Notes: generated by a model not told the origin, from the sequence alone. Positions 1-64,000 are shown, counted from the first letter of the stretch. The stretch is DNA of 64,000 nucleotides from Selaginella moellendorffii (GCF_000143415.4 NW_003314268.1:3542559-3606558), one strand, 5' to 3'. Numbers and translations: made by a program.

Positions 1-329
1 AAAAAATACTAAATTATATTCTCTAGCATTCACATTTATGTTATCTATTGTGTTAATTCATGAGGTTGATAATATCCAAAAATCATTTTAAAAAAAATAC
101 AGTAACTTAATAATTCACAAAAGTTTTGCAAACCATACCATGGATTAGCCTGAAACTACTTTAATTGTTTACATTTATCTACACTTACAAACACATAAAA
201 GTTTATATTCTTAAGTTTGAAATATAATTTAAGGCAATTGCTCTTTGTTCCTCACTAGCTTTAAAAAGTGACAAATCATAAGCCTCTTGTATATTTATTC
301 ATATATAAAGAGTTGAATATTAAGCAAGT

Positions 330-420
330 TTGCTAAATGGTCAAATTTATGGAATTTGGGGAGTTTCCTATCAAGCATTATCTAAGGAAATCAAATGTGG
401 TGGCAGATACTTTATCTTAT
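330..420 (+). mobile_element. Degenerate Gypsy RNase H C-terminal remnant
   Basis: Reads EFGEFPIKHYLRKSNVVADTLS, resembling the Gypsy RNase H terminal motif f.I.y.pGk.NvvADaLSR. The surrounding sequence is stop-riddled. Confidence 0.45.
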
Positions 421-1769
421 TTTTGTCATATGATACCATTTGAATAAAGTGGTTAGTGAGTTTGGGTAGTTAATTAAGCATGCTTAGGCTTACAATGCTA
501 AGGCAATCTCTTTGCAAGCTCAAATAGAAGCACATTTATGGATATGAATCTCTACTACAATGGCTGTATATTTGTCACAAGTGCATTTGTTGATTAATTA
601 AGTTTTATTCTACTATTATAATCATCTAGAGGGGGGAAGAACATATATAACCTAATTAAGAACAATTTTTATTAGAAGAATATGAAAGTTAATATCCTTG
701 AGTATTGCAAGTCATACAATGTGTCATATGACTTTTGTAACCTATCATTTATTTATCATGAATACAAAAGTAAAAGGAACAAATGTAGGTTATAATAAAT
801 TTTGGTAAAGTATGTGCAATTGTTGGTTCTTTAGAAGACTTAGTTGTGGTTTATTTAGAAAAGTTTGCTGAAGGAAATTATCAGTGATTAAGACTCAAAG
901 TTCATTAATGGAGTTTAGAAAAGTTTTGTAAAGGCTATATAAGTGATTTTGAAGCTTTTGAGTGGAAATCATCCTTAGATAAATAGACTAAATGTATGAA
1001 TTAGTTAGTGAAGGATATGTTTCCATTGATGCAATTTGCCTACAATAATAGCTAATATAGTGGTATAGTGGAACAAAACTAAAAGAAGGCATCTCAAAAT
1101 AAAATTGAAGTTGGGATTCCATTTAAGCAAGTTCAAAACAAAATTTGTAGATAGCTTAGGATAGGGTAGAGAAGTTTATTAATGAGCACTACCAATTCCA
1201 GAAATATGTTTTGTCTTTATGCAAGTGATTTTTATGTCCAAATGAGTGATGAAACACCTTAGTGCATTTGCGAAATGGGAAAAGTGATAGACTTTCTCAC
1301 AAATATGTTATGTGAAGTGTATTAGTGATTCAATATTTGATTTGATTGAGAAAGCCACAGAATTTGAACTGTATACTGTGAAACTTCATTGACATACCAA
1401 TCTTTAGCTTTAAACCAAAAAGGTATTGTTGCTGTTGAGTAATTTGTTAGAGCTACAAATGAAGTGTTATATTGGATTACTCTAATACTTGATATAACTT
1501 TGCAGAGTATCAAAATTTGACTACAGTTAAAAGCAGAAAAGAAGCTATTGATATTTAGATAATAAAATTATTTAAAAAATACTAAAATAAAAGCTAAATA
1601 TGTGTTAAACATTTTGAAGTCTTCAAACCCTAGTTTTATATAGACTCTAAGAACTAATTTAAAAACCTAATCTATGTCTCATCCATGTGTAAAGAAAATC
1701 TTGAGTTTAAATCTCATTAGCAGAGTTTTGGGGTTTGAGGCCTCAATAATTACAAAGAAATATTAAATA

Positions 1770-2460
1770 CAATTACAAATTCAAGGAACCAAGAGAAAGT
1801 CTAAGTTAAGTATTCCAAAGTCCCACTTCATTTTCCAAATTAAAGCCTTGTATTCTCTGGTGGTAGAGTTGGTAGAGTGTGCTTACCAACACAACAAACA
1901 TGGATATGCTGGATGTTGCTTATTAGAATGCAAACACATTGCAGTTCCTTGGAATGTGATGTTCTAGCACAATCAAAACAAAGGCATTTTGTTTAGTGAC
2001 TTCAACTAAGAGTTTACACTCAATCTACTAGAAAAAATCTTGACCTTTTTAGCACGGACATAACAAAATGCTCCTGGTTTTACCAGCTAGTTGATTGATT
2101 ATTAATGAATAATATCCATGCTAACCAATGTAAAATATATATTAGAAAACTATAAAATCCTTAGGAATAAAACTCATAATGAAATGAACATGTATATCAG
2201 ACTCAGCACCTGTATATAGAAACATATGGTAAGTATTCCAATGAGGTTCTTTTATTTACTAGCCTTCTCTTTAACTATGAATATCATGCAACTGAAAGCT
2301 GGCATTGAATAGTTGATTTGGACCACAAGCACACAAATTAATTCTTGGTGATACCCCCAATGCCATGTTCAAGCATTTCTGTTTGCTGGAATCAAAGAAG
2401 AGCCACTCCTAAAATTTACAATTGACTCCTGCAGAACTGACAGCATTACAAAAATATGAC
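1770..2460 (+). repeat. Dispersed repeat, direct copy of about 43405-44255
   Basis: Shared blocks such as ggtagagtgtgctt, aatgcaaacacattgca, ttctagcacaatcaaaacaaaggcatt, tccatgctaacca and ggaccacaagcac occur in the same order and orientation in both copies. Confidence 0.85.
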
Positions 2461-2739
2461 AAATAAGTTAGATTACCATTCAAAATCCATCTGACTTATT
2501 CTAATGGCATATAATGTTATTTGCACAAATAACCTTGTACTATATATCTTATCTATACTTTTAGTCCAAAGAATTGTGGACAATACAACTAAGTTTCATC
2601 GATAACACCTTACACTTACAAAAGATGAATTCCCTAGAGCAAAATGTATCTTACCAGGATTTTAAAATACTTTTACTTAAGGTATATAAAAAATAATGTT
2701 TACAACTACAATAGACATTTGGTGAGTGGCTAAGAAAGC

Positions 2740-3180
2740 ATGCAAGAAAATCCCTGCCTCCCTTGCCTGGATCGAAATCTGAAAACACCATTTTTTTTGC
2801 CTTCAGTGATCCTCCAAGCTGGAACAGCACGAGCGGGCCATCAGATCGTCCCAGGGCACGAACAGCAATGGTGCGCCACGGGCCCAATCCTTGGTGCCGT
2901 CGAATGCGGCGACAAAGCCCAGTCTTACCCTAGAATCCCCTGCCAAAGAATTTGAAAACAATCAAACCCCACACTTGCCAGCGCCGCATGAGATCAGCAG
3001 GCCTCTGATCAAGGACCAGTGATACGTCAAACCCTTGCTGGGCAACAATAAGAGCCCCGAGACACTGACAACATCCCCAGCAGAGACATGTAGCTTCTCG
3101 ACTCCAGAAATATGGCAAAAACTGACTGGGATGAATGTCATTCCCGATCTAGCAAGGATGGAAAGTCATCACTTGGTGGT
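2740..3180 (-). pseudogene. Deletion-riddled copy of the 5' part and upstream region of the 52163-54052 gene, with an internal inversion
   Basis: 2740-2978 aligns with 53717-54153 (e.g. gatcgtcccagggcacg, atccttggtgccgtcgaatg, ccaaagaatt.gaaaacaatcaaacc). 2981-3170 aligns with the reverse complement of about 54172-54346. Confidence 0.85.
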
Positions 3181-4040
3181 GGAGAGGAGCGTTCAGACAA
3201 TTATAAGTGACCAAATTTAACCAGAGATGACAACCTCACAAGAATATACATTGAGGTTTTAAAAAATATTCCCACTTATTCTTTTATTATTTAAAAAAAA
3301 CTGGAGCAAAGAGAACAAACGATGAACGATGGAGCTCATTTCTACAAGGCCACTAGGCGGAATTTGATCGCAGCAGAGAGATTGGGTGAGGAATGTCGTG
3401 CGGGCGAGTGGGCAATTATGATGTTGGTTTTCTTGAATGCCATTGCTCTCATATGTTTCGATTGACGTGAGACTATGGTGTGTCTGTACATGCTCAATGG
3501 ATTGTTTACTATGGATATAAAAGGCACATCAGACTCATCAATCTCCATCAACAGTAAACCTTCGATCATCCAAAATACAACTATGGTTTAACTTGTATAA
3601 AAATAATTTCGAATGTTCTCTAAAACCCCTTTGAAACTCTTTTTAGGGCCCAGCGTCATGGAAAAGGCAGGTTCTTAAATCATACTAGCATTCCTAAAGC
3701 TTAGATGAGAGGAAGTTTTGTGGGAGTGTTAAAACAAGCCTGGAGGCCAGCAATAGCAGTGACGAGGTAAGCTGCAAAAAAAATCTGAATGAGTCGCTTC
3801 TTGTGTTGAGTGAGTTCCTACGACATGGAGCAATCATCTGGTCCCCCACCTCTCACAGATGTGCTGTAATGCTGCTACTGGCCATGCTAAGGTGTCTTAG
3901 AGACACACTGCTGCGATCAATCCGCAAAAGCTGTGAAAACTTTAGCAAAGCGGATGCATTTTTTGTTCCCAGTGTACAGAGAGAGAAAGAGAGCGTGGTC
4001 AAAATGCTAACGCTTTTACAATCCATTTCCTTATTGCATT

Positions 4041-6472
4041 TTACGAGCTTGCATTTTTTCGCCTCCTCTTGGCTGCAAAAGCAAAAAGAACTTCAGGAGT
4101 GAGCATGCCAATTTATGAAACTGACCTCTGCTGTCCCTTGCATGCACTTCCACCTCCTGTACCTCCGCTGCAACAGTTGGCCTTTGTACTTCCTCTGCTT
4201 TTCGAGCCTGCTCCTTTTGGGCTTTGGCTGCCTTCTTGGCTTCCTTCTTCCGAGCAACTTCCAAGCAACCTTGGCAATGGTCCTTCAAATCCTCGCAAGC
4301 CTGATGATACCAGCATTCACAGTTTTCACACTGCACCCACAGCGCGTCCTCAAGAGTCTCCTGATTATTACAAACACAGCATCTAGGATTTGCCTGCATT
4401 AGATAAATAAATGAGATAATATAAAACTGCAAGCGAAAGCTGATTACCTCTCCACCGTACTTCCCATCCCGCAGCTTCTCCAGCTTCTCGTCGATACAGG
4501 CTAAGATCTTGTCAAAGCACCCGAAGTTAAGATAGACCTCATGGTAGATTAGTTCACCACCTCCCGCCACATCAAGCTTCCTTGTCTCAAACCAATGACT
4601 CGTGCAGTATACCACCCATGCCAGGACGTGCGACCTCGATTTGTCATCTGAGACGAACAATTCCCGTGCTCTCGGCCTGGTACGGTTGTGATCCTCAATC
4701 GCTCGAGCCCCTGTTGCAAACTGGATGACTACAAAGTGCGAATCTGCAACATAGTAGCAATTGAGTCCTTTCTCAGTCCCATGAATAGGAAGAAAAAGCG
4801 TCGGACCGGAGATCCCTTTGGTCATCGCCATTGTAAAGCTCCCACGAAATTGGCGGACTGCTGCCGGAGCTATGGTCACAGAAGCTTCTTGGTCATACTC
4901 TATGACGGGTTGCTTGTACCGGGCCACAAGAATGCATGCCTGCTCTGTGTTTAGACCAATTCGTGAGCAAATACCGGGATCGCTTTGGATAACTGATGTC
5001 CACAGCCGAATCTGCTCATCGATCTGCTCCTTATCCACTGGACTTGCCACGAGCATGAACTGGTTTGCTGCGTAGGAACGAAGCTGCTCTGAGAGACATC
5101 TCGCTATTCCGTCAGCACCCCTGTAGAACAGCCCGGTGGCTTGCTCTGCAAAAATGTCGTCATCGCCATCATCCTCAAGAATTCCTTTCGAGATGAGCTT
5201 GGAGAAACGGGGCCAATCTTCCGAAGGTAGATTCCGGATGTACTCTTTAAGAGTCTCAAGGTACTTCCGATCGCTCCTGGTGGCAACCAATCCCGGAACC
5301 CAGCCAGTCTTCCACCAAATACTTTCTTTTGTAGTATTAGCGTCGGCCTTCATGAACGCCAAGTAGTTTGTTATTTCAACCTCCTGAATCAAGCAGATAG
5401 AGTTTAGTACAGGCAACATAGAAGATCGAGCTTACGTTGAATCCGCCGTTGATGAAAAGTGAGCGATCTTGCACCTTCAGAAAGTCTTGCCACTTCCCGC
5501 ACAAGACTACAGCACCAAAAGTAGCAATACTCCGGAGTAAAACCGCATGCTCGGGAGAGATCTCAGGACCACCGTCCAGCACCAGATAAAGCCTTCTGTT
5601 GTTATCACCCCCAACTATCTTCCGCATGATCTTGATCACCTGATTGGCATCTTTGTCATCCTTGAGGTTCTGAATGTAGTAGTGAGCGGCATTGCTGTCG
5701 TGATAACCCAAGGCAAGCGAGCGGACGAGTGTCAAAGCTGGAGAATTCGAAAATTCCTCCCCGTTGACGTGCATTAGCCTTCCGTGTGCCGAGGAAACAA
5801 ACTCCAGAAAGAGGAACAGAGACGCAGCACGGACGCTGTAAGTCTTTCCAGACGATGCTGATCCGAGCACGAAGTTAAACTTAGAGCGCCTGATGGTCGA
5901 GTCCCGGATAAAAGTGATAAGTGAGCCGATGCACTGTCGGCCCATCACTGCCACCGTTTCCGCGCTCTCCATGGTCGTGATGATGCTCTCTTTAGTAGGG
6001 TCAGAGAGAGCCTGCAGTGTAAGAGCCTCACGTTGTCCATGAACACCATAAGAGCTTATCAACTCGGTAGCCATCGCTACTGCATCTCGGCAAATGCTGG
6101 CAAGAGTTGAGCTCAATGGACCTGATGGAGCTGAGTAACAAGCAGAGTAAGCATCAAGCTACATTCAAATTCTACACGAATACCTGGCGGTGCTCTGCGG
6201 ACATGCAATGTGAACGAGGGCGGCAAAGGACTGGTGGACACTTCGTTAACATCAACCCACATGGCCGATCCTGCTCTGTAGATCGACTCCACATCGGGAT
6301 GGAGATTCTTGAGCCAAACCCATAAAGAGCTCTGATCTGTGATACGAGATGGTACTTCGCACACAGTGGCGGAGATGGGCACGTTCTGTGGAACCACCGT
6401 CCTCGCGGGATGCACAAAGACGCGCCGAACGCTCGTAGTCGGGGCGAGCAAATCCATTTCCCTATAACACAT
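4041..6472 (-). CDS. Crinkler-related protein: N-terminal header, P-loop NTPase, REase-like domain, PHD finger, basic tail; 5 exons, about 739 aa
   Basis: GT-AG exons 6472-6184, 6130-5436, 5383-4448, 4393-4126 and 4072-4041 splice into one frame. The header ends in HVRRAPP (compare Crinkler HVLVxxP). Walker A GSASSGKT, Walker B LYLVLDG, then GGF/E and TGWVPGL. REase-like FLP...GLN...VVIQF...H. PHD CVC...WVQCENCECWYHQAC...CQGC. C-terminal AKRRRK. Confidence 0.75.
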
Positions 6473-6803
6473 GGGTTCGAATCTTGACCGTTTAATATAT
6501 AGAATTGCTTTGGTGTAAAGTATATCCTCAATCTAACGCCTGTGATTTAAACATTCTTTAATTCGTTTTACATATTTAACTGTTATGATACTCTGGAGGA
6601 TCTCATCTCCATACATCATACATCGATCAAGAATCTGGAACTTGACTGAGGGGAGCATCCCCATGGTTATCAAAGTAGTGCATGATGATGATCGCAAAGA
6701 AAATCAAGCTCCATTCTACTAGCACTCAGATCAATTGATTCCTCCAGGAAGCAATAAGCAAGACTCTCATTCTCCAGTTATGTTGATAGAAAGGAAACAC
6801 ACA

Positions 6804-6851
6804 GATTACAAAAGACGATAGAAAATTGATTACAAAAGACGATAGAAAATT
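6804..6851 (+). repeat. 24-bp tandem duplication (gattacaaaagacgatagaaaatt x2)
   Basis: Two adjacent identical units are directly visible. Confidence 0.9.
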
Positions 6852-7879
6852 GTTTGTTACATGCAGCGCTCACAAGAATATACGTTTAGGTTTTAGGGTG
6901 TTCTTGATTGTATACATATCTAAATTTGCTACTATTTATCTCCAGAGAACAATACTGCAATTAGATAATAATGCATATGTTGGGGGAGATAAGATCATTT
7001 TTTTTTATCATCATGAAATTTGAATTTGAATTTCTTTTATTGCCTTTATAAAATGATACACAACCCTAAACACATCAAGCTTAGACCAAAGAATTATAAA
7101 CTAGGTTTTCTAACTGGTTTGGTGGCATTATAATTTAAAGTGTGTAATGAGTTAAATCTGAACTGTAATGATTCATAGTTTACTAAAATTTCTATTATGT
7201 ATCTGGTTTTGCATTTAAAAATATACATAAGTAAATTTATCCAGATTGCTACCACATTTATATTAAACCTCATAAGCTAGCAATAAAGAATGGTTCTAGA
7301 CACATTGAGAAAATATAAATTGATAAAATCTAAGAAATCCTTGCAACACAAGAGATGATAAGATAAGGTAATTTCTCTACCATTATGGGTCAAAGAAGAA
7401 ATATCATTTATAAATACATTATTTATTTTATTTTATTATGCAATACTTTAAAAGTAATATTTGAGCTATAGTTACATGGTGAATGAGAACCACCAGATTT
7501 TTCATATATTTATATACATGAAAGAAAAACTATCCCTTATTGGCTATTACTTGTGCCAAAAGTTTTGCTTTAGTTGTGTATGTATAAAGGATCTAAAGTA
7601 AGCAGTTGGTATTTCTTGTTTACCTTTCTCCTTATGTACTAAGACGTTTTTGTTCTTATATAATAGATAAATAATCTTCAAGGCTTTTATGCCAATGTAG
7701 AAATAATACTGTGTAGGAAAGACAAGTAAAATATCAAAGCTCTAGTTTTACCATAGCGATAGAAAAATACTTGAAGAAAATTTTACATAATAACAACTTT
7801 ATAGTTGATCTTCTTTTATTAATCTTAGTTCAATTTTTACTGAACATGATATTTTTGGCTATATGGTGGTGGTGGTGGA

Positions 7880-8369
7880 NNNNNNNNNNNNNNNNNNNNN
7901 NNNNNNNNNNNNNNNNNNNNNNNNNNNNNNNNNNNNNNNNNNNNNNNNNNNNNNNNNNNNNNNNNNNNNNNNNNNNNNNNNNNNNNNNNNNNNNNNNNNN
8001 NNNNNNNNNNNNNNNNNNNNNNNNNNNNNNNNNNNNNNNNNNNNNNNNNNNNNNNNNNNNNNNNNNNNNNNNNNNNNNNNNNNNNNNNNNNNNNNNNNNN
8101 NNNNNNNNNNNNNNNNNNNNNNNNNNNNNNNNNNNNNNNNNNNNNNNNNNNNNNNNNNNNNNNNNNNNNNNNNNNNNNNNNNNNNNNNNNNNNNNNNNNN
8201 NNNNNNNNNNNNNNNNNNNNNNNNNNNNNNNNNNNNNNNNNNNNNNNNNNNNNNNNNNNNNNNNNNNNNNNNNNNNNNNNNNNNNNNNNNNNNNNNNNNN
8301 NNNNNNNNNNNNNNNNNNNNNNNNNNNNNNNNNNNNNNNNNNNNNNNNNNNNNNNNNNNNNNNNNNNNN
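7880..8369. other. Assembly gap (N run)
   Basis: Run of N. Confidence 1.
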
Positions 8370-8989
8370 GGCCGCAGCGCTGAACCTTCACACAACTTGC
8401 TTCGGTTTTTGTCAATATGGCAAGTGAATATAATTGGTGGATGCAAAGAAAAATATCACCACTTTTGAGATTGTAATGTTCTCTATTTCTTTGTCCTTGC
8501 TCCAGATTATGTGACAAAGGAAAGCAATAAATGTAATGGTTTTCAATCATCACTTTGCTCCTTTGAATCTTCTCTATTAATGGATGTCTTTTGTCATCCA
8601 CAATAAAGAGGAGCACTTTTACTTTCCTATTCATGGACACACGGAAATTGTTATGGTGTTTTATGCTCTCTCATGTCTTGAATTATTGGTTTGAGTTCTA
8701 AACAACTACAACACTTGAGCTGTTAAAATGTCACATTATTGTAAATGCTTAAACTACACCTTGCACTTAAACAACACATTGTTGGATATGTTTAAGAGGC
8801 TGGCTTCTAGGACATTTAAGGGATACATATCAAGCCTAGAACCCATGCATCAGCAAGATGAAATTCAAGAACAATTTAAGATATTCTTTGGTCTCAAGGA
8901 GTAAATAAAAAATGCCTAAACTAAAAATGTAATTCCCCTTTTTCACAAGTTTTGTTCAAATGATGCAGGTAATGACTAAATAAGACTAA

Positions 8990-9392
8990 GTAGAGTGAAG
9001 AAGGAAATTTAGGCAAAATAGAATTAAGCTTAAGCTTAGGCATCCAAAGAAGAAAGACTTGATCTAGGCAATGTTTGTCATAGACAAGCGAGAAGCAGTT
9101 AAAAATAATTATAAAATTATATAGTATATAAGACATGCTAAAAAATAACCCCCACTCACTGTTGTATGCATTTGCATTAAATTATTCATCTTTTCTCTTG
9201 TTTATAACTGTTTGTGCAAAATAAAGTTGAGAGAGTGACAAATGCTTATCCTTATTCATGCCTTTGGGGTTTGAGGTCTTATTAATTTTCTTCTTTTCTT
9301 TTCTTTTCTCTTTTTTTATTTCTGTTTGTTTATCACTATTTTATAGGTAGGGGCAATAATGTGAGTATAGGCAGAAAAAGCCTTATTCACTT
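8990..9392 (+). repeat. Dispersed repeat, direct copy of about 13620-14035
   Basis: Shared taggcaaaataga, aagcttaggcatccaaagaagaaagac, aacccccactcactgttgtat and tttgtttatcactattt. Confidence 0.85.
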
Positions 9393-10599
9393 TTGGTGAC
9401 TAAAGTGGGATAAACTATCACTCTTTAACTTGAAAAACAGTCAGGAGAAAATCACTTTTGAATTCCAAACATGTCTAGCATTAGAAATCATAAATATATC
9501 TCTTGAATAATTATATAGGCCCTAACACTGAAAGAAGGAGTTATTTTTGTGATAGATAACGTAAGAAAGATAGTTTTTTAATCATATTACTTATGTTATA
9601 AAATATGGGACGAGTTTGAAATTGGCACAAATTAGAGCTTTGAAAGATATGGCTTGGGTTAGCATTGTTGCACTAAACCTTTTTTTCCTTTGAAAAGCTA
9701 CCTAAATTGTCTAGTTTGGCATACATTGCCAAAAAACTCAAGTTCAAATTGTTTAGCTAGCAATTTTTTGAGAAAAATCCAAAAGAAGAAGGAATGGAGT
9801 TTGTTTGATTTGGAAACATAATTAACCACTTTAGAAATCTTTCCTTTTGAGCAAATTCTCACTTAGTCTTATAAAGGACACATTTTTCAGCAATATATCA
9901 CAACATTTTTAAGCATACATAAGTAGGAAAATTGGGCACTTGTAGCTTTTGTCTTCGACTCCAATTTAAAAAGAGCTAAAGCTAGCCTTAGTGAAGAACA
10001 AATTGGAGAATTATTCACCTAAATATTATGAGACTTTGATAAAGGCAGAATCACAATTAAAATATTATGCTGTCTCAAAGTTTTGATTCAAGGTCCTTTA
10101 GTTTGGATAATTACTCAGACATGGTTTGAGAGTAAACTTATCCCGAGTTTAAGTTTTTTACGCATATTGCAAGCGCTTATGAGATTTAAACAAAACTCAT
10201 AAGTCGAAAATTTAGAAGCAATTATCACGAACTGCTCTAACTATTTGAATTGCTTTATACCTAGTACACATAGGTAATTTATTCAAGGCACATCTTTTAT
10301 ACATAGAAAGTTTACTTAAACATTTAAGATTTAAGAATTTGTCATACAAGCTTAAGCAAAGACTTATATTGACTATTACTACCCATTGGCAAAGAGGCTA
10401 GAGAGAAATTTACCTTGAAAAATAATTTTTATCTAGATTTGAAGCAAAGTTTTTCACGAATTAGCTATCACATACGTGAAAAACTACCTAATGTCATTCC
10501 ATAAGTAAATTAATCTAAAATAGGCTATCATGCACTAAAATATTTGATTCTTGTATTGCTTTTATAGGGTAATTTCATGGAATGGTCTCCACGCCCTAT

Positions 10600-11560
10600 T
10601 TAAATTAGTCTCTAGAGCAAGATACTTGACAATATTCTGCTTAAGGTATATAAAAGTCTGACTCTTGGTACCTTTACTATTGTCAAAAAAGGTGTGATAA
10701 TACACCTAGATTACTTTGTAGATACATAGTGTAAGTGAGATTTATATATGTGGAGTTATCTATACAAAAAGAAAATAGTATCAGGATTTTTCCTAGACAA
10801 AGAAATATTCTACTTATCTGAGCTAAACATAAATCTTGAGTATTATAACTTACAAAGGATTTATAAAATTCTACTTACTAAATAATTGCTAAAAGTTTAT
10901 GCAATTTTAGGCAAAGAAGCTATTGTAAAAACTTTAATAATTCATAATAAAGCTTGGATACCCATAGGCAAAAATACACTTGCTGATAATTAGGCTAATA
11001 GATTTTGGATCAATCCTGAATTTAGATTGATATGCTAAAAAGTTTTGTGGAGTAAAAATCTTTTTAGATGGACCACACCTAAGCAAGATAGATATGCTGT
11101 GAAAAATAATGTTTGTTGCTTAAGAAATTTTTAGGACTTTTATAGAAGAAATGTTCTAGACATTTGGCATTTATAAAAAAGCCATCCCCATTTCAAAATT
11201 GATTAGGAAGCAAGATGCTTACTCCTAAGAGTGACTAATAGGTTAATTTACAAAGGGAATACTTTACATACAAAAACCTTGTATCACTCACTCTATGAAC
11301 AAGGCATAATAATTAGGCTTGACATAATAGCAACGCCAACAGACCTTGAAATAGGTAAGTATAGATTAGTAATTGTTTTACCTATAAATTTTTATAGGGC
11401 ATAATTCCTATGCATAAAACTGTCACTATCTATACCAAAAAAGGTGATAGATATATAATATTTCCCCTTATAATCTGATAAGCGAAAGGTAGTTTAAAAA
11501 AAAGTATTCATAAAATCTAAAACAAGATTACAAAGCACTTACTTGTAATATTTGTAATAT
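10600..11560 (+). mobile_element. Highly degenerate reverse-transcriptase remnant, possibly Penelope-like
   Basis: Frameshifted fragments occur in RT order: ITY.DF..FY (about 10845), G/IPIGKN...AN.F...E (about 10955), FYRRNVLDI (about 11140; compare YxRYxDD), LYE/Q (about 11291). Confidence 0.35.
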
Positions 11561-11719
11561 TAACTTCCCTTTAGAATAAACTAAATCATTATTCAATCAA
11601 ATTAGAGAAAATTTTGAAAGAGAGTGAGCTAAAAACATATTGAGTACACCTCAACAAAGTAGAGAAAATCAGAAATCTCAATACGACTTTAATGGTCATT
11701 CAGAAAACATGAATCCATC

Positions 11720-11819
11720 NNNNNNNNNNNNNNNNNNNNNNNNNNNNNNNNNNNNNNNNNNNNNNNNNNNNNNNNNNNNNNNNNNNNNNNNNNNNNNNNN
11801 NNNNNNNNNNNNNNNNNNN
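11720..11819. other. Assembly gap (N run)
   Basis: Run of N. Confidence 1.
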
Positions 11820-13514
11820 CATTCATGAGCATTTTGCTTGTGAGTTGATGATACTTTGTGTTTTTTTAATTATCTTTTGTAAGATGTTTAACATGCTATC
11901 TAAAATCTTTGATAGTTAAGTTTTATCATGAAGTTTTATTGATGATACATTAGTTATTAAATTTTGTTGCATAGTAAATCCTATGTTCTCCAAACATGCT
12001 GATCTTGGTGGTTCCTGTACTCTAATATTGGTTTATCAGATGATAACTAACTTGGAATACTTTGTGTTCTAATCTAAGATTTATTCATTGATAATTAAGT
12101 TTCTAATATCATTGTGTATAACTTTGATATTGTCCATTTATTAATCTTTGAGTTTGGGCTCGTATAGGTAGATTGGCTTCAACACTTTGTATGCATGGTA
12201 AAATCTTTAATCATGGGGTAACTATTATTAATTGGTCACATCACCTACCTCTCTATCAATATTTCTTATTTCGGTAATGAGCATGACCGTATAAACAACT
12301 TTAACCGCTTATTTATAATAATCTATCTAAACTTTACCGACGGGTTTGATTTCTTTACTCATAAGAGTTGGGGCCTCTAATTTCTCTTTCTATGTCCTTG
12401 CTGGCAAGGGCGTATCACACTTTTGTAAGTTGGGTGACACCTAGAGCAGCAAGGGTGGCTAACTCTATTAGTCATTTCCTTGTTAGCAACGGCCAAAAGG
12501 TATTTGAGTTTGTAGTGCATCCATGTCAGATAAAGAGGTTAGTTTAACTCATTTAATTTGGTGCATTTCTCATAGAGTTCTTTCCTTGCTGGTGTTTTAG
12601 ACTAAAGTATGCATCAATGAGGATGTCAATCTTCCCTAAAGGGGGGAAAATGTCACAAATGTGATTGTGGGTATCAAAAGTGTTACCTGTTGGCTAGTCT
12701 TTTCGGATATTCTACCTTTACTGCTATGACAGCAAGAGGTCAATATTGGTAGACCCTTTATTAGTCTTCACTTGAGTTAGTTGAGAAACTAGTCAATGCC
12801 CATACACTTAAATCGGACAAACATTAGATAGGATCCAAATATATAGTAGAGATAGTGGGTAGGTTGAATATGGTTGACTAACCTGAGGTATAGTATAGCT
12901 TCTGCTTACGTGCCTATCCTTGTTTTGCTTTTGGTTTAGAAGGTTAATATTATTAGACCCTTTATTAGTCTCCACTTGAGCTAGTTGATAAACTAGTCAA
13001 TGCCTATACACTTAAATCAGATAAACAGGTTAGGCATGGCTGACCAACCTAAAGTATAGTTTAGCTCCCACTTGTGTGCTTGTCTTTGTTTTGCATTCAG
13101 CTTGGGTTTAAACCCAAGTTCCATACCATGCTAGTTGGTGGGGTACTTATATCCTCGCATTAGGCCACCAATATGTTGGAATAATGTTATACTTTGTTTA
13201 GCTCAATTTTATGTGTTGGTTATGGCATTGGGATGTTGAATGTTCTAGGATTGTTCTAAGTTGTTTTGTGCTCTTATCTTTTCACTCCTTAGGCTATATG
13301 CTTAAAAGTTGTTTTATACTTCAATTCTGCCACTCATTGGCTCCATACTTGGGAGTTTGGTTCCGTTCTTTCATTTAATGGCCTAAGACTCATTTCTAAT
13401 ATTCTTTAGACACATGGCATGTGGCATGTAGCATGTGGATGGTTTAAGTTCCACTTTATAATTATTCTATGGTAAATCATCATAGGATAAATTGTAAAAA
13501 CCACATATACTACA
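11820..13514 (+). mobile_element. 3' part of a family-A LTR retroelement: internal region, PPT and LTR 12651-13514
   Basis: 11826-12650 is homologous to about 34067-34924. PPT aaaggggggaaaa precedes an LTR that starts tgtcacaaatgtga and ends ccacatatactaca. The LTR contains an internal tandem duplication of about 200 bp (about 12740-12940 and 12942-13110). Confidence 0.85.
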
Positions 13515-13619
13515 CTAAAATAGGATTGGAGGATTCGACTGCCTAATGACAGGTAGTAGCTTTGTTGTAGAGGAGTGATGAAAAGGTAAATGTTTTATTT
13601 TATATATCTTCCTAGACAG

Positions 13620-14035
13620 AGCAAAAGAAGGAAGCTTAGGCAAAATAGAGTTACACCTAAGCTTAGGCATCCAAAGAAGAAAGACCCAACCTAAGCAACA
13701 CTTGTTATAGACAAATATGAAGCAATTAAGAATGATTATAAAATCATATAGCATATAAATAACATTTAAACGTGCTAGAAATTAACCCCCACTCACTGTT
13801 GTATACATTTGAATTGAATTAACCATTTTTTTCCCACTTATGACTGTTTATGCAAAGTAGAGTTGAAAAAGTGACATATGCTTATCTTTACTCACGCTTT
13901 AAGAGTTTGAGGGTGAGTTCTCTTCTATTCTTTCATTCTTTTTCTCTTCTTTATGTTCTTGTCTCTATTTGTTTATCACTATTTTTCAGGTAGGGGCAAG
14001 AATGCAAGTATAGGCAAAAAAAACTTTATTCATAT
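13620..14035 (+). repeat. Dispersed repeat, second copy of 8990-9392
   Basis: See the first copy. Confidence 0.85.
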
Positions 14036-14439
14036 TTTGTTGTCTTAAATTTCTGGATTGGTATCTTATCTTTTTTTGTTGTTTCTTGTTTACTTATTAT
14101 GTTCAAAATATTTAAAACAATATTCCATTTCATTTTTTGTGTTCTTTAGGGTTTTGACTATATGTGGAATAAGTTCTGGAAAACCTTTCTCTAGGAATGG
14201 CTAGAAGTTATCTTTGCATTTAGAAATTGTCAAAGATCAAGCAAAAGAAATTTATATAAGTTGTTCTCAAGTTTTGTTTTAGTGTGATCATTTTGGTTTT
14301 GTTTATGGATTGTTTTTAAAAATAAACTACATGTATATTGATGTTTTTGATGGGCAAGTTAAAAGTTTTTATGTTTGAGAAAGGGGGCTAAATGCTTCTC
14401 ATACACTAGTTTGTATTTAATTTTGACTAATATACTAGT

Positions 14440-14800
14440 CTACCATGAACACCATATATAAAGATAGTGCTTTCACATTTGTAAAGCATGAGCAATTGAA
14501 AGTAATTTTTGCTTATATATAGAATATTGTTATTTTGCATAATGTAATATCTGAATCTTATATGCAATAGGTTGTCCCTCTTATATGAGAATTCCCTCTA
14601 GTGCATAACCACTTGCATCACATATCATTTTGTAAAGTCTTGATGGATCAATAATATAAAGTATTGGAGCCTCACTCAATAATTATTTTAATGCTATAAA
14701 ACTATAATTTTGTGGCTTATTCCACTTTAATACCACATCCTTAAGCAATAAATGCATCAAAGGAATAACCATCTCCACAAATTTACACTAGAAATGCTAA
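14440..14800 (-). mobile_element. Degenerate Gypsy RT/RNase H remnant
   Basis: Minus strand reads DPSRLYKMICDASGYALEGILI*EGQPIAY, matching the Gypsy RNase H motif cDASg.algavL.QegrPIAy. Confidence 0.7.
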
Positions 14801-15539
14801 TAGTAATTAGTTAACTGTGTAACTTAGCCACTTCCCAAAAGATCACTTAGCTCAAAATATAAGGATGTTTATAACCAATTGAAAAGGGACCCCAATAGAA
14901 TGTCTCTTAAATTGGTTATTTACATTTATTTGGTTGTATAAATCCAAATTCAAGTAAATCCTTGATTTATTATTGAACTTCTTGCTCTTCCACATACTAT
15001 AATTTAAATGGATGCTAGTAGATTGGCCTCATCTCTGGCTCTAGCATAATCTTATATTCCACACCTCATAATAAAGGCAATTGTAAAACACAAATCTAAG
15101 TGAACATGAATAGACAAATGAGAAAATTTAATGAAGTATTCAAAAGCTAACTTTAACTCCTTTGGAAGATTAGATTGTTGATATTCCCAATTTAAGTATA
15201 GATGGCACTACCCACTTGAATACCTTTTATGGCTTATCAGAACTTTACTTTATCCCACCTTAGTAGTTAAAGGTGGGGGGAATACTTATAAGGCTTCTAT
15301 TGGATTCCAATATTTCAAAATATTATCCTAAAGTCCCTGATTATGGAAAGGAAGAAGAATGGTTATTTTTCTTAGTAATCAGGGGATAAAGTTACGTAGT
15401 GAGGAAGTTCCATAGGTTAATAGAACTTAGTGAATAGGCCTTAAGACCATGACTCAGTGGTGGTGTTGGTGAACATTGTTAAGATTGGAAAGGACTTTAT
15501 AAGGATCAAAGGGATATTAGAGAAGAATATGCCCTTGCT

Positions 15540-18500
15540 CCCTCGGACCACTAAAGTGTTTAAGGTTGAGCTTGGGCTAGCCATTTTAGACACTTTTGCA
15601 TTTTAGAGACCCAAGATTATTGGCCCCCCGGGTTGATGTAAAATTTAAGTTTGCCATTTTAGGCACTTTGGCAACCTATAGGGTTGAGGTTATTTAAATA
15701 ACTTTAGCTCTTTAGATTGTCGAAGTGCCCAAGGTTGAACTTAGGTTAACCATCTCAAGTACTTTAGCAGCCTAAGGGGCTAAGGTTATCCAAATAATCC
15801 TAGCCCACCAACCTGTAAAAGTGCTTGAGGTTGAGTTTAGACCAACTCATTGAATCTTTTATTATCTTTGTTTAGTTTGATTAACAAAATTCCTTCTTTT
15901 GTAGAAAACAAAAATAATACCACTTAAAAAGTTGTTGGAGCCAAGAAAACATGAGAAGTTGAATTTAACACTGATGAGAATATTACAATCAACATATTCA
16001 TCAAGACATCAATACAGATGTAATTGTTTAGAGATCTACCACTTTCACTATCATCACCACTGCCATTGCCACCATTGCCAACTTGATTAGAGAAATCCCT
16101 TTTTGCCATTTGCAACAGATGAACTTTGTGCCCACATCCAAGTATGTCAACTCGGAAATATATAATCTATTTAAACAAAATGGCCTCATAACAAATATCA
16201 GTATGTTTCTAAATATCTTTCTACAAGTCAAGAATAATAGAGATTGTTACCGTCACACTCTAGATTATGAATAGCTAGGATCCTACTTGGAGGAGGAAGA
16301 CCCTTGAACATGCTTATCAAACATTCTGAGACTTGACAGCTTAAGGGGATAATATTCTAAATTATTGATGGTAACCACTGATATAGGGTTTGGATGAAGT
16401 GTAATGATAATTATTTTTGCGATGATCTTGTCTACCATATCAACATTCTAGTTGGCCATGTTTATGTAAGGGGACTTTTGGATGTCAAAAAACTTATCTT
16501 GGCTTACCAAAAGATCAATGTGTAACTTTTATAATTTCACCTCCAACTCCACTTTAACTTGTTTTGTTATGTTTAAATGCAAGCTTAGGCAATTTACTAT
16601 TCAAAAATAGAATCTTGTCCATAATATCGAACAACTCTGTTTTTTGGCAGACTTGAGTGAGGATGATATCTACCAATATTATAATGATGATCTTAAAACA
16701 CTTATTCAGCATTCACACACTCGAAATGACAGTACAACATGGTTCAATAACCCAATTAATTTTATGCTCACCATATGGTGTAAGGTATGTCTTTCCCTTT
16801 CACTTTATAAAGACCTTTTTTTTATTGTTTTGGTTTCTAACCTTTGGTGAAGGTCAAGCAAGATGCTTATAAATTTGCATATCTGATGAAGAGTTGGGAA
16901 GAACTTTTGACTGAGCTCGTACAAATTGAGCATAAATTTAACATGCACAGTCTTTAAAGTTGAAGAAATTAGTATGCATTGCAGATAATCACAAGTCAAA
17001 GGAGTGGTTAGACACTATAGCCAAAAGTTTTGCTCATAAATATAAGTTTCTTATCACATGCTTCATTTTTCTCAATTACGTACATATTTATTTTGCAGTG
17101 AACAAAACTTCAAATGACATGATTTACAATATTGCAAAATTAAGGCTTCTATACAAGAAATAGATATAGACTCTAGAGTTCATCAATATCTACTTGATGA
17201 GCAAAGAGAAAAGATTGCCAAAAGTATTTAAGAACATGATGAGAAAGGCTGTCTACATCACACAAATTATAAGTGAGAAGTTCTTAGCACCGCACATTGG
17301 TGATAATTGTAAGCTCCTGAGTTTGGACTTCCCCGGGAGGTCACCCAGCCCAGTACTATTCAAACCCAATGACGCTTAACTCCAAATATCCCAAGACCCT
17401 TAACCGTTTGAAAAAGGGGGTGCACTCTTGTTCATGGGCCCTTTCCCTCTATATTTGAACCCCATAGACCGTCTCTCAAGTCGTTCCCTTTGGTTGCTTA
17501 CAATAATCTAAATGGTACATTCATGTCTTTCAACACCTATATCAACACATTATTAGAAGGGATTGAAGAGGGGTTGCCAGAGAAGTTTATAAGCACGACA
17601 ACTTATGATTGCCAACATAGTTAACGTTATTTCATGTGATATGCAACTTACAAATATAACATGATTTCTAAGATCTTCCTAAATATATATTGTTTACAAG
17701 TATCTTCAATATAGAGATATGCCATTTGAGGCACCAATTTGCACTCAACTTGGTGTAAAGGGTGTAAGGGATAAAGGAATATATCTAATAATATTTGCGA
17801 GAGTTAAAAAGGCACAGAAGATAGAATGCTTTTGGGAGTTGAAGCTCCTAGAGAAGAAGACCCTTACACTAGACCAAAAGAAAGTTGTTAATGCTAGTAA
17901 TAATGGCAATGTAAATAACAATGGATAGAAGGATGAGGAAGCTTTGGATCAAGCTTATATTCCAAGGGGCATAGTCTCTCCAACATAGAAACTCATTCAG
18001 CCACCTAGGGTGGTTTGCTCCCTTTTATTGGTTTAGTTCTCGTTAAACCCATTAGAGACACCTTCTTTAACTCCATTCCACTACTCATTCTCGAGTAGTC
18101 CCCACTAGAAGGCTAGGATAGAGCTCTAATTCCACCATTAGATATCTAGAATCTAGATTAGGTTCCACTAGCAAATAATGATGATCAAGTGGTTCACAAA
18201 ATATTATATTAACCTTGAAGTAAACAAAAGTGACTTTTATAAACCAAAGGTGGTAATACATATTTCTTGCAATAATGATTGTTGGTAGTAATTTCATTCT
18301 AGCTTGACAAAATGCTTGTGATGAGGGGTTGAAGGAAGTCTTATCAACAACATTCTATATGACAGTAGTATATTATTCTTTACTTTTTTCATTCATTTAG
18401 CTCTTCTACATCTTTTATAGAAGACAACATGAACATGGATATACAATGCTAATTCAACCACACCTGACCATATGCATGATGCATTCCTTTTATCGTAAGC

Positions 18501-19370
18501 ACTTATGCTTGAAGCTGGCTATATCATCTTCATCCAATTAAATGTATGAGTTTATGATATGTGCAATACAAGTTCTTTTCAGACTTCCCTCATATGCCCT
18601 TTGTATCAATGCCAATAGGATCTATGATGTACCCAGAAGAGAAAGACTTGAAATGAAAAGGTGAGTAGGTATTTTATATTTTTATTTACTTTCTTATTTT
18701 CCAGGTTATAATGTGGATCTATTATGTTTTTTGTAGAAATATGTATGACAAGTGTGTGATAGCAACCATGGAGCATGCATTTTTTCTGGGTACGACAGTT
18801 CCATTGAGATCATACCCAGCCTTGTGGATAAGCAAATTTACAACACGTTTCTAAGGTACCAATTTTGAATTCTATTGGCATTTGAAGAAATGATGTTCTT
18901 CAATAGCAAATACTGACATTACCTCCAACTTTAAGGAGGTAAGTTATTTTATTAAGATTTCAATACATGTTTAGTTCTATTTTATAGATCATAATCACCT
19001 AGAGTTTCTAGAATTGGATGCTTTAGAAGTCTCCCTAACTATATAAAAGCCATGGCTTGACAAATGCAAGGTAAATCTTCTCCATAATACCAATATAGGA
19101 AGAGGTGTAAAAAGAATTAATATGTTCATGATGAGGCAAAAGAAAGCTAATTGCATCCTTATATGAAATGTAAAACTTGTTATATATCAAATATCAATGA
19201 TAGTGTTAGATGTTTGTGACAGGTGATAGTGTTAGTGTCAAATATTATAATTGCAAATTGTCATTCTCACGTACCACTATCACTCTATAGCACTTATGTG
19301 TTGCCATCTCATTTTTCAACATCATATAAATAATTATATGATAAATGATAACACCATTTATTTAGCAATT
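15540..19370 (+). pseudogene. Copy 1 of the decayed ParB-like + DNA amino-methyltransferase gene (inverted paralogue of 23220-27510)
   Basis: Reverse-complement homology to 23220-27510 throughout. IIDGNH(*=R)YRVWMKC at 16361-16402. Conserved GT/AG sites, e.g. donor gtgagt at 18661 and acceptor ccag|gttataatgtgg at about 18704. Both MTase signature motifs are deleted in this copy. Confidence 0.8.
17308..17502. mobile_element. 195-bp solo LTR (TRIM-like) with ATAAT target-site duplication
   Basis: Termini TGTAAGC...GCTTACA form a 7-bp inverted repeat, with ATAAT on both sides (17303-17307, 17503-17507). The paralogous copy at about 25241-25290 (minus strand) shows the empty site. Confidence 0.9.
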
Positions 19371-19639
19371 GTGGCAATGGTCAAGAAAACTATTCAAGCC
19401 CATAAAAATGAATTTCTGACCCAAGACAAAAAGGCATATTAAACATCTTAGAATTAAACTCTCAATGTTTTCACTGGTTCCTATTAAACTAAAATGACTA
19501 TTGTGTTGATTTAAAGGCCGCTAAGAGAGCCTACATATTTTCTTTGAATCATTCCTAAATTGAATAATACACTTCTAATACCTTGTTTGTTGTAATTGTT
19601 ATAGTGGATATTCTACTCTAGAATAAGATATGTTACCTC

Positions 19640-21420
19640 ATAGAGCCATTTGTCTTATCCAAAAAAAAATAGTATATTAGACATTGAATATAATAACATT
19701 CTATACTTTCAAGGCATCCTGCTATATCAAGAACAAGATCTTGCAAAAACATGTGATATTGCTCTTTGAAATATTGAAGGCAATCCCTTTCTAATAAGAA
19801 GATTTAAAATTTCATATATAGGGAGCTCTAGTTTAGCTTCACTAGAGCCCCCAATAGAAAAAGGAGGGGATGGTCCAAAGTTGAGTTGAGCTCACGAGTT
19901 AAACTTAATTTAACACAAGTTAACTCAAGTCAATATAGTCAACTAAAAGTCTTACAAAGGAAATCTAAATTGAACAAATGAAGGTTCTAACAAACTTCAA
20001 AATATTTAAATACGTAAATATCTAAGTTAAAAGTTTCTATAAGATTGAATTGAAAAAGACAAAGTTCATGAGAATCTATTGTTAATGAAGTTATATTATT
20101 TTATTATGACTATTGTTACAGTTTTTATATTTTTATTTGACTACTTAATATTTTGAATACTTTTACAGCTATAGATACTATTCCTTCATTCGAAAGATTT
20201 TTTAGGGTTCTTGAGAAGATGGGAAGCAAGGAAAATACAAATTTGTGAGTAAGAGTTGTAATGCAAAGGAATGTGAGAATATTAATTTTGTTTCACTATC
20301 AGAATCTCTATATTACACTCTTGGTCTTTATTACCCATTTGGGAATGTGAAGACCGCTATCATGATTGATAAAAATGCTCTTGTTACTTCTAAAACAACA
20401 GTCCAAAATAAGAGAAATGAAAAATGAACAGCACAGTGGAAAGCACCAAGAAATCTACTCCATAAAACTTTCCATGACATTTATAATTTACATATTGATT
20501 CATATAAAAAACTTTGTTACCTGCCTATATCGCAATCCTCTTATATGATATGACCAAGGTATATTTTTAAGGTGAATCCTTATTAAAAGTTTTTGGGAGT
20601 TGTTTGTGAATAATAAAAGAAATCGAAATCTTTTGAAAAACTCAAAAATAATATCACATCAAAGAATCAACTTTATCTACATTTCCAAGACTGAAAGGCA
20701 ATCTCACACAAGAGAATAGTAGTGTGCCACCGTGCTCTACCACTATAATGTGGTCTATATTTCTTTGCAGTCTATTTCCCTAAATATTTGGTATGTTTAG
20801 AAAAGAATATATGTGTAGTAAAGTAGAATTTCATCATAATGATAAACTATATGTATACACAATAATCTAAAATTGTAGAAGCTCTTATATTTACAAGCAA
20901 GCTATGATTATGAAGCCTCATTTCCAAAATTAACATTTAAAGAATCTAAGTATTGTCAGTGTCATAATAAATAAAACTCATTCCCAAGACTACAACTTAG
21001 TATATAAACTATCTAGAAAAGTTATAGTCATTATAGTTTTTTTTTTTTCCTTGAGTTCCTTGAAAGTTTGTATTGAAATAGCTCAAAGGAAAGTCACTGC
21101 TACTCATACTTAGCCCCCCAGCATTTCATATCAACCTCCACCTCTATCCTCAAGTTCTACTAACATTCCACCTTCACCTTCACATAACAATCATTTTTCT
21201 ACTAAGGGCTTTAGTGAAGTTGAAGTAGAGCTCCTTATATATGAAATTCTGGGTCTTGCTACTAGAGAGGGATTACCTCCAGTGCTTCAAGAGAAATGCC
21301 ACATGTTTTTGCAAGATCTTGCTCCTAAAATGGCAAGACTACTTGAAAGCACAAAATAGTATTACATTTGGTGTCTAATATGCTATTTTTTCTTGGATAA
21401 GACAAATGGCTCTATAGGTT
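19640..21420. repeat. Segment bounded by inverted repeats of about 220 bp (19640-19860 / 21200-21420); interior 19868-21200 is an inverted copy of 39100-40286
   Basis: tagagccatttgtcttatccaa...caagatcttgcaaaaacatgtg pairs with cacatgtttttgcaagatcttg...ttggataagacaaatggctcta. The interior tggtccaaagttgagttgag matches the reverse complement at about 40264-40283. Confidence 0.8.
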
Positions 21421-21539
21421 TACAAACTTTTCTTGAACATTGTAGCAATTTCTCAATGGTAGGTCTGGAAAATGTGCACATGTGGATGTACAATAGATTC
21501 AAGAATGAGTTATGGATACATACCCACTATCATTTCATG

Positions 21540-23056
21540 TGTAAGCGACTAAATGTTCCATTCTACTTTAGTCCCGTAACCACACCTCTGCCCACTTGGA
21601 GGAGTCTCATTCACAACCTCCATAAGTCCAATTCAGGACTTGGGACTTGCTAGCCCCAAGAGTGGCATCCATGCCACTCCACCCTTGCACCTGGTCCAAG
21701 TGCTCCACGTGTCTGATCCCATGACTGACACTCAAAGGTACCACCAACATAGCAGCCTGTTACGCTAAGGCCATGCCCAATCACCTTTGCCGCACCAGTA
21801 GTCCAATACCACTTGCAACACAGTCTTGTCTCTCCAAGACTGAGCCAACCATCCGTGAGTGGTCATCCCAGATCCACTTCTTAGCATCCTTAGGATGCCC
21901 ACCGACAAGGGGAACAGCCTTCCCCAATATCCCTCTGTCTATCCTCACGAAGTCCCTTTCTGCCCTTGGCCGTGTTAGCCAACACTGCCACTGGATCGAG
22001 GCCCACAAGCCTGACCACTAAGTCCCATGGTCCTCTGGGACTTCCTCACCACGTGACTGTATCCTTGGCCACCACACCAAAGGATTGCTCCTTGTCCTTT
22101 CCACAGCCTGGGACTTTGGGACAACACTTCGGAACACCGTGGCATTACGCGAGCCACCTGGGTACTCTCCCTGCCTTCCGCCATTGGGTGCTCTAGCCAT
22201 GGGCTTAGAGTGAGGTTCCGTTGAGCCACGCCTGGTATCCAAGTAGGTAGTGCCACCCACACTTGGATTGGGAGCATCGGCCAGTCAATCTCCCAGGGGA
22301 ACTAGAGCCGGCTCTTGAACACTTCACCAAGCTACCCCGCTTATCGGTCCGTATTCACTTTAGTCTTGGACTTCCTAGTGGTCAGTTCATCACCCAACAC
22401 TGGGTCTGGCCTTCCTGGGCCAAACTGGCCTTTCCTGGCCAAACTGGCTCCTTTGCAGTCCTCCCCCTTACTATACTTTTGGAGCTCACCAAACCCCCCA
22501 GGGTTTGGGAGACGAATGCTTTGGGCTTTCACCCTCTCAGACTCGAACTTGGACTCGGACTCGGACTCAGACTCGGACTCGGACTCGGACTTGGACTCGG
22601 TCTCGGCCTCCGCCTCGGTCTCGGTCTCGGTCCCGGTCCTGGTCTCGGTCTCGGTCTCGGTCTCGGTCCCGGTCTCGGTCTCGACCTCGGACTCCATCTC
22701 AGGTCCTTCTCGGACTCCATCTCGGATTCTATCTCGGGTCCATCTCGGACTCCATCTCGGACTCCATCTCGGTCCATCTCGGACTCCATCTCGGACTCCA
22801 CCTCAGACTCCACCTCGGGCTCCATCTCGGACTCCGTCTTGTGTTGGTCCTTTTGGGTCCCTTTTTGGAGCCTCGCTTATTGCTCACTTCGTGCTTATTC
22901 CTCGAGCACTTTGTTGGGAGTTCCACTCCCACTCTCGACCTTTCAAGTCGGAGTTTTTAGTCCAAACGTGTTATGCTTGTTTGGCTTTTGCTTTGGCCAC
23001 TACCACGTGGCACCCTTCCGGCTCCACTTTGGGGCCTAGGGATTTTGTGTCTCACA
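21540..23056. mobile_element. Solo LTR (family B, 1517 bp) with TCATG target-site duplication
   Basis: Termini TGTAAG...CTCACA, with TCATG at 21535-21539 and 23057-23061. GC-rich relative to its flanks. An older homolog lies at 41860-42795. Confidence 0.9.
22539..22836 (+). repeat. Hexamer/dodecamer tandem array (ACTCGG, GTCTCG, ACTCCATCTCGG) inside the family-B LTR
   Basis: Visible periodic repeats, which also produce the spurious DS/ET/RS-repeat ORFs. Confidence 0.95.
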
Positions 23057-23399
23057 TCATGGTGATGAACAACATCCTCTTGGGAAACCCTACATCGGCT
23101 AGTGCAAAATATAGGGTTTTTAGGCCACCCTATAATGGAATGTAAGATTTACTATACTATAGTATTGTCACTTTTAAAAGAAAAATATAATAAAATGGTA
23201 TTAATTGTAGATAACATAGTTTGTTCTAGAAGGTGCTATTATATCACATATAATTGTTTACAAGATGTTAGAGGAGATGGCTATACACAAGTGCTACAAA
23301 GGTGAGAATGATAATTTATAAATATGATATCTAACACTAACACTAACATTTGACACTTTCACTAACATCTGATACATAACAAGTTTTTTAGTTTATATA

Positions 23400-26300
23400 A
23401 GGATACAATTAACTTTCTTCTACCCCATCATCAACATATTGATTTCTTTTATGCTTCCTCCTATATTGGTATTGTAGGGAAGATTCATCTTGTATATGTT
23501 GAGCCATGGCTTCTGTATAGTCAGAAAGACTTCTAAAGCCTCCAATTCTAGAAACTTCAAATGATTGTGATTTATAAAATAGAATTAAACATGTATTAAA
23601 ATTTTAATAAACATAATTTACTTCCTTGAGGTTGGAGGCAACTCACGAAATCCTCTGAGCTAGCATTTGAAGAAATAATGTTCTTCAATAGCAAACACCA
23701 ACCTACCAGAGTTACGTGCTGCCTCCACCATAGAATTGCTACCTGCTATGCAATCAATCACAACACCATCTGGTGGGCAATAGAGCTTAAGCAAGACTTG
23801 CATCGCTAATGGAGTTCAAAATTGGTACCCTGGAAATGTGTTGTGGATCTGCTTATCCACAAAGTTGGGTATGATGTTAGTGGAACTGTCATACCTAGGC
23901 AAAACATGTGCTACAAGTTCGCTATCATAAAACCCATCATATGTGTTTCTGCAGAAGGCATGATAGGTCCACATTATAGCTTGAAAAATAAAAAAGTTTA
24001 GAAATTAGATAAAAATATAAAATACATACTCACCTTTTTAGGCTTCCCTTGGATGCCCCTCATATCGACACCAATAGGATCCATGATGCACCCGGAAGAG
24101 AATGACTTAAAATGAACTATTGCACACATCATAAGTTTATACATCTAGTTAGGGTCGTTCAATAGGATGAGGACAACATGGCCAGCTTCAAGCATAAGTG
24201 CTTCAGACAAGAGGAATGCATCATGCATGTGGTCAGGTGTGAGAAAGTTCCAATCCTCAACTTTTCCATCAATATCTGAAAGACTGTCTAGAAAATCGAA
24301 GAGAATGAAGTCTGCAACTAAGAGCAAGGGCCTTTTGTATCTTTTGGCACCACTGGTTGAATTAGCACCATATATCCATGTTGATGTCATCTTCTATAAA
24401 AGATGTCAAAAATCTACTGTAAAATCCAATGAAAACACCCACAATGCCTCGTTATGTTATTGGGGAAACAGGATGGATCTATAGAAGAGGTAAGTGAATG
24501 AAAAAAACAATGAATAATATGCTACCGTCATATGGTATATTGTTGATGAGAGTTCTTCTAACTCCTCTTCAAGAGCATTTTGTTGAGCTGGAATGAAATT
24601 ACTACCAATAGTCATTGCTGTAAAAAATATGTATTACCATCTTTAGTTTGTAAATTTCACTTTTGCTTACCTCAAGGTTGACATGATATTCTATAAACCA
24701 CTTGATCATCATTATTTACTGATGGAACCGGTTGTTTGATGGTTGAATTGAAGCCTGATCCTGGCTATCTGGTGGTGGAATGCGAACGTGATCTGGAGCT
24801 TCCTCATCCTCGTCTCCATTGTCACTTGCATTGCTATTGTTGCCAGCATTGACAATTTCCTCTTGGTCTAATGTAGAGGTTTCCTTCCCTAGAAGCTTTA
24901 ATTCCTCCAATGCTCCAATGCTCCAACTCCCAAGGGCATTCTATCTTCCGTGCCTTTGAAGCTCTTATAAACATTGTTGTGTACCTTCCTCCATCCCTTA
25001 CACCCTTTGCAACAAGTTGAGTGTAAACTGATGCCTCAAATGGCATGCCTCTATATCAAAAATACTTGTAAACAATATATATTTAAAAAAAGTCTTAGAA
25101 ATTATATTATATCTGTAAGCTATACGTTGTATGAAATAAGGCTAATCATGTTGGCAATCATAAATTGTGCTTGTAGACTTCTCTGGTAGCCACCCCTCTT
25201 CGATCCCTTTCAATAATGTGTTGATGTAGGTGTTGAAAGACATGAATGTGCCATCTGGATCATCACTAATGTGTGGTGCTAAGAACTTCTCACCTTCACT
25301 TATAGTTTGTATAATATAGACAACCCTTCTCAACATGTTCTCAAATAGTTCTGGTAGTCCTTTCTTTTTATTCATCAAGCAAACATTAAAGAACTTTAAA
25401 GTCTATCTATTGCTTATATGGAAGCTTTGATTTTGAGATATTATAAATCATGTCATCTGGAGTTTTGTTCACTACAAAAGTAATATATGCATAATTGAGA
25501 AAAATGAAGTGTGATAAGAAACTTATATTCATAAAAAGAAATTTTAGCTATAGTTTCTAGCCACTTCTTCGGCTTACGATTGTTTGCAATGCATACTAGT
25601 TTCTCTAAATTTGAAGACTTTGCATGTTAAATTTTGTGCTCAATTTGTACGAACTCAGCCGAGAGCTCTTCCCGACTCTTCTCTGAATATGCAAGTTCAT
25701 AAACATCTTGCTTGACCTTCACCAAAGGCTAAAAACCAAAACAATAAAAAGAGGCCCTTATAAAATGAAAGGGAAAGACATACCTTGCAACACACAATGA
25801 GCATAAAATTGATTGGGTTGTTGAATTAAGTTGTACTATCATTTCGAGTGCATAAGTGCTAAACAAGTGTTGCGAGATCATCACCATAATGTTGGCAAAT
25901 GTCATCGTCACTCAAGTCTGCCAAAAATCAAAGTTGCTTGATATCATTGACAAGGTTTTGCTTTTATACAACGAACTGCCCAAGCCTGTATTTAAACACA
26001 ACAAAACAAGTTAAAGTGGAGTTGGAGGTAAAATTATAAAACTTACGCATTGATCTTTTGGCAGGCCAAGATAAGTCTATTGGCATCCAAAGGTCCCCTT
26101 GCATAGATATAGTTGACTAGAACATTGATATGGTAAATGGGATCATCGTGAAAATGATTGTTGATACACTTCATCCAAGCCCCATATCGGTGGTTACTAT
26201 CAATAATTTGGAACATTGTCCTCGCAAGCTATCGAGTCACAAGATGTTTAATAAACATGTTATCAAATTCCAAGGACTTCCTCCTCTAAATAGGATCTCA

Positions 26301-27021
26301 ACTATTCACAATCTCAGGTGTGACGGTAATGATCTCTATTATTCCTAGCTTGCAAAAAGTGATAGAAACATACCGATATTCTTCGCAAAGCCATTCTATT
26401 TGAACAAGTTATATATGTCCAAGTTGACATACTTTAATGCTGTGCAGACAAGGTTCGTCTGCTGCAAATGGCAAAGAGGATTTCTTTGATCAAGTTACAA
26501 AGGCCTAGCCACTTAAGTGCCTCAAGTGTTTGGTAAATTGTTTTTTCCCTTGTTCACATAACAATCTCTTGGAAGCACTTATCTACCACGTTGTCAGGAA
26601 AGTTTGCAACTCTTTCAACTCTAGGCTGTTCCTTAGGTTCCTTATCGTAAACACCATTAGATTGCCCAACTTCAAGGATTTGTGTTGGTGGTGGGTAAAT
26701 GAGGAGTCAAGGTGGAGGTGGTAGTGGTGATGGTGGGGGTGGTGGTGGTGGGGGCAAGGGTAGAGGTAATAGTGGCAATGGTGGTGGCAATGGTGGTAGT
26801 GGCAGTGGCAGTGGTGATGGCGGTGGTGGTGGTGATAGTGGTGGTGGATGTGGCAATGGTGGTGGAGGTGATGGTGGTGAAGGCAGTGGATTTTTAAGTA
26901 ATTGCATCTTTGTTGATGTGCCAATGGACATATTGATTATAATATCATCATTAGTGCCGAATTGAATTTCTTGTGTCTTCTTGGCTCTAACAACCTTTTT
27001 ATGTGGTACAATTTTCCTTTT
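23400..27021 (-). pseudogene. Copy 2: multi-exon gene encoding a Pro-rich region, a ParB/Srx-like domain and a circularly permuted beta-class N4C/N6A DNA methyltransferase
   Basis: Manual translation gives MFQIIDSNHRYGAWMKCINNHFHDDPIYHINV (IIDSNHR at 26187-26207), VADFILFDFLD...DWN...LMLEAGHVVLI (motif IV position 24286-24297), and YQF*TPLAMQVLLKLYCPPDGVVIDCIAGSNSMVEAARNSGRLVFAIEE (motif I at 23732-23755). Short GT-AG introns, e.g. 26046-25986. Internal stops are TGA/TAG/TAA explicable by single C->T or G->A changes. Confidence 0.8.
26706..26890 (+). repeat. GGT/GGC trinucleotide tract (poly-Pro coding on the minus strand, within the ParB-MTase gene)
   Basis: (ggt)n-rich run. It is much shorter in copy 1 (about 16035-16080). 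Confidence 0.9.
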
Positions 27022-27109
27022 CTGCAAGAGAAAAATTTTTGTTAGTCAAACTAAATAAAGATAATATGAAATTCAAACAATCAAGAGAAAAATAAAATTC
27101 AAGTGGGCC

Positions 27110-27510
27110 GAAACTCCACCTCAGATACTTTGGCTGTCAAAGGGCTGAGATTATTCAAATAACCTTGGCCCCTCCAGCCCTTAAAGTGCCCAAGGGCAAG
27201 CTTGGGCTAGCCACTTCAGGCCCTTCAATGGCCACTTGAGATTGACCTCGGGCACTTTGGCAACCTGAGAGGCCAAGGTTATTCAAATAACCTCGATCCC
27301 TTAGGCGGCCAAAGTGCCCAAGGTGGCTGGCCCGAGCTCGACCTCGGGCACTTTGGGTGCCCGAGGGGCCCAGGTTATTTGAATAACCTCGGCCCCTCGG
27401 GTGGCCACAATGCTTGAGATGGCCCGCCTGAGCTCAACCTCGGGCCAAAGGGACAAGGTTATTCAAATAACCTCAGTCTCTTGGGCAGCCAAAGTGCTTG
27501 AGGTGAAGCT
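27110..27510. repeat. Tandem array of long palindromic units centred on GGTTATT(C/T)(A/G)AATAACC
   Basis: Example unit: ggcactttggcaacctgagaggccaaggttattcaaataacctcgatcccttaggcggccaaagtgcc. About 4 centres. A homologous decayed array lies at 15540-15845. Confidence 0.85.
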
Positions 27511-29943
27511 TGGACTGGAGACAGAAGGTGATAGAAGTAAGAAAAAAAAACAAAGAAGCAATCAAATTAAAACACACCCTTGGTGGCATTTTTCCTTTCT
27601 AATCTCTCGATCATGTTGGATTTCTCACACTTTCTCACTCTCAAGCTTAACTCATGTTCACATTAGCATGCTCAATCTCTTGCACTCGATCTTTCCCACT
27701 TGTGCGCTCAATCTCTCGCACTCACGTGCTCCACGTTCAATCTCTCAATCTCTTATGCACTCAATTCCTCAATCTTTTGCAAGCTCAATTGCTTTGATCT
27801 TTTGCGGACTCAATCCCTTGATCTCCTTTGTGCTCAATTCCTCAATCTCTTGCACGCTCCACTCACAGCGCAAATAGTAACCTAATCTTGGCAGCTACCC
27901 TAACCCTAATCCTGACAATTGCCCTAACCCTAACCAATCTCTTATCCTGGCCATTCATTCCAAATAACTTAAATCTCAACCATCACAATATCTTTAATTT
28001 TATTTTATCTTATCATTATTATTATATATGAATTATGTCTAGCTCCCGCTTGTGTGTCTGTCTTTGTTCTGCGTCCAGCTTGGGTCTAAACCCAAGCTCC
28101 ACACCATGCTAGCTAGTGGAATACCCATGTCCTCGAGTTAGGCCACCGGTATGCCGAAATAGTGCCAGACTCTGTTTGGCTCCGTTTTGCATGTTAGTCC
28201 TGGCAGTGGGATGCTGGTTGCTCTAGGATTGTTCCAAGTCGCTTCGGGCTCCTGTCCCTTCGCTTTTTGGGGTATATGCTCGGGAGTTGCTTCGTGGTTC
28301 GGTTCCGTCACTCCCTGGCTCCATGCTTGGGAGTTTGGCATTGTTCCTTCATTCAGTGGCCCAAGGCCCTGAAACTCGGGTTCCACACCATTGTCCTTTG
28401 GACACATGGCATGTGACATGTGGCATCTGTCACGTGGCACAAAGAGGGTTTAGGTTTTGCTTCATGGTTATCTTATGGTAAATCACCATAGGATAAAGGG
28501 TAAAAACCACGTGTGCTATATTTGGTATTAGAGAGAGGTTCTCAGTGAGTACTATTTAATGAGATTGGGCAACTAGTCTCGTTGAATACGCAGAGATGAA
28601 AACGATGGTTCGAGTGGGTACATGTTTGGGTGCAAAGACTTTGCATTGGTTCCTTGGGTATGGATTTTGTTACCTTTTTTGTACCATAATAATGTGAGCT
28701 TGCTCTTGGGCTCATAGGATGGATTGAGTTATTCCGGTTGCACGAGTTTATACTTGGGCTCATGTGTGAGGCACATTAGCAACTCGAGGTTACACTTTGA
28801 GTTGGCAGGATTAATGTTAGCTTATCGGTGGTTCCATGAGTTGTTCCATGTACTGTGGGTGAAAGCAAACCTCCTTGGGTTTACTATAAGTGGCAAATAG
28901 GCTGGTCCGTAGCTATTTAGCATGGCACTAGTGGATCCTTCCTAGGCATGATTACGAGTGGATCAATCAAGACTATAGGGATTAGTCTATTGATTCAAGT
29001 AATTATTGTTGTGCTCTCTCATAAACTTTTCTTAGATTGGACTGAAGGTAGTGCGAAAGCAAGCTTGAGGTTTTATCAAAGATGAGACCGAAAAGAGAGT
29101 CGTCAAGGGATGAAGGATTAAACATGTAAATCATCTTCTTTTCTTGGAGAGATGATTTGCAACAAGGTGTTGACTCATTGCTCATATTCACATTATGCAA
29201 TCAAGAGTTTCTATCTTGATGCATGTTGGTTATGATGGTCTTACAAATGGTGAGTTATGGGATGGATAGTGGTGATGTGCTAAACCATTTTGTCTAGGCT
29301 TGCTATTGGAAAACTTGGGTTACAATGCTTAATTCTTTTCCAGGGCACCTTACTATTGCTCCTTGAGTAGCTTGGTGTTGAATTAGTGTTGAGTTTGGTC
29401 GGAAAGAAAGTGATATGAGCTTGTCCGTGTTATGAACAAAAGTTAGTGGTGTCAGGTGTTGTAAATCTCTATTGGTGGGGTGTGGCATTAATGTTACATT
29501 TTTGTCAAATTGAGTTGGCATTTGATAGTCACATAAACCTTTGAAGTAATAACATGGGTGTTACTTAATTGATGATCAATTCATTGTGATACTTATATCA
29601 TATCCATGTGATAGTGAGTAATGCATTTATGAAGTTGCTTGGTTAAATGATGATCAACCCTAAAGTGGTTGATAGTGAAGCTAATTTACTTGCACGAAGT
29701 AGCATTGTAGTAGCTTTAACTAAATTCTTGATGGTGGTCCATTATGTTAAGCATAAGTTGATTCCTTGTTCCTTGAGGGTTTGCTTATTAGGTGTTGGAA
29801 AAAGTTGTAGCATTCATTTGCTATAGCTTGTTAGTTGATCCATTGGCACTTGGAGTAGATTGTTGGATGGAGAAGATGTGTAGTAGGGGCATTAACATTG
29901 CTAGCACTTGTGTTAGTGGAAGTGGCATTGTTATTTCGAGTGA

Positions 29944-31080
29944 TGTCGCGAATGTGACTTCGGGTATCGAAAGTTACCTGTCGACCAGTCCTTACGGACA
30001 CTCTTTCCTTACTGCCACAATGGCAGGAGGTCGGTATTGCTGGACCCTTTATTAGTCCCTCTTGTTCAAGTGTTAGTAAACTGGACTTTGCATCTGTACT
30101 TGGCCGGATGAGCATAAGGACGGAATTCCTAAGTGTCTATTCAGCCAAGCATACTTGGCCTGGCTTTTTAGTTCTCTTTTGCTCTGTCTTGCACTGGCTT
30201 GACAAGAACCCTCACATATTGAGATTAGTCCCTCAATATTGCTACATGATAGCTTACCGTGTCTGCCAAACACCCTCGCTATCATGCCCTTTGTGTTAGT
30301 CTCATTTCGGTCCCAAATGCTATTTATGGAAAGTGTCCAGATTTGCTCATTTGGCATATCTACGGAATGTAGAGATTGGCCTGAACACAATGGTGTTCGT
30401 CCCGTGTCCAAATTCGCAATCTAAGGACATTCCATATTTAGTAAGTTTCAAGCTTGTCCCAGAGACTAACTCCTGATACTAAGGGAGGCTTGGGGTGAAA
30501 GCCCAAAGCGTGTGTTCCTCAAGGGGGGGGGGGGGGCTGTGGGGGGTTCCAAATGTATAGTAGGGATAGTGGGTAGGTCGGGCATGGCCGACCAACCTGA
30601 GGCATAGTCTAGCTCCCGCTTGCGTGCCTGTCCTTGTTCTGCGTCTGGCTTGGGTCTAAGCCCAAGTTCCATTCCATGCTAGCTGGTGGAGTACCCATAT
30701 CCTCACGTTAGGCCACCGGTATGCCGAAATAGAGCTAAACTCCGTTTGGCTCCATTTTGCGTGCTGGTCCTGGCATTGGGATGCTGATTGCTTCAGGACT
30801 GTTCCAAGTCGCTCCGGGCCCCTGTCCCTTCGCTCCTTGGGCTTTATGCTCGGGAGTTGCTCCGTGGTTCGGTTCCATCACTCCTTGGCTCCATGCTTGG
30901 GAGTTTGGCACCGTTCGTTCATTCAGTGGCTCAAGGCCCTGAACCTCGGGTTCCTATGGACACGTGGCATGTGACACGTGGCATCTGTCACGTGGCACAA
31001 AGTGGGTTTAGGTTCCGCTTCGTGGTGTTATCCTATGGTAAATCACCATAGGATAAAGGGTCAAAACCACGTGCGCTACA
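29944..31080 (+). mobile_element. Young family-A solo LTR (1137 bp) nested in an older family-A element, AGTGA TSD
   Basis: Termini TGTCGCG...GCGCTACA, with AGTGA at 29939-29943 and 31081-31085. It retains CpGs lost in the other copies. Confidence 0.95.
30961..30996 (+). promoter_or_regulatory. Three CACGTGGC (G-box/ABRE) motifs at 14-bp spacing in the LTR
   Basis: CACGTGGC at 30961, 30975 and 30989, plus a further CACGTG at 31068. Confidence 0.55.
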
Positions 31081-31332
31081 AGTGATGAGGAATTTTCCTT
31101 GGACCTTGATTTTCCATGTCATTTTTCTTGTTAATGTTTTGGCTTCACATTGGATCTTGAAGGTGGTTGAAGAAGAGTGTTAGTGCAATGTGGATATTTG
31201 AAGATGTAATCTTCGTGATCAAGCCTTGGATGTTTATTTTGTATTTTTGCGGATGTCAGAAAAATGGACAAAGATGTTCAGTGCTTAGACATATTGTTGG
31301 GTCGTGAGAAGAGCTCATTCTCTCTTACGAGA

Positions 31333-31582
31333 NNNNNNNNNNNNNNNNNNNNNNNNNNNNNNNNNNNNNNNNNNNNNNNNNNNNNNNNNNNNNNNNNNNN
31401 NNNNNNNNNNNNNNNNNNNNNNNNNNNNNNNNNNNNNNNNNNNNNNNNNNNNNNNNNNNNNNNNNNNNNNNNNNNNNNNNNNNNNNNNNNNNNNNNNNNN
31501 NNNNNNNNNNNNNNNNNNNNNNNNNNNNNNNNNNNNNNNNNNNNNNNNNNNNNNNNNNNNNNNNNNNNNNNNNNNNNNNNNN
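31333..31582. other. Assembly gap (N run)
   Basis: Run of N. Confidence 1.
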
Positions 31583-34500
31583 GATCCTAATCCCGGGACC
31601 CATGTGCAGTCGTTGTTAAACTATGTGAAGTTGTTAGTAGGAGAAAGTTGGTTCATGTCTTGAAAGTTTGCATTCCTAGACTGAGAATTATTCTTTTTCT
31701 AGGATGGAAAATTTTCCACAAATTTTCTTAGAATTTTCCAATGGCTAATCTGTTAATCATTTTGCTTGAAAACCATTCCATTTTCGTAAACCAGTATAAA
31801 CTAGTAAAGGGGTTAGAGTTGACTCCGGTTGGCTTAAACCTTTGTAAGTAGTTTGTATGATATAGCCCGAAAGGGATGCTGACCTTTGAAGCTAAGGCAA
31901 TTGAGTTAGTTAGGGTCTAGAGTTAGTGTAGAAAAGTGGCTGTTGCACTTTTCTAAGAAAGGTGACCCTTGTGCCTTTCTTCTATAGCATTGTGCTTGAT
32001 GATAGGTTGCATCTTGTATTTCGTTTAGACTATATGAGAGTAGTGAGCTCTCACTGATTTTGACTTGGTCTTGGTGGCCCTGCACCTTAGTTGAGGATGG
32101 TGATGTCCAACTTAGTTGTTTACAGTTGAGATGTTGGTAACTATACTATAGTTTTGTCTATGAGGAGGTTGTGTACCGATATGAGTCCATCTTGTGATCT
32201 TCACTTTTAGTTTCAGCTAAGTGTTGATCATGCATAGCTAGCCTCTTCAAAGCATGCTCAGAGCTATTGACTAAACGTGTTGGTAAGTTTATTGTGGTTG
32301 AGTTGGATTTGAGTAGTCATTTAGTTCATGCCTGTCCACGAACCTTTGTCTTGTGTTTGAGGTATTACGTTTATGTTGGACAAGTATATGACTTAATGAT
32401 AGGAGTTTAGTGTTGGATCTTGTAAAGGCAAGTTGAGGAGTGATTATTAGTTGCTTTACAACTAATGATTGCTTGTAAACTTCGTTGAGGACTGTTTGAC
32501 ATTTGCTTCACTAGATGATGATTTAGCAGTGATGGGCTTGCTTTATCGGATGGTGTTGTGGAGGATTGTATCGTTAGACTTACATGGGTTTTCCATGTTG
32601 GCATATCGATTCTTCCTCTGTCGATATCATTTAGTGATGTTTAGTCTATAGTGTTGGATTTCATTGAATCTTGGATGTGTTGATTCATTCTTTGATGATA
32701 TGTTATCTGTAACTGAGTTTTGCTAAGAGATTAGTCTCAGATACTGACTAAAGTATCTTTGACTTTGGTTAGCTTGGTTGTTGGAGAGTTTTGAGTGGTG
32801 ATTCACTCTTGCTTTCTTCTAGTTTTGTTATAGTATTGATAGTATTGAAGTGATGCTTTGTCGTTGACATTGTTGATATTGAGATTTGAGTGAAATGAGA
32901 TATCTTTCCAAGGATTGATATTGAATTTCATTAGTCTTGATGAAAATAGTGTTGATGATTTAGCTTTAGCTTTGTGTTGTTGGCATTCATGCATTTGTTA
33001 GTTAGCAACTATGTTGACGTTCAAATGAACTAAGTGGCAAGTTAAGTTAGTTGTGTTCTAGACGAGATTGCTTAGTTGAGGTTGAGCTTTAGCTTTTCGT
33101 TGAAAAGTGATTTAGTCGTGGACTATACTAGCTTTACAAATGGAAGAGTTAGTGATCGATATTAAAATGTTTGAATCTTTATTGGATTTGAGTTGGAATA
33201 TATTGATCATTGATGATTCTTCTTATGCTTGTTATAAAGTGAGTTACGTCTTGCTATAGATGGATTCATGAAGGATCGTTTAGTGATCACTTGTTGGGCA
33301 TAACTCCATTGTGTTTAACTTTTGGATTGATATAGACATGCTCTTCATTAGCTTTGCATTATGAAGTTTAGTTTATGGATGTGTTGAGGAGAATATTGTG
33401 AATTGTACCATGATTTCTTCTTTAGTATTGAAGTTAGTTCATGCGAAACTCGTGATCATTATTAGACAACACTTGGCTATAGACTTCTTCGAACTTTCGG
33501 TTCCTTGAGTTTTTATGCTTATTGTTCCATTTGTTTGAAGTTGTTGGGGAAGGCATTTTGGCTCATTAACTTCGATGTTGAATTTAGTATTTTGCATCTA
33601 GCAATCATTGATGATGATTGATTATCATCTAAGATAATTGATTATCCTTGTTAAAGGTTTTGCCTGATTATTATTGATCTAGAATGATTTGTCATTCTTC
33701 GGGATAGTGGATTCTTTCTTCGATAATGATTATGCATCTTTCTCTTGATGGGATGATTGATGATCTTTCATGATAGTTAGTTATTCTCTCTGATGGTTTT
33801 TGGCTTTTCGCAATACCACATGTTCTTTATGGTTTGCTCTGGATTGGTCTCTTGGGTTTGAGATATCAATAGGATGTTGCTGACACTTGCTTGAGCAACT
33901 CTAGTTCCTTGGTATTGTTGACCATGATCTATTTAGATTATCTAGTGTAATAGTTAGCATGAACGAGTGTTTGTTGGTTTTGCCGCATTCATTCTGTTCT
34001 GTTGCTTATTGTTTGCATTAGTTCTGATAGATTGGGGATGTTATTTCCTTTGGGTGATACATTTGCAAGCATTTTGCTTGCTAGTCAATGATACTTTGTG
34101 TTCTTTGAGTTGTGTTTTGTGAGTTGTTTGGCATGCTATCTGCCATTTTTGGTAGTTAAGTTTCATCATTGAGTTTACTTAATGATATACTTTGCTATTG
34201 AATTTTGTTGGATGGTGAATCTTATGTTTTCCAATGATAGTGATCTTGGTGGTTCCTATACTATAATACTAGTTTAACAGATGATAACTTACTTGGAATA
34301 CTTTTGTGTTCTAATCTAAGCTTTATTCACTGATAATTAAATCTCTAAGATATCATTGTTTATGACTTTGATATAATCCATATATATTGATCTATGAGTT
34401 TGGGCTAATATAGGTAGACTGGCTTCGGCACTTCGTGTGTATGGTGAAATCTCTAGTCATGGGGTAGCTACTATCGACTGGTCCCATAACCCACCTCTCT

Positions 34501-36054
34501 GTCGATGTTCCTTATTCCGTTAAAAGGGTGTGACTGTGTAAACAACTCTCACTGCTTGTTTACAGTAGTCTATTTAAACCTTACCAACGGGTTTGGTTTC
34601 TTTGCTTAGGAGGGTTGGGGCCTCTAGCTTCTCTCTCTATATCCTTGCGGGCAGGGGCGTATCACACTTTTGTAGCTGGGTGACATCCAGAGTAGCAAGG
34701 GTGGCTGACTCTGTTGGTCATTTCCTTGTCGGCGACGGCCCAAAGGTGTCTAAGTTGGTAGTGCATCCGCATTAGACAAAGAGGTTACCCCCTAACTCAT
34801 TTAAGTCGGTGCATTTCTCACATAGTGTGAATACTGTAAACTTTTTCTGGAGTTGTTTCCTTGGCAGTATTCTAGACTTGAGTATGCATCGACGAGGATA
34901 TCGATCTTCCCAAGGGGGGGAGAGTGTCATGAATGTGACTTCAGATATCAAAAGTTATCTATCGGCCAGTCCTTATGGACACTCTTTCCTTACTGCCACG
35001 ATGGCAGGAGGTCGGTATTGTTGGACCCTTTATCAGCCCCTCTTGCTCAAGTGTTAGTAAACTGGACTTTGCATCTGTGCTTGGCAGGATGAGCATAAGG
35101 ACGGAATTCTTAAGTGTCTATTTAGCCAAGCATACTTGGCTTGGCTTTTTAGTTCTCTTTTGCTTTGTTTTGCACTAGCTTGACAAGAACCCTCACGTAT
35201 TGAAATTGGTCCTTCAATATCGCTACATGATAGTTTACCGTATCTGCCAAACACCTTCGCTATCATGCTCTTTGTGTTAATCTCATTCCGGTCCCAAATG
35301 CTATTTATAGAAAGTGTCTAGATTTGCTCATTTGGCATATCTACGGAATGTAGAGATTGGCCTAAACACAATAGTGTTCATCCCGTGTCCAAATTCACAT
35401 TCTAGCGCCATTTCATATTTAATAAGTTTCAAACTTGTCCCAGAGACTAACTCCTAGTACTAAGGGAGGCTTGGGGTGAAAGCCCAAAGCATGTGTTCCT
35501 CAAGGGGGGGTTCCAAATGTATAGTAAGGATAGTGGGTAGGTCGGGCATGGCTGACTAACTTGAGGCATAGTCTAGCTCCTGCTTGCGTGCCTATTTTCG
35601 TTCTGCATCCAGCTTGGGTCTAAGCCCAAACTCCACACCATGCTAGCTGGTGGAGTACCTATGTCCTCGTGTTAGGCCACCAGTATGCTGAAATAGTGCT
35701 AGACTCCGTTTGGCTCCGTTTTGCATGTTGGTCCTGGCATTGGGATGCTGGTTGCTTTAGGATTGTTCCAAGTCGCTCCAGGCTCCTGTCCCTTTGCTCC
35801 TTGGGCTATATGCTCAGGAGTTGCTCCGTGGTTCGGTTCCGTCACTCCCTGGCTCCATGCTTGGGAGTTTGGCACCGTTCCTTCGTTTAGTGGCCCAAGG
35901 CCTTGAAACTCGGGTTCCACACCACTGTCCTTTGGACACGTGGCATGTGACATGTGGCATCTGTCATATGGCACAAAGAGGGTTTAGGTTCTGCTTCATG
36001 GTTATCCTATGGTAAATCACTATAGGATAAAGGGTAAAAACCATATGCACTACA

Positions 36055-38000
36055 CTTCCCATGGTGTAAATTTTGTCTCCCGAATAAATATGTTTGGGTC
36101 TAGTGACCTTGCAAATGCATGGGTGCATTTTGACCATATGGAGCATGTATTGGGTTGGATAACCATGGGAGCTCATATGTATAATCCAAGGTAATTTTTA
36201 TTTTCATTATATTAAAATTATTGTAATATTTGTGTTTTCACAAGCTACATTGTAACTTAACAATTGCAATAGCAAAGTTTAAAGTACAAAACTAAACAAC
36301 CCAGGAAATATTTTGGAAGTCCCTCTCCAATATTATCCTAAAGAGGACTGGTAAACTTGCAAACTTTCATGGTTTTGTGGCAGATGGGGCTAATGCAAAT
36401 TGGAATGGTGTCCAAGCAGTTTTTGGAAATGATTAGCCATTGGAAGGTTGTGAGAGGACTTGTGAGTTTTATTGGGCTCAAATCTTAAACCAACACTACC
36501 ACCTTATCAAGCTAGAGTTTTAATTAATGTTTAAGGAGTTGTGCAATTAATGGCAGGTTGCACCTTCTGGAGAAGAGCATGAGGCAAAAGAAAATGAGAT
36601 CTGAATGTGATGGCATGAAGATGGCCATACGAACATAAGTTGTCTACCATAACTTAAGTCATAGTTAGGGTAGTGGGAAGTTAGGATGTTCTAATAGGGA
36701 CATCACTCTTTTCAAATTGGTTTCTAATTTTTCTTCTCATTTTATTACCTTTTAATATTTCTTTTTCCATTAGGATCAACCACTTGAGGACCTCACATAC
36801 ACCCCAATTGTGAATCTCTCCAAAAGTAAACACTAGAGTTGGCATTCCTCTAAAGCAAGGAAAGGGAAGATGAGTCTATATGAAGTCTGTCTATCAGATT
36901 TGATATGTGCTATATAGCAATCTTCAAAAGAGTTGGCATTCGAGGAAGGAAGAGACGTGGGAATAGGGTCTTCTGTTGAGATGTTACATGATAGGATGAA
37001 GAGAAAATTAACTCTACCTACCCAAATAGTAGCAACTACATTTGAGGAAGTGGTCCGTAACACACCTATAAAGTACACTCCTCGGGCTTCTATTGGTGAT
37101 ATAAAAACTATTTGCTCAAAGCATCATTTTTCCTTTGTTAATGAAGATGTTTGCACCTTGGAATAAAAAGCTCTCACAAACCTAATATTAAATACCATTC
37201 TCTCTCAGATTGAGCCACCTCAAATGGCTGATGAAGAGAGTGCATCACAACAGGTTGAAATTGTTTACCATAGCATGGAGCTGAAGCAATAGGCAATCTA
37301 ATGTGTGCTAGCAAAATCGAATATAAAGTGCATGGGGATGCTTTTGAGGGGTAAGTGTTAAGTCTAAATTTGTGGTGACAAATTTTCTTTTGTTCCAGCC
37401 CCATGTTTCTATGGGGAATAAAAGCAAGTAAAATTTTCAAGATGGTGCTATCTATATTGTTGCAACACCAACGTGAACCATACAAAGTAGCTTGAAGACA
37501 CTATAGTGACTAAACCTGATATAGTACCTAAAGAATGGCTAGTCACCAATGGGGTCACACTCACCACAAATGATATTGAAAACCTTGAGAAATTTGGTTC
37601 AATTTTGAAAGAAGAGTTGGAGACATGAAAGACAGAACCAAGACTATTTCTAAAGAGATACATAGGATGCTAGCAAGAAAAGGTAAGGCAGTTAAATTTA
37701 TTAGTACCGTCTCAATTTGCTCAAACACTTGAGTGTGAGATTCTCTACACGAAATACATTATTGCACTTGTAAAGGAGTACATAGTTAAAACAGAAAGTA
37801 GAGAGTATATAATTACCATTCAAGATTTTCCTTCTTACACATGTTTAGACTTTTTGAAGCGTGAGGAACATGGGAAGGCATATGCTCTTTGCAACATATG
37901 TACCACATCTTTATCAATATCTTGCACCAGGATATTCATATCCTCAAATGGATATTCATATACACCAAGCAAGCCTTACTATTACTAATATGCAGAAAAC
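36055..38000 (+). mobile_element. Decayed MULE-type DDE transposase with a C-terminal SWIM zinc finger
   Basis: AWVHFDHMEHVLGWITMGAHMYNP (about 36116), GFVADGANANWNGVQAVFG...ERTCEFYWAQIL (from 36371), and SWIM YIITIQDFPS(Y<-C)TCLDF...C(K)HMYHIF (about 37806-37910). Introns, stops and frameshifts are present. Confidence 0.8.
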
Positions 38001-39099
38001 TTTTAGAGCTAACTAGATTTCTCCAACACTATCGATGTTTATTCTCTATCAATAATATAAATTTATTATACTTTATATAATTAATAAAAAAGCAGTTTTC
38101 ATTTCACTTTTCATTTTATGTACTTTGAGTGTTCTTTTTGCAATACTGCCCATAAAACTCATGTGTTTACATTTCTGTCTTTACCATCTCAAAAAAGATT
38201 TTATGATAGTCTTTCGGGTGTGTGATGTTACAGTGTGTCGCAAGAGCATATATACCATTATACTAATCATCACCATTATTTCCACCAGATACTAAAAAAC
38301 ATAAAGGGCATTTTTTGAAAGTTACGAAATTGCAATTTTCTAAAACAAGTAGAAGAGCATTCTTTTTCACCCAATTTATAACACCCTTTGTCATTGCATT
38401 TATCTCCAACTTATGATCACTATCCTCACTATCCTCTCTTTCATTCTTTTGTATGGTTTGGTTATGCTGTGCAATGGGATAATTATTGCATCTCGTAGCC
38501 TTTGAATCCTGAAAAGAAAGATTGTGAGAGTTAAAATTACCAACACTAGAATCTACAAATATTTGTGTGTATTTTCCTTTTTTTAAATGAGAGCGTGAAT
38601 GAAGATCCATAAATTCTAAACAGTATATTATGACAAACCCCTCAAAAATGTATTCTAAAAAGGAACCAAGTCTTTCTTTTATATGCAATAAGTTTATATC
38701 AACAGTTATTTTTTTTTCCTTTCAAACAGTTATATGGCTTTATATAGAATCTTATTTCAAATTTAATAATTTTTTAATTATAACAAACTTGACATTTACA
38801 AGCCAAAAGCATAGAGCAAAGATTTAAGGAAGTGACAAGAATACTCTTTTTGTAAACATCTTATTTTATGTTCTAACAAACATCCCTATTATGGCATGTA
38901 GTAAATATTTAAATTGTTAGAACAAGAAGTGTCCTTTAGAACATTTTTATCTATATAATATATAGAGAGTTATTAAATTATTAAGTATGCCATAACCTTA
39001 ATATTTTAAAGTTTTAATGTTTGTATTAAACTATATTTGAAACTTGAGCTCAACTTATCAGCTTAACTCTTCTACTCATGAACTTAAGTATAGTCCATG

Positions 39100-40286
39100 C
39101 TCAAAAAAGATTATTATATGGAGGTGAAGGTGGAATGTTGGTAAAATTTAAGGATGGAGGTGGAGATTGATATGAAATATTAAGGGCCAAGTATAAGTAG
39201 CAATAATTTTTCTTTCAGCCATTCCTATATAAACCTTTCAACTTTGGAAGGAGTTTAAGAAAGAAATTACAACGACTATAACTTTACTTGGTAGTTTATA
39301 TATTAAGTTTTGTCTTGGGAATGAGATTTATTATAACACTAACAATACTCAAATTCTTGAAATGTCAATCTTGAAAATAGGGCTTCATAATCATAGCTTA
39401 CTTGTAAACATAAGAGCTTCTAGAAATCTAGATTATCATGTATACACATTCTCTATTATTCTGATAATAATATACTCCACTGGGTATATATTATTTTTTA
39501 CACATATACCAACTTTCTAGGAAATAGACTATAGGGAAAAATATACCATATTACAGTGGCAAGGCATATTGGCACTCTGGCATTCTTTTATGTGAGAATA
39601 CTTTTCAATATTGGAAATGTAAATAGATTTGATTTATTGATGTGATTACTTTTGAGTCTTTCGAAAGATTTTGATTTCTATTATTATTATTCATTAAAAA
39701 CTTCTAAAAACTCCTAGTTCGGATTCACTGTGAAAATATACCTTGTTTTTCTCATATGGGAGGATTGGGATATAATCAAGCAACTAGCATTTTTTATATA
39801 AAGTATTATATAAATTAAAAATACAGTGAAAGTTTTATGGAGTAGATTTATTGTTGCTCTCCTCCATGTTGTTCATTTCTTCATTTATCTTACTTTGGAC
39901 TATTGTTTTGGAAGTAACAAGAGCATTTTTATTAATAGTAACAATAATCTCCACATTCTTGGATTGGTAACAAGGACCAATAGTGTAATATAGAAATTGT
40001 GGTTATGAAATAAAGTTACCATTTTTATATTCCTTTGCACTACAACTTTTACTTACAAATTTTGTGTTTTCCTTGCTTAAACAGATATGATATGTTTTTA
40101 TTTTTAAATGACTCATTATAATAGAAACTTTTGACTTAGGTACTTACATGTTTCAATATTTTAAAGTTTGTTAGAACTTCTTCAATTAAATTTCCTTTAT
40201 AAAACTTCTAATTGACTGTATTAACTTGCATTGACTTGTGTTAAGTTGAGCTCAACTCATGACCTCAACTCAACTTTGGACCATCT
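39100..40286 (-). repeat. Inverted copy of 19868-21200
   Basis: Reverse-complement matches at both ends and internally, e.g. ggcttcataatcatagctt and gtcttgggaatgag. Confidence 0.85.
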
Positions 40287-40359
40287 TTGTCCATGCTTTG
40301 GGGTGAGTTTATCACTCCTGATGGCTCACTTATGCTATTTTAGCTTATAGGATTGCTAC

Positions 40360-40512
40360 AAGAAAAAAGAAATGGTGTTTCTAGTTTTTTGTCCAGGCAA
40401 GAGCAACTATAAAAAGTTTTTGGCAATGGATGGCAAGCCATTCTTGAGCATGGATGAAGCATCTAGATGGTATAGGGTTATGGTGGATGGTATAGGTAGG
40501 GATTTTTTACAT
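40360..40512 (+). pseudogene. Second captured fragment of the 52163-54052 gene
   Basis: MVFLVFCPGKSNYKKFLAMDGKPFLSMDEASRWYRVMVDGIGRDFL versus parent TVFLVFDPGKGSCEELPAMDGEPFLAGFSMDQASRRYRVVVDGIGRDFL. Confidence 0.9.
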
Positions 40513-40712
40513 GCTTTCTTTGTTTTAGTGTCCATTTCCCTATATACATTAGTGTGATTTTATTTTATAATCTTAATATGTTATATTTTAATATATACCT
40601 TAAGTAAAAGTATAGATCCATTTTACTCTAGAGAATTGATATTTTGTAATTTTTTTAATTACATAATGTATAAGGTGTTATATTAATTGCAAAGGCATCC
40701 ATAATTCTTTAA

Positions 40713-41570
40713 TGTCGCAAATGTGATTATAGGTATCAAAAGTTACCTACCAGCAAGTCCTTTTGGATGTTTTACTACCATGACAGTAGGAGATTAGTAT
40801 TATTGAACCCTTTATTAGACTTTGCTCAAGCTACTTGTGCACTTGGCTAAAGGAGTATAAGGATGAAATTCTTAAGTGCTATTAGTCAAACATATTTGAC
40901 TTAGTTAGAGAAACTCATTTGCTAGTTTGCATTTGCTAGCATTAGGAACAATTATAATATTGAGCTTAGTCTTTTAATATTCACTAAATAATAATTTACC
41001 ATGTCCAATAAAACACTCTCGTTATTGTTCTCATATGTTGATCCCATTTAGTCTCAATGGCTATTTATGAAAAGTGTCTAGATTTGTTAATGAGGCATAT
41101 CTATGAGAAGTAAAGATTGTCTTTAATATGATGGTGTTATTCTCACATTTAAATTTGTAATTTAGCGCCATTGCATATTTAGTAAGTTATAGGTCGAGTA
41201 TAGCTGACCAATTGAAGGCATTATTTAAATATATATATCCTTATTTTATATTTAGCTTAATCTAAGTTCAAACTCTATACTATGTTAGCTGGTGGAATAA
41301 TTATATCCTTGTGTTAAAACATTAGTATGCTAAAATAATGTTATCCTCTATTTAGCTCTATTTTGTGTGTTGGTTATGGCATTAGGATGTTGAATGCTCT
41401 AAGACTATTCTAATGTTACTTTGTGCTCATGTTAGGTTGTATACTCAAGAGTCATTATATGCTTCAATTCCTTTGCTCCTTGGTTGTATATTTAGGAATT
41501 TGGCTCTGTCTCTTTGTTTAGTGGTTAAAGGCTTTGAAACTTGGGTTTTGCTTTGCTGCCTTTGGTCCTA
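40713..41570 (+). mobile_element. Old, heavily C->T mutated family-A LTR
   Basis: Starts tgtcgcaaatgtgattataggtatcaaaagttacc and shares gctatttat.gaaagtgtc.agatttg and gctggtgga with 29944-31080. Confidence 0.8.
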
Positions 41571-41859
41571 TCTAAGGGTTTACATTCCACTCTATGATTA
41601 TCTTATGTTATTCCAAAACTTTTAACCAATTGGAAAAAGGTGTATTTTTATTCATAAGTTTTTTTCTTTTATGTTTGAATTTTTATAAATCATTTCTTGA
41701 GTCATTCTCTTTGGTTGCTTACAATTCACCATGTTTCCTTACAAATTCACTCCTTCATGAATGAAGCTAATAGAATTGCTAAATATCAATTTTAACATGT
41801 GGTGTAATTTCCCTATGCCAATTAATAGAGTCAAACTTAAGACCACTTTGATACGAAGT

Positions 41860-42795
41860 TGTAAATTTTCCATTCTACTTTAGCATACCTTTGGCTATTT
41901 TGAGGAGTCTCACTCACAACCTCTATGGGTCCTTATCCTGATTTGGGGTACTTGCTAACCCCCAAATGGGATCATAAACTCAAGCCAACTTCACACATGA
42001 TCTAAATATTTTATATGTTCAATTCCACTTCGGACACCCAAAGGTACTATAAACATTTCAACCTTTTACATTAAGGCCATGTCCATTCACACTTGCCTTA
42101 TTGGTAGTCCAAGTTAAAGTCAATTTTTTAACACTTCACCAAATCACCCTATTTGTGCATTTATATTCACTCTAGCCTTGGACTCTTTAGTGGTTATATC
42201 ATTATTGAGTATAGCCTTCTTTGGTGACATTAGCCTTTCCTAGCCCCATTGGTTTTATTAGAGTCCTCTTAGCCCCTAACCTACAGATACTCACCAAACC
42301 CTCTAGGTTTGGGAGATAATTCCTTTAGGCTTTTATCTTTAAACTCGGACTCAAACTTAAACTTAAATTCGGATTTGGTCTTGATTTTGGTCTCAATCTT
42401 GTACTCAGACTCCATCTTGGACCTGGTCTTGACCTCCATCTTGGACTTGGCCTTGGACTCCACCTTACACTTGATCTTGGCCTCCATTTCGGACTTGGTC
42501 TTGAATTTGGTCTTAGACTTGATCTTGGACTCAATCTCAAACTCAATCTTGACACTTCCATGTGTCACAACACTTGTTATGTATTAATTTTTCTTGTGTT
42601 TCTTTTGAGAGACTCATTTACTAATTGTTTCATACTAATTTCTTGAGCACTACTTTAGAAGTTCCACTCTTACTCTTGACTTTTTAAGTCGAAACTTTGG
42701 TCCAAATGTGTTATGCTTATTAGACTTCCGCTTTAGCCACTATCATATAGGACACTTTCAACTCCACTTTGGGGCTTAGGGATTTATGTCTTACA
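41860..42795 (+). mobile_element. Old family-B LTR with a decayed hexamer array
   Basis: Homologous to 21540-23056 (ttccattctactttag, gaggagtctca, ctccactttggggc.tagggattt). No TSD is recognisable. Confidence 0.85.
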
Positions 42796-43128
42796 TAATA
42801 CTAAAGGTACTGTAAATAAATTGTTTTTAATTATGAAACTTTCTTTTCAATGCTACTGACATGATCTCATGCAATAATCATTGTAGGAATGCAAGCTAGA
42901 ATCCACATGATATTTTTCATTGCTATGAAGCTTCTTTGTGGAAAAAATAGTACATTGTTAGAGCTACATAAATAGAGAAATAATGCCTTTGTTATGAGAA
43001 TAATCACTATGAAATTTAAGTGTTAGACACATGTTTCTAACTAAAAACCTCTATAGTGCAATAACATTGCATACAAGCCACTATACATAATAGTCATATG
43101 CCTAGAAAATGAAAAACTCTATTTACCC

Positions 43129-43131
<3 letters not shown>

Positions 43132-43198
<67 letters not shown>
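43132..43198. repeat. Compound (TG)n(AG)n microsatellite
   Basis: Directly visible. Confidence 0.97.
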
Positions 43199-43202
<4 letters not shown>

Positions 43203-43404
43203 AGCCCTAAACATTTGGAACTTCACAAAAATATAATTGACCCTTTCTGGCATGGGTTTTAATCCAAGTTGAAGCTTTCAAATATTAACCATCAGATTAA
43301 AAGTATATTTTCATAAATAATATTCTAAAAAAGGACTATGTGATGCATAGATGCTATATATGAATAATAAATTTAGTAAATGGAGTATAATACATGACAA
43401 TAAT

Positions 43405-44255
43405 TACACATTCAAGAAACTAAGAAGGATGTCTAAGTTAAATATTCTGAAGTCCCAATGTAATGCTTGTTTTTCCAGACTAAAGCCTTGTGTTCCCTAG
43501 TGGTGGAGCTGGTAGAGTGTGCTTCCTAACACAGTAGACTATCTATATAGAAACCTTACATGATCACAGCTATATTAGATGTTGCTTATCAAAATGCAAA
43601 CACATTGCAATTTCTTGGAATGTGATATTCTAGCACAATCAAAACAAAGGCATTCAGGTTAGTGACTTCAACTAAGAATTTATATTAGAATCTACTAAAA
43701 GACATCTTGCCTTCTTAATGCTAATATAACAAAATGCTCTTGGTTTTACCAGGTTTAGAAGAAAGTTGATTGATCTAGTAATGAATAATATCCATGCTAA
43801 CCAGTGTAAAATGTACATTAGAATGCCATGACCTTTGTATAATTTTGATGTTTATTCCTAAGGATTTTAAATTTTCATTTTGGATATTACTACATGGTTA
43901 GCTTCTAACTTGAATATTAGACTTGGCACCTATATATAAAATATATGGTAGATATTCCAATGAGGTTCTCCTATTCACCAACCTGGTGTAATTTATTTCT
44001 CTTTAACTATGAATATCATGCAGCTCAAAGTTAACATATTGTGATATTGACTACCAGTAGATATATAGGTAATCTTAGTGTTGTTAATGGACCACAAGCA
44101 CATAAATTTATTCTTGATGATACCTCCAACACCACGCTCAAGTAGTTTTTTTGCTAGAATTCTTGGAAATCAAAGAAGTTTTAGGCCCTATAGAAAAATA
44201 GAACTTCCTACAAGTTATGATTGACTTTTATAGAACCAACAACATTATAAAAATT
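43405..44255 (+). repeat. Dispersed repeat, second copy of 1770-2460
   Basis: See the first copy. Confidence 0.85.
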
Positions 44256-44459
44256 TCTCTCTTGATGTTTATTTGTTGTAGAATGCTTCATTAAACATAT
44301 GTAAACCAACTCCTATATATGCAAAACAATAGTGTCTAGCACAATTTTTACATATGAATAGCTTAACGTAAACATGGGTACCTCATGACGCTCTCACATT
44401 CCAACTCTCAATATGCAAGGGTTTTTGTCACTAGTTAGTGCATGACACAATGAAATAAA

Positions 44460-44658
44460 AACTCTTTATCAAGCTAAATATGTTTGGTTAATAATATATA
44501 AAAATTCAGTTTGGTCTAAATACACTTAAAATGTCCAAGTAACACAAGAGGGGCCAATAAAGGGAACCCACAATAATAATCTCCTACTGTTATGGCAATA
44601 AAGAGAGAGTTTCATAAGGATTAGTCAATAAGTATCGAAATCATATTTATGATAACAT
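44460..44658 (-). mobile_element. Short degenerate fragment of the family-A LTR 5' end
   Basis: The reverse complement gives ...tccttatgaaactctctctttattgccataacagtaggagatt...ccctttattggcccctcttg, matching 29989-30065. Confidence 0.6.
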
Positions 44659-44907
44659 TGCAAAAAAAAAAACCTAATTTTTATTGGATTGTTATATAAA
44701 AAATAATTAATGTTAAAAAGATGTAAAAATTTCACACGATCCTTGAGACACTTCGTCCCCAACATAAAACGGCATATTCTGCTACCAGGTGGCATATTTC
44801 GATAGATATTTTTCCGGGCCCTAAAAATCTCTCTCTTTGTGCGCGATGGCCTGACTAGTGAATCGCCAGCGGTCTTGCTTCAATCGCCCCGCGTGCTCCT
44901 CGGCGGC

Positions 44908-46210
44908 ATGGCGGCGGGGAATCGGCTGCGCAAGGGCGAGCGCGTGGAGGTACGCAGCGACGAGGCGGGGTTTCTGGGCAGCTGGTACGAGGCGACGCTT
45001 CTCAAGAAGAGCAACAAGAGCTGCTGGGTGCGCTACCGCACGCTCATCGGGGAGAGCTCCGACGCGCCGCTCGAGGAATGCGTGCCGCTGGCGCAAGTGA
45101 GGCCCATTCCCCCGGCGGCCCCGGCGGCCAAGTTCGACGAGGGGGACGCGATCGAGGCCTACGACCGCGATGGCTGGTGGGTCGGCACCGTCACCCGGGT
45201 CGTGGAGCCCGACAACAAGTACGTGGTCTACTTCCGCGAGAGCGTCGAGGAGATGGAGTACCCGGCGGCGCTGCTGCGATTGCGGCAGGACTGGCACAAC
45301 GGGATCTGGATTCGCGTCTATGAGGTACCGGTGCTCAACCGAGATCTTTCTTTGCTGAGAGTTTTCTTTGCTCTTCCTCGTCCAAAGTATTGAGTTCTAA
45401 GGTTTTGGTTCTTGTTTTTCCTCCTGCATTGGTTACTTCGTCTTTGCGCTGGATCGCTGACGCTATGCTCGCTTGCTTGTCCACCCGCAGAAGAGGAATC
45501 CGTGCTTGGAGGCTTATCGCCGGAAGAACACCCAGCCAAAGTACCAAGTTCGGGGCTACTCGGAGAGAAGGGTGCCAGTTTCCAACAGAGAAGACAGGCA
45601 GCAGCAGCAGCGGCAGCAGCAGCGCAGGGGAGACGACGAAGATGACGAGGAGGACGAGGAGGCGGAGCACAACGTCAACCAGCAAGAAGAGCTCAACGAC
45701 GGGGTGCCTCTAAAGTCACCCAGCGATCATTCGCAAGACAATGCGAACTTGACACCCCCGGGCTCACCACAGGCGGGAACGAACAGTAAAGACAGGTTGA
45801 ACGTCTCGGACCTCGACAGTCCGGCCGTGAACGGGAGGAAAAGGAAGGATCTTGAAAGCTCGGACCTTGACGATCGGGGGGAGAGGAGGAATGGGACTCG
45901 CGAGCCGGAGCAACAGGAGGAGGAGCAGCTATCGAAAGGAAGGGAAGAAAACCGGCAAGAGGAGAAGCAGCAGGGAGGGAAAGGAGGACCCGGGGAGGAA
46001 TACTGCATGATCAAGTACATCCAGAGAAAGGCTTACTCGTGCGTGCTGAGAGCGCTTCGTTCGAGGAGCACCGGCTTGACTTGGGGCCAGGAGAAGCTAA
46101 TAAGCGATTTGAGAGACCACCTCGAGATCGACAACGATGTGCACATCAAGCAGCTGGAATTGCTGGACGCTTGGCAACTGGAATGTCACTGCCAGGACTG
46201 TCGCTCTTGA
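44908..46210 (+). CDS. Agenet (plant Tudor) + ENT domain protein; exons 44908-45324 and 45491-46210, about 378 aa
   Basis: Agenet motifs RVEVRSDEAGFLGSWYEA and DAIEAYDRDGWWVG...LRLRQDWHNG. ENT motif AYSCVLRAL...LTWGQEKLISDLRDHLEIDNDVH. The GT-AG intron joins the exons in frame. Confidence 0.9.
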
Positions 46211-46348
46211 CAATCGGGGCTGAATCAAGCGAGAGAATATCATTTTTGTACAGACAGAGGGCCCCTGCATACACGAGATCAAGTCAGCAAGAACGTCGTC
46301 TTAAGTTGAAAAGAAAAAGTTGGATTTAAACCATACCTGAGAGTAAAC

Positions 46349-49300
46349 TCACGGAAACTGGAAGCCACCACCAATGCCTTGAGCTTGAGACGGAGGGCTG
46401 ATCGACACCCAGAGCAGTGAGATGACAATGGCGAGAAGTCCCGACCAGATGAAAACGATGGTCGGAGTCCTCCCTCGTCGCCCCATGAGTCCCTTCGCAA
46501 ACGGATAGAGGTGGAACAGCACCCAGGCGCTGAAGAACACTCCGCCGAGTAGCCTGCTCCACTGGGGAATCTCGCTGTAAATCGTCCTCGAAACTCCGAC
46601 CCCGATCGCTATCAAGTTGGTCATCATGATGGTGATCGGAGGAATCATCAGAGCAGACCACTTGACGATGTAGAGGTCGGCGTAAGCGTCATCTTCGCCT
46701 TCTCCACCTGCTTTGGACGTCAGAGTAAAAGATATGTCCACACCAGCGATGACTTTGAGTAGCCCCTGGAGCACGGCTGCCAGATGCGCACTGGTTCCTC
46801 CAATGACCCAGAACTGTTCGTTCCGCCACCATTCGTCCAGTGTGATGCCCGACCACTTGATCTCCAGCACAGCCAAAAGGCACAGCGTCACCGTGATGGT
46901 CAGGAGGTAGACCAGGAAGGTGACGTTGAGCGTCTGGACGATGAACTGGCCCGTGAAGAGCGACAGTGCCGGGAGGAAGCAGTAGACCAGAAGGAAGATC
47001 GACGTGAACGGATAAATCCCGACGTTCAAGTAGGCTATCCGCTGGAGAAACTTGAGCCTCGAGCTTGCAAACAGAGCGTTGTTGCGTGAAAAGAAAATCT
47101 CCACTGACCCGGTAGCCCATCGCAAGACTTGGTGCAGCCTGTCCGTCAAGTTTATAGGAGCACTTCCCCTGAAGGCGTCTCGTTTGGTCACGCAGTAGAC
47201 CGATCTCCAGCCTCTGTCATGCATTCGGAAGCCAGTTACCACGTCTTCTGTGACCGAGCCGTAAATCCATCCTACTCTGTGTCCCCACTCCGTTTTATCC
47301 TCGTACCAGCAAGAGATGGCATTGATAGCTTCAGCCACGGTTGCAGCATCCAGTGGTTCACGAGGCTCTGTCAAAGCTCCGGGAGGCCTTCCATACTTCA
47401 CACCTTGTGCGTCCAGTGGCCTACCTTGAAATTCCGCCACGGGTATCGACTCCAGAAAGCTGATAGAATTTCCAAACCGTTTTGGAACCAGCTGAGCTTC
47501 CGCATCTTCGTCGTCTCCACCGTTCAAAGATGCTATCTCGATATCCGACTTGGCCGACTTCTTCTTGCTGTCTCTATCACCGCAGCAACCACGACTCTTG
47601 TGTCGTGGAGGATCGAACGCGTACAGCGCTATCCTTCTGAAAACACAGCCAGTCCCCACGTAAACTGGTCCCTGTACACCATCCAGTGCCCGCATGTTGA
47701 CGTCGAAGAACACGGTGTTGTGGTTGGCGTAGCGATCGTTTGGATCGATGCCTTCAAAACGCTGCGGGAACTGGACGTAGCAAAGCCTGTCGCCTCCTCG
47801 GTCCATCATAAAGCACATTGCTTCCCTCAGCGCAAGAGAGTTGAAAATGTAGTGGTCGCAGTCAAGGTTCAGGATGAAGGCACCGTTGGACATGATAGCA
47901 CTCGTTCGCACAAGCGCGTTCATGGCGCCTGCCTTCTTGTTGTGGTCGTATCCCGGCCTCTTCTCCCTTGAAACATAAACAAGCATCGGAAGCCGGATGT
48001 CAAGCTCAGACGTGTCAATGAGGTTGTCTTCGTCAGAGCTTCCCATGAGAGGCTCGCTACTTGGTGGAGCGAGCATAACCTGCAACGAGAGAAAGGAAAG
48101 TTGTTAAGAAAGAGACAATGTAATAGAAAACAATGCGTACCTGAATGATCCCAGCATGATCTCCTCGGCTGTGGTCCTTGTTCGAAGACGTCCAAGTTCC
48201 CGGCCAGTGGGTGCCATCAGCCATCCAAGTAGCTTTCGGAACATTGAGCGGCTCACTTGGATCACCACCACTTTCTATCTGGTAACGTTTGGCTCGTATC
48301 TCCTCGTGAGCATTGTAGGCGTCGGATCTTCTTCGGATTGCATCAGGTAGTCCATTGATGCGGACCTTGAACTCGTCGTATTCTCGCTTGACTCTTCTCC
48401 TGTCCTTCACAAAATCCGACCTCAGTTTGTTCTTCGTCGGGTCACCCTTCAGAAGAAAGTAAGTCTCTGGATTCCTAGGCTCGATATCGTGTTTCCGGCA
48501 GAAAGGAACCCAGAACCTGGCAAAACTAGCTGCTTCGGCCAGACCTTCGAAAGAGATTAATGCACCACCGTCGTCGGAAAGATAGCAGCAAAGTTTCTCC
48601 ACCGGATACTCGGCAGCTAGAATCGACAAGATGGTGTTGGCCGTCACCAGAGTTGGCTCCTTGTCAGGATCAGCAGTAGATACGAACACATCGATGCCTG
48701 GAAGGTCCGATCTGCCCCTGGGATTTTCGGGACTCGGAGTTTCAAACCTGTCCTTGAGCGCGTTCAAGTCGGTGGCACGGTTGACGGGACAGAGCTTGGG
48801 CAGCTGGTCCAAAACCCAAGAGAAGGCGAACCAGATCTCACAGACCACCGACATTCCCCACAGCCACATCGCATCTCTGTTGGGATGTCGAACCCGCCAT
48901 TCCAAGAAAAGTCCCAGCACTGCCAACCGGACGATCACGAGAAGTCTGTAAAGAACCAAGACATGAGAATCTTAAAAAACCAAAAAGCAGGTGCGTACCT
49001 GTATGGACTAAGAATCGCAGCAGACACCCCTGTCTTCCTAGACATCGGCTTCCTCGCCTTCTCGTTGAATTTCGGAGGAGCTCCATCATCTCCACTCTCC
49101 ATGTAAGCCTCGTCCTTGGGCCAGAGAGCGTTCCCATACCCGTAAGTCCCTTTGGTCTCATACAACCATCGAGCGTGATCGAAGTCGGACGTCTGTGTTC
49201 TCATCAGCAGCGATGGCTTGCTGGACCTGAGCAGCGAGAGCCTCCTGTCAACTCTCCCTGGGGGTGGCGGCAGTGGCAAGACCTCCCCGTCTGGATCGAT

Positions 49301-49867
49301 CACCTTATACGCCTCCTTGCATCCGGGACACTTCCCTGTGCTCTCCAGCGCATCCACATAGCACTCCCGGCAGATCCTATACGCGCATTCGCAAGGGGTG
49401 ATGTCCTCGCCCCTCTCGTCCCTCATGGACTTCCCATCGCAGCCTTCCACCGAGCACACCCCGCTCCTAGCGCACGCCATTTGGGGATGGGATGCGTCGG
49501 CCTCGACCATCTTCTCCAAGACATGGCCCCTCGTCACGCTGTTGAATCCACCGCTGAAGATCGTGTTGGAAACAAACTGCTGCTCCACCTTGGCGGCGAG
49601 GATCTGGTCGGCGGGTGTGGCGGACATTGGCTGATTGTCCGGTGTTGGAGGAATGTGGACATGATAGCTGGGATTAAACTCGGAGCTCACCTCTCCTCCA
49701 AGATCTTGATCGTCCTTGGACAGCGTCATGTAGCGGCCGCTGGATGTGCGCCTTGTGCCGCTGCTGTTGGGAGAAGGAGTCGTCGCCGTCTTGAAGGATT
49801 TCGGGCTGATGAGCTTCCGGAAGGATTTTCCACCTGTGATCGACAGAGAAGACGACGGAGACGCCAT
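46349..49867 (-). CDS. CSLD: Cellulose synthase-like D protein; exons 49867-48999, 48945-48141, 48079-46349, about 1134 aa
   Basis: N-terminal RRTSSGRY and [13 protein letters not shown]-type zinc region, [28 protein letters not shown] and C-terminal transmembrane helices. Canonical short introns. Confidence 0.97.
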
Positions 49868-50423
49868 TTCTTGACCTGATTTCTTCCGCGATACGGCAAT
49901 GTGGCTCGGCGATGACCGATTCCTGGCGTGAATCTACAAAACCCTACCCCCCGGATCCGGATCCCTGCGATCGCAATGAAATACCCGGAGATCTGGAGCT
50001 GGAGGAGTATTACGCGGATAATCACCGACGAGCACGAGCATCGCCACGAGCAGCGCCTTCGCGAGGAATTCCTAGAGCTAAAATATAGGGAAGAACCACG
50101 ACGATGATATGATAGTGGGAACCAGCGACAAACAAATGTTATGCTCAAAAATGCCAAGCCAACGTCTCGATCGCTAGACCAGTCCCGGGTTCGATACCGG
50201 TCACTGGCGGTTTCTCTTTTTTTACTATTCTCTTTCGAAAGGGTCTAGCTAGGGTTTGTCCATTTTGCGTGGGAGTTTGGGCGAGCGAGCGGTGGGTGAG
50301 CGCGCGCTGCCGGATCTGTCGACAGTCGACCAGGTAATCTCTCAGATCTACGGCCGCCGCATTGTTCCTGGTTCGCATTTCTTGCGGAAATCCCTGAGAT
50401 TTCGTTCCGTCTTGCTTGCAGCG

Positions 50424-52043
50424 ATGACAAGATCCAGCGGAGCTAGGGAAGGTGATTGGAAGTGCTCCGGCTGCTCCAACCGGAACTACGCGTTCCGGTC
50501 GCTGTGCAATCGGTGCAAGCAGCCGAGAATTCTGGTCGACACTGACACGCCCCCGGATTCCAAATGGCTTCCTCGGATTGGCGACTGGATATGCGCGGGT
50601 CTGTAAATCCTCTCCTCCCCTTGGTGTTTGCGTTTGCGTGCTCAAGTGTTTGCGTCCTGCAAAGGTGTGTGCTCATTTGTAGCAGTAGTAGCAGTAGCAG
50701 TAGCAATAGCAAGCACTAGAAAGACCATCTTTTTTTTCTTCCCTTCTTCTTTGGTTCTTTTTCTTTCGATTTTTTCGAATTCAGCTGTTCAAGCTGGCGT
50801 GATCCGGGTGCGTTTGTTTTTTGTTTTCTGGTTTTGCTGTGTTGCGTGGGGACGCCTTACTGGATGATGGCTTGCTCGTGCAAGCGTCTTTCTTTCTCCC
50901 GCGGTGCTGGTGTGTGCGTACGTCGTGTGGTGGTGTGTGTACTACTACTACTACGTACCAAAAGGCTGTAGCAACAACAACTATGCCTCGAGAGACAAAT
51001 GTAACAAGTGTGGCAAGCCCAGAGACGTCGCAGCCTTGCCACTGTCTGTAGCCGCCGCCGCCGGGTCGGGTGCCGCGGTCTCGGCGCCTCTCGCCAATGG
51101 AGCCGCGCTGGGCCTCAACATGGGGATCATGCCGGCTCCAATCTCGCTCGGCACTTGGAACATGAACGCTGCTGCTCTAGCCAGAAGCGTCCGCTTGAGT
51201 GACAACACTTTAGGAGGTGTTGGTGGCGGTGGCGGAGGCGGTGGTAACTGGCGGATTGGGGACTGGACGTGCACCTGCGGCTACGTGAACTATGCTTCGA
51301 GAACCACGGTATGTCTCTCAAAATCCTTTCTTGGTTATTCCTTTTCTTAAGCTGTTTGTGATTTGCTCTGTGCAGTGCAAACAATGTCATTCTTTGCCAG
51401 CGATCGCATTGCCGCAACAAAACTTGGGTACAGTTGGATATCAAGGTATTCAAAGCTACGCATTGCCACAACTCTCACTCACGTTCCTCTTGTGTCTCGT
51501 GCCGGAAACTTTAGTTTCTGGGGTGAAGCGCCAGGCCTCAGATGAGTTATCAAACGATTGGGTAACCAAGCGTCCACACGTTGATCTCTTGCACCAGGCC
51601 TACATGGTAAGTAACTCATGCTTTTCTGTTTAAACGCTCTCACTGATTCTTTTGCAGGCATCTTTTACTTCTTGCGGAGGATGGAACGACCGTTCAGGGC
51701 TTGTCCTCGGAGGGCTCAACTTGATCCCAAACCTGGGACTTCCCAATCCAGCAGCAGCGGCAGCGTTGCAAAACCCTCCAAACGTCGGAAAGGGGTGCGT
51801 AGATCTCTCACGTTGTTTCGAGCTTTGATACCATTGAATCACTTGTTTTGCTCTTCAGAGCCAAACACTGGCGCGCTGGAGATTGGATTTGTACAAACTG
51901 TGACAACCATAACTACGCATCCCGGGAATGCTGTAACCGGTACGTTATAGGAGGAGGAGATCTTGCAGTGCTAAACGCTCGCGTTTGTTCTTCGCAGTTG
52001 TGGACGTGACAAAGACGCGGGTCGGCCCATGAAAGCAATGTAA
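50424..52043 (+). CDS. RanBP2-type zinc-finger RNA-binding protein (4 zinc fingers, multi-exon)
   Basis: Repeated GDWxC..C...NYA.R..C..C motifs at about 50451, 50580 (spliced 50598/50965), 51258 and 51880. Short GT-AG introns, stop TAA at 52041, and a probable 5'UTR intron at about 50333-50421. Confidence 0.9.
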
Positions 52044-52162
52044 TGCTACTCGTAACCGCTGATTTTGTATGTACCATTAACACCATTCTTTGCACTGGGA
52101 ATCTAGTCAAAGATGGTATTTGATTTGGGCTGACTATGTAAGGTTGACTTGTTTGCGCTTGG

Positions 52163-54052
52163 TCAACAATAGTCTAAACTCAAAGGATGGAGATCCACCA
52201 TTTCTTTCTCAAGTGGACAGTGATCCCACATCATCCATTGTGATCCATTTCCTGCTCGGAGATCCTTCATGGCCACGCACTCTTGGCCCTCCACTTGGAT
52301 GCACACCACGCTTCCCTGCCGCCGAGCACGCACTCCGTGAAGAATCACTTCCACTGTCTTCCCGGCGATGCCACTCCACTCGTAGTCCCACACGTCCGAG
52401 GCAAGCTTGGCACACTTTTGGGTGCCATCTCCGTTGAGAATGTAGATGTCGAGGTTGTCGTCGTCCAGGACAAGCTTGAGGTCCCCAAAGTCGCCAGCCC
52501 CCGCATAGACGGCCTCTATCCAGTCCCTGTTCTTGAGAGATCTCCTCTGGAACCGAAAACTACACTCCGACTTGGCGAGCACCGACCACGCCTCGGTCGC
52601 AAAGTCGAACGTCAGCAGCCCTTGCAGCTCGAAGCAGTCGTCTTCCAGGCGCCACGAGTACTTCCCTGGCCGGCTGCGTGCTCCGGCAAGAGCAAAGCAT
52701 CCACCGAGGTCTGGCATGGCTTGCGACTTTCTCCAGGATCCACTCTGGGAAGTATAGACGTAGGCGTCCTGGCTATCCTCATGCTTGGCGCAGACAATGC
52801 TGAAACATGGAAGGCCGTCGGCTGCGTCGCTCACCCAGAAGCCCGTGATGTAGGCCTCGTCCTCGAGAAACCCGCAAGCTTGGAGCTCCAGACACGAACA
52901 GGTTGCCGGGTTGAAGACCACGAACTCCAAACCGGCACCTCTCGAGTTCCTCTTTAGCAAGACCAGTGTGGCATCGGCCGCTACGAGCTCGTCCCAGCAA
53001 GCCGGCGATGGAGCTGGCATTCTCCTCCAAGTCTCGCTCTCGATCGAGTAGAAGCACAGGAAGTTCTTGATGCATTTGAAGGCGGCTACGAAGCCAGGAC
53101 CTGCCACCTTTTGCTCCTCCGGAACAAATCTCGAGATGGCCCTGCTGCCTGTGTCGATCTTGAGAGGGTAGAGGGAGAGCATGCCTTTGCGGAGTGGACA
53201 GTGTGGCCAAATCGCCCAGCCCTTGGGATTTCTGGAGCTATCTCCCTGGGTTGCGAAGCTTGAGTTGTTTGCGAGCTGGATGCAAACGCCGTGGTTTTCC
53301 TGCTTTTGGACGCGCATCTCTGCGTGGCAGCCGGGAGCTCTCAGCCATTTCGGACCAGGCCAGGGAGGAGAGCCTTTCGCAAAGAGGGTGTTGCCGCAAT
53401 CCATGAGAACTTCCATGTTTGCTCCCGCGTAGCCCACACGCACTCGCGGAATCTCTTCTTTTCTCTGCCGCTTGCGTTCCTCCCGGTCGATCGATTCATC
53501 CTTTTCCTGGGCAGCACACCACTTACACCACTTCTCCTGGGCAACGTCGAAGCTCCGGATCTCCTTGCCCAGGCGCCACCAAATCACGCCATCCTTACAC
53601 GCAGGTCCATTGGGTCTCTTCTCCCAAAACGTTGGAGAGCTTTCAAGCCGTTTCCACGCCTTACCCTCTGACTTGTAGAGAAATCCATCACCATCGATCG
53701 ACCCAGTTCTTCCTTCTGGAAGAAAATCCCTGCCTATACCATCCACCACGACCCTGTACCGCCTGGACGCTTGGTCCATGCTAAATCCCGCCAGGAATGG
53801 CTCGCCATCCATCGCCGGGAGCTCCTCGCAGCTGCCCTTGCCTGGGTCGAAAACTAGAAACACCGTTTTTCTTACCCCCTCGGCGATCCTCCTCTGGAAC
53901 AGCACGAGCCAGCCATCGGCGGCGACAAGATCGTCCCAGGGCACGGACGGCGCTGGGATGGTGCGCCACAGGCCCGATCGAGCCGACATGAAGCACAGGA
54001 AATCCTTGGTGCCGTCGAATGTCGCGACGAAGCCCGGATCGAGCCGCTCCAT
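52163..54052 (-). CDS. 629-aa intronless protein made of two tandem ~310-aa units resembling F-box-associated/kelch-like beta-propellers (no F-box seen)
   Basis: Long ORF. Unit starts PGFVATF...FLCF...WR..PAPS..WD.LVAAD and unit ends VCIQ...W..W.HCPL.K.M..L.PL..D each occur twice. Confidence 0.8.
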   Translation of the reverse strand: MERLDPGFVATFDGTKDFLCFMSARSGLWRTIPAPSVPWDDLVAADGWLVLFQRRIAEGVRKTVFLVFDPGKGSCEELPAMDGEPFLAGFSMDQASRRYRVVVDGIGRDFLPEGRTGSIDGDGFLYKSEGKAWKRLESSPTFWEKRPNGPACKDGVIWWRLGKEIRSFDVAQEKWCKWCAAQEKDESIDREERKRQRKEEIPRVRVGYAGANMEVLMDCGNTLFAKGSPPWPGPKWLRAPGCHAEMRVQKQENHGVCIQLANNSSFATQGDSSRNPKGWAIWPHCPLRKGMLSLYPLKIDTGSRAISRFVPEEQKVAGPGFVAAFKCIKNFLCFYSIESETWRRMPAPSPACWDELVAADATLVLLKRNSRGAGLEFVVFNPATCSCLELQACGFLEDEAYITGFWVSDAADGLPCFSIVCAKHEDSQDAYVYTSQSGSWRKSQAMPDLGGCFALAGARSRPGKYSWRLEDDCFELQGLLTFDFATEAWSVLAKSECSFRFQRRSLKNRDWIEAVYAGAGDFGDLKLVLDDDNLDIYILNGDGTQKCAKLASDVWDYEWSGIAGKTVEVILHGVRARRQGSVVCIQVEGQECVAMKDLRAGNGSQWMMWDHCPLEKEMVDLHPLSLDYC

Positions 54053-55227
54053 AGCTCTTACCTAGAGTCTCCCGCCAAAGAATTCGAAAACAATCAAACC
54101 TATTCCTAGACTGGAGTCGCTTTGACTGGTCAATTTTGGTCACTTACACTTGCAGCTGGATCAAGCTCCAAGCCATGACTTCCATCCAGCCAAGACGTTC
54201 AAAGACTGGATCGGGAATGGCACTCACATTCCTCATCCTGGAAGTTTTCGCCATGTTGTTCTTACGCGAGAAGCTGGAAGTCATTGTTGCCGAGAAAGGT
54301 TGCGAAGTCTCACTAGTCCTTGATCAGGCCTGCTGATCTCATGCGCCATCTCATGACGTTGGGCTTGAGAGGGATCCCGCTGCATCCTTGTAATCAACTA
54401 GATTTCGTGTAAATTAAAGCTTATCAGAGAGTTCTCGGAAAAACTCAATAAGGGACAAAAAACTTTCGGTGGCCTACATGTCGACTTGCTGATTCCTAGA
54501 TTTTTCCCATGTCAAAAGGTGTACAGGCAAATGTTATGAGTCAATACTACATTTTCCGCTGAAAGGACAAGTGTAAATTCTCAAACGAGAGGGCTGAAAA
54601 AACAACATATAACAGACTAGCATATAAGAAACTACACTGGAAAAGTCCAAAGCTGGAAATCAAAAGCTGAGACGTGTGGATTGTTCACATTGCATGAAGG
54701 ATGCATTTTCTGCCAATGGATTTGGCCGTGAACCTTGCCGCCATACATGCTTTCATGTCAACGTAGGAACGCTGGCAAATTTGCGTAGGGCAGATACGGT
54801 TACGTAAACCGGGGATGGTCAAAGAATGTTGTCTTTGCTCGTTTTGGACTTTTATGTTTACTCGCCTGGTCACTCTGTTACTCGGTTAGTCGGTTTGGTT
54901 GATTTAGCCGCCTAAATCAAAACCAAATTTGAGCAATTGCAGCACAGAGTGGTCAAACTTTGTATGCCACTCGTTTACATGTTTTAAGAGTTAATTTTGC
55001 AGGAATTATTTGAGCACACGAACCTTCTATTCTTTAATATTGATCAATTTAGACATGTGCTTCCGAAAGCTTGCATGAAAGGATCTGGAAAGCAGCGAGA
55101 AGCTACTTGCTCAAGAACTGGTCTCTAGTACCCACACGTACCCATCAACGTATAATACAATATTATTCAGAGAGAACAGTCCAACCACGGACAACTATTT
55201 TCGTCAGAGTTGGACGGCTTGGCCACC

Positions 55228-55233
55228 TATAAG
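55228..55233 (+). promoter_or_regulatory. Putative TATA box of the DIT1/PvcA-like gene
   Basis: cctataag about 105 bp upstream of ATG 55336. Confidence 0.35.
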
Positions 55234-55335
55234 AAAGAAACCCAAGAACCGCCTCAACGCATTTCTAGCAATTTCTTATTTGATCAAACTACATTCTCAT
55301 AGAGTGTGAATTCACGCATTGATCAGCTCTCCATC

Positions 55336-56937
55336 ATGGGTTATCCCAAGGACAAGATCGCGTTCATGTATATCCACAGGGAGAGGGGCGAGGTGTGCTT
55401 CATCTCCCAATCCGCATCATGGCATGTCCCGGTTGCCGATCAAGGAGGCGATGGTTTCGTGTTTTCTTCCATGGTTGCGAGCACGGCCGCGGAATTAGAG
55501 GCGGCCAAGAACGCCACGCGCTCCACCGCTCCAGAGATCCATAAGTACAATATATCCTTTCTTGACGCCGCGAGCTCATCAAGCTGGGAGGCGACTGTGT
55601 ACGAGAGATACATTGGCAATGGATTCGAGGGCGTGGTTTTCTCCATGGATGAACCAGCGCTGGAGTCGAGCGCGACCGATTACTTGGCCACTCTCCTGCT
55701 GGACAACAGCGTCATGACGAGGGATTGCCTCCTGGAGCCATTCGCATCGCACACTCCACTCGAGGTGGACGTGATCGCCTCCAAGGTGGTGGACATCATC
55801 GAGGCAAATTACATCCACTTCCCAAGGCACGACCAGTGGTTCACTAGCGGGGGCAAGCAGAGGTTCGCGGACAAGGTGAGGTATCACGTCGCAAGAAACG
55901 TTCCTCTCGAGTTCATCCTTCCAGCTTTCCCGGTGAAGTCGTGCAACTCCGACAAGACTTTGGGGAAATACCCCGACAAGGCCGAGGAGCTCGCAATTCA
56001 TTCCATGAAGATTGTCGCGGACCTCATCAAAGCCGTGTACGCCCCCGGTGTGCACTACAACGTCGTCTCGGATGGCCATGTCTTCTCTGATCTCGGTAAA
56101 GATCATACGATCGATCCAAGCTCTTTTCATGACTAAAGCTCTGTTCTTGCAGTTGGATCTGACGATGCTACCGTGGATACATACGGAGAGATGTTTCGCG
56201 AGATGGCGCACGATTTGTATCCCGGCTTGGTCAGCTTCTACCGCCTAGACGAATTCTTGCTGGACAACCACAGCGACGAGAGCATAGAGGAGCTCGTTTC
56301 CGGCACCGAGCTGGAGCATCCCGTCGCCACCGACCTCACCTCCAACGCCGAGACAGCGAGACGAGCTCTCATCCGCTTGTTTGGAAGTGACGAGTCGGCC
56401 GTGCACAGGGACATCAAGGAGGACCCGGAGACGCGCAATTTGTACCGCGGCTTCTCCAGGTTCATGCTTGAGGATCTCTACGAGCACAAGAGCTGCAAGA
56501 GTCTCCCATCGAAGTCGGCCAAGAAGAAGCTGTGCAGCCAAGTCGGCTTCCTCATGATCCTGAGGAACCGCGCCTACTCGGCGATGGTGGAGTGGCTCTT
56601 TCCACTGCAGCTCCGCGTCTCCATCCACCCGCATCCAAACCGCGGCCCCAAGTACGGCATCAACGTCATTCACTCCTCGCTCGTGGCGGCACAGCGCTCC
56701 TCCGAGGAGAGGAACTTCCACATACCGACGCCGTGGCACAACACAGTCGTGGAGCTGGCCGATGGCAAGTTCTTGCTGCTGCACTCCAAGGTCATCCGGG
56801 GATGGGGATCGGGTGTGGGAGATTTGGCTTGGGAGCTCGAGCATGAGATGCTGCTCAAGCGTGACGGGTTCGAGATGGCGCTTGTGAGGTATCCGGATGG
56901 GAGGCCCAGCCACTACAGGCAAGTGAGTGTGTGCTAG
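55336..56937 (+). CDS. DIT1/PvcA-family isocyanide synthase (yeast Dit1-like); exons 55336-56095 and 56153-56937, about 514 aa
   Basis: Family motifs FILPAFPVKS.N..K.LG..PDKAEELA, VSDGHVFSD, LYRGFSRFMLEDL, RNRAYS, LRVSIHPH...GPKYGI and HIPTPWHN.VV. A 57-bp GT-AG intron with a ctaa branch point restores the frame. Confidence 0.93.
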
Positions 56938-57278
56938 ATTAGGCTCTAGAGCTCCAAAACAATTTTCCGAACTGTAGGCCCAATTATTCTTGTCGATACC
57001 AATTCAACATAAAATAAATGAAAGTTGATGACTTGTTCGTCAGCAAGAATTCTGACGCGGACTCAGATTCCCTGGTCAACTCGGACCAATTTTGGCTTGC
57101 GTGATTGGAGGAATTCAGAAATTTAAAGAGAATCTAAGCTGGGCTACCTTTCCAGTTCGCTTGCTATTGGCGCTTGTCAAGAATGTCGGCCTAAGAAAGC
57201 TGTCCGCTGAGAAATATTTTCGCTCGGCACGGACTCTCCTGGTTCCACGCTATCACTTTCCAGGATCCGAAATTCAGC

Positions 57279-57330
57279 TTCTTTGTCTTTCTTTGTCTTT
57301 CTTTGTCTTCTTTGTCTGTCTTTCTTTTGT
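57279..57330 (+). repeat. Short pyrimidine-rich tandem repeat (ctttgtcttt)n
   Basis: Directly visible. Confidence 0.85.
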
Positions 57331-57379
57331 CCCTGTTTATGAAAATCTGGCTGTTTGAAACCTTATTCTTCGTGCTAGA

Positions 57380-58750
57380 ACATCTAGGTGATAGTCTGGC
57401 CTTCAGAGCAACAAAGTAAGTTTAGCACTCCGGGTAATCTGTTTTGGAGATGGTTGATGGAAAATGTAGCAAATGGAGAAGAAATGAGCTCTCATTTGAC
57501 ATTCAGATCCATCACGAGTGCATTCTTCACGGCATGCTTGAAACTCGGGGAGGAGAAGCATGGGGAGAGCTGCGTTGAGGAAAGTATGCTATCAGGGACA
57601 TCCAAATCAGGTTCATTATCAAAATCAATTTTTATATTGTACAGATCGTCTAGGACACGATAACCTAGACCATTTAAACAGTTAAATGCAGGAAATGAAG
57701 TTTATCTTGGTGGCGCTTGCAGTACTAGACTATTTGAAATCAAACACTTCAAATCGAGTATCAACGGCAAGAGGCCAGATTATCTGGATGTTATAAGTGA
57801 ATCCAAATCGATGAAGACCAGCCCACACGTTCCAGTGTTGTAAAGTATGTTTCCTGCTCTTTGCAAAATCGCTGCAGCAGACGCCTGCAATGAGGGAATC
57901 CAACCGTCCTCCTCGGGGAAAAACTCCATATCTATCATGAAAAACTCCGCTGGATGTTGATTTCATATCGCTGAGAGAACTTGATGACACGGGGAGACAT
58001 CCAAGGCCGCCCTACTCTAAACAGAAGCTCATCAGACGTAGATTACTCGCTGCTTGTGCACGAGTCCTCTGTACGATGGTTGCTTCCTGCTCTCGCAGCG
58101 TCCTGATCTTTGACGGCAACTGTTTCCCTAGAGTCAAGGTTCCATAAAACAGAGCATGAGGTCACCAATGGAGGCCAAGGCCCTGGACAGTGTAGGGAGA
58201 TGGTCAGAGTCCTGAAGAACTTGTAGATAACAAGGAACGGAGTGAAACTGGTAAGCAGGCTTGTCGATGTATGTTGCAGCTCCCCGAACTCGTATATGTG
58301 GTCTGGCCAACTCGATCACCAGAATAGGACAGCACGACAATATGAGTAAGTACTTCACGACCTCAATTAGAGTCTCTGCTCCCAACTGTTCCGCTAGTAT
58401 GGCAATGGTAATCCATTCTCTAGGCCTCAACCTTGATATCCGCATGCTGTGGCCGTTGTTCGAATAGGTAAACTTGAGCTCCACGCCCTCAAGAGGTAAG
58501 AGCCAAGACAAGCGACTGGGAGTTAGTGAGCAACGTCATGGAGATGAGCAGAACGGGAAGCCGAGGTTGGGCAATATTTTGAGTCTTGGGACATTGAAGG
58601 CTGTCGAGAGAGATAAAAAACAAGAGGATAGCTAGCACAAATCCGAGATCTGACGAAAAGCTATACCAGATCAAGAGCAAAATTGACGCCGATGTTAAAC
58701 CAACCTTCTTCCTTGCTAGAAAAATCATTGTTCGTACCCCTGACAAAATC
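57380..58750 (-). pseudogene. Possible fragmented gene of unknown family
   Basis: Several consecutive minus-strand frames of 85-125 aa with protein-like composition, broken by stops. No recognisable motif. Confidence 0.3.
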
Positions 58751-58888
58751 GTATGTCTCCCCAGGAGAAAATTAGGCGTGAGTTCATCTCATAGTACCGC
58801 ATTTTTTTCACAACTTAAGCGGCTGTGAGACAGTGGATGCGGCATATAGGCACTATGTGGCCATCTATTCTAGTGGAAAACAAGTATT

Positions 58889-60316
58889 TCATGCCTGGAC
58901 CAGGGACTGCCGTGATTCCCACCACTTTGGTTTCCATGCCCTTGTCACTGGAACTTCCACTTCATGCCCATAACGTTGCCCAAGAGCCTTAAACAGGCGC
59001 TTCCACCCCAAGTACAAGCCTTCCACCACCAAAGCCGCCAGATCCTCTGGAGGAGAAGTTTTGCTCACTGCGCCCTCTCTCGTCAACCTCAGCGCGCCAC
59101 CTTCCTCGCTACGATCGAACTCCTGCTCTGCCTGGGCCCTTTCGAAGCATTCCCGGTAGTCATCCCCGTCCACAAACGGAGGGTCCTGCTTCATACTTTC
59201 CACCAACAAGGTATTCGGGAACGGCGCAAGTGACTGCAATAGCTTTGCGAGCAGTACTCTCCCGATTCTTCCATTCCCATCCTTGAAAGGATGGATGTTC
59301 TCAAACTCGAGGAAGAACCGTGCCCCGAGCTTGAGAAGTCTCTCAGTCCGGTCGTGACAATCTCTCGCGAAGAGCTCCTCTAGCTCCCCATTGGTTTCAT
59401 CCACGAGCCTGTGAAGAGCTCCCTCCACGTCCGAAGGCCACATGAAAACATGCGGCAAGTTCAGTGTCGTCATGGTGAAGGCAACCTCGTCCTCTCGCCT
59501 CAGCCTCCCGGCGATGCCTGCCTTGCTCGAGCCCATCAGGCACCTGTGCGCATCCAGAATTCCAGAAACGCTCAACCTCGGTGCCAAGTTTGGATTGCTT
59601 CCTTGGAGCTGGTGTGCAAATGCCCTGTGGAGGCAACGCATGGCTTCAGCCTCTTGGCTCATATCTTGAGAGCCATCCAGCAGCGCGCCTGCGGCAATCG
59701 CCTCCTGGGTCTCTTTATACAACTCAAAGCCCTCGCCTTCGATGGCGTTCACCTGGAAAAGAAAAAGCTCCAATCCTTCCCCATTCGAGTAGACACTCTC
59801 CGCCCATTGCCGCTGCTCCTCGGGAAGATTCACAAACCTGCTCATATTCTCTTGAATCCCGGCGAGAATTTCGCTGGTGTTAGGCACTGCATCGCCCACG
59901 CGCGATCGCTCCACTCTCCAAAAAGGGCGCTCCACACAATCGTACTCCCACATCCACATCAAAACCCTAGATTTCCAAGGGCATACAAGGGGCGATAATT
60001 TTCCATGCAGCTCTTTCGAAGGTGCACCACAACTCGAACTTCTCAAGTTACGTCGCTCTCGACTCATGGATCGCATTCGAGCATCTCTGGAGACTGTGCA
60101 AACAAGTTTCCAAGATTGTTGTGGTCTTCTCTCTCCTTCCATTCCCACGCTCACGTTCGCCCAGGCCACTCTGAGGTCCTTGCTCGCTCTTGCTGAAGAC
60201 TGCAGGGAAAAATTTCTTAATTTTCTATCGAAGTTCAAGCTGATTGTCGGTGTGGTTTTCACTGGACTTGACGCAGCTGAAAATCTAAAGAAAATGAAAA
60301 TAAAAACAGTGGACAC
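58889..60316 (-). CDS. Fic/DOC-domain protein (AMPylase-like); true start uncertain, probably at or downstream of about 60141
   Basis: Complete Fic motif HPFKDGNGRIGR, preceded by NAIEG, AHRCLM...AGRLR and FFLEFENI. Uninterrupted ORF. Confidence 0.88.
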   Translation of the reverse strand: MSTVFIFIFFRFSAASSPVKTTPTISLNFDRKLRNFSLQSSARASKDLRVAWANVSVGMEGERRPQQSWKLVCTVSRDARMRSMSRERRNLRSSSCGAPSKELHGKLSPLVCPWKSRVLMWMWEYDCVERPFWRVERSRVGDAVPNTSEILAGIQENMSRFVNLPEEQRQWAESVYSNGEGLELFLFQVNAIEGEGFELYKETQEAIAAGALLDGSQDMSQEAEAMRCLHRAFAHQLQGSNPNLAPRLSVSGILDAHRCLMGSSKAGIAGRLRREDEVAFTMTTLNLPHVFMWPSDVEGALHRLVDETNGELEELFARDCHDRTERLLKLGARFFLEFENIHPFKDGNGRIGRVLLAKLLQSLAPFPNTLLVESMKQDPPFVDGDDYRECFERAQAEQEFDRSEEGGALRLTREGAVSKTSPPEDLAALVVEGLYLGWKRLFKALGQRYGHEVEVPVTRAWKPKWWESRQSLVQA

Positions 60317-60370
60317 CTGATGGAAAAGCGCTATTTTCGTGTGTGTGTTAACGATTGTTATTCCCTCCCA

Positions 60371-60490
60371 GATTGTTAAACTTTACGACCTTCTAGGCAG
60401 CACACAGTGTGATTGTAAAGCTTTGACGACCTTCTAGGCAGCACACAGTGTGATTGTAAAGCTTTGACGACCTTCTAGGCAGCACACAGT
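60371..60490 (+). repeat. 41-bp minisatellite x3 (gattgtaaagctttgacgaccttctaggcagcacacagtgt)
   Basis: Units start at 60371, 60411 and 60452. Confidence 0.95.
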
Positions 60491-60593
60491 CGGTCAAGGG
60501 AGCAAATTTCGTATGTGGCTTATCACATTAAGATCCTTGTGAGCAAAAATCTGTGAGATGAGAAAAAAATTGGTGCCTATGACTATCCAAGGC

Positions 60594-61707
60594 TCAAGCC
60601 ACATAGACATTCTTCCCGGAGAAGTGCTCCGTGTACACCTCGTGCATGTAGTCCCTGTAAGTCCTGCTGCGGTACTTTGCCGGACTCTCCTGGCTCACCA
60701 GCTCTGGAATCGGGCTGATCTCCGCATCTAGTGACGGCCCCAGGAACGCCCCAACGGACAGCCTCGAGCTCTTCGAGTTCACCATCACCCTGTGCAGTAT
60801 GCTCTTGTATCTCCCATTGCTCAGCTTCTGATACAAGACAACCAACCAAGACTAAGATCAATCCACAGTTTCTCAAAAAGTTTTCGACTGCTGGTACCTC
60901 TAGCTGATCGCCCATGTTAACCACCAGCATTCCCTCGAGTGGCCTCACATTGTACCAATCCTCGCCTTGCTTGAGCTGCAATCCCCCGACTCCATCCTGG
61001 AGCACAAACGTGAGGCCACCACTGTCGGTGTGACCTTCCATCCCCAAGGCTTGCCTCGGATTCGGGCAAGCCGGATAGAAGTTGGCTCTCGTCAGAAGAA
61101 CCATGTCTTCAAATGCTTCCAGAAGACGGTTTGTGCGGAGGCCAAGTCCCTCAGACATGACCAACAGCATCCTCTTCCCGAGCTTGAAGATGTTTCTGGC
61201 GTACTCGGATCCAACGTCCCTGTTGCATATAGAGCATCAGCAATCTAGAGCAATACCATAATCACGGAGTGAGATACTGACTTGTAGCTGGCTGGGAACG
61301 CGGGCCAGGGGTGCGCTCCGAGGGACTCTTCCTTGAGCCACATCTGGAGGTGGTCGTGCCACTCGAGCTTCTCTTCCTTCGAAGGCATCATGCTGGTGCA
61401 GTAGCGGACGGGCGTGAAGATCTCCTCGGTGTAGTACCGCATCTTGTCCTCGCTGGGCGAGTTGAAGAACTCGAGAGCACACCTCATCACGTCCTCGGTG
61501 TGAATGCCGTGGTTCTTGAGCTGAACAAGAAGTACATCCATTTAGCAAACATGTACTACAGGAAAAAGACACTTCTTGAAAACTTACGTAGAACATTCCG
61601 TACTTTGCGCAAGCGTCAACGAGATCCCTCTCGAAGCTCTTGCTCGCCAGATCGACTATCGGCAGCACCGCGTACCGGGAGACATCGGCAGCTCCATTCG
61701 GCATCAT
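60594..61707 (-). CDS. 2-oxoglutarate/Fe(II) dioxygenase (plant DOXC type); exons 61707-61588, 61520-61282, 61219-60898, 60827-60594; native 5' end cut by a Copia insertion
   Basis: LPIVDL...ACAKYGMFY/LKNHGI, NFYPACP, HTDSG (HxD), NMGDQLE, SILHRV (distal His) and RLSVG (RxS). Three short GT-AG introns. Confidence 0.92.
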
Positions 61708-61901
61708 GTATCTGTGGAGACAAGTGATGACAAGTCTCCACGTCAGCAAAGAAGACAAGTCATTCATCCAAGACACCAACCGCCAAGCGTCACACCCATA
61801 CCGTTATGTACATAACCATACCAAAGCAATGAAGTCGACAGAGCATTCCGCATACACAAAAAATCACACATCTACATGGTATCGGGTTCGTTTCGATCCT
61901 G

Positions 61902-62114
61902 ATGGCGAAACACTGGCAAACACAGCAACGCGACGAGCAGGACCGCGCTAGGGCTCTCGCAGCCCTTGCTAGGGTGGAACGACGGATTCAAGACCGCAAG
62001 CGAGCGCAGCGTGATGCCCAGCCGTGCCTCTGCCCTCATTGTCGCTCTGTGTGCACAGCGTGTGGGCGTCCCTTCCAGCGATTCCCACCGCCTCCTCCCC
62101 CTCCTCGCTTCTAG
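61902..62114 (+). CDS. Small 70-aa ORF in the Copia leader (charged helix, Cys cluster, poly-Pro)
   Basis: The ATG lies 25 nt after the PBS start. Contains CLCPHCRSVCTAC and ends 36 nt before the gag ATG. Confidence 0.4.
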   Translation: MAKHWQTQQRDEQDRARALAALARVERRIQDRKRAQRDAQPCLCPHCRSVCTACGRPFQRFPPPPPPPRF

Positions 62115-62150
62115 CTTACTCCGCTGTCGTGTCCTTTCTCCTAGAAAATA

Positions 62151-64000
62151 ATGGCTACCAGTACTCCACCTCGCTCTACATCCAGAACCACCCTAGCAAG
62201 CACCATGGCCATCCCGGCTGGCAACTGGGATGCAGGATGGGAGAAGCTACTCCAGAAGTTCACGGGCGAGAACTTCACAACTTGGAAGACCAAAGTCCAA
62301 TTAATCTTAATGGCAAAAGATTGTTGGGATTTGGTGGAGGGAACCGAAGTGAGACCTCCAGATACAGAAGCAGCCTTGCAGGCTACTTGGGACTCAAAGA
62401 ACCACAAAGCCCTTTCCGTGATTGGACTGGGTCTTGGAGATGAATTTATTCATCTCCTTGATCTAGAAAAATCCGCCAAGGCCAATTGGGACTCCCTTTC
62501 CCAAGTCTTTGCAGCCAAAGCCGCTAATGCTAAATTGGTTCTGACCCAGAAATTTTTCTCCCTACGCATGCAGCCTGGTGAGACAATGGCAACATACATC
62601 GGGAAGCTCAAGGGCTTAATGCAGCAGCTGAAGGAAGTAGGTGCTGCAGTTTCCGATGACTATGCAAAAGCCTTCTTGCTGTACTCTGTATCCCCAGAGT
62701 TGCAACAATCGTCCTCCATGCTTTCTTTTGTCCCAGGCAAAACCATGGAGGAGCTCTACTCTGATCTGCTCGAGGAAGAGCGCAAGATTGCCGAGCGTCA
62801 AGCTGCCCATCAAGGATCCCCTCAGGCTGCTCGTGAGCAGGCCTTGTTTCTTGGTAAGAAACAATCGAGTGGGGAGCAGAAGAAAGGAGGCACTAGCCGT
62901 GGGCCTCGTATCTCTTCTGCTATAACTCCCAGCTCTGGATCTAACTTCTCCAAGAAGAAAAAGGGTCCTTGCAACTATTGTGGAAAGATGGGGCATGTCG
63001 AGCGTGAGTGCCGTGCAAAGAAGGCTGCCACCCAGCGCATGCTTACCCAGAGCAACTCGTTGTTGATGATGGCTCTTTACCCATCACCGGTGTCTGCTCT
63101 TGAGGTTCTATGGTTGGATAGTGGTGCCTCCTTTCACATGACTCCCTTAAGGTTTGCCTTTCACACTTACAAAGCTCTTCAAGCTCCACAACAGGTTTAT
63201 GTCGGCGACAAGCGACCACTCCAGGTGGAAGGTCGTGGCATGGTGGTGATCAGGCTATCCGATGGACCTCTTAAGGAGGTTCATCACGTGTACTTTGTAC
63301 CTGAAGCAGGGCAGACAGTTCTTTCTATTGGTGCAGCCTCAGATCAAGGCTTTACTACCACCTTCTTCCCAAAAGGGTGTACCATCCATGGTCGTGATGG
63401 TACTCCTGTAGCCAGTGGCGTGAGGTATGAAACACTCTACCGTTTAAACGCAGAACTGGTTTTTCCAGCTCAAGTGCTTGCTTTCCGAGCACAAGACACC
63501 ATTGAGCTCTGGCATGCTCGTTTGGGGCATGTCAATGAACGAGATCTGCATGCCTTAGCTCGTCACCAGCATGCTAAAGGCATCACGCTCCCAGCTGGCC
63601 ATCTGGGCGTGTGTGAAACTTGCTATCTTGGGAAGCAAGTTCGCCTTCCTTTTCCATCGAGAACCATGGAGGACCAAGCTACAGGCTTACTGGATCTGGT
63701 TCACAGTGACGTGTGCTACCTGCCCGTGGAAACACTCAGCCGCAAGAGGTACTTTGTATCTTTTATCGATGACCATTCCAGATATGCTGTGGTGAGCCTT
63801 CTCCACGCCAAGAGCGAAGTGTTCAACCACTTTAAGTTTTTTAAGAGCTGGGCAGAGACGTCTACTGGTCGAAAGATTCGTGTGTTACGCACAGATGGTG
63901 GTGGAGAGTACTTGAACAGAGAGTTTCTCAACTTTCTAGCTGAGGCTGGCATCGTTCATCAGTACACGACAGCCTATACTCCTCAACAGAACGGTGTGGC
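62151..64000 (+). CDS. Copia Gag-Pol polyprotein (partial: Gag, zinc knuckle, protease, integrase)
   Basis: FTGENFTTWK...CWDLV, CNYCGKMGHVEREC (62970), WLDSGASFHMT (63111), LWHARLGH...CETC and LVHSDV...FIDDHSRY...LRTDGGGEY...TPQQNGVA, with no stop seen. Confidence 0.96.
   Translation, partial: MATSTPPRSTSRTTLASTMAIPAGNWDAGWEKLLQKFTGENFTTWKTKVQLILMAKDCWDLVEGTEVRPPDTEAALQATWDSKNHKALSVIGLGLGDEFIHLLDLEKSAKANWDSLSQVFAAKAANAKLVLTQKFFSLRMQPGETMATYIGKLKGLMQQLKEVGAAVSDDYAKAFLLYSVSPELQQSSSMLSFVPGKTMEELYSDLLEEERKIAERQAAHQGSPQAAREQALFLGKKQSSGEQKKGGTSRGPRISSAITPSSGSNFSKKKKGPCNYCGKMGHVERECRAKKAATQRMLTQSNSLLMMALYPSPVSALEVLWLDSGASFHMTPLRFAFHTYKALQAPQQVYVGDKRPLQVEGRGMVVIRLSDGPLKEVHHVYFVPEAGQTVLSIGAASDQGFTTTFFPKGCTIHGRDGTPVASGVRYETLYRLNAELVFPAQVLAFRAQDTIELWHARLGHVNERDLHALARHQHAKGITLPAGHLGVCETCYLGKQVRLPFPSRTMEDQATGLLDLVHSDVCYLPVETLSRKRYFVSFIDDHSRYAVVSLLHAKSEVFNHFKFFKSWAETSTGRKIRVLRTDGGGEYLNREFLNFLAEAGIVHQYTTAYTPQQNGV

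Follow-up and report, generated by a model that had tools for sequence, protein, structure and literature searches.

A decayed, spliced gene in Selaginella moellendorffii resembling a ParB/Srx-like domain fused to a beta-class DNA amino-methyltransferase, in two inverted copies

Bacterial amino-methyltransferases are rarely recruited by multicellular eukaryotes, and the cases that have been shown, in bdelloid rotifers and Marchantia, are host genes. As described, MpDN4MT1a/b (10.1101/2021.02.12.428880) and bdelloid N4CMT (PMC8885841) are beta-class enzymes of bacterial origin with a (T)SPPY motif and demonstrated 4mC activity. N4CMT has introns (PMC8885841) and carries a chromodomain, MpDN4MT1 has no extra domains, and in these accounts neither is fused to ParB or present as a high-copy repeat. 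Motif IV of the amino-methyltransferases is given as [DNSH]PP[YFW], with S tied to N4C and with SLPD and DLPY variants also described (PMC4738411). The same source describes ParB-terminase loci, a permuted Group I clade 2 with SLPD in Dictyostelium and myxobacteria, and a chlorophyte-type Dam of green algae and chytrids in which an adenine methylase is joined to a helix-turn-helix (HTH) of ParB type. Phages encode ParB-methyltransferase fusions in which the role of ParB is called unknown (PMC12783734), and a ParB homologue is described as activating a phage DNA-modifying enzyme (PMC13229309). Among transposons, VANC, an anti-silencing protein of the Arabidopsis Mutator-like VANDAL elements, is an accessory product directed at tandem repeats within the non-coding part of its own element, and it causes loss of 5mC (PMC5735166). 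Mutator-like elements carry extra, often antisense, frames, no methylase being listed among them in the account consulted (PMC6446971). Related but different cases are described in 10.64898/2026.10.09.758095.

We analyzed a 64,000-nucleotide stretch of the S. moellendorffii genome (GCF_000143415.4 NW_003314268.1:3542559-3606558), here called the window. An initial annotation, made from the sequence alone, had proposed that it holds a fossil spliced gene for a ParB-like domain fused to a bacterial-type methyltransferase, in two inverted copies. Both copies are present and agree at 2390 of their 2964 aligned bases (80.6%), and the protein strings on which the proposal was built were all recovered: IIDSNHR at 26207-26187, IIDGNH-TGA at 16361, ADFILFDFLD and YQF*TPLAMQ...FAIEE. 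The aligned bases of the two copies differ by 472 transitions versus 102 transversions. Synonymous changes made up 64 of the 212 single-change codons, with a neutral expectation of 0.33, and these codons gave no sign of selection between the copies. The first recognised coding exon of copy 2 contains two frameshifts and several stops. Four introns of copy 2 were checked; the proposed short GT-AG introns hold for two (61 and 55 nt), while the other two have lost a splice site, one its acceptor and one its donor. Copy 1 has lost motif IV, by a deletion, and the motif I region. The methyltransferase does not follow directly on the ParB motif, as had been supposed, since about 400 helical and acidic codons intervene. 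Copy 1 has only a far shorter form of the long Pro-rich run, and the intact relative has none, so the run is likely a repeat expansion. Both copies are dead remnants of a spliced, multi-copy plant gene.

The ends of the window carry GC-rich genes with a CpG observed/expected ratio of about 0.9. Between them, from about 8 to 44 kb, lies an AT-rich island, a nest of decayed repeats that is poor in CpG and CHG; in the decayed copies the CpG ratio is 0.2-0.3, versus 0.9 in the flanking genes. A decayed copy of a flanking gene family also sits inside the island. An Rfam search of 15000-41000 returned no match.

Table 1. Coordinates of the features described in the window, with strand and remarks.
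Feature	Coordinates	Strand	Remarks
Copy 2, decayed spliced gene	27021 to ~23230	-	
First coding exon recognised: Pro-rich expansion followed by ParB/Srx-like domain	26047..27021	-	
IIDSNHR motif	26187..26207	-	VVDGNHR in intact relative, IIDGNH* in copy 1
Intron, 61 nt, GT-AG	25986..26046	-	RefSeq model P0006 stops at the matching place
Helical exon, 3' of ParB core	25784..25985	-	78% identity to P0003 over 45 aa
Intron, 55 nt, GT-AG	25729..25783	-	position apparently common to S. moellendorffii gene
Central helical exons and acidic linker, ~300 codons, decayed	24671..25728	-	
Methyltransferase, catalytic half	24034..24400	-	31% identity to P0001 410-507
Motif IV position, D-F-L-D-S	24297-24283	-	D-M-P-D-G in intact relative
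Intron with decayed acceptor	23978..24033	-	position apparently common to S. moellendorffii gene
Methyltransferase, SAM-binding half	23621..23977	-	53% identity to P0001
Motif I position, DCIAGSNS	23755-23732	-	motif II is AIE, same exon
Copy 1	~15850-19360	+	decayed more than copy 2; two later insertions (17309-17502, 17965-18160)
Palindromic array, about four 96-bp units, candidate docking sites	27100..27520	.	upstream of copy 2
Matching palindromic array	15590..15845	.	upstream of copy 1; cores 15688, 15784
Convergent decayed frame	21191..23200	+	tail to tail with copy 2, split by solo LTR
Solo LTR (TG...CA)	21540..23056	.	5-bp target duplication TCATG; later insertion
1.35-kb segment	19869..21221	+	inverted repeat at 39081-40285, 77%
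LTR retroelement, truncated left LTR	28037..36054	+	masks upstream end of carrier
Solo LTR nested inside the LTR retroelement	29944-31080		target duplication AGTGA
Decayed spliced frame	36057..38000	+	beyond the truncated LTR element

We searched 1.84 billion representative proteins with one copy 2 reading frame in which stops were written as X. Only three matches were obtained at E<=0.001, all from S. moellendorffii. XP_024519109.1 (627 aa) matched the frame at E=2e-37. XP_024516985.1 (224 aa) is joined with it in a single gene model, SELMODRAFT_404703, to which a second model, SELMODRAFT_419856, is close. Taken together, XP_024516985 and XP_024519109 are colinear with copy 2, beginning at the ParB-like domain and running through the end, and overlapping gene models unite the ParB-like and methyltransferase parts in a single gene. 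These relatives are annotated as uncharacterised or hypothetical, and their gene models are free of stops, although models can hide stops. At the level of exons, the first matched the S. moellendorffii protein P0006 with a combined tblastn E of 6e-18 (41% identity over 99 aa), and the central region 24671..25728 was 31-35% identical to residues 31-283 of P0001. Judged by the points at which gene models splice or read through, two intron positions appear to be common to copy 2 and the S. moellendorffii gene: the residue corresponding to intron 25729..25783 is where models P0004 and P0005 are spliced, and P0004 reads into the intron at the residue matching 23978..24033.

The relatives fall into more than one subfamily. 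Pieces of copy 2 are 64-78% identical to P0003, which places them in a subfamily of their own, while the window copies are 30-53% identical to the GC-rich, stop-free locus; in a third subfamily, XP_024519602.1, the copies on 5 contigs are identical to the letter. A word-index protein search returned nothing for the last exon and S. moellendorffii alone for the intact proteins, weak evidence that the family may be restricted to Selaginella. No relatives were found in metagenome or viral contigs.

The C-terminal region almost certainly has a methyltransferase fold. As had been proposed from its C-terminal string, the SAM-binding exon resembles N6_N4_Mtase, with a Pfam match at E=6e-4 and 20.3 bits, below the curated cut-off of 26.7. 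This last exon gave the sole Pfam match under E=0.05 among 11 pieces, three of which were in the wrong frame. It also matched PHROG 3008 (E=4.5e-6) and PADLOC (E=5e-5), the SAM-binding half matched DNA methylase families in NCBIfam, and tblastn with this half found phage DNA methylases. An hhalign comparison to phage DPPY enzymes gave 97%, the templates having been picked beforehand as best matches. In the ESM Atlas the domain as a whole grouped with N6_N4_Mtase clusters at 0.95, a value attained by shuffled proteins once in 100. Four profile libraries and the ESM Atlas therefore agree in matching the SAM-binding half to N6/N4 DNA methyltransferases. Motifs X-I-II lie near the C-terminus, as in the beta class (PF01555), and the proposed amino-methyltransferase fold in beta order was supported. 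The SAM-binding half is the best-conserved part of the protein, with 44 invariant columns across the three subfamilies and 53% identity to the intact relative versus 31-41% elsewhere. A PDB sequence search gave nothing significant (best methylase E=0.35), and both AlphaFold models were of low confidence (pLDDT 36), the input alignment being shallow.

Matches to the catalytic half were weaker. The [DNSH]-P-P-[YFW] motif of the PF01555 class is not found: the intact relative has DMPDG and the window DFLDS. Motif IV has neither the aromatic residue nor the first proline, and motif I lacks its F; the first D and third P of motif IV and the acidic residue of motif II are retained. The suggestion that the DFLD of the window decayed from DFPD is in keeping with the DMPDG of the relative, and the window L and S are each one transition from P and G, in copies whose decay is dominated by transitions. 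The motif IV position fits an order N-terminal to motif I, a global alignment setting it on DPPF and the Atlas placement agreeing, but the catalytic half alone did not rise above shuffles. This was so against phage, myxobacterial and clade 2 profiles, and 706 of 1000 shuffles did equally well against the phage ParB fusion. PADLOC mad2 matched the motif IV stretch of P0004 at E=0.04. Catalytic activity is thus unproven, since motif IV of the intact relative reads DMPDG rather than DPPY and the catalytic half did not align significantly to the bacterial profiles tried here, and the doubt voiced about activity at the outset was supported. We lean slightly towards an ancestor that was catalytically active. 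By the motif convention of PMC4738411 alone, the D in the first position of motif IV leans to N6-adenine, and nothing in the evidence favours 4mC over 6mA. The S/TSPPY of the eukaryotic 4mC writers DN4MT1 and N4CMT is absent, the first residue here being D with no aromatic to follow, and a link to the bdelloid or Marchantia enzymes was not supported.

Phage fusions are among the nearest counterparts, represented by WBK39746.1 of Desulfofustis phage LS06-2018-MD01, a protein found among the weak matches, which has ParB_N, HTH and N6_N4_Mtase domains and a DFPY motif. The plant gene shares with them the order of ParB-like domain, helical region and beta-class amino-methyltransferase. The SAM-binding halves are related, and this half alone aligns significantly; motif IV is atypical in both (DFPY versus DMPDG). 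The plant protein differs in being about twice as long and spliced, with a divergent ParB/Srx domain nearer the DGQHR/DndB type. Clade 2, whose motif IV likewise ends in hydrophobic-P-D (PMC4738411), had been suggested as a relative by eye and by Myxococcota matches in the ESM Atlas. Membership was rejected: with a profile built from 48 of 101 loci, hmmsearch gave no match at E<=10 and hhalign gave 0.4%. In Myxococcota genomes, the best matches (32 of 251) came from a stand-alone DPPY family and covered the SAM-binding half alone. In the supplement of PMC4738411, the two Selaginella gene numbers were not listed. The chlorophyte-type Dam also differs from the plant gene, being described as an unpermuted group 2 enzyme with an HTH and without the ParB/Srx core (PMC4738411).

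The N-terminal domain probably has a ParB/Srx fold. A DG-x-H/R-R motif after a hydrophobic strand is present throughout, as VVDGNHR, IIDGNH or IIDSNHR. Profiles matched the DGNHR stretch of P0006 weakly: the ParB-like phrog_1033 at E=0.013 and DGQHR TIGR03187 at E=0.005. An Atlas model (pLDDT 0.55) superposed on ParB/Srx, DndB and ParB_N folds with TM of 0.50-0.58, below the threshold for naming, and its feature matches include the fungal DUF3723. Pfam gave no ParB_N or HTH_ParB match. Chromosomal ParB/Spo0J was tried as a candidate and rejected, a 30-sequence profile giving 0.13% by hhalign, the level of shuffles; with no match to these 30 proteins, a helix-turn-helix after the ParB core is unsupported. 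The weak profile matches, the Atlas fold and the lack of a canonical match together indicate that this is likely a ParB/Srx fold and not canonical ParB, and in that form the ParB-like reading of the N-terminus was retained.

Relatives were found in three DNA runs of one public sample, whose contigs were mapped onto 15000-28500; no RNA run was listed with a relative, an absence that does not bear on expression. Many distinct contigs, as many as 47 at a single site, span the gene, the array upstream of it and the adjoining segment. The depth summed over the gene was 146-233x that of long contigs, a figure from one sample that is not a copy number. In that sample the family is clearly multi-copy, as its description as repetitive had anticipated.

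Each 96-bp unit of the array ahead of copy 2 is centred on a 16-bp palindrome, GGTTATTYRAATAACC, with cores at 27149, 27277, 27373 and 27457. Six of the seven matches in the window with <=3 mismatches fall in the two arrays, from which the pattern itself was derived. The arrays have not been spared CpG loss (observed/expected 0.37 and 0.19). That the palindromes are the protein's own target is possible, with the balance tilted somewhat against it.

The gene was probably carried by a transposon. The convergent frame beside copy 2, which had no Pfam match, has a counterpart beside copy 1 at 19631-19865. The 1.35-kb inverted pair brackets both the methyltransferase gene and the frame at 36057..38000, which by eye resembles a Mutator-type DDE transposase with CxxH and a SWIM finger; this frame gave no Pfam or IS256 profile match. 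The 1.35-kb pair may represent a long terminal repeat of the carrier. A search within 6 bp of its ends found no target duplication, which in a Mutator-like element would measure 8-11 bp, and within the window neither element ends, a target duplication nor a confirmed transposase was found for the carrier.

Our preferred reading, which is tentative and might well hold, is of a likely ParB/Srx plus beta-class methyltransferase gene borne by a transposon, docking on palindromes and methylating nearby DNA. The fusion gene would ride on a DNA transposon as cargo. The N-terminal or helical portion of its product would dock on the 16-bp palindromes that precede the gene, and the product would methylate the DNA of the element, more likely at adenine than at cytosine. 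This methylation would perhaps blunt host silencing of the element; the self-marking and counter-silencing roles floated at the outset are conjecture. At this locus host 5mC silencing won, with C-to-T and G-to-A decay erasing both copies. VANC offers a likeness as an accessory transposon product with its own tandem repeat target, although it is an unrelated protein and not a methyltransferase (PMC5735166). A fuller version, in which an intronised phage-type ParB-methyltransferase in a vascular-plant DNA transposon family loads on a parS-like palindrome array of its element, writes 6mA or 4mC through a non-canonical D-x-P-D active site and so shields the element from 5mC silencing, with intact members surviving in S. 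moellendorffii, we consider unlikely.

It is somewhat unlikely that the methyltransferase domain is instead a catalytically dead scaffold, kept as a binding or decoy module that still holds SAM or nucleic acid. The altered motif I, a motif IV without its aromatic and a catalytic half without a significant profile match would all fit such a scaffold, and a role of this kind has been proposed for the methyltransferase domain of the DIRS1 retrotransposon (PMC4738411). However, motif IV retains its first D and third P, motif II retains its acidic residue, conservation of the SAM-binding half is strong over the three subfamilies, and motifs such as SLPD and DLPY occur in other amino-methyltransferase clades, as predicted in the PMC4738411 supplement. 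We regard as quite unlikely a further reading, in which the host domesticated a gene of bacterial origin, now the GC-rich intact locus, and the decayed copies are passengers amplified by a capturing transposon and of no benefit to the element. The Marchantia and bdelloid precedents are host genes, a stop-free locus of GC type exists with a second allele or paralogue, and the introns appear common to both. Against this, the window copies form their own subfamily at 30-53% identity to the GC-rich locus, the third subfamily is letter-identical on its 5 contigs, and it is the whole gene with its upstream array, not a fragment, that was amplified.

If the locus were what is left of a large endogenous DNA virus or a Polinton-like element that carried a phage-type ParB-methyltransferase, this would account for the phage-like domain order, and endogenous giant viruses have been described in a moss (PMC12344493). 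This origin is very improbable: no viral hallmark family appeared in the 42 of 78 prepared island frames that were scanned, no relative was found in viral contigs, and the gene has multiple short spliceosomal introns. Under our preferred reading of transposon cargo, what is new would be the apparent capture of a ParB-fused amino-methyltransferase as a high-copy repeat in a vascular plant. A literature search, with most subscription journals outside its coverage, found no paper on this gene family.

The locus itself is real but dead, and it leads to a family that is unstudied and includes members free of stops. If the preferred reading is true, a ParB-fused enzyme spread through a lycophyte as repeat cargo would amount to a transposon that puts a mark of its own on DNA. 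It would add a new step to the arms race over silencing, and plant DNA might owe some of its non-5mC marks to such elements. What ParB does in ParB-methyltransferase fusions becomes testable here, with both a candidate 16-bp site and proteins free of stops available.

Inside the AT-rich repeat island we found an AT-decayed piece of an F-box/Kelch-like family whose members also flank the island, and therefore the island and the flanking genes belong to a single genome. A Gypsy-type remnant was also recognized in the window, and the start of a Copia-like gag-pol is open and free of decay of the island's kind. The CAATCTC repeats and CCCTAA words sit upstream of the palindrome array, the 96-bp units that precede the second methyltransferase copy, and possibly represent a subterminal or promoter region.

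Other features of the window.
Feature	Position	Strand	Pfam match
F-box/Kelch-like family, including AT-decayed island fragment	40289-40506, 2751-2889, 53723-54061		
Long frames, P-loop-like stretch and weak PHD finger	4034-6158	-	AAA_16 E=0.04; PHD E=0.006
Gypsy-type reverse-transcriptase RNase H remnant	14450-14720	-	E=2e-16
Short repeats of CAATCTC; CCCTAA words resembling telomere sequence	27650-27960		
DIT1/PvcA isocyanide-synthase-like gene	55303-56934	+	E=2.5e-27 and 1.3e-46
Fic/DOC-domain frame	58892-60382	-	E=2e-13
Copia-like gag-pol start, open frame	62145-64000	+	

For residues 68-224 of P0006, a RefSeq relative of the window gene, fungal DUF3723, a domain of Starship elements, was among the ESM Atlas feature matches (31% of that cluster). 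DUF3723 may be a relative of the ParB/Srx fold; a literature search found no paper with both terms. In Myxococcota genomes, stand-alone beta-class methyltransferases bearing the motif HTDPPYC form a conserved family.

The Fic/DOC frame is surrounded by GC-rich genes, and the long frames with weak AAA_16 and PHD matches are uncharacterised. The DIT1/PvcA family is bacterial or fungal as a rule, and its relative in this plant is a candidate for horizontal transfer.
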